Assembly: GCF_028641065.1 (NCBI RefSeq) | Contig: NC_073405.1 | Span: 20,398,001-20,462,000, forward strand | Length of the DNA: 64,000 bases | Direction of reading: 5' to 3' | Origin: Leucoraja erinacea | Lineage: Eukaryota | Shown here: one piece after another, positions 1 to 64,000 of the stretch | How positions within the stretch are numbered: the first letter of the stretch is position 1 | Layout of the letters: the number at the start of each line of letters is the position of its first letter | Notes under the pieces: generated by a model | Told to the model about the DNA's origin: nothing | Databases searched by the model: none | The model's input: only the letters and a program-made list of their open reading frames with translations | Program-made: the position numbers and the translations under genes

Positions 1-3000
1 TTAAGCTAGAAAGAGCGCACAGGAGTTTTACGAGGATGTTGGCTTGACTCGAGCACCTGAACTATGGGCAGGCTAGGACTATATTTCTTGTAGCTGTGGG
101 GAAGTCTTATAGAGGTGTTAAAGCTCATGAGGAGAATGCAGAGGGTGAATTCAGTGTTTTTTATATGCCAAAGGCAGACTGGCGGGTCTAAAGTAGATGG
201 GGCATCTTAGTCGGCATGGGCAGGTTGGGCAGAAGGGCCTTTTTCCATTCTGCCTGGCTCTATGACTAAGTGAAAGGCTGATCCAGGTAAGGGAGGGTTG
301 ATAACTAACTTATGGCTCTAGAAACTATTCTAGGAAGACCATTATATTTCAATACAACATTAACTAGGGTTGCCAACTGTCCTGTATTAGTCCCGACAGT
401 TTTCCTTCGGCTTTCCAACCACAGCGAAGAAAAATCCCAGCAACAAAACGCTTTGACAGGAATCTTACATGGCAACCGCAGCCACTTCCGGCAGCACAAC
501 ATGGAGCGCCCCCCGCCGGCAAGTCAGTCCTCCCACCACAGCCCCATCCCGTACATTGGGCTAAATTGTTTTGTCCCATACGGGACCTCCCTTGTCCCGT
601 ATTTGACTGCTACTACTCGGGTCGAGGGGAATGCCAGGTCAGAGCGCCGCGTCCAGCACCGCCTCACCCGTCCCGACTGGTGGAGCCCATGGAGTGCAGC
701 AGCAGCGTCTCGCCCGTGGCCCCATCGGTGAGCAGCCCGGTCAGCTGTCCGACCTTCGGATCTTCGCTTATCGCCAACACCACCACCCCTCCTTCTCATG
801 GCCGATCATCGATTCATGAGTTGGATGGGGTGCTGGACTTTGCGTACAACAGAACATAAAGCCCAGCCGGCTGGCCAGCTGAGGAGTTTCAGCCCGGGAG
901 CCGGACTNNNNNNNNNNNNNNNNNNNNNNNNNNNNNNNNNNNNNNNNNNNNNNNNNNNNNNNNNNNNNNNNNNNNNNNNNNNNNNNNNNNNNNNNNNNNN
1001 NNNNNNNNNNNNNNNNNNNNNNNNNNNNNNNNNNNNNNNNNNNNNNNNNNNNNNNNNNNNNNNNNNNNNNNNNNNTGAGTGTGTTTGTATGTGAGTGTGT
1101 GTTTGTATGCGAGTGTGTGTATCTGCGAGTAAGTGTGTGTGTGCGCGCATGAGTGTGCGAGCGTGTGTGTGTGTGTGTATGTGTGTGCAACCTATCCCCT
1201 TGTTCCCTTCTCCTCCACATATTGATCTAACATGCCCTTCTTCTGCCTCTGATCATCTGCAGCGGCCATGTTCCCCTTGCAACGTAACTGCTTTCCTCAG
1301 GGCCTGGTGAGGAGGGTTGTCAACTGTCCCATATTAGCCGGGACATCCCTTATATTGGGCTAATTGTTTGTTCCATACGGATACGTGTAGGGAAATGGAC
1401 AGATGACACTTGGCGCAGGACCCTTCTTCACACTGATGGGGTAGAGGTGAGAGAGCAGGTAGAAAGAGGGAGAGAAAAGGGTGGTGCAAGAACTGGCAAA
1501 TAGCCACATTTGGGGTATTTTGTTCAGTTTTGGTCACCCTGCGAGAGGAATGATGTCATAAGATTTGAGCAGAATTAGGCCATTCGGCCCATCAAGCCTA
1601 ATCTGCCATTCAATAATGACTGATCCATCTTTCCCTCTGAACCCCATTCTCTTGCCATCTCCCCATAACCCCTGACAGCATTACTAATCACAAATCTGTC
1701 AATCTCCAACTAAAACATATCTATTGACTTGGCCTCTACAGCCATCCGTGGCATTGGATTTCACAGATTCACCACCCTCTGACTAAAGAAATTCCTCCTC
1801 ATCTCCCTTCTAAAAGTACATATTTTTATTGTGAGGCAATGGCCTCTGGTCCTAGATTCTCCCACTAGTGGAAACATCCTCCCCACATTCACTCTATCCA
1901 GGCCTTTCGGCAAGTTTCAATGAGGTCTCCCCTCATCTTTCTAAACTCCAGAGAATGCAGGCCCAGTGCCTTCAAATGCTCATATGTTAACTCAATCATT
2001 CCTGTGATCATTCTCGTAAACCAACTCTGGACCTTTTCTAATGTCAGTACTTCCTTCCTCAGAACTGTTCATAAGGTCATTAAGCTAGAAAGAGCGCACA
2101 GGAGTTTTACGAGGATGTTGGCTTGACTCGAGCACCTGAACTATGGGCAGGCTAGGACTATATTTCTTGTAGCTGTGGGGAAGTCTTATAGAGGTGTTAA
2201 AGCTCATGAGGAGAATACAGAGGGTGAATTCAGTGTTTTTTATATGCCAAAGGCAGACTGGCGGGTCTAAAGTAGATGGGGCATCTTAGTCGGCATGGGC
2301 AGGTTGGGCAGAAGGGCCTTTTTCCATTCTGCCTGGCTCTATGGCTAAGTGAAAGGCTGATCCAGGTAAAGGAGGGTTGATAACTAACTTATGGCTCTAG
2401 AAACTATTCTAGGAAGACCATTATATTTCAATACAACATTAACTAGGGTTGCCAACTGTCCTGTATTAGTCCTGACAGTTTTCCTTCGGCTTTCCAACCA
2501 CAGCGAAGAAAAATCCCAGCAACAAAACGCTTTGACAGGAATCTTACATGGCAACCGCAGCCACTTCCGGCAGCACGACATGGAGCGCCCCCCGCCGGCA
2601 AGTCAGTCCTCCCACCACAGCCCCATCCCGTATATTGGGCTAAATTGTTTTGTCCCATACAGGACCTCCCTTGTCCCGTATTTGACTGCTACTACTCGGG
2701 TCGAGGGGAATGCCAGGTCAGAGCGCCGCGTCCAGCACCGCCTCACCCGTCCCGACTGGTGGAGCCCATGGAGTGCAGCAGCAGCGTCTCGCCCGTGGCC
2801 CCATCGGTCGGCAGCCCGGTCAGCTGTCCGACCTTCGGATCTTCGCTTATCGCCAACACCACCACCCCTCCTTCTCATGGCCGATCATCGATTCATGAGT
2901 TGGATGGGGTGCTGGACTTTGCGTACAACAGAACATAAAGCCCAGCCGGCTGGCCAGCTGAGGAGTTTCAGCCCGGGAGCCGGACTTTGCTCGCGACGTT

Positions 3001-3378
3001 TGTGTGAGTGAGTGTGTGAGTGTGTGTGCGTGTGTGTGTGTGTGAGAGAGTGTGTGTGAGTATATGATTGAGTGTGAGTGTGTTTGTATGTGAGTGAGTG
3101 TGTGTTTGTATGCGAGTGTGTGTATCTGCGAGTAAGTGTGTGTGCGCGCGCATGAGTGTGCGAGCGTGTGTGTGTGTGTGTGCACAACCTATCCTCTTGT
3201 TCCCTTCTCCTCCACATATTGATCTAACATGCCCTTCTTCTGCCTCTGATCATCTGCAGCGGCCATGTTCCCCTTGCAACGTAACTGCTTTCCTCAGGGC
3301 CTGGTGAGTAGGGTTGTCAACTGTCCCGTATTAGCCGGGACATCCCTTATATTGGGCTAATTGTTTGTTCCATACGGA
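1..3378. repeat. ~2.08 kb tandem duplication (1-1381 repeated at 2080-3378) in SH3GL1 intron 1
   Basis: The sequence at position 1 recurs at 2080 with only scattered substitutions. The ORF track shows paired ORFs offset by 2079. The first copy contains an N gap. Confidence 0.9.
908..1075. other. Assembly gap
   Basis: Run of N. Confidence 1.
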
Positions 3379-4396
3379 GCCACCCTTGTCCTGTATTTGA
3401 CTGCTGCTATTCGGGTCGAGGGGACTGTCAGGTCGGAGCGCAGCGTCCAGCCCCACCTCACCCGTCGCGACCTAGTGCAGCCCAAGGAGTGCACCAGCAG
3501 CGCCTCGCCCGTGGCCCATTGGTCGGCAATCCGGCCAGCCGTCCGACCTTCGGACCTTCGCTTACCGCTGACACCACCACCCCTCCTTCTCATGGCCGAT
3601 CATCGGTTCATGAGTTGGATGGGGTTCTGGACTTTGCGTGCAGCAGAACACAAATCCCAGCTGACAGGCCAGCTGAGGAGTTTTGGCCTGGGCGCCAGAC
3701 GTCACATGGCCTGGGCCAAAACTCCTCAGCTGGCCCGCCAGCTGGGCTTTGTGTGCAGTCCAGCACCTGGGCCAACTCATCATTCACCCAGCCACGGCCG
3801 AGTTGGTCAACGAATTGCACCGGATTTGGTGACTTGGTTGACGTCCTGTCAGTTTCTGTGCATCAGTTGCACGCTGGTTCGGCGAAAGATCAAAATTCAA
3901 AATTTGGTTTCAACTGAATATGCATTGCTTTTGAACCATCGTGAATTCGAAATATTGTAAGTCGAAGCATTGTAAATCGAGGAGCATCTGTATTCTGTAA
4001 TCACCAGAGGGCACGCTTACAGACAGAACCTAGATCTGATACAACAGCGTGCATGCGTGTTGCATGTGCTGTCGACGCCACGCACACAAGCAATTCACCT
4101 GTCATCCAATCCCAGGCCCCCTTATGCGCATCATTTGTACGCTATATTTTGCCAATTCCTGGCAAAATGAAAAGTTCCAGTAATGTCTGGTGTTCTTTGG
4201 CATGTGCAAATATGGATAAACCTGCAAAAACGAAGAGACTGTACAGCTATAACAAGCAATGGGAAGTAAATAAGATGTGGGTTAAACCCGTCAGCAGTGA
4301 CTCGACGAAGGCCTTCTGTGCTTTATGCTGTCGGGATTTTGTCCCCTATTTTGACCCTTTGTTCCTTATTTGGGAGTGAGAAAGTTGGCTACCCTA
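2444..4396 (+). mobile_element. Composite non-autonomous hAT DNA transposon with two left ends and a relic BED-finger-like transposase start
   Basis: TIRs TAGGGTTGCCAAC...GTTGGCTACCCTA. 8-bp TSD ACATTAAC at 2436-2443 and 4397-4404. Second internal left end at 3309. Peptide 'YNKQWEVNKMWVKPVSSDSTKAFCALCCRDF' at ~4250-4340. Confidence 0.85.
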
Positions 4397-6069
4397 ACAT
4401 TAACAGACATAAAATTGATTCAGCATTATATTTCTGTCTCCTCATCTCTGCCAGTCATGAAGCAGAGCTAAACAAGTTGTAACAAAAAGACAAATAGAAA
4501 AATAATTCTGTCACATAGTCCTCGAATAACCATGTCTATGTTTCAGATTTGCTTTCCACAGATGCTGCTGAACTGGAGTATTTCCAGCTTCTATCTTTAT
4601 TTTCAGATCGCCAGCACTGAAATATTTCTCCGCAAAATAAAACAACCCCAAATGCGGATTTATGGATCAGTGAAGCAGTTGTGATAACTATGCTGCTAAT
4701 TTCCAACTAAATGGCTTCAATTGGGAATTAAAAATAGGATAAATGATCAAATGCCCAGATTCTAAAATGCCATAAAATGTGACAGAACTAGTAAACAGCA
4801 TGGCGGATCAGCACATTATAAAATAATTTAATAGATCTATTTGAAGAACACCATATGAAATTGGACAAATCACACTTGCAAATGACAAGTGTTAACAGAT
4901 CTTACTCCAGTACCACCCCTAATTACTATAAACATTTGTGAACAGAGCCACAACAATCCTTCAGTTCTTGCGGCTCTGTATCATCAAGTCAAGTCTGTTC
5001 GCCACATACGCATATGAGATGTGCAGTGAAATGAAAAGTGGGAATGCTCGCGGACTTTGTGCAAAAAAAAAACAAACAATCAAACTACAAACAGTATGTC
5101 CTTCAGTACATTATCCAACTGCCAATTATCTATACACAAACCAAGATATTGAAATATATTCTTTGTGTTAGGTACGAAAAACAAAGTGTTCAATATAAAA
5201 CAATTTAGAAACAAGTCTAGAAACAAGGAACTGGCGATGCTGGCTTATAAAAAGAACACAAAGTGCTGGAGTAACCCATCGGGCCAGGCAGCATCTCTGG
5301 AGAACATGGAAAGGTGACGTTTCAGGTCGGGATCCTATTTCAGACTAATGGGGGGGAGGGGGGGGGGGGGGGAGAGAGAGAATGAAGGCTCTAAGAAATC
5401 TTTCCTTTCCCCACAACCTCCCCCCACCCACAATCAGTCTGATGAAGGGTTCCAACCTGAAACATCACCTATCCATGTTTTCCCAGAGGTGCTGCATGAC
5501 CTAGGTAATTACTCTAGCACTTTTACTAAAATTTCTTTTTTTTAGATACAAGCCTGGTGCATTTGTATCAAGGCCAAGTGCTCTACCAAACCACATTTCA
5601 AAACAATGATTCACAGATAATTAAGAACAGATCTCGTCAGAAAGTATTTTTATTCACTCCAACTGAGAAATGATATGAAATACCCTGCATCTACAATCCA
5701 AAAAGATTTCTTACTTCTTAACAGAGGTGCATAACACCACAAAATATTTTATCCTGCCCGCAGCACAGACTCCAACACAATCTCCAACATCGCAGCAAGT
5801 GCCAGCAACCTAGAAAATCATACTTGTTGCTTTTGTATTCAAATAGATTGAAGCCCACTTTATAATTCTCCAAGGCCAAACTATCTATCAATTATATTTG
5901 TAGGAAGGAACTGCGGATGCTAGTCTAAACCAAAGATAGACATAAAAAGCTGGAGTAACTCAGTGGGTCACTACCTCTAAAAACAAATAGTTTCACGAAT
6001 AATAATCAGATACCAGAACTATTGTATAGTATGAAGAACTGAAGAAAGGACTCAACCCAAAATGTCACC

Positions 6070-6520
6070 CATTGTCTGCCCGGTAGAAGTTGGATGTCGC
6101 GGATTCGTGGCAACATCTATCTTAAGACTGACGAAGCACCTGGGGACCAGCAGACAAGCCCTAGGCCAGGCCATCAAAGAAACATCACAGGTGGCAGAGC
6201 GGAGTAGCCAGTGGCTCTGGTTGAAGAGGAAAGACCCCATTTGGTCTCCCAAATAACCAACTAGACAGATGCAGAGGGGGGTGGTTCTGGAACACCAGAA
6301 TGCACCACTGAGCCTACTGGAGACGTCGTGGGTTCAATCAGTAGACGTCTATGAAAGTAGGTGCCCACTTGATAACCCCAATGACGTGTCTGCCTAGCCT
6401 TTGTCAACATCGGAGGAGCATAGATGAGTGCAGAAGGCTCCCATCACCATCGGGAGTAAATTGATATTTGGCACTTTGGACTTGTAACATCTAGTCCTGT
6501 GTATTTGTAAACATCTTTGT
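6070..6520 (+). mobile_element. 3' fragment of a REL-endonuclease non-LTR retrotransposon (HERO-like)
   Basis: Peptide 'CPVEVGCRGFVATS...AERSSQWLWLKRKD' resembles HERO-clade C-termini. Confidence 0.6.
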
Positions 6521-8189
6521 TGTCAGCCATGATCATATTGAAAGGCGGTGCAGGCTCGAAGGACCGAATGGCCTACTCCTGCACCTTATTTCTATGTTTC
6601 TATGATATGACCAGTCCGACTGCAATAATAATTTCCAAGACTCCAGATATTAATTGCAATAACTTAAGCTACCTCTAAAAGCTATTTTTATTAAAAAGAA
6701 ACTTGCAGATAGAGATTTCCAAATTAATGATGACCTAGGTTGTTAAAAGAAAAGGAACTTTTCAAGATATTTCAAGTTGCTCTTTTCTCTTCAGCCCGTC
6801 TTGGTAGGTGTTTGATCTTTAGTTACCTTTCCAAGAACAATAATTTTCACATAAAATATAAACCTACAGTACATTTTAGAACCATGGAGGACATCATATC
6901 CATCTCCACTCCTGTTCTCACTCAATCACTGCATACATTTTCCAGTAGCCTCACAGCAAATAGCACAGATAGAAATGTCAAATTAAAATCATAACCTCAA
7001 TGTAGAAAAATATTTTTTGTGAAAAACTAATCGTTTCACGAATAATACACTCAAATACCTGAACTATTGTACATAGTACGAAGATCTGAAGAAAGGACTC
7101 GACCCAAAACGTCACCCATTCCTCCTCTCCAGAGATGCTGCCTGTCCCGCTGAGTTACTCCAGCTTTTTATGTTTATCTTCAGTTTAAACCAGGATGTGC
7201 AGTTCCTTCCTACACATACATAGTATAGTTGTTCTTCAGCATCCAAAACTTGTTCTAAATGGTCATTAGCACAGAGCAGCATATTTGCGTAATGTCCAAC
7301 AAAAAACGTTGAAGTAATCTGCTTTTTAATTTTATTCTGTCCGAAATAAATAAATAAATAACTAGATGATTAAATAAAAATCTCTAAACAACTACAGGTG
7401 CTGGTTTACACCCAAGATAAACCCGGGACAGGCAGCATTCCTGGAGAGCAGAAATGGGTGACGTTTTGGGTCGATACCGTTCTTCAGTCTATCATGTCTC
7501 TCTGGAGCAACAATTCTGATTCCCTTCATTCAGAAGCACCACAGCGAACTATATCATTCTGACTGCTGCTCCAGCTTAAGTCAGGAACTATACCATATTT
7601 GTACAGTGCAGTTATATGTTCACTTGGGATTTTTTTTTTTTGCTTTGGTCGCCAGTTACTGGTTATGGGCAATTGCTCTATTTTTTTCCATTACCCCCAG
7701 AGAATTGGCGAATGTTGTTTGTTAACTTGCTCGTTGCCCAGACGTTTCAAAGGTTGAATATTTAAGTTGTAACAGATGTTGCAACTATTTATCCATAAAA
7801 TCACGAAATACCGAATAACTTTCGAATTAACATCACAATCGAACGAGCGCTTTTCATGTCAATAAAAAGTGCTTCTGCTGTCGATTTCATAAACAATGAC
7901 GTCTAATAACTGAAGATCCGGGACAAAATCTCTAGGTTATCATTAATCAATATTTATTTTTCTTTTAAAAAAACGTTATCCTTTGTACAGAAAAAGAGAG
8001 AGAGAAAACAAAAAGTTGGATTCAACTAGAATTTGCTGACTCGTCAAGAGTCGGTTAAAACTCTAAACTGAGCCAACTGCAAGGAAAATATGCAACTTGG
8101 ACTTCTTCCCTAGCAAGCAAGTTGGAAAAAGTTGTTGGGGGAATTTGTGTTCACTGGGTCAGCGCGGCCTGTGCTGCTGGCGCTGGTTG

Positions 8190-8850
8190 AGTGATACCGG
8201 GTAGTGCGAGGGGAGCGTCACCGGGGGCACGGGCTTAGTGTTACCGGCAGCACCGGGAGAGATGGGGGGGGGCGAAGGGACTGTCGCCGAGGCCGTGAGC
8301 GGAGCGTTAGCTACAGCACCGGGGGCGTGAGCTGAGGTTCACCGAGGTACTAGTTGAGTGTCACCGGGGGTGTAAACTCGGTGTTACCGGGGGGTGCGAG
8401 CTGAGCGTTACCGGCAATACCGGTGGGCACGGGTTAAGTGTCACCGGGGACACGAGTTGAGTGTCGTCTGCGATTGCGAGGGAAATGTCACCGGCTGCAC
8501 CGGATTCGAGTCGAACGTTAGCTGCAACACCGGGGGGGGGAGAAGGGGGGAGAGTGAGGGGGAGAAGGGAAAGAGAGGGAGAAAGGGAGGAGGAGGGGGG
8601 GGGAGAGGGGGGAGGGGGTAGGGGGAGGAGAGGGAGGGGGAGAGAGGGGGAGGGTGGGGGAGAGAGGAGGGGGAGAGAGGGGGGGGGGAGAGAGGGGGGG
8701 GGGGAGAGGGGGGGGGGGAGGAGAGGAGGGAGGGAGAGAGAGAGATCGTGAGAGAGAGATCGTGAGCTGAGGGGCACCAGGGGTGGGTGCATAACATCAG
8801 CTGCAACACGGGGGGGGTGGGAGTCGAGGGAAGTGTCACCGGCAGCAGCG
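8190..8850. repeat. Degenerate GC-rich tandem repeat ('gtgttaccggg'-type units) interrupted by a G/A polypurine tract (8532-8760)
   Basis: Visible repeated tgtcaccgg/tgttaccgg motifs and a long purine-only run. Confidence 0.75.
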
Positions 8851-8923
8851 GGAGGTTCAGGCCGAGACATAATTGCAGAACCGCGGGGGGTGTGAGCTGG
8901 TTCCTCGGCCGGCCCAGACTCAC

Positions 8924-8968
8924 CTGGCTCGCCTTGTAGAACTGCTTCTTCAGCCCCGCCACCGACAT
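8924..8968 (-). CDS. SH3GL1: Endophilin A2, coding exon 1 (MSVAGLKKQFYKASQ). Remaining exons lie left of the window
   Basis: ATG at 8968-8966, 45 nt (15 codons), then CAG|GTGAGT donor (8923-8918). The peptide is the endophilin-A N-terminal helix 0. FYKASQ matches A2, whereas A1 has FHKATQ and A3 has FHKASQ. Confidence 0.9.
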
Positions 8969-9560
8969 CCTCGGGCGCTTTAAACGGAGCGAAGCTTTTC
9001 AGATTGCAGATGTATATATGTGTATATATATATATATATATTAAGAATGCGACCCCCTCCTCCAACCGACCGCGTTGTTTTAACGACAGTTTTCCTTCGG
9101 TTTTCCAACCACAGCGAAGAAAAATCCCAGCGACAAAACGCTCTGACAGGAATCTTACATGGCAACCGCAGCCACTTCCGGCAGCGCGACACGGAGCGCC
9201 CCCCGCCGGCAGGAAGCTGGAGGCGGCCGGTCAGTCCTCCCAACACAGCGCCATCCGGCGGTCAGTGCTAGCGCCGCACGCCAGCTGGAGGCGGCAGGTC
9301 AGTCCTCCCAACACAGCCCCACCCGTCGGCCAGTCCTCAAACCACAGCCCCACCCGCCGGCAGGAGGCGTCCGGTCAGATCTCCCCGCCACAGTGCCACC
9401 TGCCGGCTGGAGGCGGCCGTTCAGTCCTCTCACCACAGCGCCACCTGCCCGACAGGTCCTCCGGCCACAGCACCACCCGCCCGACCGGTCAGTCCTCCCA
9501 ACACAGCGCCATCTACCGCACCGGCATAGTGCGGGTCCCAGGCCTGCTGCCACCTGCTGC
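8969..9560 (-). promoter_or_regulatory. CpG-rich 5' UTR/promoter of SH3GL1 with ETS (CACTTCCGG) and RFX-like (CATGGCAAC) motifs and a GC-rich degenerate minisatellite
   Basis: High CpG density directly upstream of exon 1. CATGGCAAC at ~9158, CACTTCCGG at ~9173, repeated 'ggtcagtcctcccaacacagcgcca' units at 9225-9520. Confidence 0.65.
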
Positions 9561-9911
9561 TCCAGAGGAGTGAGACTCCTCTATTTCCTTCAGTTTACTT
9601 TATTGTCAGGTGTACTGAGGTACAGTGAAAAGTTTTTGTTGTGTGCTAACCAGTCAGCGGACAGACAATACACTATTATAATCGAGCTGTTCACAGTGTA
9701 CAAATACATGACGAATGAATGAATGAATGAATCTCTTTATTGTCATTACACATGGCACAACGAAATTTAAAAGTCAATCCCACGGTGCGATTCACAAGAG
9801 CAATTTTAAATATATAAGAAAAGGTAAAAATATATACATATAAAAATATAGATTTTTTTAAATGATAAAGAGGCACAGTGAAATCCTTTTTTTTGCATAC
9901 AGTTTAGTAAA

Positions 9912-11473
9912 TCTATATTACTAAAAGTCTGATCTTGACCACTTCCTGTTTTTCTGTTTCATGATTGTAGAAAAAAAGCTGCCACTTTCGGCTGTGATTT
10001 TTGGCCATCATACTCAGAGTCCCCCTCCGCTGTGCAGGACAAGAGGATTTTTCCCATCGATGAAAAATAAAAGAGTTAATGTTTAAAAAATGTTGAGATT
10101 CTCTCTGCTGCCCCTGCTGGTGTGTGGGGGGAGGAACTATAAAACCTGGAAGTGTTGTGCCTCAGTCAGTCTCTGCAAGGTGGGGGAACGTGAGAGGGTC
10201 ACATCTCGCAGTCTGAGCTGTGAATGACACTGAACACATGTCTACTAAATTGTGAGTGTGGTTTTACCGATCTTGAGTGCCCTTAATGTGGTTTGAAAAT
10301 GAAAATGTGGTTGGGTTGAAGTTAAAGCACTGCAAATGGTTCGGGGATTGAGTTGAAGTTAAAGCACTGCAAATGGTTGGTGGGGGGTTTGGGTTCAAGT
10401 TCAAGCACTGCAAACGGTTGGTGATGGGTTTGGGTTGAAGTTAAAGCACTGCAAATGGTTGGAAGTCTAAACTTGACAACTTCCTGTTTGCACTGTATAT
10501 TGATATTAGATAAAACGTTACCACTTACGGCTGTGATTTTTGACCATCTTACTCATCAGGTGCAGAGGATTCTTCCCATCAATGAAAAATAAAAGTGTTA
10601 TTTGTGCTTAAAAAATGTTGAGAATCTCTCTCCTGTCAATCACGCCATGAAGGCCACAACTTTTCCGGTGGGAGGGGGGAGGGATTATAAAACCCGGAAG
10701 TGTGGGTGTGGCTCAGTCTCTGCATGATGGGGGAGGGAGAGGACACGACTTTGTCTGAGCTGTGAATCAACTGAACACACTGAATGTCTACTGAACTGTG
10801 AGTATGGTGTTTTGTGTGGATTTATGGTGGTTTCACCCTGCTTGAAATAGTATGAAACTGCATTTGAATATGGTGGCCTTGTACCCTGCATGAAATGGTA
10901 TGAAACTGCATTTGAATTTGGTGGCCTTGCACCCTGCTTGAAGTGGTATGAAACTGCAAATTTGGTGGCCTTGCACCCTGCTTCAAGTGGTATGAAACGG
11001 CACTTGAATTCGGTGGCCTTGCACCCTGTTTGAAGTGGTCGGAAACTGCACTTGAATTCGGTGGCCTTGCACCGTGCTTTAAGTGGTAAGAAACTCCACT
11101 TGAATTTGGTGGCCTTGCGCCATGCCTGAAATGGTAGGAAAATGGATTTGAATTTGGTGGCCTTGCACCTTGCTTGAAATAGAATTTCAAGCAATAGCCA
11201 TGAGTCAACTGCTACCCCACCAGCCGTGAGTGAGCTGCCAGCACATCAGGCTTGAAGGACTGAGCTGCCACCCCAAGAATCCATTTGGCCCACAATGTCC
11301 ATACTGGCACTCTGGAGACCAGTCCCTTCAGACCACAACACCCATACCAGCGCTCAAGAAAGCCCTCCCCCCACTGGCCACCAATATTGGAATTGGTGGA
11401 GAGGTGGAATATTGCATTGGGGGACCAGCCCTCCCGTGTGAACATGGGACCCGACGGGTCCCACTTAGTCTAG
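9912..11473 (+). mobile_element. Non-autonomous Helitron with internal duplication and tandem repeats
   Basis: 5' TC after A (9911|9912). Subterminal hairpin TGGGACCCGACGGGTCCCA (11445-11463). 3' CTAG (11470-11473) followed by T. No TSD. Confidence 0.85.
10833..11177 (+). repeat. ~48-bp tandem repeat array (about 7 copies) inside the Helitron
   Basis: Unit caccctgcttgaaatggtatgaaactgcatttgaatttggtggccttg. Related shorter units at 21955-22145. Confidence 0.85.
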
Positions 11474-12228
11474 TTATTACTATAAGACGAGAGATACAGC
11501 GTGGAAACAGACCATTTGTTCCACTAATTCCGTGACGAGCACTATCCTACGCAATAGAAACAATTTACAACAGAAGCCAACTAACCTACAAATCTGTATG
11601 TCTTTTGAGTGCAGGAGGTAACCAAAGCACCTGGAGAAAACCTACGCAGTTACGGGGAGAACGTACAAACTCCGACAGACAGCAGGATCGGACCCACCTC
11701 TCTGGTGCTATAAGACAGCAACTCTACTGCTGCACCACTGTGCAGCCTAATAGGTACTACACATAAACACAATCCCAGGTTAAATACAAAGTATATAGAA
11801 ATATTCCACTGAGACTAAAAGCAAGAGTTGTCAGTTGATGTCATTGTCTCCATCTGGATCATCCAGCGAACCATCGTGCCTCTCCTTGCCTGGCCGTTCA
11901 GCTTTTGTGCCTTGGGAGGGCCTCCCGCAGCCAACCTTGAGGGAGCGGAAGGTAAGACCCTAATTCCACTTGCCGCCCCTTTGTTATTGTGTCCATTGTC
12001 GCCGACACTTCCACCCTCCTCTCTGGTCCTCGGGGATGAGTAAGAGCTGCTTCCATCTTCAGGGTGAGTTTCCAGGTTTCGTGATGCACGCCAAGCCTAC
12101 ATCCGGGGGATTTGGCCTCTGGCCTTTGATCCAACTATCTGCTGTCAAAAAATTCCCCTCCCCTTTGTAAACCCATTGTCTGCCATGCTTTATCCAACCT
12201 CTCCCCTTTTCTGGCAGAATTAGGGTCG

Positions 12229-13405
12229 AGACACAGATCAGGGGAAGGGCATAACACAATTTCTGCAGCATTGCATGTCCCATAGAGCACAGTGGCCTCC
12301 GTCGTTCTTAAATGGAAGAACTTTGGAACCACCAGGACTCTTCATAGAGCTAGCCGCCCGGCCAAACTGAGCAATCGGGGGAGAAGGACCTTGGTCAGGG
12401 ACGTGACCAAGTACCCGATCGTCACTCTGACAGAGCTCCAGAGTTCCTCTGTGGAGATGGGAGAACCTTCCAGGAGGACAACTATATCTGCAGCAGTCCA
12501 CCAATCAGGCCTTTACTGTAGAGTGGCCAGACGGAGGCAAATCCTCAGTAAAAAGCACATGACAGCCCGCTTGGAGTTTGCCAAAAGGTATGAGAAACAA
12601 GATTCTCTGGTCTGGTGAAACCAAGATTGAACTCTGGCCTGAATGCCAAGCGTCACGTATGGAGAAAACCCGGCACCCCTCATCACCTGACCAATACCGT
12701 ACCTACGGTGAAGCATGGTGGTGGCAGCATCATGCTGTGGGGATGTTTCTCAGCAGCAGAAACTGGGAGAATAGTCAGGATCAAAGGAAAGATGAATGGA
12801 GCAAAGTACAGAGAGATCCTTGATGAAAACCTACTCCAGAGCATTCTGGACTTTAGACTGGGGCGGAGGTTCACCTTCCAACAGGACAACAACCCTCAGC
12901 ACACAGCCAAGACAACGCAGGATTGGCTCCTTGACAAGTCTGTGAATGTCCTTGAGCGGCCCAGCCAGAGCCCAGACTTGAACCTGCGCGAGCGTCTCTG
13001 AAGGGACCTGAAAATAGCTGTGCATTGAAACACCCCATCCAACCTGACAGAGCTTGAGAGGATCTGCAGAGAAGAATGGGAGAAGTTACACAAATAAAGG
13101 TGTGCTAAGCTTGTAGCGTCATACCCAAGAAGACTTGAGGCTGTAATTGCTGCCAAAGGTGCCTCAACGAAGTACTGAGTAAAGGGTCTGAACAGTTATG
13201 TAAATGTGATATTTCAGTTATTTCTTTTTTAATTACTTTGCAAAAATATCTAAACACCTGTTTTTGCTTTTTTAATTACAGGGTATTGTAATTATGGGTG
13301 TAGATTGATGATAAAACAAATGAATTTAATCAATTTTAGAATAAGGCTGTAACGTCACAAAATGTGGAAAAGGTGAAAGGGTCTGAATACTTTCTGAATG
13401 CACTG
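12229..13405 (+). mobile_element. 5'-truncated Tc1-family transposon with degenerate transposase
   Basis: Frameshifted transposase with 'TVKHGGGSIMLWGCF', 'FQQDNNPQHTAK' and 'PSQSPDLN'. Right end ...GAATGCACTG followed by TA. Confidence 0.9.
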
Positions 13406-13407
13406 TA

Positions 13408-14490
13408 TGTTTCAAAATATACTTTATTTGAGAAATAAATATATCCAATACATGATCCATACAAGACTTCATCCAACGTTCTCAGAGGCTATATATACAC
13501 TCAATACTGTTTACACAAATTTATCCTCCATTCTTGCCACTCATGTGGCCCACTGGCGTGGAAACCATTCCCTTATTTTTGAGGGGCGTCTCCACCACAC
13601 CCTGCCCCCTATGTCCAGCAACGGAAGGACCCTAGACTGTGGTCCTCCTCCATAGAGCCTTGGCATTGACGGCACCAAGCTTCAGTGCCTCCCTCAGCAC
13701 GTACTCTTGCACTCTGCAGCAGGCCAGTCGGCAACATTCTCCGATGGACATCTCGCTCCACTGGGAGGTCAACAAAGCTCGGGCAGACCAAAGAGCGTCT
13801 TTCACCGAGTTGAGGACCTTCCAGCAGCACTCGATGTCAGTCTCTAAATGCGTCTCTGAGAACAGTCTGTAAATCACAGAGCTGTTTGGAATAAATCATG
13901 ATAGGGACCCTTGCAAACCTCTCCAGATCCACACTCTGCAAAGAGGTGGGCAACTGTCTCCTCTCCATAGCAGCTGTCCCGAGGCAGCGTGCGCTAGTAG
14001 TGAGGTTCCGACGGTGCAGGAAGGATCTGACTGGGACGACCCCCTCACCGCCATCCAAGCCAGGTCTTGGTGCTTGTTGGTGACTTCTGGCGATGATGCA
14101 TTTCGCCATTCAAGCTGGGCAGTCTGCTCTGGGAACCACACCACAGGATCCATGGAGTCATTTCCCTGCAGTGCCTGCAGGACGTTCCGTGCTGACCACT
14201 GCCCGATGGACGTGGTCAAAGGTGTTGGTCCGGAAGAATCTTTCCACAAACTACAGATGGTGCGGCAATGTACAGCTGACTGCCACATCGTGTGGCATCT
14301 GCACCAGGCTAATCCTTCGTAAAAATGGAGACAGGTAGAACTCAGCAGATAGTGAAACTTGGTGCCCACGTGCCTTGACACTACGCTCCGCCTGATGCAG
14401 CCGCACACGAACGTGGCCATCGGTGACGGCGACGTTGGGCACGCTTTTGCCCCTGTTGTCTGCCGGCGTGCATGTGTTTTCAAATTTCTC
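13408..14490 (-). mobile_element. Tx1/L1-clade non-LTR retrotransposon, 3' fragment
   Basis: Degenerate ORF2 C-terminus ('NSVKDALWSAR', 'VQEYVLREALKLG') and AATAAA near 13430. Confidence 0.75.
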
Positions 14491-14619
14491 CTCCCTTCCC
14501 TGATGGGAGTGGAGAGAAAAGAGAGTGACTGGGGTGAGACTGGACTTGATTATGCTGTTTGGCCTTGCTGAGGCAGCATGAAGTGGAGTCAATGGAGGGA
14601 GGTTGGTTTGTGAGGTATA

Positions 14620-15354
14620 GGGTGATTTCACCAAAGGTCAAATGAGCGTAGATCCCCCCTCACGTGACCGAAAATTTTAACTGGAGGACATATGTCAGAT
14701 CGGTACATGTAAGTGAATGGGGAAACGCGCACTTTCCCACCCGTTAAAAACATGGAAAACGGCCGATTTTTGAGCTGAAAGTTTCTGTGCTAGTCGGGGT
14801 GACCGTGAAGCACATCGACCTAAATTTTCAGGCAAAAAAAAAGATAGAAAGTAAGGTAATTACAAGAGGGAACTGAAGGTAGAAAGCAGCGGAAGTGAAC
14901 AGCTGATATTGCCGTGGAGATTTTAAGATCCAAAATATCGGGAATTAATGCGTTTGCTCGCTGAATTTCATCAAAAGTAAGGCATTATTAACTTACTTTT
15001 GATGAAATTCAGCGAGCAAACGCGATAATTCCCGATATTTTGGATCTTAAAATCTCCACGGCAAATGTCAGCTGTTCACTTCCGCTGCTTTCTACCTTCA
15101 GTTCCCTCTTGTAATTACCTTATTTTCTATCTTTTTTTTTGCCTGAAAATTTAGGTCGCTGTGCTTCACGGTCACCCCGACTAGCACAGAAAATTTCAGC
15201 TCTAAAATCGGCCGTTTTCCATGTTTTTAACGGGTGGGAAAGTGCGCGTTTCCCCATTCACTAACATGTACCGATCTGACATATGTCCTCCAGTTAAAAT
15301 TTTCGGTCACGTGAGGGGGGATCTACGCTCATTTGACATTTGGTGAAATCACCC
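14620..15354. mobile_element. 735-bp near-perfect palindromic non-autonomous DNA element (foldback/MITE)
   Basis: GGGTGATTTCACC...GGTGAAATCACCC, with ~360-bp arms complementary almost to the centre (~14987). Flanked by TATA and TATT. Confidence 0.9.
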
Positions 15355-15399
15355 TATTCTTCCACAATATCTTGCAGGCTTAGATGAAGCTGTTCCCAA

Positions 15400-15830
15400 C
15401 AAAGAAAACAGAAATCAGAAAACAGGAAGGACAGAGAAAACAGAAAAGCAGAGAAAGTGAAAATAAAGAAAACAATAAAACTGAAAACAAAAAAAAATCA
15501 GAAAACAAAACACAAAGCAGAGAAAATAGAATAGGTAAACAGAAAACGGAAAAAAAAACAGGGAATATAAAAGAATGGTGAAAACAATAGAGAAAACCAA
15601 AAAAATCCAGCAAAAACAGGAATCAGAGAAAACAGAGAAAAGGAGAAAATAGGAATCGATAAACAGGGAACAGAAAAAAAAGAAACAACTGAAAGCGGAG
15701 AAAACAGAAAATAGAGCATGTGGAAAACCAAGAACAGAAATCAGAGAAAACTATAAAGGCAGAAAAAAAACAAAGAAAGCAAAGAAGAAAACAGGGTAAA
15801 CACGAAAACAGAGAATAGAAAAATCAGCAA
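15400..15830. repeat. A-rich low-complexity tract (gaaaacag-type units)
   Basis: Visible directly in the sequence. Confidence 0.85.
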
Positions 15831-16229
15831 TCGGCCTTCCACGGTGTACAGATACGGGATAAAGTGAATATTGTTTAGTGCAAGATAAAGTCCAGTAAAG
15901 TCTGATTAAAGATAGTTCAAAGATCCCCAATAAGGTAGACAATAGGACAGGGCCACTCTTTTGCTGGTGGTAGGATAGTTCATTTGCCTAATAACAGCTG
16001 CGAATTGTCCCAGAATTTGGAGGTATGCATTTTCAAACCTGTACCTCTTGCTTGATGGGAGAGGGGAGAAGAGGGAGTGGCCAGATGTGGGACTAGATGA
16101 TTCTGGTGGCCTTGCTGTGAAGTGGGGTTGGTTTGCATGATGGTCTGGGCTACGTCCACAACTCTCTGCAATTTCTTGTGTTCTTGAATGGAGCTGTTCC
16201 CAAACCATGCATTCCAATAAAAACCTTTC

Positions 16230-16630
16230 TGTCCTGCCCCTCCTCAACTGCCAGTGAGGCCAAATGCAAATTGGAGGAACGGCACCTCATATTTTGCTTG
16301 GGCAGCTTACAACCCAGTGGTATGAATCTGATTTTTCTAACTTCAAGCAACCCTTGCTTTCCCTCTCTCTCCATCCCTTCCCCACTCTAGTTATCTGGCT
16401 AGTTTGTATGCCTCGTTGTCAGCCTCCCCTCAGCCAACAATGAACCTTTCTACATTTCCTTGATCATCGTCTGCTTTGATCTGGCGTTTTCACACCTTAC
16501 CCTTCCATATCTCTAGTTTCCTTCTCCCCGACTGCAGTCTGAAGAATGGTCTCGACCCAAAACGTCACCCATTCCTTCATGGAGATGCGGCCTGTATGGC
16601 TGAGTTACTCCAGCATTTTGTGTCCATCTA
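16230..16630 (+). mobile_element. Penelope-like element 3' end (GIY-YIG C-terminus followed by pLTR)
   Basis: Peptide 'SEAKCKLEERHLIFCLGSLQPSGMN' is typical of PLE C-termini. It is followed by the same ctgaagaa...aaacgtcacc repeat that is dispersed across the window. Confidence 0.75.
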
Positions 16631-17094
16631 CAGTTCATTCAGAGCAAGCTTGACTTCCGCCTGGGGAGGGATTAGACTGCTGACAGGATAGCTGAGGTGA
16701 ATTTCCTCAGCACATAGTACGGACGGCACTTCACAGTCAGATATTCCAGGTCCAGTGAGCATCATGTCTGAGCATCACAAGATATTGATTAGAAATCAGA
16801 CCACATCACCTCTAACATTGCCCGAAGAAGCCATATGTTACATCCGGTGAAGAGAGAAACCCTCAGGCTGAATGGCATAGTCAAAGTATGTCAGGGGTGA
16901 GCCATGTCTCTGTGAAACAGAACACACAGCAGTCTCTCATTTCTCTAAGGTAGGTCAGTATAGCTTTAACCCGGCCTGCTCTGCACGTTAGCCTGTAGTG
17001 TGGTAGGGTGGAGTGTCTTCAAACCACATTGTCTCATCCTCACCTGTAGGTCAGAGCGCTTCTCTTGTTTCCTCACTAGATGGCAGCATTTAGT

Positions 17095-18830
17095 TTAGTT
17101 TAGTTTATTATTGTCACGTCTCCCGGGGTACAGTGAAAAGCTTGTTTGTTGCGTGCTTTGCAGTCAGTGAAAAGACTATACAAGATTACGATAAGCCACC
17201 ACAGTGTACAAATACAGGACAAAGGGAATAACGTTTATTGCAAGATGAAGTCCAATAAAGAAAGATGAAAAGTAGTCCAAGGGTCTCCAATGAGGTTGAT
17301 GGTAGGTCAGGTCCACTCTCTAATTGGTAATAGGATGATTCAGTTGTCTGATAACAGCTGGGAAGAAGCTGTCCCTGAATCTGGAGGTATACATTTTCAC
17401 ACATCTATACCTCTTGCCTGGTGGGAGAGGGGAGGAGAGGGAGTGACTGGGGTGAGACTGGTCCTTGATCATGCTGGTGGCCTTGCCATGCAGCGTCAAG
17501 TGTAGATGGAGTCAATGGAAGTCAGGTTGGTTTGAATGATGGCCATGTCCACAACTCTGCAATTTCTTGTAGTCTTGGATGGAGCTGTTCCCAAACCACC
17601 CTGCGATGCATCCCAATAAAAGGCTTTCTATGGCTCAACTGAAGAAGTTGGTGAGAGTTGTTGGGGACATGCAGAACTTCCGAAGCCTTCAAAGAAAGTA
17701 GAGACGTTGGTGTGCTTTCTTGGCCATTGCTTCGAGATGGCTGGTCTCGGATAAGTTGCTGCCGATATTTATTCGTAAGCAAGTTCTTGCGAATAAGTAT
17801 CACCAGCAACTTGTCCGAAACCAGCCATCTCGAAGCAATGGCCAAGAAATCATTCATCCATCAAGAATTTCAACCATCTCTACTCTCGCGCAGTCAATTT
17901 ATAACAGGGTATGTTATAACCGTTTCACTTTCTGAAGTTGATCACAACCTCCTTTGTCTTGCTGACATTAAGGGAAATGTTCTTGTCTTGGCACCAGGTT
18001 AATGAGATTCTCAAACTCCTTCCTGTACTCCATCTCGTCATTATTTGATATCCGGCCAACTACGGCGGTATCGTTTGTGAATTTGTAAATTAAGTTGGAT
18101 TTGGTGCACATTCGTGGATGTATGAGGAGTAAAGAAGTGGGCTGAGACTGCAGCTTTGTGGGGTACCAATGTTGAGGATGATTATCCTCACTGATTGTGG
18201 TCTGTTGGTCAGGAAGTTGAGGATTCAGTTGCGGAGGTGAGCACTGAATCCAGGTTCCATGAGTTTTGAGATGAGCTCGGATGGGATAATGGTACTGAAA
18301 GCCGAGCTGCAGTCTATAAATAGAAGTCTGACAGATGTAGATGTCTCTCTTATCTTATGGATGAGTGAAGGGCCAGGGAAATGGTATCGTCCGTGGACCT
18401 GTTGTTGCAGTAGGCGAACTGCAGTGGATCAAGGCTGCAGGCTAGGCTGGATTTAATGCAATCCATAACCAGCCTCTCAAAACACTTCATGATGGTGGAT
18501 GTCAAGGCCATTGGACAGTAGTTGTTAAGGCATGAGATCTTGCTTTTCTTTGGGACTGGGATGATAATGGTCTTCTTGAAGCAGGTGGGTGCATCAGAAT
18601 GGAAGAGCGAGAGATGAAAGATGTCCATGAACACTCAGTTCCTAAGAACGCGGCCATGGACTCCGTCCAGGCCACGATTCCTGTGGGTTCAACCTCAGGA
18701 AGGCCAATTTAACTTCTGCAACAGTGACCCTTGGAAATGGCACACTCGAGGCTGATGAGACAATGTCATTGCTCTGTTGGACATCCGCTCAAAGTGAGCA
18801 TAGAATGCATTGTTCTTAGAACAAGCATTT
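17095..18830 (-). mobile_element. Rex1/Babar-type LINE fragment, degenerate, with a local inverted duplication
   Basis: RT peptide '[40 protein letters not shown]...LDPLQFAY'. (TAAAC)n tail at ~17090-17105. Confidence 0.8.
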
Positions 18831-21629
18831 CTCTGTATCTCTGTACATGTAACAATAAATAAACTCAACTAAACCAATTCCATATTTTCAGTTTCTTTCC
18901 TGCACACTTCCCCTACGATATCCGCTCACTATAGTCCTGGAGATTGTAAGGGAAAGGCCTCGGTATCAGATTTCTACTCAATGGCCAATTCTCCTGCAAT
19001 CAATACTTTGGGCCAAGGGACTGCGGTGAGGTCTGGAGCAAAGTATTGCTGGCAAGACCGGGACTGGGCATTAGTGATCTACTTATTGGAGAGCAAGTTC
19101 AACTTGATGAAGAAAAATAAAATGCTGATGGAACTCAGCAGGTCAGGCAGCATCAGTGGAAGGAATGGATAGGTGGCGTTTTGGCCGTAACCCTAACCCT
19201 AACCCCGAGGTCCACAGGCCAAGCTGGGCGGAGCTCCAACACTGTGATGTTTAAAGTCAGCGCCGCCCGCGGCTGGAAGCTCCGCAGATCACAGCTCCAC
19301 GGCGTTAAAGTCGGCAGGCCTAACGCTCCAGAGCTCCAACATGGCGATCCCGGTAAGGCATCGTCCTGCTCCGCGATGGAATTTAGCGCTGCCCCACCGC
19401 TGAAGTTCTGGCCGGTCTCCAGCAGGAAAAGCCGCGCCAATCCTGATGGTAGGCCGCGAGGAGGGGGCGAAGATGCAGCTCGACCAGGTAGTGAATGAGA
19501 AAAACGGTTTCCCCCTTTTCCCCCACCCCCCCAAATAAAAAAGACTAAAAGACCTCCAAAAACAAACTTTCGACAGACTAAAAATAACAAAAAGGATGAA
19601 AGGACAGACAGCTGCTAGCGATGCTGCCACACTCGATAGCACCTCCACACAAAAAGCTTGAGTAACTCAGCGGCCAGGCAGCATCTCTGGAGAGAAGTAA
19701 TGGATGACGTTTCGAGTCGAGGTCTGAAGAAGGGGCTCGACCCGAAACGTCATCCATTCCTCCTTTCCAGAGATGCTGCCCGTCCCGCTGAGATACTCCA
19801 TCCAGGTTTTAGTGTCCATCTTGAACTTTCTACATTGTCAGGTAGATACTAGTGTTGTAACTGTAGTGAAATTTAATTATTCATATGCAAGTCCCTGTCA
19901 GTAATTTATTTGGTTACTGGAGTCAAAAAAGATAATTTATTCATTCAGGTCACTTTATTATTTATAAATTATAGAACTGGTGGGTAGTTTATTTATTTAA
20001 AAGTCATCAATAATCTAGTTACTAATTTATTTCTAATTAATATTGGTCATTAGCAGTGTCAAGATCAAAATAAACTTTTAAACACGCTGCATTTTAATGA
20101 CTTGTTGATATTGTCTTATGCTTTCAATTTTAATAGAATTATTTTAATATATTGCATATGTACATCAGTAGTTTGTTCCCCTTTCCCCTGATTCTCAGTC
20201 TGAAAAAACATCACCCATTGTTTTTCTCCAAAGATGCTGTCTGACCCATTGATTTACTCCAGTTTCCTGTGTCTATCTTCGGTTTAAAGCAACTTCTGCA
20301 GTTCCTTCCTACATAATGGTTTGTTGATGTTTGTTTGCATTTGATTTCCACGTTCAGTAATGAATATTCTGAAAGCAGAGATCTTTAAACAGGACGGGAA
20401 AAATGGCCCAATTACCACCTTTAGAACAGAGTCTGCAACCAGTTTAAACACGTTCCAGAGCTAAACTTGCACCAGATGACGTGTGTAAGAAGGAACTGCA
20501 GATGCTGGTTTAAACCGAAGATAGACACAAAAAGCTGGAGTAACTCAGCGGGCCAGGTTGCATCACTGGAGAGAAGGAATGGGTGATGTTTTGACCCAAA
20601 ACGTCACCCATTCCTTCTCTCCAGAGAAGCTGCCTGTCCCGCTGAGTTACTCCAGCTTTTTGTGTCTATCTTCTGCACCAGAGGATCGCAGAGATATGTG
20701 CCCTTTATACATGCTGCTGCTATCGGTAGCATGCAGGATGTGCTGGTTAAAGAGGGATGGTGTTAGGGAAAGCTACTATCACAACAGCAGAAACGATACA
20801 TGGTGATCACAATGAAATAAATTATAAAAGTGTTAAAGCACATTATGATTAGTTAAACATCCTCACTTCAAAAAAATATTAAAAAGCTAAAGAATGCATG
20901 TTCAATTGACACCAGACATTAGAGAATGTGTTTAACTTTCTGCAGCTCAAGCAGTAACTGCGGAGAGAGTTCTGACTAAAGTTCTCCTACTGTTTGATTC
21001 ATTATTGCTTGGAGTGGCTGCATAACATTCTCACATTATAGTTATTTGATCTGTGAAATTGATCCTGTGAGTCTCATTATAGCTGTTGCATTTGCACCCC
21101 ACATTTCTATTGTCTTTTCTCAATTTAGTTTTGAATGATAGATGAAAGGAGAATTCTAGTGGCAGAGTTTCTATTTCATGTTCATTTGACCAGCTCGTGG
21201 AACTGCTGCTTCACAGTGCCAGGGACCTGTGTTCAGTCCTGACCGTGGGGTTTTGTCTGCCTGGAGTTTGTATGCTTTCCCCTTTGCTTGTGTCGGTTTA
21301 CAGATGTTTGAGTAGGGGACAATCGTCCCCACTTTATCACTCCAAACCGTGCAAAGTCTCAGCTCAGTACCAAACACACTTACTCCCCCAACCCTGCCTT
21401 CCTTCCACCAGCATACCAGGTAGAGGAGAATGATGACACAAGCACTATATCAGGTGTACCTGACACTACCAGGTGCTATGTCACACACTGGTACTGTAAG
21501 AGCAGTAGGACAAATGGGCACAGGGGAAGATCCCTGGGACCAGGGACTTTGGTCAGGCCCAGGCGGCCTAGTGAAGGAATCCTGTGGGAGAGGCCTTAAG
21601 ATCTCAAAATGTCAAGAGTCTGACTCCCA

Positions 21630-22145
21630 TCCATATAACTAAAAGTCTCATCTTGACCACTTCCTGTCTGTGCTGTATATTGATTTTAGAAAAACCGCTA
21701 CCATATATCGCTATGATTTTTGGCCATCTTATTCACAGTCCTCCTCTGCTGAGGCAACCCTGAGGATATTTCTGATTGATGAAAAATAAAAAAGTTATAA
21801 ATGTTTAAAAAATCTTGAGATCAGCTGATTGGTCCTCTCGTCTGCCAATCACCATGATGAAGGTAACGCCCCTTCCAGGGGAGCCAGGATTATAAAACCC
21901 CGGAGGCCGGAGGTGAGTCAGTCACCCTGGAAGACTGTGAATGAGTGAACTGATTTCTGCTTGAAATGAAATGAATTGGTACCCTGCACTCTGCTTAAAA
22001 TGGTATGAAATGAATTTTGTGGCATGCACTCTGTTTAAAATGGTATGAAATGAATTTGGTGGCCTGCACTCTGCTTGAAATGGAATGAAATGAATTTAAA
22101 TTTGGTGGCCTGCACTCTGCTTGAAATGGTATGAAATGAATTTGA
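21630..22145 (+). mobile_element. 3'-truncated copy of the same Helitron family
   Basis: Starts a|TCcatataactaaaagtctcatcttgaccacttcctg, homologous to 9912, and contains the related tandem repeat. Confidence 0.75.
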
Positions 22146-22421
22146 AGGCTGATCCTGACCTCCTTGCTGTCGAATATTCCATTCTGTTCAACCATGAGTC
22201 CCCCGTGGAAAGGTTTCTGCAGAGAAACTCCTTTGAGTGCAAATCATTCAGGCAATGGTCCACACAGAATGTTCCGGATGCTCTGCAGCATACATTTCCA
22301 AGCAAACCGTCAAAGTAGTTTGCCAGAGCGTCTCATTTTTGTCACAACTCCCAAACAAGCATCAAGTGCTCGCTTTGTGTGGAAGCAATATCCGATCCTT
22401 CATATACATATAACAATAATG

Positions 22422-22634
22422 AGGAGCAGAGTGGTGCAGCTGTAGAGTTGCTGCCATACAGGGCAGAGACCCGAGTTTGATCCTGACTACGGACGCTGTC
22501 TGTTCGCAGTTTGTATGTTCTTCCTGTGACCGCGGGGGGTTTTTTCTGGGTGCTCCAGTTTCCTCACACATTCCAAGGACATGCAAGGTTTTAGGTTATT
22601 TGGCTTCCGTAATTGTCTCTAGTTTACAGGATAG
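22422..22634 (+). mobile_element. tRNA-derived V-SINE (HE1-like), 5' part, interrupted by the DIRS1 element
   Basis: Pol III A/B-box-like head and V-domain. The SINE resumes at 27451 and ends in (taaac)n at ~27530. Confidence 0.85.
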
Positions 22635-23132
22635 AATAGTGAGATTAAACGAGTACTTACCAGTACGAAGTTTGATCTGTATTTTATGAGGAGTTACGAT
22701 GAGGGATTACGTGAAGAACCCACCCAGTGCGCAGGCGCGGCATACTTCCAAGCAGCGGTGTGGAATCACAGGTAGACACAATATTGAAGTAAAGATAGTA
22801 AAGATTAAAGAGACATCAGCTCGAGTTTGATCTATACAACGAGGGTGGGAGCGGAGGGCACGTAATCCCTCATCGTAACTCCTCATAAAATACAGATCAA
22901 ACTTCGTACTGGTAAGTACTCGTTTAATCTCACTATTTTACTTCGGAGTCACGTGAGTGACTACGTGAAGACTTCAAAGGTCTGTGATTTCAAACCGTGT
23001 AACAGCTATATCACTCACTGCCGAAGTTCATCGAGGGAGGAAGTGGGATCTAAAGACCAACGAATTTGTTAGTTTTTTGAAACAAAAATGTTTATTTAAC
23101 AATAACAAAAAATAGCTCCCCTGGGCTTTAAA

Positions 23133-24056
23133 TTATAAGTTTGCAGATTCTAAAATTTTGTCCGCAAACAAGTCCTTCTCCATCAGCGGTTTGTGGTAGA
23201 ATTTCCGGAACGTTGATTCCCTTGACCATCCCGCTGTACTAAGGATGTGGTCTATGGGAACCTGCATCCGTTCCGCCGCTGACGTGGACGCTGCCCTGAT
23301 AGAATGGGATTTAAAAACATCCGTGTTAATCCCCGCGGCTTTTAAGACCTGTTTCAACCACCTAGATATTGTCTGGCTGGTAACCCGTCCAAAAGGCTTT
23401 TTGTGGCTGACCCATAAGGCTTTTTCACTCCCTCTAAGCGTTTGGGTTGTGTCTACGTAGTTGTATAGATGGGTCACTACACACAGCCTAGGTTCTGGAG
23501 GATAGGCCCGGAAGATTAACGGAGAGTTGGGCATACCTGGCCTGCTTTGTTTTACCAACCCCGGCATGGTAAATGTAATGGAGTCTGGGGTGGTTACCAT
23601 GTTGTCCAGTCTTAGTTGATGCAGTGACTGAACCCTTTGCGCAGAGACGAGCGCCATGAGCATGAGGGTCTTGAGAGTGGACTGCTCCAGACTCAAGGAT
23701 CCCACCGGAGGCCAACCTCTAAGGTGTGACAAAACTACACTTATATCCCATACATGGGTGTATCTGGGTGTAGGGGGTTTAGTATTATAAATCCCTTTGA
23801 GGAGTTTTATAACCAGAGGGTGGGATCCAATGCTGTGATGTCCTGTGGGCATAAGGTAAGCGGACAGGGCGCTCCGTGCTGCATTGATGGCACTGTAGCT
23901 CATCTTTTGGTCATGGTGCAAGTGGGCCAGGAATTCCAGCACGTCCGTGATCGAGGCTGTCTTGTATGATGTCCCTGCATCCAAGCAGTACTGCTCCCAT
24001 TTCTTGATGTAGGTCAAGTACTGCTTCTTGGTAGAGACTCGCAGGGACGCCGACAT
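23133..24056 (-). CDS. DIRS1 ORF3: tyrosine recombinase
   Basis: Catalytic residues intact: R (SAQRVQ), HSIR, AGW, Y (FRKFY). ATG at 24056 in ACCACCATG context. Confidence 0.95.
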   Translation of the reverse strand: MSASLRVSTKKQYLTYIKKWEQYCLDAGTSYKTASITDVLEFLAHLHHDQKMSYSAINAARSALSAYLMPTGHHSIGSHPLVIKLLKGIYNTKPPTPRYTHVWDISVVLSHLRGWPPVGSLSLEQSTLKTLMLMALVSAQRVQSLHQLRLDNMVTTPDSITFTMPGLVKQSRPGMPNSPLIFRAYPPEPRLCVVTHLYNYVDTTQTLRGSEKALWVSHKKPFGRVTSQTISRWLKQVLKAAGINTDVFKSHSIRAASTSAAERMQVPIDHILSTAGWSRESTFRKFYHKPLMEKDLFADKILESANL

Positions 24057-24103
24057 GGTGGTGATTGTTCGTTCTGATAACCCCAATCCCTGGTAAGGCC
24101 TGT

Positions 24104-26044
24104 TCAGAACCTACAAACCAGGAGTTTCAATTTTTGATGGCATGGATGGCTTATGCCGGATACCGGGTGAGTCAATAGTTGTGGGTGGCTGTGAAAACCC
24201 ATAGGTGACTCTACCACCATGTCGTGGAAAACTGGGAACCATGGTTGGGTAGGCCAGTCGGGTACGACCAGAATACCTGAAGCCGAGTCTGCTTGTATTT
24301 TCTGGAGTACCCGGCTGATGAGGCAGAAGGGAGGGAAAGCATAGAAGAAGAAATTTCCCCAATCCAGCGTGAAGGCATCTACCGCTGCTGCCTCTGGGTC
24401 TGGTTCCCAAGCCACATACATGGGTAGCTGGTGATTTAATCTAGACGCAAACAAATCTATATCTGGCGTACCGTATTGCTTAACAATTCTAGCAAATATT
24501 TTTGGGTCTAACATCCATTCGATGTTGTCATTGAATTTTCGTGACCTGGTGTCCGCCACTGTGTTTAGCTTGCCTGGTAAATAGGCAGCTGATAGCCAAA
24601 TATGTCTCTCGACACACCATTGCCAGATTATAGTAGTCAATTTGTCGCATGATACTGATTTTATGCCACCCATGTGCTGGATGTAAGACACCGCCGTCGT
24701 GTTATCAATCATTAACCTGACATGCACGTGCCGCATATCGGATGCATATGCTTTTAGCCCATAAAAGGCGGCCAGCATCTCCAAATAATTTATGCCTAGT
24801 GATTGTAGTAGCGATGCCTCTGAATTAGTCCATCTGCCACCTGTGCTGGATATAGAGTTAGTAGCTCCCCAGCCTAAAGCACTGGCATCCGTTGTAATGA
24901 CTATGTTAGGATTGGTGACGGCGATAGGACTGTAACTGTGCCAAATGTTATCCACCCACCACTGAAGTTCTGATTTGGCTTCAGCGGGTAAGTCCATAGT
25001 TCGGTCATAATGCCCCCTACTTAGACGTAGTGCATGTGTCCTTGCTCTTTGTAAATTCTGATAATGCAAGGGGCCATATTGTGCAGCTGGAAATGCTGCT
25101 CCTATACTACCAATGACTCTGGCTACATGCCGGATCTTTGGTTGTGTTTTTGCGATTAAGTTGTTACATGCTTCTGCTAATGCAGCCTTTTTGTCTCTTG
25201 GCAGAGTGACAGTCATACGGATAGTGTCGATAGTGAAGCCTAGATAGTCCATGTTAGTTGTTGGCTTCAATACTGATTTATCTGGGTGTAGAACAAATCC
25301 CAATGTTTCAAGGAGTTGTTTAGTAGCTAAGACTCCTGCGACAGCTAGTTCCCTTGTTCTCCCCAATATGAGAACATCATCCAGATAGGCCATGACTAAA
25401 TGTTTTTGTTCTCTTAATTTTTTCATGGCCACTTTGAGAATTTTAGTAAATAATCTGGGAGCTGTCGTTAAACCATTGGGTAATGCTCTATACTGCCATA
25501 GTTGCCCCATCCAGATAAATTTCAGATATCTGAAATGATCCTTATGAATGGGTACTAAATAGTAAGCATCCTTAATATCTATGCTTGCCATGAAGTATCC
25601 CTTGGAGATCAGTTGTCTGGCAGTAACAAATGTCTCCATTTTGAAATGTTGATACTCAACAGACTGATTTAGTGATGTCAAATCAATGATAATGCGACAT
25701 CCACCATATTTTTTGGTTCTGATAAATATATTCGATACAAATTCCAATGGCTCGTGTCTGGCCCTCTCAATGATGCCCTTGGACACGAGCCTATCTAGTT
25801 CAGCTTGTCCTTCTACCTTCTCTAATTCTGTGGGAAGGAATACCCTTTGGGGTATGTGCTGAACCGGCGGTTCTATGCCTGGTTTAAATTCAATTTTGTA
25901 TCCACTGATACTGTTGAGTATAAACTTGTTGTTAGTAAAGGAGCACCAAACATGTTTGAAGAACCTTAAACGCCCTCCTGTTAATACAACACCCTTTGTC
26001 TGTGTATGTTGACAGGAACCAGACCCACCTACCTCCATGTTCAT
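24104..26044 (-). CDS. DIRS1 ORF2: reverse transcriptase, RNase H and adenine-methyltransferase-like domain
   Basis: 646 aa. RT: DIKDAY, LPNGL, YLDD. RNase H: TDAS, INYLE, IDN. MTase: DIDLFAS, YAFPPF. Confidence 0.95.
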   Translation of the reverse strand: MNMEVGGSGSCQHTQTKGVVLTGGRLRFFKHVWCSFTNNKFILNSISGYKIEFKPGIEPPVQHIPQRVFLPTELEKVEGQAELDRLVSKGIIERARHEPLEFVSNIFIRTKKYGGCRIIIDLTSLNQSVEYQHFKMETFVTARQLISKGYFMASIDIKDAYYLVPIHKDHFRYLKFIWMGQLWQYRALPNGLTTAPRLFTKILKVAMKKLREQKHLVMAYLDDVLILGRTRELAVAGVLATKQLLETLGFVLHPDKSVLKPTTNMDYLGFTIDTIRMTVTLPRDKKAALAEACNNLIAKTQPKIRHVARVIGSIGAAFPAAQYGPLHYQNLQRARTHALRLSRGHYDRTMDLPAEAKSELQWWVDNIWHSYSPIAVTNPNIVITTDASALGWGATNSISSTGGRWTNSEASLLQSLGINYLEMLAAFYGLKAYASDMRHVHVRLMIDNTTAVSYIQHMGGIKSVSCDKLTTIIWQWCVERHIWLSAAYLPGKLNTVADTRSRKFNDNIEWMLDPKIFARIVKQYGTPDIDLFASRLNHQLPMYVAWEPDPEAAAVDAFTLDWGNFFFYAFPPFCLISRVLQKIQADSASGILVVPDWPTQPWFPVFHDMVVESPMGFHSHPQLLTHPVSGISHPCHQKLKLLVCRF

Positions 26045-26193
26045 TTCTGGGAGCGTTTGCGATGGGTTTGGCCCGAGGGTGTCCTTGTTGGTGCTGTGGT
26101 GGGGCGGCGTATCTTCCCACGGCTCCGCTCTGGGCCCCGCTCTAAAAAAGAGCTCTGGGGGTAGTGGGAAGCGGTCACCAGGCTTTCACCAGC

Positions 26194-27267
26194 TCAGTAC
26201 CTGCTGGTGGATGCCGAGGCGTGCTGCCAACTGGGTGTCTTCACCCTGCTCGGTCCTGGCCCTGCCCTCATGAGGCCTACAGGCTTGGCCGCCTCTTCCA
26301 GCTCCTTGAGCCTTTTCGCCAAGTCGGCCCCGAATAGTAGCGCCTCCTTTTCTGGCGCCGGAGCTTTGCAAAGGCCCGCGTATTTGGGGTTGAGGGCAGG
26401 CCTGATGTTTTCACGCCTTAAGTTGTTGAGCTCATACTGCGTGTTGCACATCAGGGCCAGCACGTCCTGCTGAGGTGTAGAGAGCTCCACGTTCTCCGTG
26501 GACCGAGCAAAGGCGGTAATGGCTGCGGTGTGGAGCTTCAGGATACGCTGCATCTTCAGCTCTTGTGTCCTGATATGCTGCCCCAGCTGGCTCCATATCT
26601 GGCCGTTTACGGTCTTTACTCGAAGCGCTTCGCAGTTTTCCGGCGCTGTGTAAGTGTCGAGGGCCTCTTGGATAATTTTCTCCTGCAATGGCTTATTAGA
26701 GAGCCTGTTGATACTGGCCGCCATTCTTGGCGCTAGCATCATTCTGGTCCTCGGGGGCGCCGCATACCTGCTGACTACACCCAGTAGCTCTTCTTCCTCC
26801 AGCTCGCCTGGCATGCTTGCGCTGTCGTCCGCCTGCCCTTGTGATAGGCCAGCCCAGTCCTGGCCTCCCTTACTGACCTCAAACAAGGAGGGAACAGAAG
26901 GGTGTGGTGATGGTTTGGAGGAGGCCACAGCCCGTCCTCCTTGGAGATGCCTTGCCTGCATCTCCTCCTCGAGCATCTGCTCGAGCAGCTGCCTTATGCA
27001 GCTTAAGCGGCTGTCTCCCCGTTTCGCCGGTGGAGAGTGTTCCCGTTCCTCCGACGAGTCGGAGGCCACCGGCCGGTCTGTTTTTCGGGTTGATTTTCTC
27101 CCTGTGCGGGGCGTCGAAATCGGCGGCCCAGGGAGCGGCTCGGCGTCGGGTGTGCGGGAGCGTTCAAACAGCTCCTCCGCCGCTGGTGGCTGCCGCCCAG
27201 ATATTGACCCCTCCTCGGGTGGAGTTGGGCAGGCAGTCCTCTTTGTTGGTCGCTTTCGGGTAGCCAT
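26194..27267 (-). CDS. DIRS1 ORF1 (gag-like), probably truncated by a premature stop
   Basis: ATG at 27267. 357 aa with 'YTAPENCEALRVKTVN', 'LNNLRRENIRPALNPKY' and 'LLFGADL' DIRS gag-type motifs. Confidence 0.8.
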   Translation of the reverse strand: MATRKRPTKRTACPTPPEEGSISGRQPPAAEELFERSRTPDAEPLPGPPISTPRTGRKSTRKTDRPVASDSSEEREHSPPAKRGDSRLSCIRQLLEQMLEEEMQARHLQGGRAVASSKPSPHPSVPSLFEVSKGGQDWAGLSQGQADDSASMPGELEEEELLGVVSRYAAPPRTRMMLAPRMAASINRLSNKPLQEKIIQEALDTYTAPENCEALRVKTVNGQIWSQLGQHIRTQELKMQRILKLHTAAITAFARSTENVELSTPQQDVLALMCNTQYELNNLRRENIRPALNPKYAGLCKAPAPEKEALLFGADLAKRLKELEEAAKPVGLMRAGPGPSRVKTPSWQHASASTSRY

Positions 27268-27749
27268 AGCTTCTTCCTCCGTTAGCGACTCTCTGTAATA
27301 CAAAAGACTCACTTACCTGAGGTCTTGTCTTTATCCTGCCGCTGGAGAGCCTGGCTCCAGCTGCTGCCGCTGTTGCGCTGCTGACGTAATGCCGCGCCTG
27401 CGCACTGGGTGGGTTCTTCACGTAGTCACTCACGTGACTCCGAAGTAAAATTAGTGTAGGGTGATCGCTGGCCGGCGTGAACTCAGTGGCCTATATTCAC
27501 GCTGTATCTCAAAACTAAACTAAATTAAACCAGATGTGTCGGAAGGAACTGCAGATGCTGGTTTAGCCTGAAAAAGGGTTCCGACCCGAAATGTCACCCA
27601 ACCTTTTTCTCCAGGGATGTTGCCTGAGCCACTGAGTTACTCCAGCACTTTGTTTCTATCTTAAAATAAACCATTCTCATGAGTCTCATTCCATGCTGTC
27701 CTCAAGGTGATCGTGCTGCAGATGGGGCATTAATTCTCCTCATGGTCTG

Positions 27750-28400
27750 AATGTTTTAACAAGGAGGTCTGGAAAGGGATGGAGTACCTGCATCTGTAGA
27801 ACCTCGTCAAGACCTCCTTGCACCTGACATGTTGATCTTCCAGCACAAGGGGATGTCTTTGTCCAGGCTCATCCCTGGCAACCGTGTAACTGAGGTATCC
27901 CGGCTGTGCGGACTGTTCCCAAAGTTGTACCCTGAGACGAGCATCAACTGCTACTGGAAGATCATCAACTCGGTGAAAGATGCACCTTGGTCTGTCCGAA
28001 ACGTGTTGGTCTTCCAGTGCAAGGAGATGTCTGCAAACAAACGCTGCCGACTGGCACATTCCAGGGTGCAGGAGTTTGTGCTGAAGGGCAACTGCAGCTT
28101 AGTGCAGACACCGTAAAGACTCTGTGGACAAGGACCGCAGTCACGGGAATACCGCCAGTGGACACTGAGGGTCAGGGCCTTGTGTAAAAACCTCTCACAC
28201 TTGACAAACCTTGATATTTTGACAATCACTTGACTCGACTGAGAAATTGTTTGGGACAGAAAAATTCATGACATATTGACACATGTTAAATATTGTAAAT
28301 GCATATAATGACAGTACCAGAAGAAGGAGGGCAATGGTATGTCCAATTTGCAAAGCTGTACAGTTTAGGTTTAATGTATATTTTTCAGGGGAAAAAAGCT
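27750..28400 (+). mobile_element. Tx1-like LINE 3' fragment
   Basis: 'INCYWKIINSVKDAPWSVRN...CRLAHSRVQEFVL', homologous to 13408-14490. Confidence 0.7.
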
Positions 28401-29675
28401 ATTTAAAGGAGAAAACATATCCATTTGCCTTTTCAAATAGTTTATTGATCTGATTTGCTGCCATTTAAGGATCTGTGGAGTTAATTCTCACCACACCACT
28501 CACTATTCTCCTCTTCTGTTGTTGCACTTCCTGAAATGTGTTACTGGTTCTTCTCTGAATTAAGTTTCATTTCCCACATTTGGGTGGCACAGTGGCTCAG
28601 CCAGTAGAGCTGTTTCCTCAAAATGCCAGAGACATTAGATATAATTAGATTAGATACAATTTATTGCCACACAACCAGGGTTGGTGGAAATTTGGGTTGT
28701 CAGCAGCAGTACAATAATAAAGGACTGTAACACAATAAAACTGTAACACAATCATCCATCACAGCATTCATCACTGTGGTGGAAGGCACAACATTTGGCC
28801 AGTCCTCCTCCATCCCCCCCCCCATGGACAGGACCAGAGTCCAGAGTCAGTCCAGTTTGCTTGTTCTTCCTGTGGCCACATGGGTTTCCTCCGGGTGCTC
28901 CAGTTTCCTCCCACATCTCAAAGACGTGTGGGTTTGCAGGGTAATTGGCCTCTGTAAATTGCCCCCAGTGTGCAGGATGTGGATGCATAAAGTGGGATAA
29001 CATAAAACCAGTGCGAACTGGTGATCTTTGCGGACTCGGTAGACTGAAGGGCCTGTTTCCGTGCTGTATCTCTAAACTAAAACTAAATTTATGCCTCGCC
29101 AACCAGACCATCTACTACCTAATCAATAGTAGATCCATTTTAATACTTTACTACTTTGCTTTATAACCAGACTGTAATGTGGAACCTTGCCAAAAGCTTT
29201 GTGTAAATTCCTTAGGGAAGAAAACTTGGTGAGCTAACATCAGTTATGACGTTATGTGAATCAAGTCCATGGTAACCTGATTCATTCCTGACTGCCCACC
29301 AAAGAGACTGGTGAAGTTTCAAGGTTGCATTAAAAATACTGCCAAGCTCACTAGAAGTCTCACCGCCACCTTTTCATGGCAATGAACCAACATCTAAGGT
29401 CAACTTTGCCAGCAGTGCCACATTCCTTCATTAATGGAAAACAGATGTAACTCATGCCCAATAGTTAATAAATAATCTGCTGAAAGCACTGTTGGGGAAA
29501 AAACCTGTTTCTACTTGTTTTTTTCTATAGTGTTCAACACTATTTCCATTATCATTCTCACAGTTCCTCATACCAAACATGTTCCTCATCAGAGACAATG
29601 ATTACAACATAGACTCTTACTGACTGCGGGGGAGTTTCCGGTCTTTGCAGGCAGAATCCAACAAAATCGTGCCTC

Positions 29676-29960
29676 TTTATAAATCACATCGCAGTATTGA
29701 TTCTGCTCCAGAACAGAGATTCTTCCAGTACGGCACAGACTCTGCTCCAGAACATAGATACCTGCGGTTCAGAACAGATCCCACTCTGGAACAGACCCAT
29801 CTCCAGCACGGCTCAGATTCTGCTGCAGCACAGGTAGTACCTCAGGGCAGAGACTGCTCCAGAACAGATACCTCTATCAGAGCACAGTCGCCACTCCAGG
29901 ACCGATTCTACCTCGGGACAGATGCTGCTCCAGACGAGAGACTCTCTACGATAGACACTC
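29676..29960 (+). promoter_or_regulatory. Putative TATA box followed by a degenerate ~39-bp tandem repeat in the presumed 5' leader of the SLC46A2-like gene
   Basis: TTTATAAAT at 29676-29684. Units starting ga(t/c)tctgctccagaaca at 29699, 29738, 29777 and 29816. Confidence 0.45.
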
Positions 29961-30043
29961 GTTTACCTCGTCCTGTGTTGGCAACCTGTTATGTTGAAGT
30001 GCGCATTGATTTAGATATTACATAGTGAGATCCCGCGTGTGAT

Positions 30044-31007
30044 ATGAGTGCGCTGCTCAGCTTTGTGGAGCCAGTGGTCTTTGTTACCAATGTGGCCAAT
30101 TCTCTCTTTGATACGGCGCTTTTGATGGTGGTCTACCGGCGGCTAAATGGGACAACGACTGGGAACAGTGACCTAGCGCAGAAGGAGGTGGCCCACTTCT
30201 ATATGGTTTACAACATGATCTACTCTCTGACCCCTGTGCTGACAACGGTGCTGCTGGGAAGGTGGGCCGATCGTCAAGGCCAGAAGGTCCTGCTGATTGT
30301 CCCTTTGCTGGGGTATCTCCTCGGGAGGTTCTTGCTGCTCTTCACCCATGTTTTCCACTTGCCCATCAGTGTGATGTACGGCTCAGCAGTGATCAACGGG
30401 CTGACTGGAGGGTTCCCAGCCTACTGGAGTGGAATCAATGCCATCACATCCATGAGGTCAGGAGAAGCAAGACGCAGCCTAAGGTTAAATGTGCTGGAGG
30501 TGACGTCAGGGGTGGCAGGACTCCTGGGCAGTGTGGCATCCGGACACTTCTTTATGATCAGAATTCACAACGAGAATGGACTCCTGCTGATCTGCCTGTG
30601 CCTGTCCCTGTACTTACTAAGCCTGTTGTACTCGGCAATCTTTCTCAGATACCCTGCTGTCCCTCCACGAGAACAGGTCCCCAGAGGAGTGCACAATCCA
30701 TGCTGGAGAAAATTCAGCAGAGAAATGCTTCTTCTCTCCACCTGCTACCTCCTGTACGATTTTGGAAGGACTGGTGGGGAAAATATAATCTCAATTTATG
30801 TTCTGAAGCCCCCCCTGAGCTGGAACCCGGTCCTCGTGGGTTATGGCCGGGCAGCCACCTTCGGTATGTTCCTGACCAGCTTCTTTGGAATCCTGATCTT
30901 CTCCCGGCATTTAAGTGACACATCTCTGGTGTTCATGGGCATCATCTCCAACACAGCTGGATTGGTCACCATGGCCTTTATGAGAAGCACCCCCTGGTAC
31001 TTTATTG
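30044..31007 (+). CDS. SLC46A2: SLC46A2 (TSCOT)-like MFS transporter, exon 1
   Basis: 'VEPVV..VANSLFD.ALL', 'FYMVYN', 'GLTGGFPAYWSG', 'RRSLRL', 'YVLKPPLSWNPVLVGYG'. Donor G|GTAAGT at 31008. The large first exon is as in SLC46A2. Orthology versus paralogy is unresolved. Confidence 0.85.
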
Positions 31008-31051
31008 GTAAGTCACCAATCCTGCTCGACCACTATGATACGACACCTTTA

Positions 31052-31270
31052 CGGGCGGCAAGGTGGCGCTGCAGTAGAGTTGCTTCCTTGCAAAGCCAAA
31101 GACCCAGGTTCGATCCTAACTGTGGGTGCTGTTTGTACGGAGTTTGTACGTTCTCCCCGTGACCTGCGTGGGTTTTCTCCGGGTGCTCCGGTTTCCTCCC
31201 ACACTCCAAAGATGTACAGGTTTGTAGACTAATTGGCTTGGGTAAAATTGTAATTTGTCCCTTGTGTGTA
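31052..31270 (+). mobile_element. V-SINE
   Basis: tRNA-like head with GGTTCGATCC B box and V-domain. Other copies at about 11490-11745(-), 28860-29090(+), 31820-32117(-), 33680-33905(-), 40595-40890(+), 40970-41360(-), 45375-45605(-) and 59540-59735(-). Confidence 0.85.
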
Positions 31271-32229
31271 GGAAATTCAGGGAATGGACAATTTAAAATA
31301 TCTGATATATTTTTTTTTTTAATAAATTTTTATTAGAGGCATCTGCATATCATAGTCCAAACTAACACAGACTTTGTTTGCATACTAAATATCGATTTCA
31401 GGGACCCAGTTACCAAAGTAGCTGGGATCCTGCTTTATCGGTTACATATTAACATTGCCTCTAATTATTTATTTATATTTATAGATAGAGAAAATATAGA
31501 AAGAAAGAAAGAAATTAGAAAAATAGGATAAACTATCAATAATACAACAGGAGTTAGTAATACAACTTAGAACATAACTATTCATCTAGTCCTGGGTTCG
31601 AAAATATCTAATTTTAATAGTTAATAAAGTAGAATAAAAGATAGGAAACATTGGGTCATTGAATGAGTCTTTGAATTTCGAACAGTGTGAAGTTTTAACC
31701 ATGGATGTGGGACTGTGGTCTAGAGACGCAAGATTTACTCACACATTTTAAGGTTATGTGTTCATATCCTCACCACTACAAATTGGGAAACTGAGATTGG
31801 TGAATTTTGTAAGTTTAGTTAAATTTAGAGATACAGTGAGGAAATAGGCCCATTCACCCACCGATACTGTGCCAACCAGCAATCCCCGCATATTAGCACT
31901 ATCCTACACACATTAGGGACAATTTACAATTATACCAAGCCAATTAACCTACAAACCTTTATGCCTTTGGAGTGCAGGAGGAAACCGGAGATCCCGGGGG
32001 AAAAAACCCCACACAGTTCATGGGGAGAACGTACAAACGCCACAGAGACAGCACCTGTAGTCAGGATCAAACCAGGGTCTTTGACGCTGTAAGGCTGCAA
32101 ATCTACTGCTGCACCGTGAATGAATGAATGAATGAATTATTGTCACATGTGACAAGTCACAGTGAAATTCATTGCTTGCCTACCCAAGATATGCAAAAGT
32201 CAACGCATATGGCGCAGAAAAAGTTACAA

Positions 32230-32862
32230 AGTATAACCATATAACAATTACAGCACGGAAACAGGCCATCTCGACCCTTCTAGTCCGTGCCGAACACGTA
32301 TTCTCCCCTAGTCCCATATACCTGCGCTCAGACCATAACCCTCCATTCCTTTTCCGTCCATATAACTATCCAATTTATTTTTAAATGATAAAAACAAACC
32401 TGCCTCCACCACCTTCACTGGAAGCTCATGCCACACAGCCACCACTCTCTGAGTAAAGAAGTTCCCCCTCATGTTACCCCTAAACTTCTGTCCCTGAATT
32501 CTCAAGTCATGTCCCCTTGTTTGAATCTTCCCTACTCTCAGTGGGAAAAGCTTATCCACGTCAACTCTGTCTATCCCTCTCATCATTTTAAAGACCTCTA
32601 TCAAGTCACCCCTTAACCTTCTCCCCCCCAAAGAATAAATCCCTAACTTGTTCAACCTTTCTCTGTAACTTAGTTACTGAAACCCAGGCAACATTCTAGT
32701 AAATCTCCTCTGTACTCTCTCTATTTTGTTGACGTCTTTCCTATAATTTGGCGACCAAAATTGTACACCATACTCCAGAATTGGCCTCACCAATGCCTTG
32801 TACAATTATAACATTACATCCCAACTTCTATACTCAATGCTCTGATTTATAAAGGCCAGCAC
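32230..32862 (-). mobile_element. CR1-clade LINE 3' fragment
   Basis: 'LGIYSL..RRLRGDLIEVFKMMRG...TRGHDL...FFTQRVV.VW..LP'. Confidence 0.9.
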
Positions 32863-34972
32863 GCAAGTATACAAAGTATCTGTGTCAGGACCCCCTTGGT
32901 ATTCCCCCTCCTCCACCCAACCCCCCCTCATGATGGCCCCCTCACGCCGGTCCTCCATTGTCCATTGTCCATTGTTCTCCGCCCCCCCCCCTCACAGCGG
33001 TCCCCCACGCTGGATCCCACTTTGTTCCTTCCCTCGTCAGTGGCCCATCCTTGTCTGTCGGTCGGCGCCCTCAGAGTTGTGGGATGGCAATAACCATGAA
33101 TTAACAGATTGTTATACAGACGTAATTTGTGTTCCTCAGGGAATAGGTCATAATAAATGGTCAGACCTTCATGGGACATTTATCCCACAGTGCAGCTTCG
33201 TATAGGAGTCTGAAACAAAATGTGTTTCACGTTAAGTTCAATTTTCTCTGCATTCGGAGAGTTTCCAGCACGTTCAGTTTTTATTTCACATCTCCATTTC
33301 CAGTATCTGGGATTTTCTTCTTTTCTAATAAATTGGTGACTGCTCTGTGAGAAACATCTGGAATTGTGAAAGCAATGAGAAATACGTTCTTGGGTGTAAT
33401 TCGTTCCTAAATCCCCAGGGTCAGTAGGATTAGGCAATACACATGAATCTTTTCAGTGGTGACCACATCCTGAGAGTGAGTAAAAAAGGCTGAGTTCATG
33501 GCCTCAAATATTTGTAAGACGTGGATTTATATTGTGCTAAAAATCCAGAACCCTTTAACCATGAATGGTATGGAAACACTGATAAAATTATTCTGAACAC
33601 TGGTTAGTTTCAGCGAGGATTTTTAACTATTTTCTATCTAAATATTTACATCTAACCTTGACCTAATAAATCCTAGCTTAGTTTAGAGATACAGTGCTGA
33701 AACAGGCCCTTCGGCCCACCGAGTCCGCACTGACCAGCGATCACCTGGTACACTGTCCTACACACTAGGGACAATTTACCATTTTTACCGGTCAATTAAC
33801 CTACAAACTTGTACGCCTTTGGAGTGTGGGAGGAAACCGGAGCCCCGGAGAAACCCGCACAGTCACGGGGAGAACGTACAAACTCCGTAGAGATAGCACC
33901 CAGGTCCGGTGCTGACTCCACAGAAGTTGGGGGAGTCCAGAACCAGGGGCCCCAGTTTAAGAATAAGGAGCAGACCATTTAGAACTGAGATGAGGAAAAA
34001 CCTTTTCACCCAGAGAGTTGTGAATATGTAGAATTCTATGCCTCAAAAGGCAGTGGAGGCATTCAAAAGAGAGTTAGATAGAATTCTTAGGGCTAGTGGA
34101 ATCAAGGGATATGGGGAGAAGGCAGGAACGGGTTACTGATTGTGGATGATCAGCCATGATCACATTGAATGGCGGTGCTGGCTCGAAGGGCCGAATGGCC
34201 TACTCCACCTATTTTCTATGTTTCTATTTATTAGAGCCTGAAATCTGCAACATCCAGGTTCAGGAACAGCTACTTCCCCACAGCCATCAGACTATTAAAC
34301 ACAACTTCAAACAAACTCTGAACTATAACAGCCTATTGCACTTTATCTGTTTATTTATGTGTGTATATATATATATATTCCATGGTATATGGACACACTG
34401 ATCGGATCTGTATTTATGCCTACAATATTCTATTGTGCTGCAACAAGCAAGAATTTCATTGTCCTATCTGGGACACATGACAATAAACTCTCTTGACTTG
34501 ACTTGACCTGAAACATCACCCCTTCCTTCTCTCCAGAGATGCCGCCTGTCCTCCTGAGTTACTACAGCTTTTTGTGTCTATCTCCCACTTACAATCAGTT
34601 TAAAGAAGAGTTCTGATCCGAAACGCCACCTATCTATTTTGTCCAGAGATGCTGCCTGACGCACTGAGTTATTCCAGCATTTTGTTTCAATCTTTGGCAA
34701 AAACCAACATCTGCAGTTCAATTATATAATATTTTTAATTAAATCCTACCCTTTCTGTTGTGTAAAAACTAGGGGTTGCAGTTGGCATGTGTTTAAGCCC
34801 AGTCTGTGGGGCAGATGTAGTGTTGGAGCAGTCCCTGTCCAGATAGAATGGTCCCTGCAGATGGATTAACCTCTTCATAGCTGAAAGAGAATGCGGCCAT
34901 CCCATCTCGGTGAGTCCTGGATCTGTTAGCAGAGGCAGACCCAGGCAGAGTGAGCTGACTACATCTCACCCA

Positions 34973-35962
34973 GGGGCGACACGGTAGCACAGCAGCAAAG
35001 TTGCTGCCTTACAACACCAGAGGCCCAGTTCAATCCTGACTATGGGTGCTGCCTGTACGGAGTTTGTACGTTTCTCCCCATGACCTGCGTGGGTTTACTC
35101 TGGATGCTCCAGTTTGCTTTATCATCTTTACTTTTTTGCTTATTTTTTATTCATTAGTTCTATATCTCTCCACATCACTGTCAAATCTCTTGTTTCCCTT
35201 TCCCCTGACTCTCAGACTGAAGGGTCCCGACCCAAAGCATCACCTACCCTACTTCTCCAGAGATGCTGCCTGACCCGCTGAGTTACTCCAACTTTCTGTG
35301 TCTATCTTGGGTTTATATCAACATCTGCAGTTCCTTCCAACACTGCTCCGGTTTCCTCCCACACTACAAAGACCGACAGGTTTATAGGGTGATTTCACCA
35401 AATGTCAAATGAGCGTAGATCCCCCCTCACGTGACCGTGATGCCTTACTTTTGATGAAATTCAGCGAGCAAACGCGATAATTCCCGATATTTTGGATCTT
35501 TAAATCTCCACGGCAAATGTCTGCTGTTCACTTCCGCTGTTTTTCCATCTTCAGTTCCCTCTTGTAATTACCTTACTTTCTATCTTTTTTTTTGCCTGAA
35601 AATTTAGGTCGCTGTGCTTCACGGTCACCCCGACCAGCACAGAAAATTTCAGCTCAAAAATCGGCCGTTTTCCATGTTTTTAATGGGTGTGAAAGTGCGT
35701 GTTTCCCCATTCACTAACATGTACCGAAGTGACATATGTCCTCCAGTTAAATTTTTCGGTCATGTGAGGGGGGATCTACGCTCATTTGACATTTGGTGAA
35801 ATCACCCTATAGGTTAATTGGCTTTGGTAACATTGTAAATTGTCCCTAGTGTGTAGGATAGTGCACCGGGTGATCGCACGGGATTCCTGGTCGACATAGA
35901 CTCTGTGGGCCAAAGGGCCTGTTTCCATACTGTATCGCTAAACTATACTAAACTAAACTAAA
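34973..35962 (+). mobile_element. Nested cluster: V-SINE interrupted by a Penelope pLTR (35116-35343) and by a palindromic MITE derivative (35387-35807)
   Basis: The PLE insert is flanked by an 11-bp duplication tgctcc(a/g)gttt. The MITE is flanked by TATA on both sides. The SINE is continuous once both are removed. Confidence 0.85.
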
Positions 35963-36516
35963 AATCTACAGGTGACAGGAAATTTGGTGGAGTCACAGAT
36001 AGTGGAGAATGTTGTCTAAGGATACACAGGACACAGATCAGATGGAAAGTTGGGTACAGCAGCGCAGATGGAATTTAATCCAGATAAATGTGTGGTCATG
36101 TAGTCTAGAAAGTCAATTATGACAGTGGCATTAAAGAAGCATCTAGATAGGGGCATGGCCATGCAGGGAATGGAGGGATAGGGATCACGTGCCGGCAGAG
36201 GAGATTAGTTTATTTTGCCATCATGTTCGACACAGACACTGAGGGGTCTGTTCTTGTGTTGTACTTTTCCATTTTACGATTGTTAGTGTGCGCATGTGTG
36301 TGTGAAAGAGAGAGTGAGTGAGCTGGTGTGTGTGCGTGCGTGTGTATGTATGTATATGTGTAGCTGTGTGAGTTTACACTTGACTGCCTTCAGTACACAG
36401 GCACATCACTATGCTGAATGAGGAAAAGAGCCGTTGAAGACAAGGGCACAAAACCCCTGGTCTAACGGGCATCAGTGATCCCTGCTCTCCCCCTGTCTGG
36501 TGAATGCCATGGGTAC

Positions 36517-36843
36517 NNNNNNNNNNNNNNNNNNNNNNNNNNNNNNNNNNNNNNNNNNNNNNNNNNNNNNNNNNNNNNNNNNNNNNNNNNNNNNNNNNNN
36601 NNNNNNNNNNNNNNNNNNNNNNNNNNNNNNNNNNNNNNNNNNNNNNNNNNNNNNNNNNNNNNNNNNNNNNNNNNNNNNNNNNNNNNNNNNNNNNNNNNNN
36701 NNNNNNNNNNNNNNNNNNNNNNNNNNNNNNNNNNNNNNNNNNNNNNNNNNNNNNNNNNNNNNNNNNNNNNNNNNNNNNNNNNNNNNNNNNNNNNNNNNNN
36801 NNNNNNNNNNNNNNNNNNNNNNNNNNNNNNNNNNNNNNNNNNN
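36517..36843. other. Assembly gap
   Basis: Run of N. Confidence 1.
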
Positions 36844-37199
36844 TTGAGGAATATTTAAATGTGCACAAGTGTTTGAGTGAAAGCTAATGTGAAAGTTGTG
36901 TTTCTGTGGTCAAACATGGAATGTCTGTGCAGTAGTTGTTTATACGGTGAAGTCTAGGTAGATGTACAAGCAAGATCAGGAATGCCTGAGTAAGTGTGTT
37001 TTAATGTGCCATCAATGCTGGTGTGTTTGAGGGTGTGATGGTATGGAATCATTATCTGACCTCAAGGCCGCAATTACTGCCGCTCTTTCATCATTTCCCC
37101 GTATTTAAGGTGCGGCTGTTGCCATGGCTACCAGTGAAGTGATACTCTGATGTTCCATTGTTGCCGGGGTAGTGGTTGGTATGCAGTGGACGTGGCAGG

Positions 37200-37603
37200 A
37201 CTGGGGCCAGGTTAACCCCTTCCCCAATGCACCAGGTTGACCCCCTGCCCCTTACCTCTACACCAGGATACCCCCTTCCCCAACTTCCCACTACCTCCCC
37301 TCAACACCAGATAACCCCACCCCCTACCTCTCCACCAGGTTAATCTGTTTCCCAACACACCAGGTTTACGCCTCTGCCCTCTACACCAATTTAACCCTCT
37401 CCCCTCTATGCCAAGTTAACCCCCTACCCTATACCCAGGTTATTCCCTTCCTCAACACATCAAGTTAACCCCCCACCCTCCCTCCCCCCTCTACACTAGG
37501 CTTACTCTCACCCCTGTAATAAATGTAACCCTTTCTCCTCTACACCAATTTAACCCTCTCCCCCTCCACACCAGGTTAACCCCCTCCCCTTCTGTGCATC
37601 AAG

Positions 37604-37634
<31 letters not shown>

Positions 37635-38000
37635 TTCTTACATCAGTTTATCCCCCCCCCCCCCCCGTACAATAGGTCAGCCTTCCCCAGAACATTGTTA
37701 CCCCCCTGCCCCGACCCCTCACTCCCCCCCTCTCCGGCTTGATTATAATCATGTATAGCCTTTTCTTTGACTAGAAAGCTTTTTACTGTACCTCAGTACG
37801 TGTGACAATACTAAACTAAACCAAGTTACCCCCTTCTCTGTAACCAAGTAAAGCTCCTCCCCTGTAACCAATTTACCCCCCCCCCCCCCCCCCTCCCCTA
37901 TACCTCAGGTGACCCCCCCCCCCCTCTCCTGTAACCTGGTTAACTCTCCCCTGGACCCCAGAATACTCCTCTACCCCTGTAACCAGAATACCCCTCTCCT
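37200..38000. repeat. C-rich degenerate minisatellite (caccaggttaacccc-type units)
   Basis: Visible directly in the sequence. Confidence 0.75.
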
Positions 38001-38910
38001 CTGTATACTGTGTCCTGCCAGGAGGTCGGAGAGCACACAACTCACTTCCATTCTCATCCCCTGGCACTGGGTTTGGAACTTCGTCAGTCTCTCTCTCTCC
38101 CTCTCAGTGCAATAACTCTGTGCTGACCTCACCGTGCTGGGGTTTGGGCCAACAGGCAGCTTAATCCCCTGGAAAAAAATAAGGACAACTAACTCAGTGA
38201 GACTGACATTGTGAACACACGGCAATGAGTCACAGCATTAGATTTGCGTATGTGTGAGTGTGTGTCTGTGTGTGAATATGTCTCTCTGAGTGTAAGTTAT
38301 GTCTGTGTGTCTGTGTCTGTGTCTGTATTTGTGTGTGTGTGTTTGTGTAGTGTAAGTATGTGTATATGTGTCTCTATGTGTATCTATCTTTGTGAGTGTC
38401 TGTGTGTGAGTGTGTCAGGATGTGTGTGAGTGTGCGATGGTCTTTCTGTGTCATGGTGTCTGCATGTGTGTGTGTGTGTGTCTGTGAGTGTATGGGTGTC
38501 TGTGTCTGTGTGAGTGAGTCTGTGCGAGTTGAATATGGGTGTGTCTGTCTGTGTCTGTGCATGTGAGTTTTTATCCCTTGCTGCCTTTATGCCCAGCACC
38601 ACCGCCCCATTTTGGTGGTTTTAGTTTTCAAGTTACTCTATTAAAAACATTACCAACAGAGATGCTTGCTTTAAGTCTGAAGAAGGGTTTTGGCCCGAAA
38701 CGTCACCCATTTCCTTCGCTCCATAGATGCTGCTGCACCCGCAGAGTTTCTCCAGCATTTTTGTGTACCTTCGATCTTCCAGCATCTGCAGTACCTTCTT
38801 GAACACTGCTTGCTTTAAGATGTTGACCTCCACACCTGGTGTGGTGCTTCCCCTCCCTGAGACTCTCCATGTGTTTCCCGCCCCAGGGACAGCCTTGGGT
38901 GAGACTGAGG

Positions 38911-39326
38911 TAGGATTGCCAACTGTCCCGTATTAGCCGAGACATCCCGTATATTGGGCTAAATCGGTTTGGCCCATATGGGACTGCCCTTGTCCCGTAT
39001 TTGACTGCTATTACTCGGGTCGAGGGGACTGTCGGGTCAGAGCGCTGCCTCACCCATCCCAACGTAGTGCAGCCCATGGAGTGCAGCAGCAGCACCTCTC
39101 CTGTGGCCCCGTCAGTCTGCAGCCCGGCCGGCTGTCCGGCCTTCGCTTACCGCCGACACCACCACCCCTCCTTCTCATGGCCAATCATCGGTTCATGAGT
39201 TGGATACTTTGTGTGCATTCCAGCACCCGGGCCAACACATCATTCACGAAGCCATGGCCGAGTCTGTCAACGAATTGCCGTCGGGAATTTGTCCCTTATT
39301 TGGGGATGAGAAAGTTGGCAGCCCTA
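38911..39326 (+). mobile_element. Non-autonomous hAT element (same family as 2444-4396)
   Basis: TIR TAGGATTGCCAAC...GTTGGCAGCCCTA. 8-bp TSD GACTGAGG (38903-38910, 39327-39334). Confidence 0.9.
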
Positions 39327-39724
39327 GACTGAGGGCAGTCAGCGCTCCCTGGTCCCGTGAATGGCCACCTTGGTCCGGGCTCGGCAGCAGGCCGTGACGG
39401 AAGTCGGCCACTGACCCAAAGGTTGGGATTGTGTTGTTGAAGTGCAACCCGACCATGAGGAGCAGCAGTCCACATATTCGCAGGAAAGGGGGGGATGGGT
39501 AGTTGCAACCTCACACATTCCAGAGATGCCGGACTTATGCCGGCTGCAGAAATGATCAGCAGCCTGGAAATCTGGGAATGTGCGGAGTGGAGTGAGTATG
39601 TGGAGCACTCTGCACCCTGGGTGCCCTGTGCTGGGGCAGCACTGTACACTCAGCAGCAGAGGGGTCTGGGATTCTCAGAGCCTGTGTCAGATGGTTTACA
39701 TTTTGTGGCCTTTGTGTTTTACAG

Positions 39725-39808
39725 CTCGAGCTATGATGTTGTTTTCCTGCATTCCGTTGCCTACAATACGAGCTCAGCTGTCCAAACAAATAGATGAAGC
39801 TTCCTACG
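39725..39808 (+). CDS. SLC46A2: SLC46A2-like exon 2 (ARAMMLFSCIPLPTIRAQLSKQIDEASYG)
   Basis: ttttacag acceptor, 84 nt, G|GTAAGA donor, phase 1/1 compatible, SLC46 'IRS.LSK'-type motif. Confidence 0.9.
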
Positions 39809-40270
39809 GTAAGAATGCACTTTGCAGCACCGTGTAATACATTGCACAGATCCATTCTATCCTTGCAACACTGAAGGCCATTCAGCCCATCAGATCAATG
39901 CCGGCTCTTGGACCAAACCCATTTCCCACTTTGAGTAGGAAAGAACTGGGGTGGAAGATCGCAACCTTCACGTGGTCCGCCCTGTTTCGACTAATGCAAT
40001 CAACTCGACGTGCACAAACGGAAGATCAAATAGAACAAGTTGTCCAACAACTTTAGGCTGTGCACGCCACACGAAAGAAGAAGTAGAAGTAGGAATGAAC
40101 TGTAGATGCTGGTTTACAGTAAATCAAAGGTAGACACAAAATGCTGTAGTAACTCAGCGGGACAGGCAGCATCTCTGGAGAGAAGGAATGGGTGACATTT
40201 TAGGTGGCATCTTTCTTCAGACTTTTTCCACTTTATTCCCTGCAATCTATTCTTCCACACATTCCATTAA

Positions 40271-40322
<52 letters not shown>

Positions 40323-43061
40323 AGTTCCTACACTGGGGAAATTTACCTTCCAACCTGCATGTCATTGTGATGTGAGAGGAAACCCATGCAGTCACAGGGG
40401 GAGCATGTAAACTCCACGTAGACAGCAGCAGAGGTCAAGATTGAACTCCAGTTATTTCAATAGTGGGGCACTGTGCCACTGTGGTGCTCAAATTCATTTT
40501 GATCTGTTTTGGCATTTGCTGCCTACGCTCAAGCTGCTTCTCCATAAGAAATTATCAGTCGGGAAGATGGAGGCTGATGATGGTAGGAGATTGAGGGCGG
40601 CACAGTAGCACAGCGGTAGAATTGCTGCCTCACAGCGCCAGAGACCTGGGTTCGATCCTGACTACGGGTGTTGTCTGTACGGAGTTTGTATGTTCTCCCT
40701 GTGACCGCGTGGGTTTTCTCTGAGTGCTCCAATATCCTCCCACATCCCAAAGACGTGCAGGTTTGTAGGTTAATTAGCATCTGTAAATTGTCCCTATTGT
40801 GTAAGATAGAACACATGTGCAGGTGATCATGGTCAGTGTGGATTCGGTGGGTCAAAAGCCCTGTTTCTACACTGTATCTCTAAAAACTAACGAGTCACAC
40901 TGGCTACAGAGATAACATGCAGAACCAACGTTACTGGCTCACACCTTCCACAAAATACTCGCTTGATTTGGTTTAGTTTATAGATAAAGTGTGGAAATAG
41001 GCCCTTCGACACACTGAGTCTGCGCCGACCAGCGATCCCTGCACACTAACGCTACCCATTCCTTCTCTCCAGAGTTGCTACCTGTCCCGCTGAGTTACTC
41101 CAGCATTTTGTGTCTTCCTTCGATTTACTGTAAACCAGCATCTGCAGTTCTTACAATTTACAATTTTACTGAAGCCAATTAGTCTACAAACCTGTACATC
41201 TTTGGCGTGTGGGAGGAAACTGGAGAACGTGGAGAAAACCCAGGCAGGTCATGTGCAGAATGTACAAACTCCGTACAGACAGCACCCGTAGTCAGGATCA
41301 AACTCGGATCTCTGGCTATGTAAGGCAGCAACTCTACCACTACATCACTGTGCCGCCCATGTGATGGACCAGCCTTCCACTCAATCACATTGTCCATAAA
41401 TTAGCTCCTCTTTCGATCAATTCCGATTGACAATTGCTGCATTCTGTCCATTGGCCATCCGCTGACCACCCGCAAGGCTTTTCAAACTACAGTGTCCTCA
41501 CAAAGCAACTCCTCCCATCACACTATCAATAGATCACCTTCTCTTCCACTCATGCTCCTCAAACACCGTCCCCTCCTGAAACTCTACCAACGATATAACA
41601 TCCCCTCCGCCAAGCCCATCACCCACATGCCACCTCATTCTCCACCTGGACAACTGCTTCTCCAAACACCAAAGATTCTTAACCTGTAAAATTACCTCCA
41701 CACTCACATCATTGATTTATTATTCCATCCTCTGGTCGCACCAGTTCTAGACTATCTAATTAGTTCCCCCCTGGGTCATTTACACGTATGCTGAGGTTCA
41801 CTTTTCCTATCAAAACTCCAAGATTTACCTCCTTTTCAATCGCACGATCTATTGACTGCACCACCTGTAATCACAGTCAGAAATCAACGAGTGGTGGGTG
41901 CCTGGGGTGCACTGCCAGAAGCAGATACAGTATGATAATGGTGCTCAGATAAGACCATGAATATGCAGGGAATGGAGAGATATGGATCATGTGCAAGCAT
42001 GATGAGATTAGTTTAACTTGGTATCACGCTCGGCATAGACATTGTACTCCAGAGGAATTTGTTTCGGACTCGGATAAGCCTAATGGTAATGTATATTAAG
42101 ATGCCCAGGAATCAGACAGATCTGCCAGAAAGCCTGTGTGAAATGTTGAGTAGCATGGGAGGTCCAGATGTAGCTTTGCATTTGGCTTTAAGAAAGACTT
42201 GGATCCCATCCAGTCTAGCATGGAAGTGGTGGCCAACTCCAGCAGGCAGCATCTGAACAGCTGAGGTCAGTGCTTGTAGAAACATCGAACTGCAGATGCT
42301 GGTTAATACTCAAAAGTACACAAAGTGCTGGAATAATCTACTGACATTTACTACTGCTGCAGCCACAATTATAACATGGGAAAGTTGCTCCTACAATGTC
42401 AGGGCTTGTCAAGGTGGCCGTGGCAATGAATGACATTGTATTCTCTATTGTTGAATACCTGAAGCTCGCAACTATATCTTATGGATGAAACCAGGGTTGG
42501 CACAATCTTACATAGACACAAAATGCTGGAGTAACTCAGCGGGACAGGCAGCATCTCCGGATAGAAAGAATGGGTGACGTTTCGGGTCGAGAATCTTCTT
42601 CAGACTGAGAGAAGTCTGAAGAAGGGTCTCGACCCAAAACATCACCTATTCCTTCTATCCAGAAATGCTGCCTGTCCCGCTGAGTTACTCCAGCATTATG
42701 TGTCTCTCTTCAGTTTAAACCAACATCTGCAGTTCCTTTGTACACACTGGGCTCAATCTTATCACTGCTTACACAATTTCTCCACAGCTCTGCTGGTGTT
42801 TAACTGTGACTAAAATGTGCATGTTTCCACTATGTAGCTTGTAAATCAGAAGGGATTGGGGTTTGAAAGGATGACAAGATGTTATAAGAGGACTGGGCAT
42901 GAAGACATTGTCAGATCCAACCCATCCTACATCATCTGAAAACAGAAACAAAACACTGCAGATATTAGTTTACACAAAAGGACCCAAAGTGCTGGAGTAA
43001 ATGAGCAGGTCAGGCAACATCTGCGGAGAACATGGATAGGTGACGTTTCTGGTCGAGACCC

Positions 43062-43797
43062 CAGGGGTGCCCTGCCGGCAGTCTGTTCGTTTTTTCATCT
43101 TTTTGTTATTTTTATCGTTTGTTAAAAGTTTGTTTTAATGTACTTTGGTCTGTTTTATGTGGAGGGAGAGGGGGAGGGGATCTGGGGAAACTTTTTTTCA
43201 AGTTCCTACCTTCCCGGAGATGTGATCAATTTTTCGGATCACATTCTCCGGGCTCTGCGGGCCTGCCATCGCTGGAGCTGGAGGCCTCCTCGGACTGTCG
43301 TGAGCCCCACCGTGGGGCACGGACTTAACATCGGAGCGGATCCCTTGCCTGGGATCGCTCCCACCGCGGCCTGGGGATTTACCATCAAGGGCTCGCAGTC
43401 TCGGGAGAAGCAAGTCGGGAAGCTCCAACGGAGCAGAAGGTTCGACCAGCCCCAACGCAAGGTACGATTGCCCGGCGCGGGGGAGCTGACATCCCCACCC
43501 CCCGATGCAAGAGCTGAATGCCTCGACGCGGAGGGCCTAAACGCTGCCGGCTACGGGAGCCAAGACCGGAGGGCTCGAGGCCCCCGACCGAGGAAGAACA
43601 AAAGGAAGGACTTGAACATTATTTCGCCTTCCATCACAGTGAGGAATGTGTAGGAGTCACTGTGGTGGATGTTCATGTTAAAATGTGTTTTTGAGTCTGT
43701 TGCTTTTAATTGTATGACTGACCTGGCCAGTGAAATTCCTCGTATGTTGCAAAACATACTTGGCGAATAAAATCTGATTCTGATTCTGATTCTGATT
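43062..43797 (+). mobile_element. Non-coding retroposon with GC-rich body and (ATTCTG)n tail. Relatives at about 19190-19645(-), 50180-51030(-) and 52150-52412(-)
   Basis: Shared layout of T-rich head, G-run, 'cctacc' GC body and 'gccttccatcacag' 3' part, ending in AATAAA plus a microsatellite tail. Confidence 0.55.
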
Positions 43798-44354
43798 CAG
43801 ACTGAAACATCACCCACCCATATTCTCCAGAGATGCTGCCTGACCTGCTGAGTTATTCCAGCACTTTGTGACCTTTTGAGGTCTGTGCTTCCCTTATTCT
43901 GCCCTCTGGGCTCTGGATTCCAAAGTTGAAAGTATTGCATGTGTAGATAGAAGACTCCAGTTGATCCACTAGAAAGTGGAATGTGTATTTGGCAGGAGTA
44001 AGTACAATATTTATCAATGCAAGTAGTGCTTTTATATATGTAGGAAGGAACTACAGATGCCGGTTTACACTGAGAATAGACACAGAATGCTGGAGTAACT
44101 TAGCGGGACAGGCAGCATCTCTGGATGGAAGGAATGGGTGATGTTTCAGGTCAGCAGAGAGGCTGCCTATCCCGCTAAGTTACTCCAGCATTATGTGTCT
44201 ATCTTCGGTGTAGTCTGAAGAAGGGCCAAAACGTCACCATTCCTATCCAGAGATACTGCCTGTCCCCCTCAGTTACTCCAGCATTCTGTGTCTATCTTTA
44301 ATATTATATTTCAGCCCTGTGTGGCTGTGTTTGACGCCTTTTATTCTCTCTCAG

Positions 44355-44511
44355 GTTCTGTCTTCGCTTGGCTTCAGACAGCGATGGCTCTGACAGATGT
44401 GATAGCTACCCTCACCTACAACAGTCTCTACATTGCCTTCCTCGAATGGTACAGTGGCTTCTCTCTGCTCCTCGCCGCAGCCGTTTGCTGGCTCAGCACC
44501 TTGCCAGTTGT
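44355..44511 (+). CDS. SLC46A2: SLC46A2-like exon 3
   Basis: ctctctcag acceptor, 157 nt, GT|GTAAGT donor. Peptide 'GSVFAWLQ...TYNSLY...WYSGFSLLLAA'. Confidence 0.9.
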
Positions 44512-44915
44512 GTAAGTACAGTTGTGTAAGTCACACCAACAAGGGCAGCAGGAGATCATGAAACATGGGAGCAGAATTAGTCCATTCGGCCCATCGAGTC
44601 TGCTCCACCATTCAATCATGGCTGCCCCATATTTCCCCTCTCAACCTTCTCCTGCCTGCTCCCCATATGCTTTGATGCCCTTATTAATCAACAACCTAAA
44701 AATCTCAGCTTTAAAAATACCCAATGACACAGTCACAAAGTCATATTCATACAGCATGAAAACAGGCCTATCGGCAACCAACATGCCCCATCTACATTAG
44801 TCCCTCTTGCCTGCGTTTGGCCCAAACCTCTCCTGTCCAGGTATCTGTCCTATATTGTGATAGTACCTGCAGCCATCTGTAGCAATGAATCCTACAAACT
44901 CACCACCCTCTAGCT

Positions 44916-45093
44916 CAGGGCTTCCCAACCTTTTTCGTCCCGTTTACCCCTGGCAACTTTAATAGCACATAACAATGTTATCTCACTTATTTATGAACAA
45001 CCAATGATGACCAGAACCAAACACAGTCAGTCAATGAGAAAAAATATGTACAAATCCAGAATCAATAAATTGACCCCAGGTTGGGAACCCTTG
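44916..45093. mobile_element. hAT/Charlie-type MITE
   Basis: CAGGGCTTCCCAACC...GGTTGGGAACCCTTG with 8-bp TSD CTCTAGCT/CTCCAGCT. Confidence 0.8.
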
Positions 45094-45824
45094 CTCCAGC
45101 TGAAGAAATTCCTCCTCATCTCCAAACTAAAGGTGTGTCCTTTTATTCTGAGGCTGCGCTGTCTGATCCTAGACTCTCCCACTCGTGGAAACATCCTCTG
45201 CTGCAGTAGAGAAGTAGCCAAGCCCAACGGCTGACCCTATACCTTGCCGTAACCTCTGGTTACCAAGCATGGATCAATGAGTGATGGCTGACCCACAGCC
45301 ATTTACGTTTTCTCCTCAGATCACTCCCACCTGCTACACCCTGGACTGGAAGGCCATGAGGTGGATAGGACGATAGTTTAGTTTAGAGATACAGCGCGGA
45401 AACAGGCCCTTCGGCCCACCAAGTCCTCGCCGACCAGCGATCCTTGCACATTAACACTGACCTAGATATGCTAGCGACAATTTACACATACACCAAGCCA
45501 ATTAATCTACATACCTGTACATCTTTGGAGTGTGGGAGGAAACCGAAGATTTCGGAGAAAACTCACACGGTCACACGGAGAACGTACAAACTCCATACAG
45601 ACACAGTGCCGCCGCCCTAGTAATAGATCAAACTTAAATTGGCACAAGTATATGGGGAGGCTGGGCGGTTGGATTGATGTAATGTTGCAGGGAGAAAGCC
45701 GAAGGGAGTGGAATTGGTTCAGTTCTGATGCTGATGATGCACAGAATGACTTCTCTCTGCTGTTCTCTCAGTACATTTCCACCGTTGCGATGCTTAACCA
45801 TTTGTGGCTGCATTTCTGCTGCAG

Positions 45825-45939
45825 GGTTTACAGCTACAGACTGAGGAGGAGGGATGACGGCCTGGATTCTGACACACACTCCACGAGGACAATGGTCATC
45901 GATGACTTTGATGAATGTTCAACTGGCTCTTCGCAGTGA
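45825..45939 (+). CDS. SLC46A2: SLC46A2-like exon 4 (C-terminal cytosolic tail and stop)
   Basis: tttctgctgcag acceptor, phase 2 compatible, VYSYRLRRR...GSSQ*. Total CDS 964+84+157+115 = 1320 nt (439 aa). Candidate ATTAAA at 46288. Confidence 0.75.
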
Positions 45940-47283
45940 GGACACAAACCCAACCCACCGCCGGGTCTGCCAACTGTGCCGTTAAAATGTTCCAGTGGAG
46001 AATGTGGGCACTCGGAACGTGTCGGAGCCACAAATAATAGAAATTGACGAAGTTCTTCATCAAACGACTCTCTCATTGTGCTGTAGAAACAGCTCGTGTC
46101 TCTGTTTGAGAAATGTGGAGACCTTTCCAACACCCTTGTCGCTTATGGTCGAAAACTGAATTTTATTACCCAAAGGTAGTAGTACACTGGATTACCAGAC
46201 TACAGGAGCACATGGGATTACCAGCTCAAAGATCAACAGTTCAAATCCCACGTAGATGTAGATTGCTTTAGTTCTATAACACTCTTAATTAAAAGTGTGA
46301 TTACACTAAAAATGAGCATGTCCTTCAGTCACGGAGTCAACAGCAGAGAAGCAGGCCCTTCTGCTCACCACATCCGTTATGCTCATCTAGACTAATCCTA
46401 TTTGCTTGCACTAACCCTGTATCCTGCGCTTAGTCTATTTAAGTGTTTGTTCAAATGTCTCCTAAATACAGTGATCATGTCCAATTTCACCACCTCCTCC
46501 GGCAGTGATTTCCAGATATCAACCATTCTCTGTGCAAACAGACTTACCACTCAGATCCCCTTTAAATCTCCTTTCTCTCACTTTAACCCAATGCCCTCTT
46601 GTTTTGATACCCCTGTCATTGGAAAAAATTCTCATTACCTTCTTCATTCATCAATCGCCATCGCCAGCTGGGGGTTTTGACTTTGACTCTGACATCGGGG
46701 GGGGTGGGCGGAGTGCAGTGGAGAGATAAGTTTTTTTGGCCTTCCATCACAGCAATGTGATGGATGTTTATGTAAATTATGTTGTGTCTTGGGTCTATTT
46801 GTTTGTAATGTATGGCTGCAGAAACGTCATTTCGTTTGGACCTCAAGGGGTCCAAATGACAAATAAATTGTATCTTGTATCTTGTATCTTGATGCCTGAT
46901 CATTTTATATACTTCTCTCGTCATCCCTCAGCCTCCTTTGCTCCAGGTTTAGTTTAGTTTATTATTGTCTTGTGTACAGGTGCAGTGAAAAGCTTTTTGA
47001 TGCGTGTTGTCCAGTGAGCGGAAAGACTGTACATGATTACAATCAAGCCGTCCCAGGTGTACAGGGAATATATTTAACGCATGGTAAAGTCCAGTTAAGA
47101 TAGTCCAAGGGTCTCCAATAGGTAGATGATAGCTCATCCAGCCTATCTAATCTCTCCCCATTACTGAACTCCTAAAATCCAGGCAACATCTCATTGTATT
47201 TCCCCTGCACTCACTCCAGTGCAATCACTTCCTTCCAAAGTGCAGATAATACTCTAGTTGCAACGTAACTGATTTCTGGGATG

Positions 47284-48097
47284 TCAAGTCGTCAAGTTTA
47301 TTTGTCACATACACATACGAGATGTGCAGTGAAATGAAAGTGGCGATGCTCGCGGACTTTTGTGCAAAAGACAAACAACCAAACAAACTATAAACACAAT
47401 CATAACACACATATTCTTTTACATAATAAATAATGGAAGGAAAAAAGTTCAGTAGAGTTAGACCCTGGTGAGATAGGCGTTTACAGTCCGAATGGCCTCT
47501 GATAAAAAACTCCTTCTCAACATCTCCGTTCTCACCGCATGGCAACGGATGCGTTTGCCTGACCGTAGCAGCTGGAACAGTCCGTTGCAGGGGTGGTAGG
47601 GGTCTCTCATGATATTGTTGGCTTTGGTGTTGCACCTCCTGATGTATAGTTCCTGCAGGGGGGCAAGCGAAGTTCCCATAGTGCGTTCGGCCGAACGTAA
47701 TACTCTCTGCAGTGCCTTCTTGTGCTTGGCAGAGCAATTCCCAAACCAGATGGTAATTTTCCCGGACAAGATGCTTTCCACCGCCGCTGCGTAGAAGCAC
47801 TGGAGGATCCTCGGAGACACTCTGAATTTCCTCAATTGCCTGAGGTGGTAAAGGCGCTGCCTTGCCTTACTCACGAGTGCTGAGGCGTGTGATGCCCATG
47901 TCATATCCTCAGAGATGTGGACTCCCAGATATTTAAAACAGTTCACCCTATCCACAGGATCCCCATTTATCCTCAATGGAGTGTACGTCCTCGGATGATG
48001 TGCCCTCCTAAAGTCCATGATCAGCTCCTTCGTTTTTTTGATGTTCAAGAGGAGGCTGTTATCCTGGCACCAGAGTGCTAGACCAGCCACCCCCTCC
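47284..48097 (-). mobile_element. Young 5'-truncated Rex1/Babar LINE with an open 210-aa C-terminal ORF
   Basis: 'WCQDNSLLLNIKKTKELIMDFRR...FKYLGVHI...KARQRLYHLR'. AATAAA plus (CTTGA)n tail. The same tail occurs at ~4985 and ~61021. Confidence 0.85.
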
Positions 48098-48560
48098 CTG
48101 TCAGGACTTTCATATGAAGAAAGACTGGATAGACTCGGCTTGTACTCGATATAATTTAGAAGAATGAGGGGGGATCTTATAGAAACTTACAAAATTCTTA
48201 ATGGGTTGGACAGGCTAGATGCAGGAAGATTGTTCCCGATGTTGGGGAAGCCCTGGACAAGGGGTCACAGTTTAAGGATAAAGGGGAAATCTTTTAGGAC
48301 TGAGATGAGAAAAACTTTTTCACACAGAGAGTGGTGAATCTCTGGAACTCTCTGCCACAGAAGGTAGTTGAGGCCAGTTCATTGGCTATATTTAAGAGGG
48401 AGTTAGATGTGGCCCTTGTGGCTAAAGGGATATTTGGGTATGGAGAGAAGGCAGGTACAGGATACTGAGTTGGATGATCCGCCATGATCATATTGAATGG
48501 CGGTGCAGGCTCAAAGGGCAGAATGGCCTACATTTGCACCTATTTTCTATGTTTCTATGT
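48098..48560 (+). mobile_element. CR1-clade LINE 3' fragment
   Basis: Homologous to 62270-62940. Ends in (tttctatg)n. Confidence 0.85.
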
Positions 48561-51500
48561 AACACCACAACTTTTAGACTTTCTTTCCTGCCTTAGGAAC
48601 ATAAAACAGAAGAGCTGGCCCACGATATCCATGCCGTACATGATACCAAGTTAAACTAATCTCATCTGCCTGTGCAGGATCCATACCCCTCCATTACCTG
48701 CATATTCCCATGCCTGCCTAACAGCCTCTTAAATGCCACTATCGTATCTCCCTCTGCCACCACTCCATGCATCCACTACCCTATGTGTAAAAAAAATTGG
48801 CCTGCACATCTCTTTTAAATTTTACCACCCTTACCTATAAAGCTAGTCTTTGACATTTGCACCTTGCGGGAAAAAAGCTTTGACCATCTACCCTATCTAT
48901 GCCTCTCATAATGTTATATAATTTTATCAAGGTTTCCCTCAACCTCTGGCATTCCAGAGAAAAGAATACAAGTTTGTCCAACCCCTCCTTGTAGCTAATA
49001 CCCTCAAACCCAGGCAGCATTCTGATAAATGTAGAAACAAAGAACTGCAGATGCTGGTTTATACCAAAGGCAGACACAATGTGCTGGAGTAACTCAGCAG
49101 ATCAGGCAGCTTCTTTGTAGAAAAAGGATAGGCGATGTCTTGGGTTGGGAACCTTCTTCAGAGTCTCTAAAAGTCTGAAGAAGGGTCCCAACCCAAAACC
49201 ACACCTACAGTATACTTTTTCTCCAGAGATGGTGCATGGCCCGTGGCGTTACTCCAGCACTCTGTGTCTATCTTTAGCATTTTGATAAACCTCCTCCACA
49301 GTCTCTCCAAAGCCTCCACATCCTTCCTCAAAATGGGCAACCAGAAATGAGCACAATCCTCCAAATGTGGAATAGCCAAAGTCCTACAGAGCTGCATCAT
49401 GACTTCCTGACTCTTGTACTCAATGCCATGACCCATGAAGGGTGAGCAATTGACACAACTTCTTCACCACTATCTCCTTATGCTGCCATTCAAGGAGTTC
49501 TTGGACCCCAAGATCCCACTTTACATCAATGCTACAAGGCTTTGCCACCAACTGCTCCCTGACAGGAGTTACAGGTGTGTTGGTTTATTTGTAAAGTTCC
49601 AACTGGAATATTTATTCTTTCAAGAAAGGAATGTTTTTATCCTTCTCCAGTGTATCCGATGCTCAGGGAGCATTTTTCGATTCTTCAGAAAAAATATGCG
49701 GAGGGGCGCAGGGTTCCGTTAATAAATGGCAAACTTGTCAAGTCAAGTGGAATTGAGTTTATTGTCATATGCACAAGTACGCTACAGGTACAATGAAAAT
49801 ATTCCTTGCAGCAGCATCACAGGCACAGAGACTCAGACCACGCTCAATAAAATTAATTATACATAAAATAGCATAAATTACGCATGTTCGGCAAGGCAGT
49901 GAAAAGAAAAAGACAGCAAAATAAAACAAATCATTGGCGCAAAACACAATTAGGAAACATTTCCATGTTACTGAAAGAGGTGATTGGTAATGACCATTGT
50001 GAGGTAGGGTTAGCGATGTGCAGGTTGGCTCAAGAACCTGATCGTTGTAGAGAAGCAGCTGTTCCTGAACCTGATAGTGTGGAACTTCAGGCTTCTGTCC
50101 CTGCTGCCCAACAGTAGCCGTGAGAAGAAGGCACGGCCTGGAAGGTGAGGATCTTGATGATAGATGCTGCTTTCTTCAAAGAAAGATCAAAGGTTGTTTA
50201 TTAGTCACATACACCAATTGGTGCAGTGAAATGTGTATTGCCAATGTGTGTATTGTATTGTATTGTAAATGTGTATTGCCAATGCAGCACATAAAAAAAG
50301 AAAACAACATAACAATAATAAAGAAATTTAACATAGAAAACATCCCCCACTATGGTTCCCATTATGAGGGAAGGCACAAAGTCCAGTCCCCATCCCCATG
50401 TCCACCCATAGTCGGGTCTATTGAGGCCTCTGCAGTCGCCTTTACGGAGGCCCGATGTTCCAGGCCGTTCTCGCTGGATGATGGTACTCCGGCAGCGGGA
50501 GAATCTTCTCAGCGGCTTGGGAAACCTGGAACAGCCGCTTCCTTACCGGAGACCGCGGCTTCCGAAGCCAACAGGCCGCGCTGGATGGAGCTCCACCACT
50601 GACGATCTCGGCAAGAGATCCCAGGCTCCCGATGTTAAAGTTCACCGCCGCCGCTGGCCACTCGACAGTCCCACAGTTCCGCGATGTTTCATCGCCGGTC
50701 CCAGCATACCGAGCCTCAGCGCGGCGACCCGGGCAAGGCATCACCCGTTCCGCTCCGCGATAGCGCTCCAGCGCTGCGCCGACGCAGAAGCCGAGGTTCT
50801 GGAAACGCTGCTCCAGGCCCGCTGGTAGGCCACGAGGACGGGTCGAAGGTGTAGCCCGGAGAAAAGCCACCTCTCTTCAACCAGGTAGGGACCCTGAAAA
50901 GCAGTCCCACCCCCCCCCCACCCCCCACATAAAAAAAGACTAGAACTCAACTAACTAAAAAATTTTTTAAACAGGAAAAAAACGGACAGCTGCAGGCTGG
51001 GCAGCCATACCCGTACAGGACGGCGCCGCCTAGCCTTGAGGCTGAGCCTGATACCTTTGATGCAGGGGAAGGCTGTGCCCGTGATGGAGCGGGCACAGCC
51101 ACCACTCTCTGCAGCCTCTTGCATTCCTGTGCATTTGAATTGCTGTACCAGGCCACGATGCAACCAGTCAGGATACTTTGTACAGTGCATCTGCAGAAGT
51201 TTGATAATCCGGTGACTTGACAAATCTTGTTACACCTCCAAGAAAGAAAGGGGGGGGGGATGGGAGGAGGGTGTTCAGGTTTTTTGGGTTACGGCCCGTG
51301 TTCCGTAGGTTGCCGAACCCTGTCCTAGATGTTTGGCCTCATTGAGGCGCTCCCCATGTTTTACAACCGATTCACCTGGTTAGTTTTATCTCCGGCTGCT
51401 TCATGTTGTCAGCGGCTGCACATCCAACCAAGAAAGAAGAGAGGAGAAGAGATGAGACGTCACTCACAGCCGCCAACTGACGCGCTTCCACAGACCGCAC

Positions 51501-51680
51501 AGATCGTTGTGACATGGCGCAAAACGACAAACTGTGCAGGGACTGAAGACAGCGTGAGAATTCTGTCATCAGCGTGAGAATTGGCTGAAATGCGTGACTC
51601 TCACGCTCAAAGCGCTCAAAGCTCAAAGCGTGAGAGTTGGCAGCCCTGTCTAAGGCCAGGATGTGACAACAGACGCACAG

Positions 51681-51860
51681 NNNNNNNNNNNNNNNNNNNN
51701 NNNNNNNNNNNNNNNNNNNNNNNNNNNNNNNNNNNNNNNNNNNNNNNNNNNNNNNNNNNNNNNNNNNNNNNNNNNNNNNNNNNNNNNNNNNNNNNNNNNN
51801 NNNNNNNNNNNNNNNNNNNNNNNNNNNNNNNNNNNNNNNNNNNNNNNNNNNNNNNNNNNN
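51681..51860. other. Assembly gap
   Basis: Run of N, next to (CA)-rich repeats. Confidence 1.
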
Positions 51861-54800
51861 TGGGGAGACACACACACACAGGGATACACACACACAGGGA
51901 GACACAGACACACACACACACACACACACAGGCACACACACACACACACACACACACAGACAGACACAGGGAGACACAGACACACACACACACAGGGAGA
52001 CACACACACACAGGGAGACACACACAGGGAGACACGCACACAGGGAGACACACACAGGGAGACACACACACACACCAGGGCTGCCAACATTGGGTGAGAG
52101 TTGGGAGTGAGAAATTGCGAGAGACCAAGCCCAAGGGAGCGTAGCGACCGTGGGGGGGGGGGGGGGGGGGGGAAGAGGGTACAAGGTGCTCCACGCCCGC
52201 TGGTAGGCCACGAGGACGGGTCGACGGGGCAGCCCGGAGAAAAAGCTGCCTCACCGACCAGGTAGGGACCTAGAAATATTGTTCCCCCCTAACCCCCACA
52301 TTAAAAAGTCTATCTCACCCACAAACAAAGCACAGGACTCAATAAAACTACAAAAAAAAAGTGAATTAAATGGACGGCTGCTGGTTAGCAGCCGTTCCCC
52401 AAGATGGCTCCTCCATCTTTTAAACTTTCCCTCTGACCTAAAAGCTATGCCCTCCAGTCTTTGACATTTGCCCCCTGGGAATATAGATCTGACTGTCCAC
52501 CCCTGCCTCCTTTAAACTTTGCACCCCCATCCCCCTCCCCCCCCCCCCCCCCCCCCCCCCCCCACCCCCCCCAGGGAAGGCACAATCCCCCCTCCCCCCC
52601 TCCCCCCTCAGCTTAAAGCCATGTTCTCCAGTGTTTGATATTTGCATCCTGGATCTCCCAAGTATGGCACTAGTGTGGGAAGAAATCGGGTCTAAGACAC
52701 CTTGTAGAAGGATGTCATAGATATCCATGATCATATTGAATGGCGTTGCAGGCTCGAAGGGCCGAATGGCCTACTCCTGCACCTAATTTCTATGTTTCTA
52801 TATATAGAAACATAGAAAATAGGTGCAGGAGGAGGTCATTCGGCCCTTCGAGCCAGCACCGCCATTCATTGTGATCATTCTTGGCTGATCGTCCCCAATC
52901 AATAACCCGTGCCTGCCTTCTCCCCATATCCCTTGATTCCACTAGCCCCTAGAGCTCTATCTAATTCTCTCTTAAATCCATCCAGTGATTTGGCCTCCAC
53001 TGCCCTCTGTGGCAGGGAATGCCACAAATTCACAACCCTCTGGGTGAAAACGTTTTTTCGCGACTTAGTCTTAAATGGCCTCCCCTTTATTCTAAGTCTG
53101 TGGCCCCTGATTCTGGAACTGTTGCTGTCCGCTCTCGTACAACAGGTCCCAAGTTTTTGTCAAAAGGACTAGGTTACAGAGTTAATTCCTTAGCCTGTCA
53201 CCATCCAAACAGTTAGACCCAGAGCAGTAGGAACTGCCCACATTCAGGTGTTTACCCAAAGCCGCATTCTCGGCGAAAACAAAGAATCCTATCCTTTTGT
53301 AATATCTGGTAAATCACAGCCTAGAGATGGGATGCCCCTGACAGTGCAGTTTGTGCCCAAGGCGATGAGAAACCTCGCCCAACTGGCTCTCCCACAACTG
53401 CAAGAGGAAGAGGTCTGAGCCAGTTCCCCTCATTAACATCACAACAGGATTCACATTCCGAAAAACAGGTGAAATCCCGGTAATGCTCACCTTTCACACG
53501 CTCAGTCTACCCCACGGTAGAGCTGTCAGTCACTCTTACACCATAGTACGTGGCCATTCATCCCATCGGATCACTCAATAGACAATAGGTGCAGGAGTAG
53601 GCCATTCGGCCCTTCGAGCCAGCACCGCCATTCAATGTGATCACGGCTGATCATCCCCAATCAGTACCCCGTTCCTGGCCTTTTAAAGGAGCATTCATTT
53701 AACTTGTCACTCGTCCTTCCTCCACCTCATCATTCCCCTCCTCCTCCTCTTCTCTCCTCCTCACATTCCTTCCCACCTACCTTTTCATTTCACTGTCTAC
53801 GCGCTTACCCTTTCACCATCTTTTCTGTTCTTTCTCTTCTCCTATCCCTGCCCTCCCTTCATTCACTGATCCTCTCTTTCTCTTCATCGTCCTCACTTCT
53901 TCTTTCCCTCTCTTCTCCAACCTTCTACATTCATACTCCCACATTTGTCCTCCCTCCCAAAGTTACCTTCCTCCACAATGCCCCATCCTCACACCATCTT
54001 CTGCACCTCCCTCTTTCCTCTCTCCTGCCCAGGTCTCCCCTTCCTCCATTCCTTCACCGCTCATTTCTTTGCACCTCTGTAACATTTGACATGTTATATG
54101 CAACTTTGCTGAGCTTCTTGATGCCTGTAACCCCGTGGTCAGCAGCTGTATCAATGTTTGTGTCATTGACATTAATTTCAATGTTAAAACCGCAGCATTT
54201 TCTATTCTTCCCCCAGCGCTGTGCTCCTAAGAATACTCATCGACTTCATCCCTGTTCAATCCTCAGTTTAATGTTACCTGCTCACTGGCTTCAGTCTTAC
54301 CCACTGATGCCAGGTGTCCATCGTTCTGCAGTTGAAGTACTTCACTGCTCTCGGCTGGTATGTTTGCCTTACATGATCACTAGTCATTCCTGGCTGATTT
54401 TTCCTCCTTTTTAACATAGAACAGTACAGGCACAGACTCAACAGGTCAGCCCACATCTCTGGAGAACATGGATAGGTGACTTTTCAGTTCGGGACCCTTC
54501 TTCAGACTATTTGTATTGGGGAGGAGGGGGGAAGAAAGCTGGAAGAGAGGAGGCTGGACATAGCATGGCAGGGGATTGGTGAACACAAGTAAGGGAGGTT
54601 TCAATAGGCGGATGGTTGGACAGAAAAGGCCTGGGATGAAAAAACAAAAGGTGTGAGACAAAAACTTTAGTTTTTAAGAGGGAATTGGATTTAGCTGTTA
54701 GGGCTAAAGGAATCACGGGATATGGGGAAATAGCAGGAACGGGGTACTGATTTTAGATGATCAGCCATGATCATATTGAAAGGCGGTGCTGGCTCGAAGG

Positions 54801-54877
54801 ACCAAATGGCCTACTCCTCCACCTATTTTTCTATGTTCTATGTTTCTAAAAGAATTCAAAAGGATTGAAGAGTTGTG

Positions 54878-55010
54878 AGTCTGAAGAAGGGTCCCGACCC
54901 GAAACGTCACCTATCGATGTTCTCCAGAGATGCTGCCTGACCCGCTGAGTTACTCCAGCACTTTGTGTGTCTTTTTTTTGTAAGCCAGAATCTGCAGTTC
55001 TTTGTTTCTA
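54878..55010 (+). repeat. Penelope-derived pLTR repeat with an intact minimal hammerhead core (representative of many copies)
   Basis: CTGAAGA-A-GGGTC-CC-GACCC-GAAAC-GTC at 54881-54908. Confidence 0.65.
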
Positions 55011-57046
55011 CATGGACCAATACAGCACAGGAAGAAGCCCTTTGGCCCACAATGTCCATGCCGAACATAATGCCAAAGTAATTATGTGAGGCATGCACAT
55101 AATCCAAACTTGCCCACTTTGATCAAGCTTTAGTTCCTCATACTGCTGTTATTTCCTCACAGATGCCATCAAAACCGGCCTTAGGCATGGTACAGGTACT
55201 TCAGCATTTTTAGACGGCATCTCATCTTGGGGTGTTCCGTAGTTTAGACTGAACTTGTAAACAAACCTCCACTGCAGCACACGTTTCCAGAAGGTTCTGA
55301 GGTCAAGCCGCACACAATCGACTCTGACACCAGCGACTTCACTCTTATTGATGTTCTAAGTGAAGGAAGTAACGGGACTGTGCGCAAACTCAGTGTGGCT
55401 TTGTGGCGGGGAAATGCGAGATTTAGCAGGATGCAGCAAGCAGGGTTAACGAAGGGGACCCAGCAGATGAAGTATATCTAGATATCTGGAAGGCATTCAC
55501 CACGTGAAGGGATGTGAAGACCACTTTAACGTTTGTGAAGCTAAGCACAGCAGAGGTGAAATCAATAGAGCATGGATTTTCCTTAAACAGACACAAAGTG
55601 CTGGAGTAACACAGCAGGTCAGGCAGCAACTCTGGAGAATGTGGATAGGTGACGTTTCGGGTGGGGATTCTTCTTCAGACTCCTAGTCTTAGTCTGAAGA
55701 TGGATCCCGATCTGAAATGTCACCTGGAAAATGACTTGGTATTCCTACTCAAAGTGAAACACTAAAATAAACTGAACTGAACTAAACTACTTGTCCGCCT
55801 GTCATGCTCAATCCAGAGTAGAAATAAGGAACTGCAGATGCATATTTTACAACAAAAAAAGGACACAAAGTGCTGGAGTAAGTCAGCGGGTCAGGCAGCA
55901 TCTTTGGAGAACATGGATAGATGACGTTTCGTGCAGCTCCCAAGTGAGTGTCGTGGCGTTTTTAACGGCGGACTGGTCGCCTTCTGAGCGCAAATATCAT
56001 CAAATCAATCAAAACACAAGATGAAACTTTCAGTGCACACACTTTAATGAATGTCATTTCAGCCGCATTAGTTAGCATCAGTACAACAGCACAAATACTG
56101 ATAGTGGCTTCTCCGCCCTGGTTTCCTAGTATCCAACAACGCTGGGCCTCCCGGCAGCTGCTCAGAGGGTCCTGACCATTGACGAAGGGAGCCTCGACTA
56201 CATCTCAAGGTGTCGGGCGAGTGAGGACTGAGGGTTGGAATGGTGGGGGGAGGTGAGGGGGATGGGGCCCATTTCCGCAGGACACTGTCTGAGGGGGGGT
56301 GGGGAGTGGGCGAGCATCCTTTTCATGCTGTTCCATCCACCCACCTGAACCCACACTCAGGATCCTGTCTGAGCCCACACACACACACCCATTGTAGCCG
56401 GGTAATACCCAACGGGCTCCTCACCAGCTGCATTCACCCACTGTGGATGACTGGCCCATCTCTTCTCATCCCAGCCGTCCCGTCACCCACACCACCTCCC
56501 CCTGCCCGTTCCCTTACCCCCTCACTAGCACTCCCTCGACTCCTGCTCCCTCAGCCTTCCGTCACCCTCTCACCCCTCCATCAACGCTTTCCCCTCACCA
56601 CCATCCCCAGTGTGGCAGGAAAATCCAAGATTTACGAGGGTGGTTGAAGGGGAACCAGTAGAACAGATTACAACGGGTATCTGAGGGAGACCTTTATCAC
56701 CTAGAGTGGTGAGTACCTGGAACACACTGGCAGAGAGAGAGAGTAGCAGAGGCACAGTCACTGACCATTTCAGAAGTCTCGAGCCAAATACTTAAACCAA
56801 CCAGGTGGACAACACCGTAAACCAAGTGGATGAGTGCCCACTGGTCAGTGTGGATGTGCTGGGCTGAATGGCCTGTCTCCATGCTGTATAACTCTGACGG
56901 TGATGTATCAGTCATTGGCTCCTCCCCGAGTTCCTCTGCTGGGAAATTCAGGACCTATTGAGGAAGCTGTGGGAGTTGTCGGTCTGACCAGGATAACGGA
57001 CCACCATCGTCCTGGATGATCTCCTGTTGATCGGTGGGTTGTACCG

Positions 57047-57089
<43 letters not shown>

Positions 57090-58292
57090 CCAGCCCCAGC
57101 CCCGCAGACAGTGTGTGGTGGAGCATCCTTGCTGGGCTCTCTCGTTGTCTCTGATTGTGGATCCTCTGGAGATGGAGCAGGGGTTGGACACAAAATGCTG
57201 GAGTAACTCAGCGGGACAGGCAGCGTCTCTGGAGAGAAGGAATGGGTGACATGTCGGGTCGAGACCTTTCATCAGCCTGAAGAAGGGTCTCGATCCGAAA
57301 CGTCACCCATTCATTCCTTCTCTCCAGAGACGTTGCCTGTCCCGCTGAGTTACTCCAGCATTTTGTCTCTAACTTCACTTTAAACCAGCCTTGCTGGGGT
57401 CTCTCGTTGTCCTCTGCGTGTGAGGTTGGGAGGGAGCTGGTGAGCAGAGACAGGGCGTGGCCGGTTCAATCCCCGCTCCCCGATGTCGTCGCTCAACGCT
57501 GCTTCAGCGGCTTCTGGCGAGACCGGGTCAGAGACTCGTGACCTCTCAGCGAGCGCTAGAACAGGGTCTGGCAAGTTGCCGCCCGCAAGTCCTCCACTGC
57601 TCGGGTCACCGGGCGATGGTCCACGGCGAACTCAAGATCACCTCGTCTCCACCGCTGGCCCTGGAGAAGCTTCACCGGGTGGCAGTCCCACCTTCCGTTC
57701 ACAAATACTCCTCCGTGTATGAGGCGATCCATCCCCACCAGCGGCTCCGGCCTTGCAGCCCCCTCCTCACGTCTGTGGAACAAGCAGGTTGTTCTGTTAC
57801 AGGGAGGTTTCAGCAGATACTCACCCCCCTCACCTTCACCCTTCGGCCTGTCCCATCACCTCTCCCCACCACTCACCGCAACCATCAACTCCTCCCCCTC
57901 CTCATCACTCACCTCACCCCCACCATTCACCATTTGAATCGCCCCCTCATCTGTCCCCTCGCCCCCGCCTCCATCATTCACCCTCCCCATCGCCACCTCA
58001 TCCTCCCATCCCCATTACTCTCTCACCCTCACTCTTTAACCTCTCCCATCACCCCCTCACTGTCTCGGTCACTCACCCCTCCTTCTCACCTTGCCCATCA
58101 ACACCGCACACTCACCCCTCTGTCCTCCCATCACCCTCTCACCCCTTCCCCTATAGTCCCCTCCATCACACCCACCTCACCAACACTTTGCTCCTCACTC
58201 GCCGCTCACTCACTACTCCTCATCCCTTCCCCTCCATTAACTCCCACTTCCATGTCCATACCTCCCTACTGTCCACCCGGCCCCCTTTTTAA

Positions 58293-58505
58293 TGCCCCTG
58301 TCCCACTTAGGAAACCTGAACGGAAACCTCTGGAGACTTTGCGCCCCACCCAAGGTTTCCGTGCGGTTCCCGGAGGTTTTTGTCAGTCTCCCTACCTGCA
58401 ACCTCCGGCAACCACCTGCAACCTCCGGGAACTGCACGGAAACCTTGGGTGGGGCGCAAAGTCTCCAGAGGTTTCCGTTCAGGTTTCCTAAGTGGGACAG
58501 GGGCA
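58293..58505. mobile_element. PIF/Harbinger-type palindromic MITE
   Basis: TGCCCCTGTCCCACT...AGTGGGACAGGGGCA with ~85-bp arms. TAA TSD at 58290-58292 and 58506-58508. Confidence 0.9.
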
Positions 58506-60475
58506 TAACTAACCTCTCCAGTCCCTGTCACTACTCCGGCTTTCTCTTCCCCCACCAGACTTCCCCAGCTAATCCAAACCTCCTCATCCGCATCCACCTA
58601 TCACTCTACCCCCTCTATCCTCTCCTCACCTCGGTTTACTGGCCGTCTCCCCCCTACTATTTCAGCCCAGATGAAGGGTCCTGACCTGAAATGTTAACCG
58701 TCCATTTTCCCTCCACAGATGCTGCCTGACCAGCACTTTTGTTACTCTATTTCTCTATTTCTCCTCAAATTCCCTCAACCACCCTCCCAACCCACTCGCA
58801 TCCCAGGAACCAGGCCAGTGCATCCTCACTGAAATCGCTCCAAGGAAGCTATATCCCTTCCAACTAAGTACTAAGTAGTACTACTAAGTATCCCTTCCCA
58901 CTAAGTAACAAAACTCTAATGATGCACAGTATCACAGGGATAGTCCCTGTAAGGCCCAATGACGTTGCACATCTTGTACCGAAAACCTGTGTAACAAAGG
59001 CCCACACCCAGCTTGACTCCCTAAATGCTTGGAAAGATGACTCAAAATGCTGGAGTAACTCAGCAGGGTCGGGCAGCATTTCTGGAGAAAATGGATAGGT
59101 GACGTCTGGGCTTGGAAGGTAGGCTAACATTTTTATTCAGAGCAAAGCAGAGTGCTGAAAGGACTCCTCACCGTCAACTCCCACTTCCCACAGGGTGGTG
59201 GGTAGATGGAACAAGCTGCCAGAGGAAGTAGTTGAGGCAGGGACTATCCCAACATTTAAGAAGCAGTTAGACAGGTACATGGATAGAGGACAAGTTTGGA
59301 GCGATATGGACCAAATGCTGGTAGGTGGGACCAGTGAAGCTGGGACATGTTGGTCAATGTGGGCAAGTTGGGTCAAAGGGCCTGCTTCCACACTGTATCA
59401 CTCTATGACTCTAATTCAGCAAGCCGGGCAACATCTGTGGAGGAAATGGACCATTTCAGGTCGGGACCCTTCCCTGACCCTAAACGTTACCTATCTATTC
59501 CTTCTACAGATGCTACCCCTTGCCGTGCTGCCATCCAGCTACACGAGAGGCAACCTGCAGCGGCCATTTAACCCACCAACCCACATGTCTTTGGGCCGTG
59601 GGAGGAAACCAGAGCACCCAGAGAAAACCCACGTGGTCACAGTGAGAATGTGCAAACTCCCCATAAATGGCACCAGAGGTCAGGGTTGGTTCTAGGTCTC
59701 TGCAGCAGTGAGGCAGCAATGCTTCCGACTGCCACGTTCTTCAGACTCGACCCGAAAGGTCACCTATTAATTTTCTCCAGAGATGCTGCATGACCCGTTG
59801 ACTTACTCCATTACTTTGTGTCCTTTTGTGTATTAATCAGCAACTACAGTTCCTTGCTTCTGCCACACATTGAGTACTGTTTTTACACATACACTGGGCT
59901 CTTCAGTTCCTCCCCAGACCCTTAGATCTCCACAATTTCTGTTTTCCTGCTCTCCGTCTTAAGTGCTAACCTTTTACTTTTAAGCAGTGACCCTCGTTTT
60001 AGATTCTTCACATTTGCCCTGTGAAAATCCCTCTGTAACTCAGTCCTGCATTAACCTGGGCTGGTACAAGCTGGGCCAGTACAAGCCAGGCCAGTACAGT
60101 GGGCTCCGAGGCTGTTGGAAGCAGCTCTATATTTGCTGCCTCCTTACTGCAATAGAGGATCAGGGTAAGGGTGAGGTGAGGATGGGGGTGGGAGGATGGT
60201 GAGAGTGCGGGTCGGAGGGAGGGTGAGTGTGGGAGTAAGGATTGAAGTGAGGGAGAGAATGATAGTAAGGGTGAGGATGAGGGTGAGTGAGGGTGCAGAT
60301 GCCCTCAATATTCATCAGGACTCCCGATGCTCCCATTACACACAGGGACAGAAATAACCCATTCAGCCCATCGAGCTTACTCCGTTATTCAATCACGGCT
60401 GAACAATCTTTCTTCCTCAACCCCGTTCTCCTGCCTTCTCCCGGAACCTTTGATGCTGCCGACGGATGCATCACC

Positions 60476-60775
60476 TTAGTGGGGACGAGGCGGACTCACC
60501 CTGGATGGTTTTGGGTGACTGTCCTTCACCAACAGGAGAACTGCCCCCGAGGTGATGCGATTCCCTTCCAGCGTCTCGTTCTCTCCCAGCTTCCGACCTT
60601 TGTAAGTGAAGTCCATCTTCCAGGAGGTGATTCCCTGCTTCACCAGGTGAAGACGGATCTGCTTCATCGTGTCGTTTGGCTTCACCTTGACCAAGACCAG
60701 CTCCTGACCATCCGGGTGCAACACCCCGACCTCTGTCTTGGCCCAGTGAGGGAACAGCTTCAGCACTGTGTGCAT
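60476..60775 (-). CDS. TINCR: TINCR ubiquitin-domain-containing microprotein (pTINCR/TUBL)-like. Probably spliced after codon 92
   Basis: ATG at 60775. Ubiquitin-like fold pattern. 'VKPNDT...LVKQGITSWK..F.Y..RKL...GAVLLLVKD' matches human pTINCR as recalled ('VRPRDT...LVGQGVSSWK..FYY..RRL...GSVLLLVSD'). AGG|GTGAGT donor at 60500|60499. Confidence 0.8.
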   Translation of the reverse strand: MHTVLKLFPHWAKTEVGVLHPDGQELVLVKVKPNDTMKQIRLHLVKQGITSWKMDFTYKGRKLGENETLEGNRITSGAVLLLVKDSHPKPSRVSPPRPH

Positions 60776-61869
60776 TCCAGCCCTGTATTGCTCAACCCAG
60801 CCACAGCCTCGTCGATGCAGGTGTCCGTCCTGGCCAGAGGTACAATGTGTGGCTCTGTTCTGCTGCAGCGATGTCGACCGAGAGGGTTGATTGTTTCACT
60901 GTGACAAATGAGCACCCTCCCTCCCCCCTCGAATGACGCATCGCAACCCGGACCTGGCTGGGAACTGGTTCTGCAGCATTCTCCAGCACTCACTCCGCAC
61001 CCACGCCCCTGTGCATTAAACAAGTCAAGTCAAGTCAAGTTTATTCGTCTCATACACATACGAGATGTGCAGTGAAATGAAAAGTGGCAATGCTCGCAGA
61101 CTTTGTGCAAAAAGACAAACAAACAACTAACCAAACTACAAACAGAATGTAACAGAATCACATACAAAGTTCGCACCAACTACAAGTATAAGGTGCAACA
61201 GGACTGACAAGAAATGGTTTCAGGACCTGGTAGGGGGGGATGAAAAATACGAAGTTGGTATATCCATTCCAGCTGTTTTCTTAACATAGCTTTTGTTTCA
61301 TTTTCTCTTTTTTTCTTTTCTACGGCCTATTTCTTAACTTTTTTCTCTAACTCTTCGCGTTATGGGTCTTTTTACTTGATCACTTTTTCACACACTCACG
61401 ATTCTAGCTCACTTTCTTTACCTTTTTCTCTTTTTAAAGCTTAAAAAATGAAAAGTGGTACAAGAAATGTATTGTTATATTTGGCTTGTATTATTGTAAT
61501 GTACTTTACTTCTAATAAATAAAATTTAAAAAAAAATTTAAAAAAAGCTCACACCAGCAGCCACCTGACTGAGTACAGCCCAGGAGAGTGATGGCTGCAG
61601 TCTGGGACAACCCACGGTTGAGCAGATTCTGTAGACGACAACAAAACTCTGTAAGAAGGAACTGCAGACGCTGGTTTGTACCAGCGACAGACACAAGATG
61701 CTGGAGTAACTCAGTGGGTCAGGCGGGCAGCATCTCTGGTGAAAAGGAATGGGTGACGTTTCGGGTCCAAAACACCACTTCAGACTGAAGGATAGAGGCC
61801 AGAACATAATAGGATCTAGGGCCAGCAACAGATGACCTCAGGAAGGGTGGAAGGTGTGTCTGCCCAAAC

Positions 61870-62060
61870 CTTGCACAAAACTCAGAGACCACCACAACAA
61901 CCCTATCGGAAACTTGGATAGCACCATGACAACCCTATGGCAACTGTGATAGCATCATGATAACCCACAACAGCTGGGATAATACAATAACTCCATGGCA
62001 ACTCGGAAAGCACCACAACTGCCCCACAGCAACCAGGGCAAGAAACACAACACCACCTTA
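61870..62060. repeat. ~30-bp degenerate tandem repeat (caccatgacaaccctatggcaac...)
   Basis: About 6 diverged units are visible. Confidence 0.6.
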
Positions 62061-62267
62061 AATGGTCTGACTAAAGGAGGAATTCAAGAGGAGTCATAGA
62101 GTGATACAGTATGGAAACAGGCCCTTTGGCCATGCTTGACAAGCCAACCAACATGCCCCATTCACACTAGTCCCACCTAGCTACATTTGGCCCTTATCCT
62201 TCTAAACCTATCATATCCATGTACCTGTCCAAATGTTTTTTAATGTTATGATCGAACCTGCCTCAAC

Positions 62268-63900
62268 TATCCACTTTGATGGCAAAAACAGGAATGCAGA
62301 CTATTATCTAAATGGTGGCCGATTAGGAAAAGGGGAGATGCAACGAGACCTGGGTGTCATGGTACACCAGTCATTGAAAGTAGGCATGCCGGTGCAGCAG
62401 GCAGTGAAGAAAGCGAATGGTATGTTAGCTTTCATAGCAAAAGGATTTGAGTACAGAGAAGGTTCATCAGACTGATTCCTGGGATGTCAGGACTTTCTTA
62501 TGAAGAAAGACTGGATAGATTTGGCTTATACTCGCTAGAATTTAGGAGATTGAGGGGGGATCTTATAGAAACTTACAAAATTCTTAAGGGGTTGGACAGG
62601 CTAGATGCAGGAAGATTGTTCCCGATGTTGGGGAAGTCCAAGACAAGGGGTCACAGCTTAAGGATAAGGGGGAAACCCTTTAAGATCGAGATGAGAAAAA
62701 CATTTTTCACAGAGTGGTGAATCTCTGGAACTCTCTGCCATAGACAGTAGTTGAGGCCAGTTCATTGGCTATATTTAAGAGGGAGTTAGATGTGGCCCTT
62801 GTGGCTAAAGGGATCAGGGGTATGGAGAGAAGGCAGGTACGGGATACTGAGTTGGATGATCAGCCATGATCATATTGAATGGTGGTGCAGCATCGAAGGG
62901 CCGAATGGCCTACTCCTGCAACTATTTTCTATGTATCTATGTAACTACCACCTATGGCAGCTCGTTCCATATAACCACCAGCCTCTGTATGAAAATGTTG
63001 CACCTCAGGTTCCTAATAAATATTTCCCCCCACACAAACCTATGTCCTCTGGTTCTCAATACTCTCCTCTGGGTAATAGGCTCTGAGCATTTACCCTATC
63101 CATTCCTCTCATGGTCTTGATATAAGATCACCCCTCATCCTCCTGCTCAACCTTCCTTTTGTTCAGGCATTCAAGTTCTGGCAACATCCTTGTAAATCTT
63201 CTCTCCATCCTTTTCAGCTTAGCTCAGAACTTTCCCATAACAGGGTGACCAAAGCTGAACACACTACTCCAGATGTGGCCTCACCAGTCCTGAACAGCTG
63301 TAACATAGCCTCCCAACTTCTATACAGTACCCTGACTGGTGAAGGCCAATATAACACCTTGACCATCCTACCTACCTGTGATGCCACTTTCAATGAACTA
63401 TGCACCTGCACTCCTAGAGATCTCCACTGTGTAGGTCCTGCCCTGGTTAGACTTGCCAAAATGCAACACATGCTTATCTGTATTAAACTCAATTATTCCT
63501 CAGCCAACCTGAGCAAGATCCTGCTGCAATTTTTGACCACCATTTTCGCTATCCACAATACCACTTTAGTATCATCTCAAACTTACCAATCGTGCCTAGT
63601 ATGTTCTCATCCAAATCATTGATATAGATGACAAAATAGTAATGGGCCCAGCACTGAACCCTGAGACACACCACTAGTCACAGGCCCCCAGTTCGAAAAA
63701 CAACCTCTCACTATCACTGTTTGCTTCTTCCCATTAAGCCAATTTTCCATCCAGTTGGCTAACTCTCCTTGGATCTTATGTAATCTAACTTTCCAGAGCA
63801 GCCTTCCATACGGATCCTTGTCAAATGCCTTGCTGAAATCAATACATTCTATGTCTACAACTCTGCCGTCACCATTTTGGTTGCATCTTCAAAATCTTCA
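62268..63900. mobile_element. CR1-clade LINE fragments: a plus-strand piece (62268-62940) nested in older minus-strand CR1 sequence
   Basis: 'RDLGVMVHQSLKV...AVKKANGMLAFI' and 'RRLRGDLIETYKILKG'. Minus-strand RT relic at 63000-63900. Confidence 0.85.
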
Positions 63901-64000
63901 TTATCTGTACATGTCTTTTTCCACAGTAAAAGCAGGAGAAATACTCATTGAGGGTCCACTCAGAGATGATTGCTTTAATCCCTGAGGGGCTCTATTCCCT

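What the first reader, a model, noticed from the sequence alone, without database searches (positions are those of the whole stretch)
60476..60775. Apparent TINCR/pTINCR (TUBL) ubiquitin-like microprotein in a probable cartilaginous fish
Seen: a non-repetitive 99-codon ATG ORF with a ubiquitin-like pattern, no C-terminal di-glycine, and a strong splice donor just after the domain. Established: human TINCR, long treated as a lncRNA, encodes an 87-aa ubiquitin-like keratinocyte protein with a C-terminal VLLLV SUMO-interacting motif, and lies on 19p13.3, the same band as SH3GL1. Against the human sequence as I recall it, the ORF aligns without gaps from Met1, with about 30 of 85 identities (W11, V31, P33, D35-T36, L44-V45, Q47-G48, S51-W52-K53, F56, Y58, G77, VLLLV 79-83, D85). 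Inference: this is an ortholog or close paralog. That would date the microprotein to at least the jawed-vertebrate ancestor, before cornified epidermis, whereas I know it mainly from tetrapods. Such a small ORF is easily missed by annotation.
Basis: partly seen in the sequence, partly recalled or inferred. Interest (0 to 1): 0.85.

Follow-up and report, generated by a model that had tools for sequence, protein, structure and literature searches.

The report
Skate TINCR microprotein, already annotated
This is the skate's single copy of TINCR, a small ubiquitin-shaped protein known from human skin; databases already label it TINCR-like in sharks, rays, sturgeon relatives and coelacanth, so the gene likely predates land vertebrates and hardened skin, although the main papers describe it only in tetrapods.

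Summary
The ORF is real, on the minus strand, and the TINCR call holds. It matches primate TINCR at 30 of 85 positions without gaps. Human TINCR (7MRJ) is the best single-domain PDB hit by sequence and by fold. Deer and frog TINCR find only this locus in the genome, and the gene tree follows the species tree. It is not new: RefSeq holds it as XP_055514814.1, 'TINCR-like', Leucoraja erinacea, and 11 more cartilaginous fishes, coelacanth and paddlefish carry such names. Corrections: the annotated product is 93 aa, spliced to a two-codon exon at 57772, not 99 aa. VLLLV is the last core strand of the fold and is exact in only 2 of 12 chondrichthyans; the invariant signature is a helix-loop ending in Ser51-Trp52. 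Synteny holds at chromosome level only. Expression was not tested. What remains: Nita 2021 states there are no fish orthologs, and my searches found no paper dating TINCR to the jawed-vertebrate ancestor.

The parts
60500..60775 (-). Coding exon 1 of TINCR-like: codons 1-92, the whole ubiquitin-like domain
   Evidence: identical to RefSeq XP_055514814.1 residues 1-92; GC3 0.77
60731..60775 (-). N-terminal extension (codons 1-15), same register as the human 'cap' but net charge +1 against +4 in amniotes
   Evidence: model pLDDT 47 over residues 1-10; cap described in PMC10006087
60617..60646 (-). Family signature, codons 44-53 (end of helix and following loop): L44, V45, G48, S51, W52 invariant
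   Evidence: 39 of 39 aligned family members
60527..60541 (-). VLLLV (codons 79-83): last beta strand of the fold, equivalent to ubiquitin 66-70; the proposed SIM in human
   Evidence: SIM claim in PMC9652315
57773..60499 (-). Predicted intron, 2727 bp, GT...AG, phase 0 after codon 92; holds a palindromic element at about 58292-58506
   Evidence: junction inferred from the RefSeq C-terminus, not from reads
60476..60499 (-). Read-through tail of the unspliced 99-codon ORF (codons 93-99 and TAA); intronic in the annotated gene
57767..57772 (-). Predicted coding part of exon 2: Thr93 and TGA, followed by 3' UTR
56043..56048 (-). Candidate poly(A) signal ATTAAA with GT-rich downstream sequence; unverified, the first of 10 such hexamers in 12 kb

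Best explanation
This is the single-copy skate ortholog of tetrapod TINCR/TUBL, a predicted two-exon gene for a 93-residue ubiquitin-fold protein without the di-glycine needed for conjugation, which likely works as a free, non-covalent binding module in epithelial cells. Shown here: the ORF, the family membership, single copy among scored candidates, the predicted beta-grasp fold and the missing di-glycine. Inferred: the splice to exon 2, epithelial expression (by analogy to mouse and human), and that the conserved binding face is the helix-loop segment L44-V45-x-x-G48-x-x-S51-W52-K53 rather than VLLLV or a ubiquitin-type Ile44 patch. On this reading, incorporation into the cornified envelope would be a later use in amniotes. 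Orthology about 0.9; this mechanism about 0.45.
For: Best single-domain PDB sequence hit is 7MRJ at 51.5 bits; the next single-domain chain scores 21.1. The model (pLDDT 82.4) ranks 7MRJ first in Foldseek (E 4.6e-9, rmsd 1.2 A over 77 columns; next entry 2.9e-7). Deer TINCR finds this locus at E 1.3e-10 (next 0.074; 21 matches of 43 candidates); frog TINCR at 1.9e-19 (next 3.26; 11 of 24). All 30 family rows form one side of a 100/100 branch against 9 ubiquitin and tandem-UBL units. In a 26-row ingroup tree chondrichthyans (100/96), tetrapods (98/91) and amniotes (100/99) separate as in the species tree. 0 of 39 members have GG within 8 residues after the last strand. Eleven positions are invariant in 39 of 39, five of them in residues 44-52; position 57, aligned to ubiquitin Ile44, is T 14, Y 12, S 8, F 3. 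The same contig carries PTBP1-like, two SAFB-like, an SRA-domain, an RPL36 and a Lon gene. Human TUBL is not conjugated (PMC8341662).
Against: Immediate neighbours differ from human: SAFB-like genes lie 5.5 and 5.7 Mb away, the SRA gene 2.8 Mb, RPL36 and Lon 16 Mb. The intron is 16 nt downstream of the human one and in another phase. Latimeria groups with sturgeon and paddlefish (86/76), though its expected place is not rejected (p-AU 0.243). With outgroups included, chondrichthyan monophyly had only 66/23 support. VIA Z for 7MRJ (14.2, rmsd 1.1, 75 aligned) ties with ubiquitin (13.6, rmsd 1.3, 73 aligned). NCBI names the fish proteins 'TINCR-like', not TINCR. No expression, binding or solvent-exposure data were obtained; W52 may be structural.
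Confidence: 0.7

Rival explanations
1. Ortholog that works as in the human model of Boix 2022: VLLLV is a true SUMO-interacting motif that binds SUMO and promotes CDC42 SUMOylation and epithelial differentiation.
For: The skate has the exact human motif. 9 of 12 chondrichthyans have VLVLV, which is still hydrophobic. Human pull-downs lost SUMO binding in the VLLLV>AAAAV mutant (PMC9652315).
Against: The motif is strand 79-84 of the model and aligns to ubiquitin 66-70, an inner strand whose alternate residues are buried (established knowledge of the ubiquitin fold), so a four-alanine mutant would likely unfold. The authors report that it is unstable. Exact VLLLV occurs in 2 of 12 chondrichthyans, 0 of 2 acipenseriforms, 0 of 1 coelacanth, 1 of 14 amphibians and 7 of 10 amniotes; position 83 is often polar or charged.
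Confidence: 0.15
2. A UBL-only decoy that docks on the proteasome and competes with UBL-UBA shuttles such as RAD23, tuning epithelial proliferation.
For: Proteasome subunits dominate human TUBL immunoprecipitates, and the authors propose this model (PMC8341662). The fold is ubiquitin-like.
Against: The Ile44-equivalent position is not conserved (Thr in the skate), and proteasome ubiquitin receptors use that patch (established knowledge). Co-purification may reflect turnover of an overexpressed small protein (inference).
Confidence: 0.15
3. A paralog (ohnolog or old duplicate) of tetrapod TINCR, with reciprocal losses hiding the duplication.
For: Different immediate neighbours; shifted intron; only 30 of 85 identity to primates; named 'TINCR-like' by NCBI.
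Against: One copy found in this genome with three queries; tree follows species; frog proteins that NCBI names TINCR are 38-43 of 85 identical to the skate and 35-38 of 85 to the primate; the contig carries genes of the human 19p13 group (band assignments partly recalled).
Confidence: 0.08
4. A pseudogene or untranslated ORF.
For: No read-level evidence of expression was obtained here.
Against: Intact homologs in 12 chondrichthyan species at 48-70 identities of 82-85 positions to the skate; GC3 0.77; canonical splice sites matching the RefSeq product.
Confidence: 0.02

Closest known systems
Human TINCR / pTINCR / TUBL (PDB 7MRJ; PMC7187231, PMC8341662, PMC9652315, PMC10006087)
   Same: Ungapped alignment from Met1, 30 of 85 identities; UBL-only protein, no di-glycine; N-terminal extension; domain on one exon with the ORF finished on the next; model rmsd 1.1-1.2 A.
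   Different: 93 against 87 aa; cap net charge +1 against +4; intron 16 nt later, phase 0 against phase 2; different neighbours; no cornified epidermis in the host (recalled).
RefSeq XP_055514814.1 'ubiquitin domain-containing protein TINCR-like' [Leucoraja erinacea]
   Same: This gene: residues 1-92 identical, record's contig length equals that of C29, 31,094,262.
   Different: Residue 93 is Thr from exon 2, not the 7-residue read-through tail.
TINCR-like proteins of other fishes (11 chondrichthyans, Latimeria XP_064424556.1, Polyodon XP_041086402.1, Acipenser 'hypothetical protein')
   Same: Same domain, same invariant residues.
   Different: Variable C-terminal tails; last strand VLVLV, VLMLV, VLLLA, QLVLR or HLVLR.
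Ubiquitin, NEDD8, SUMO (type I UBLs)
   Same: Beta-grasp fold, Z about 13.
   Different: About 16-27% identity in structure alignments, no di-glycine, Ile44 equivalent not kept; outside the family branch.

Membership tests
TINCR/TUBL gene family | Reciprocal best match with tetrapod TINCR | tested here: met
   forward, PDB; deer and frog TINCR find only this locus below E 0.07
TINCR/TUBL gene family | Single ubiquitin-like beta-grasp domain resembling 7MRJ | tested here: met
   model pLDDT 82.4; 7MRJ first in Foldseek; VIA Z 14.2, tied with ubiquitin 13.6
TINCR/TUBL gene family | No C-terminal di-glycine (type II UBL) | tested here: met
   0 of 39 with GG within 8 residues after the last strand
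TINCR/TUBL gene family | N-terminal extension before the UBL domain, in register with human | tested here: met
   ungapped from Met1; model residue 14 aligns to ubiquitin residue 1
TINCR/TUBL gene family | ORF over two exons, domain on the first | tested here: met
   against human and chicken; by sequence and annotation, not reads; exact intron position differs by 16 nt
TINCR/TUBL gene family | One clade with tetrapod TINCR, branching as the species do, single copy | tested here: met
   outgroups limited to ubiquitin and unnamed tandem UBL units
TINCR/TUBL gene family | Conserved gene neighbourhood | tested here: inconclusive
   same contig as SAFB-like, PTBP1-like, SRA, RPL36 and Lon genes, but other immediate neighbours; no other vertebrate genome could be read; several gene names recalled
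Mammalian pTINCR, functional features (not family-defining) | Strongly basic N-terminal cap | tested here: not met
   net +1 in the skate, -2 to +3 in 12 chondrichthyans, +2 to +4 in 14 amphibians, +4 in 10 of 10 amniotes
Mammalian pTINCR, functional features (not family-defining) | Expression in stratified epithelia; presence in the cornified envelope | not tested
   no read-level result was obtained; tissue labels are not given by the run search
Mammalian pTINCR, functional features (not family-defining) | SIM-dependent SUMO and CDC42 binding; proteasome association | not testable with these tools
   motif present but is a core strand and variable
Type I conjugated UBLs (ubiquitin, NEDD8, SUMO) | C-terminal di-glycine after the last strand | tested here: not met
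   positions matching ubiquitin 75-76 are Pro88-Lys89

The most novel reading that the evidence does not exclude
TINCR is a single-copy gene of the jawed-vertebrate ancestor, older than cornified skin, kept in sharks, rays, chimaeras, sturgeons, coelacanth and tetrapods but lost in teleosts (which would explain the printed 'no fish orthologs'), and its ancestral function runs through the invariant Gly48-Ser51-Trp52 loop, not through the published VLLLV SUMO motif.
Probability: 0.35. Interest if true: 0.5.

Novelty: already known. Interest (0 to 1): 0.3.

Why it matters
The gene is already in RefSeq under a TINCR-like name, so the annotation is not new. The comparison still corrects the printed range: Nita 2021 says no fish orthologs, Boix 2022 says tetrapods, Eckhart 2020 says mammals and birds. 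It means the protein cannot have arisen for cornification. The deep alignment also gives a cheap test between the three competing mechanisms for human pTINCR (SUMO/CDC42, proteasome, envelope component), by pointing mutagenesis at Ser51-Trp52 and by flagging that the published SIM mutant probably removes a core strand.

Tried and rejected
Expression: the run search listed 24 runs, 19 holding part of the stretch, none on record as RNA: no RNA holder listed, no evidence either way. No reads were laid, so the splice junction and tissue remain open. First structure model from the 11-row alignment was poor (pLDDT 49.9) and was replaced by the 30-row model. MICOS13 family search found nothing, also in controls, so it is uninformative. 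The VMAC name for the coiled-coil gene 57 kb upstream could not be confirmed by Pfam or the Atlas; it is recalled. The endophilin exon could not be assigned to SH3GL1 from PDB, which returned only SH3GL2 and SH3GL3 chains; SH3GL1 is recalled. No teleost, gar, bichir, lungfish or cyclostome name appeared among 11, 20 and 33 hits of word-seeded searches. In the profile search only 150 of 806 hits were listed, without names; 23 are single-domain and all of these look like TINCR, and I looked up names for 13 of the 18 new ones. Absence in those groups is therefore not shown. dN/dS was not possible (no DNA of other species). No Rfam match in 46000-64000; no full p53/p63 consensus site printed for the window. 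No earlier scan findings. Literature: TINCR with 'cartilaginous fish' (1 paper), 'shark' (15, 14 listed), 'teleost' (7), cornification+amphibian+fish (1); loose multi-term searches listed almost only papers without TINCR. None seen by listing reports a chondrichthyan TINCR; subscription journals are not covered. A complex fold was not run.

Full report
1. Observation. Pfam ubiquitin scores E 1.7e-5 over residues 23-84. Among 234 PDB sequences matched, three tandem polyubiquitin chains rank higher only by summed repeats; the best single-domain match is human TINCR 7MRJ (51.5 bits, E 9.6e-13), and the next single-domain chain scores 21.1. The alignment is ungapped over residues 10-85. Against a primate TINCR equal to human over 1-87 the count is 30 of 85, and every listed identity is present. 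Score 148 against a shuffled maximum of 46 in 2000.

2. Gene anatomy. A donor AGG|GTGAGT follows codon 92. RefSeq's protein has residues 1-92 identical and then Thr-stop. Of 3 AG-ACN-stop sites in the next 20 kb, the one at 57772 (CAG|ACG TGA) best fits an acceptor, giving a 2727-bp intron. Human and chicken TINCR have the same layout, with the intron inside codon 87 at phase 2 (Eckhart Fig. S1); the skate intron is 16 nt later at phase 0. The junction is inferred from sequence and annotation; no reads were laid.

3. Already annotated. The first homolog search returned 11 of 11 hits from cartilaginous fishes, 10 named 'ubiquitin domain-containing protein TINCR-like'. The top one is XP_055514814.1 of Leucoraja erinacea, on a contig of the same length as C29. 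Profile searches added whale shark, zebra shark, coelacanth, paddlefish, sterlet, frogs and axolotl, and reptiles, birds and mammals. That makes 12 chondrichthyan species. The ESM Atlas also places it nearest a TINCR cluster (0.95, possibly its own).

4. Ortholog or paralog. The genome gave one match with the protein itself (5 candidates). Deer and frog TINCR find this locus at E 1.3e-10 and 1.9e-19, with next hits at 0.074 and 3.26. Thirty family rows separate from 9 ubiquitin and tandem-UBL units at 100/100, though chondrichthyan monophyly is weak there (66/23). In a tree of 26 of the 39 rows of alignment A4 (chosen to thin amphibians and amniotes, no outgroup), chondrichthyans 100/96, tetrapods 98/91, amniotes 100/99 and skates 97/98 follow the species tree; Latimeria joins the acipenseriforms (86/76) but its expected place is not rejected (p-AU 0.243).

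5. Neighbourhood. Across 434 kb the order is FSD1-like, STAP2-like, endophilin A (SH3GL1-like), an MFS transporter (SLC46A2-like), TINCR-like, PTBP1-like (stop about 10 kb upstream), WDR55, a coiled-coil gene (VMAC-like), TAX1BP3-like, an EF-hand gene (CIB-like) and a Rab (RAB8-like). Tool-confirmed: MFS, PTBP1 as best PDB hit, WDR55, EF-hand and Ras, endophilin A family; the other names and the paralog choices are recalled. Human TINCR lies at 5.56 Mb on chromosome 19 next to SAFB2 and SAFB, with UHRF1 at 4.9 Mb (PMC6691350). On C29, SAFB-like exons (names recalled) lie at 14.72 and 15.00 Mb, an SRA gene at 17.62 Mb, and RPL36 and Lon at 4.48-4.49 Mb. So: same chromosome, other neighbours.

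6. Structure and conserved surface. The 30-row model has pLDDT 82.4 with a beta-grasp topology and a low-confidence N-terminus. Foldseek ranks both 7MRJ chains first (rmsd 1.1-1.2 A); VIA gives Z 14.2, tied with ubiquitin at 13.6. In 39 sequences, R41, L44, V45, G48, S51, W52, F56, Y58, L63, G77 and L82 are invariant. By the ubiquitin alignment, L44, F56, Y58, L63 and L82 match core residues (established knowledge); S51 and W52 match ubiquitin Pro38 and Asp39, a surface turn there, so they are the likely family-specific face (inference; exposure not computed). VLLLV is strand 79-84 and matches ubiquitin 66-70. It is exact in 10 of 39: 2 of 12 chondrichthyans, 0 of 3 other fishes, 1 of 14 amphibians, 7 of 10 amniotes. 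The Ile44 equivalent varies. The cap is net +1 against +4 in 10 of 10 amniotes.

7. Mechanism. Most likely a free type II UBL acting as a non-covalent module in epithelia through the 44-53 segment. Non-conjugation follows from the missing di-glycine and from human data. Partner and tissue in the skate are inferred. Rivals are the SUMO/CDC42 model, weakened because its mutant changes a core strand and is unstable, and the proteasome-decoy model, weakened by the variable Ile44 position. The cornified-envelope role would be a later use.

8. Literature seen. PMC7187231: main text part 1 of 2 and the supplement; range mammals and chicken. [quoted passage not shown] PMC9652315: passages and section 6; conserved across tetrapods. 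PMC10006087: passages; structure and basic cap. PMC12679747: passages; says seven of nine ORFs, a list that includes TINCR, trace at least to lobe-finned fish, without naming which. PMC6691350, PMC11835228, PMC13071498: passages; the last two irrelevant. Searches showed by listing no paper on a chondrichthyan TINCR; supplements of the other papers were not read and might hold wider alignments.

9. Verdict. A correct and well-made call on a gene that databases already name. Novelty: already known. The residual value is a correction of the printed range and a sharper hypothesis about the binding surface. Interest 0.3.

Noticed in passing
window 23133-27267 (-): Three long ORFs (357, 646, 307 aa): unassigned, reverse transcriptase and tyrosine recombinase; looks like a DIRS-type retrotransposon (name recalled) with open frames.
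   Followed up: partly
window 30044-45939 (+): MFS transporter gene resembling SLC46A2 (family by Pfam; name recalled), convergent with TINCR-like. Human SLC46A2 lies near PTBP3 on 9q32 (recalled), while this one lies near PTBP1-like: possibly an ohnologous block, and the place to look for a lost TINCR paralog.
   Followed up: partly
window 8924-8968 (-) and L024:959-1117 (-): First and later exons of an endophilin-A gene; SH3GL1 by recall, with STAP2-like and FSD1-like exons beyond, as in the human 19p13.3 order (recalled).
   Followed up: partly
L002 and L003 (C29 14.72 and 15.00 Mb): Two SAFB-like first exons, both on +, 280 kb apart (names recalled): a SAFB duplication in the skate arranged unlike the human head-to-head pair.
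   Followed up: no
window 58292-58506: Palindromic element of about 215 bp in the TINCR intron; both strands open with the same peptide; MITE-like.
   Followed up: no
window about 300-3900: Near-identical segments about 2.08 kb apart (ORFs at 312 and 2391), a local duplication inside the endophilin gene's first intron.
   Followed up: no
L008-L010 (C29 20.497-20.517 Mb): WDR55 on the minus strand, diverging from a coiled-coil gene resembling VMAC (recalled; not confirmed).
   Followed up: partly
homolog searches: Sturgeon and paddlefish have TINCR, but no teleost, gar, bichir, lungfish or cyclostome name appeared; a teleost loss is possible but not shown.
   Followed up: partly
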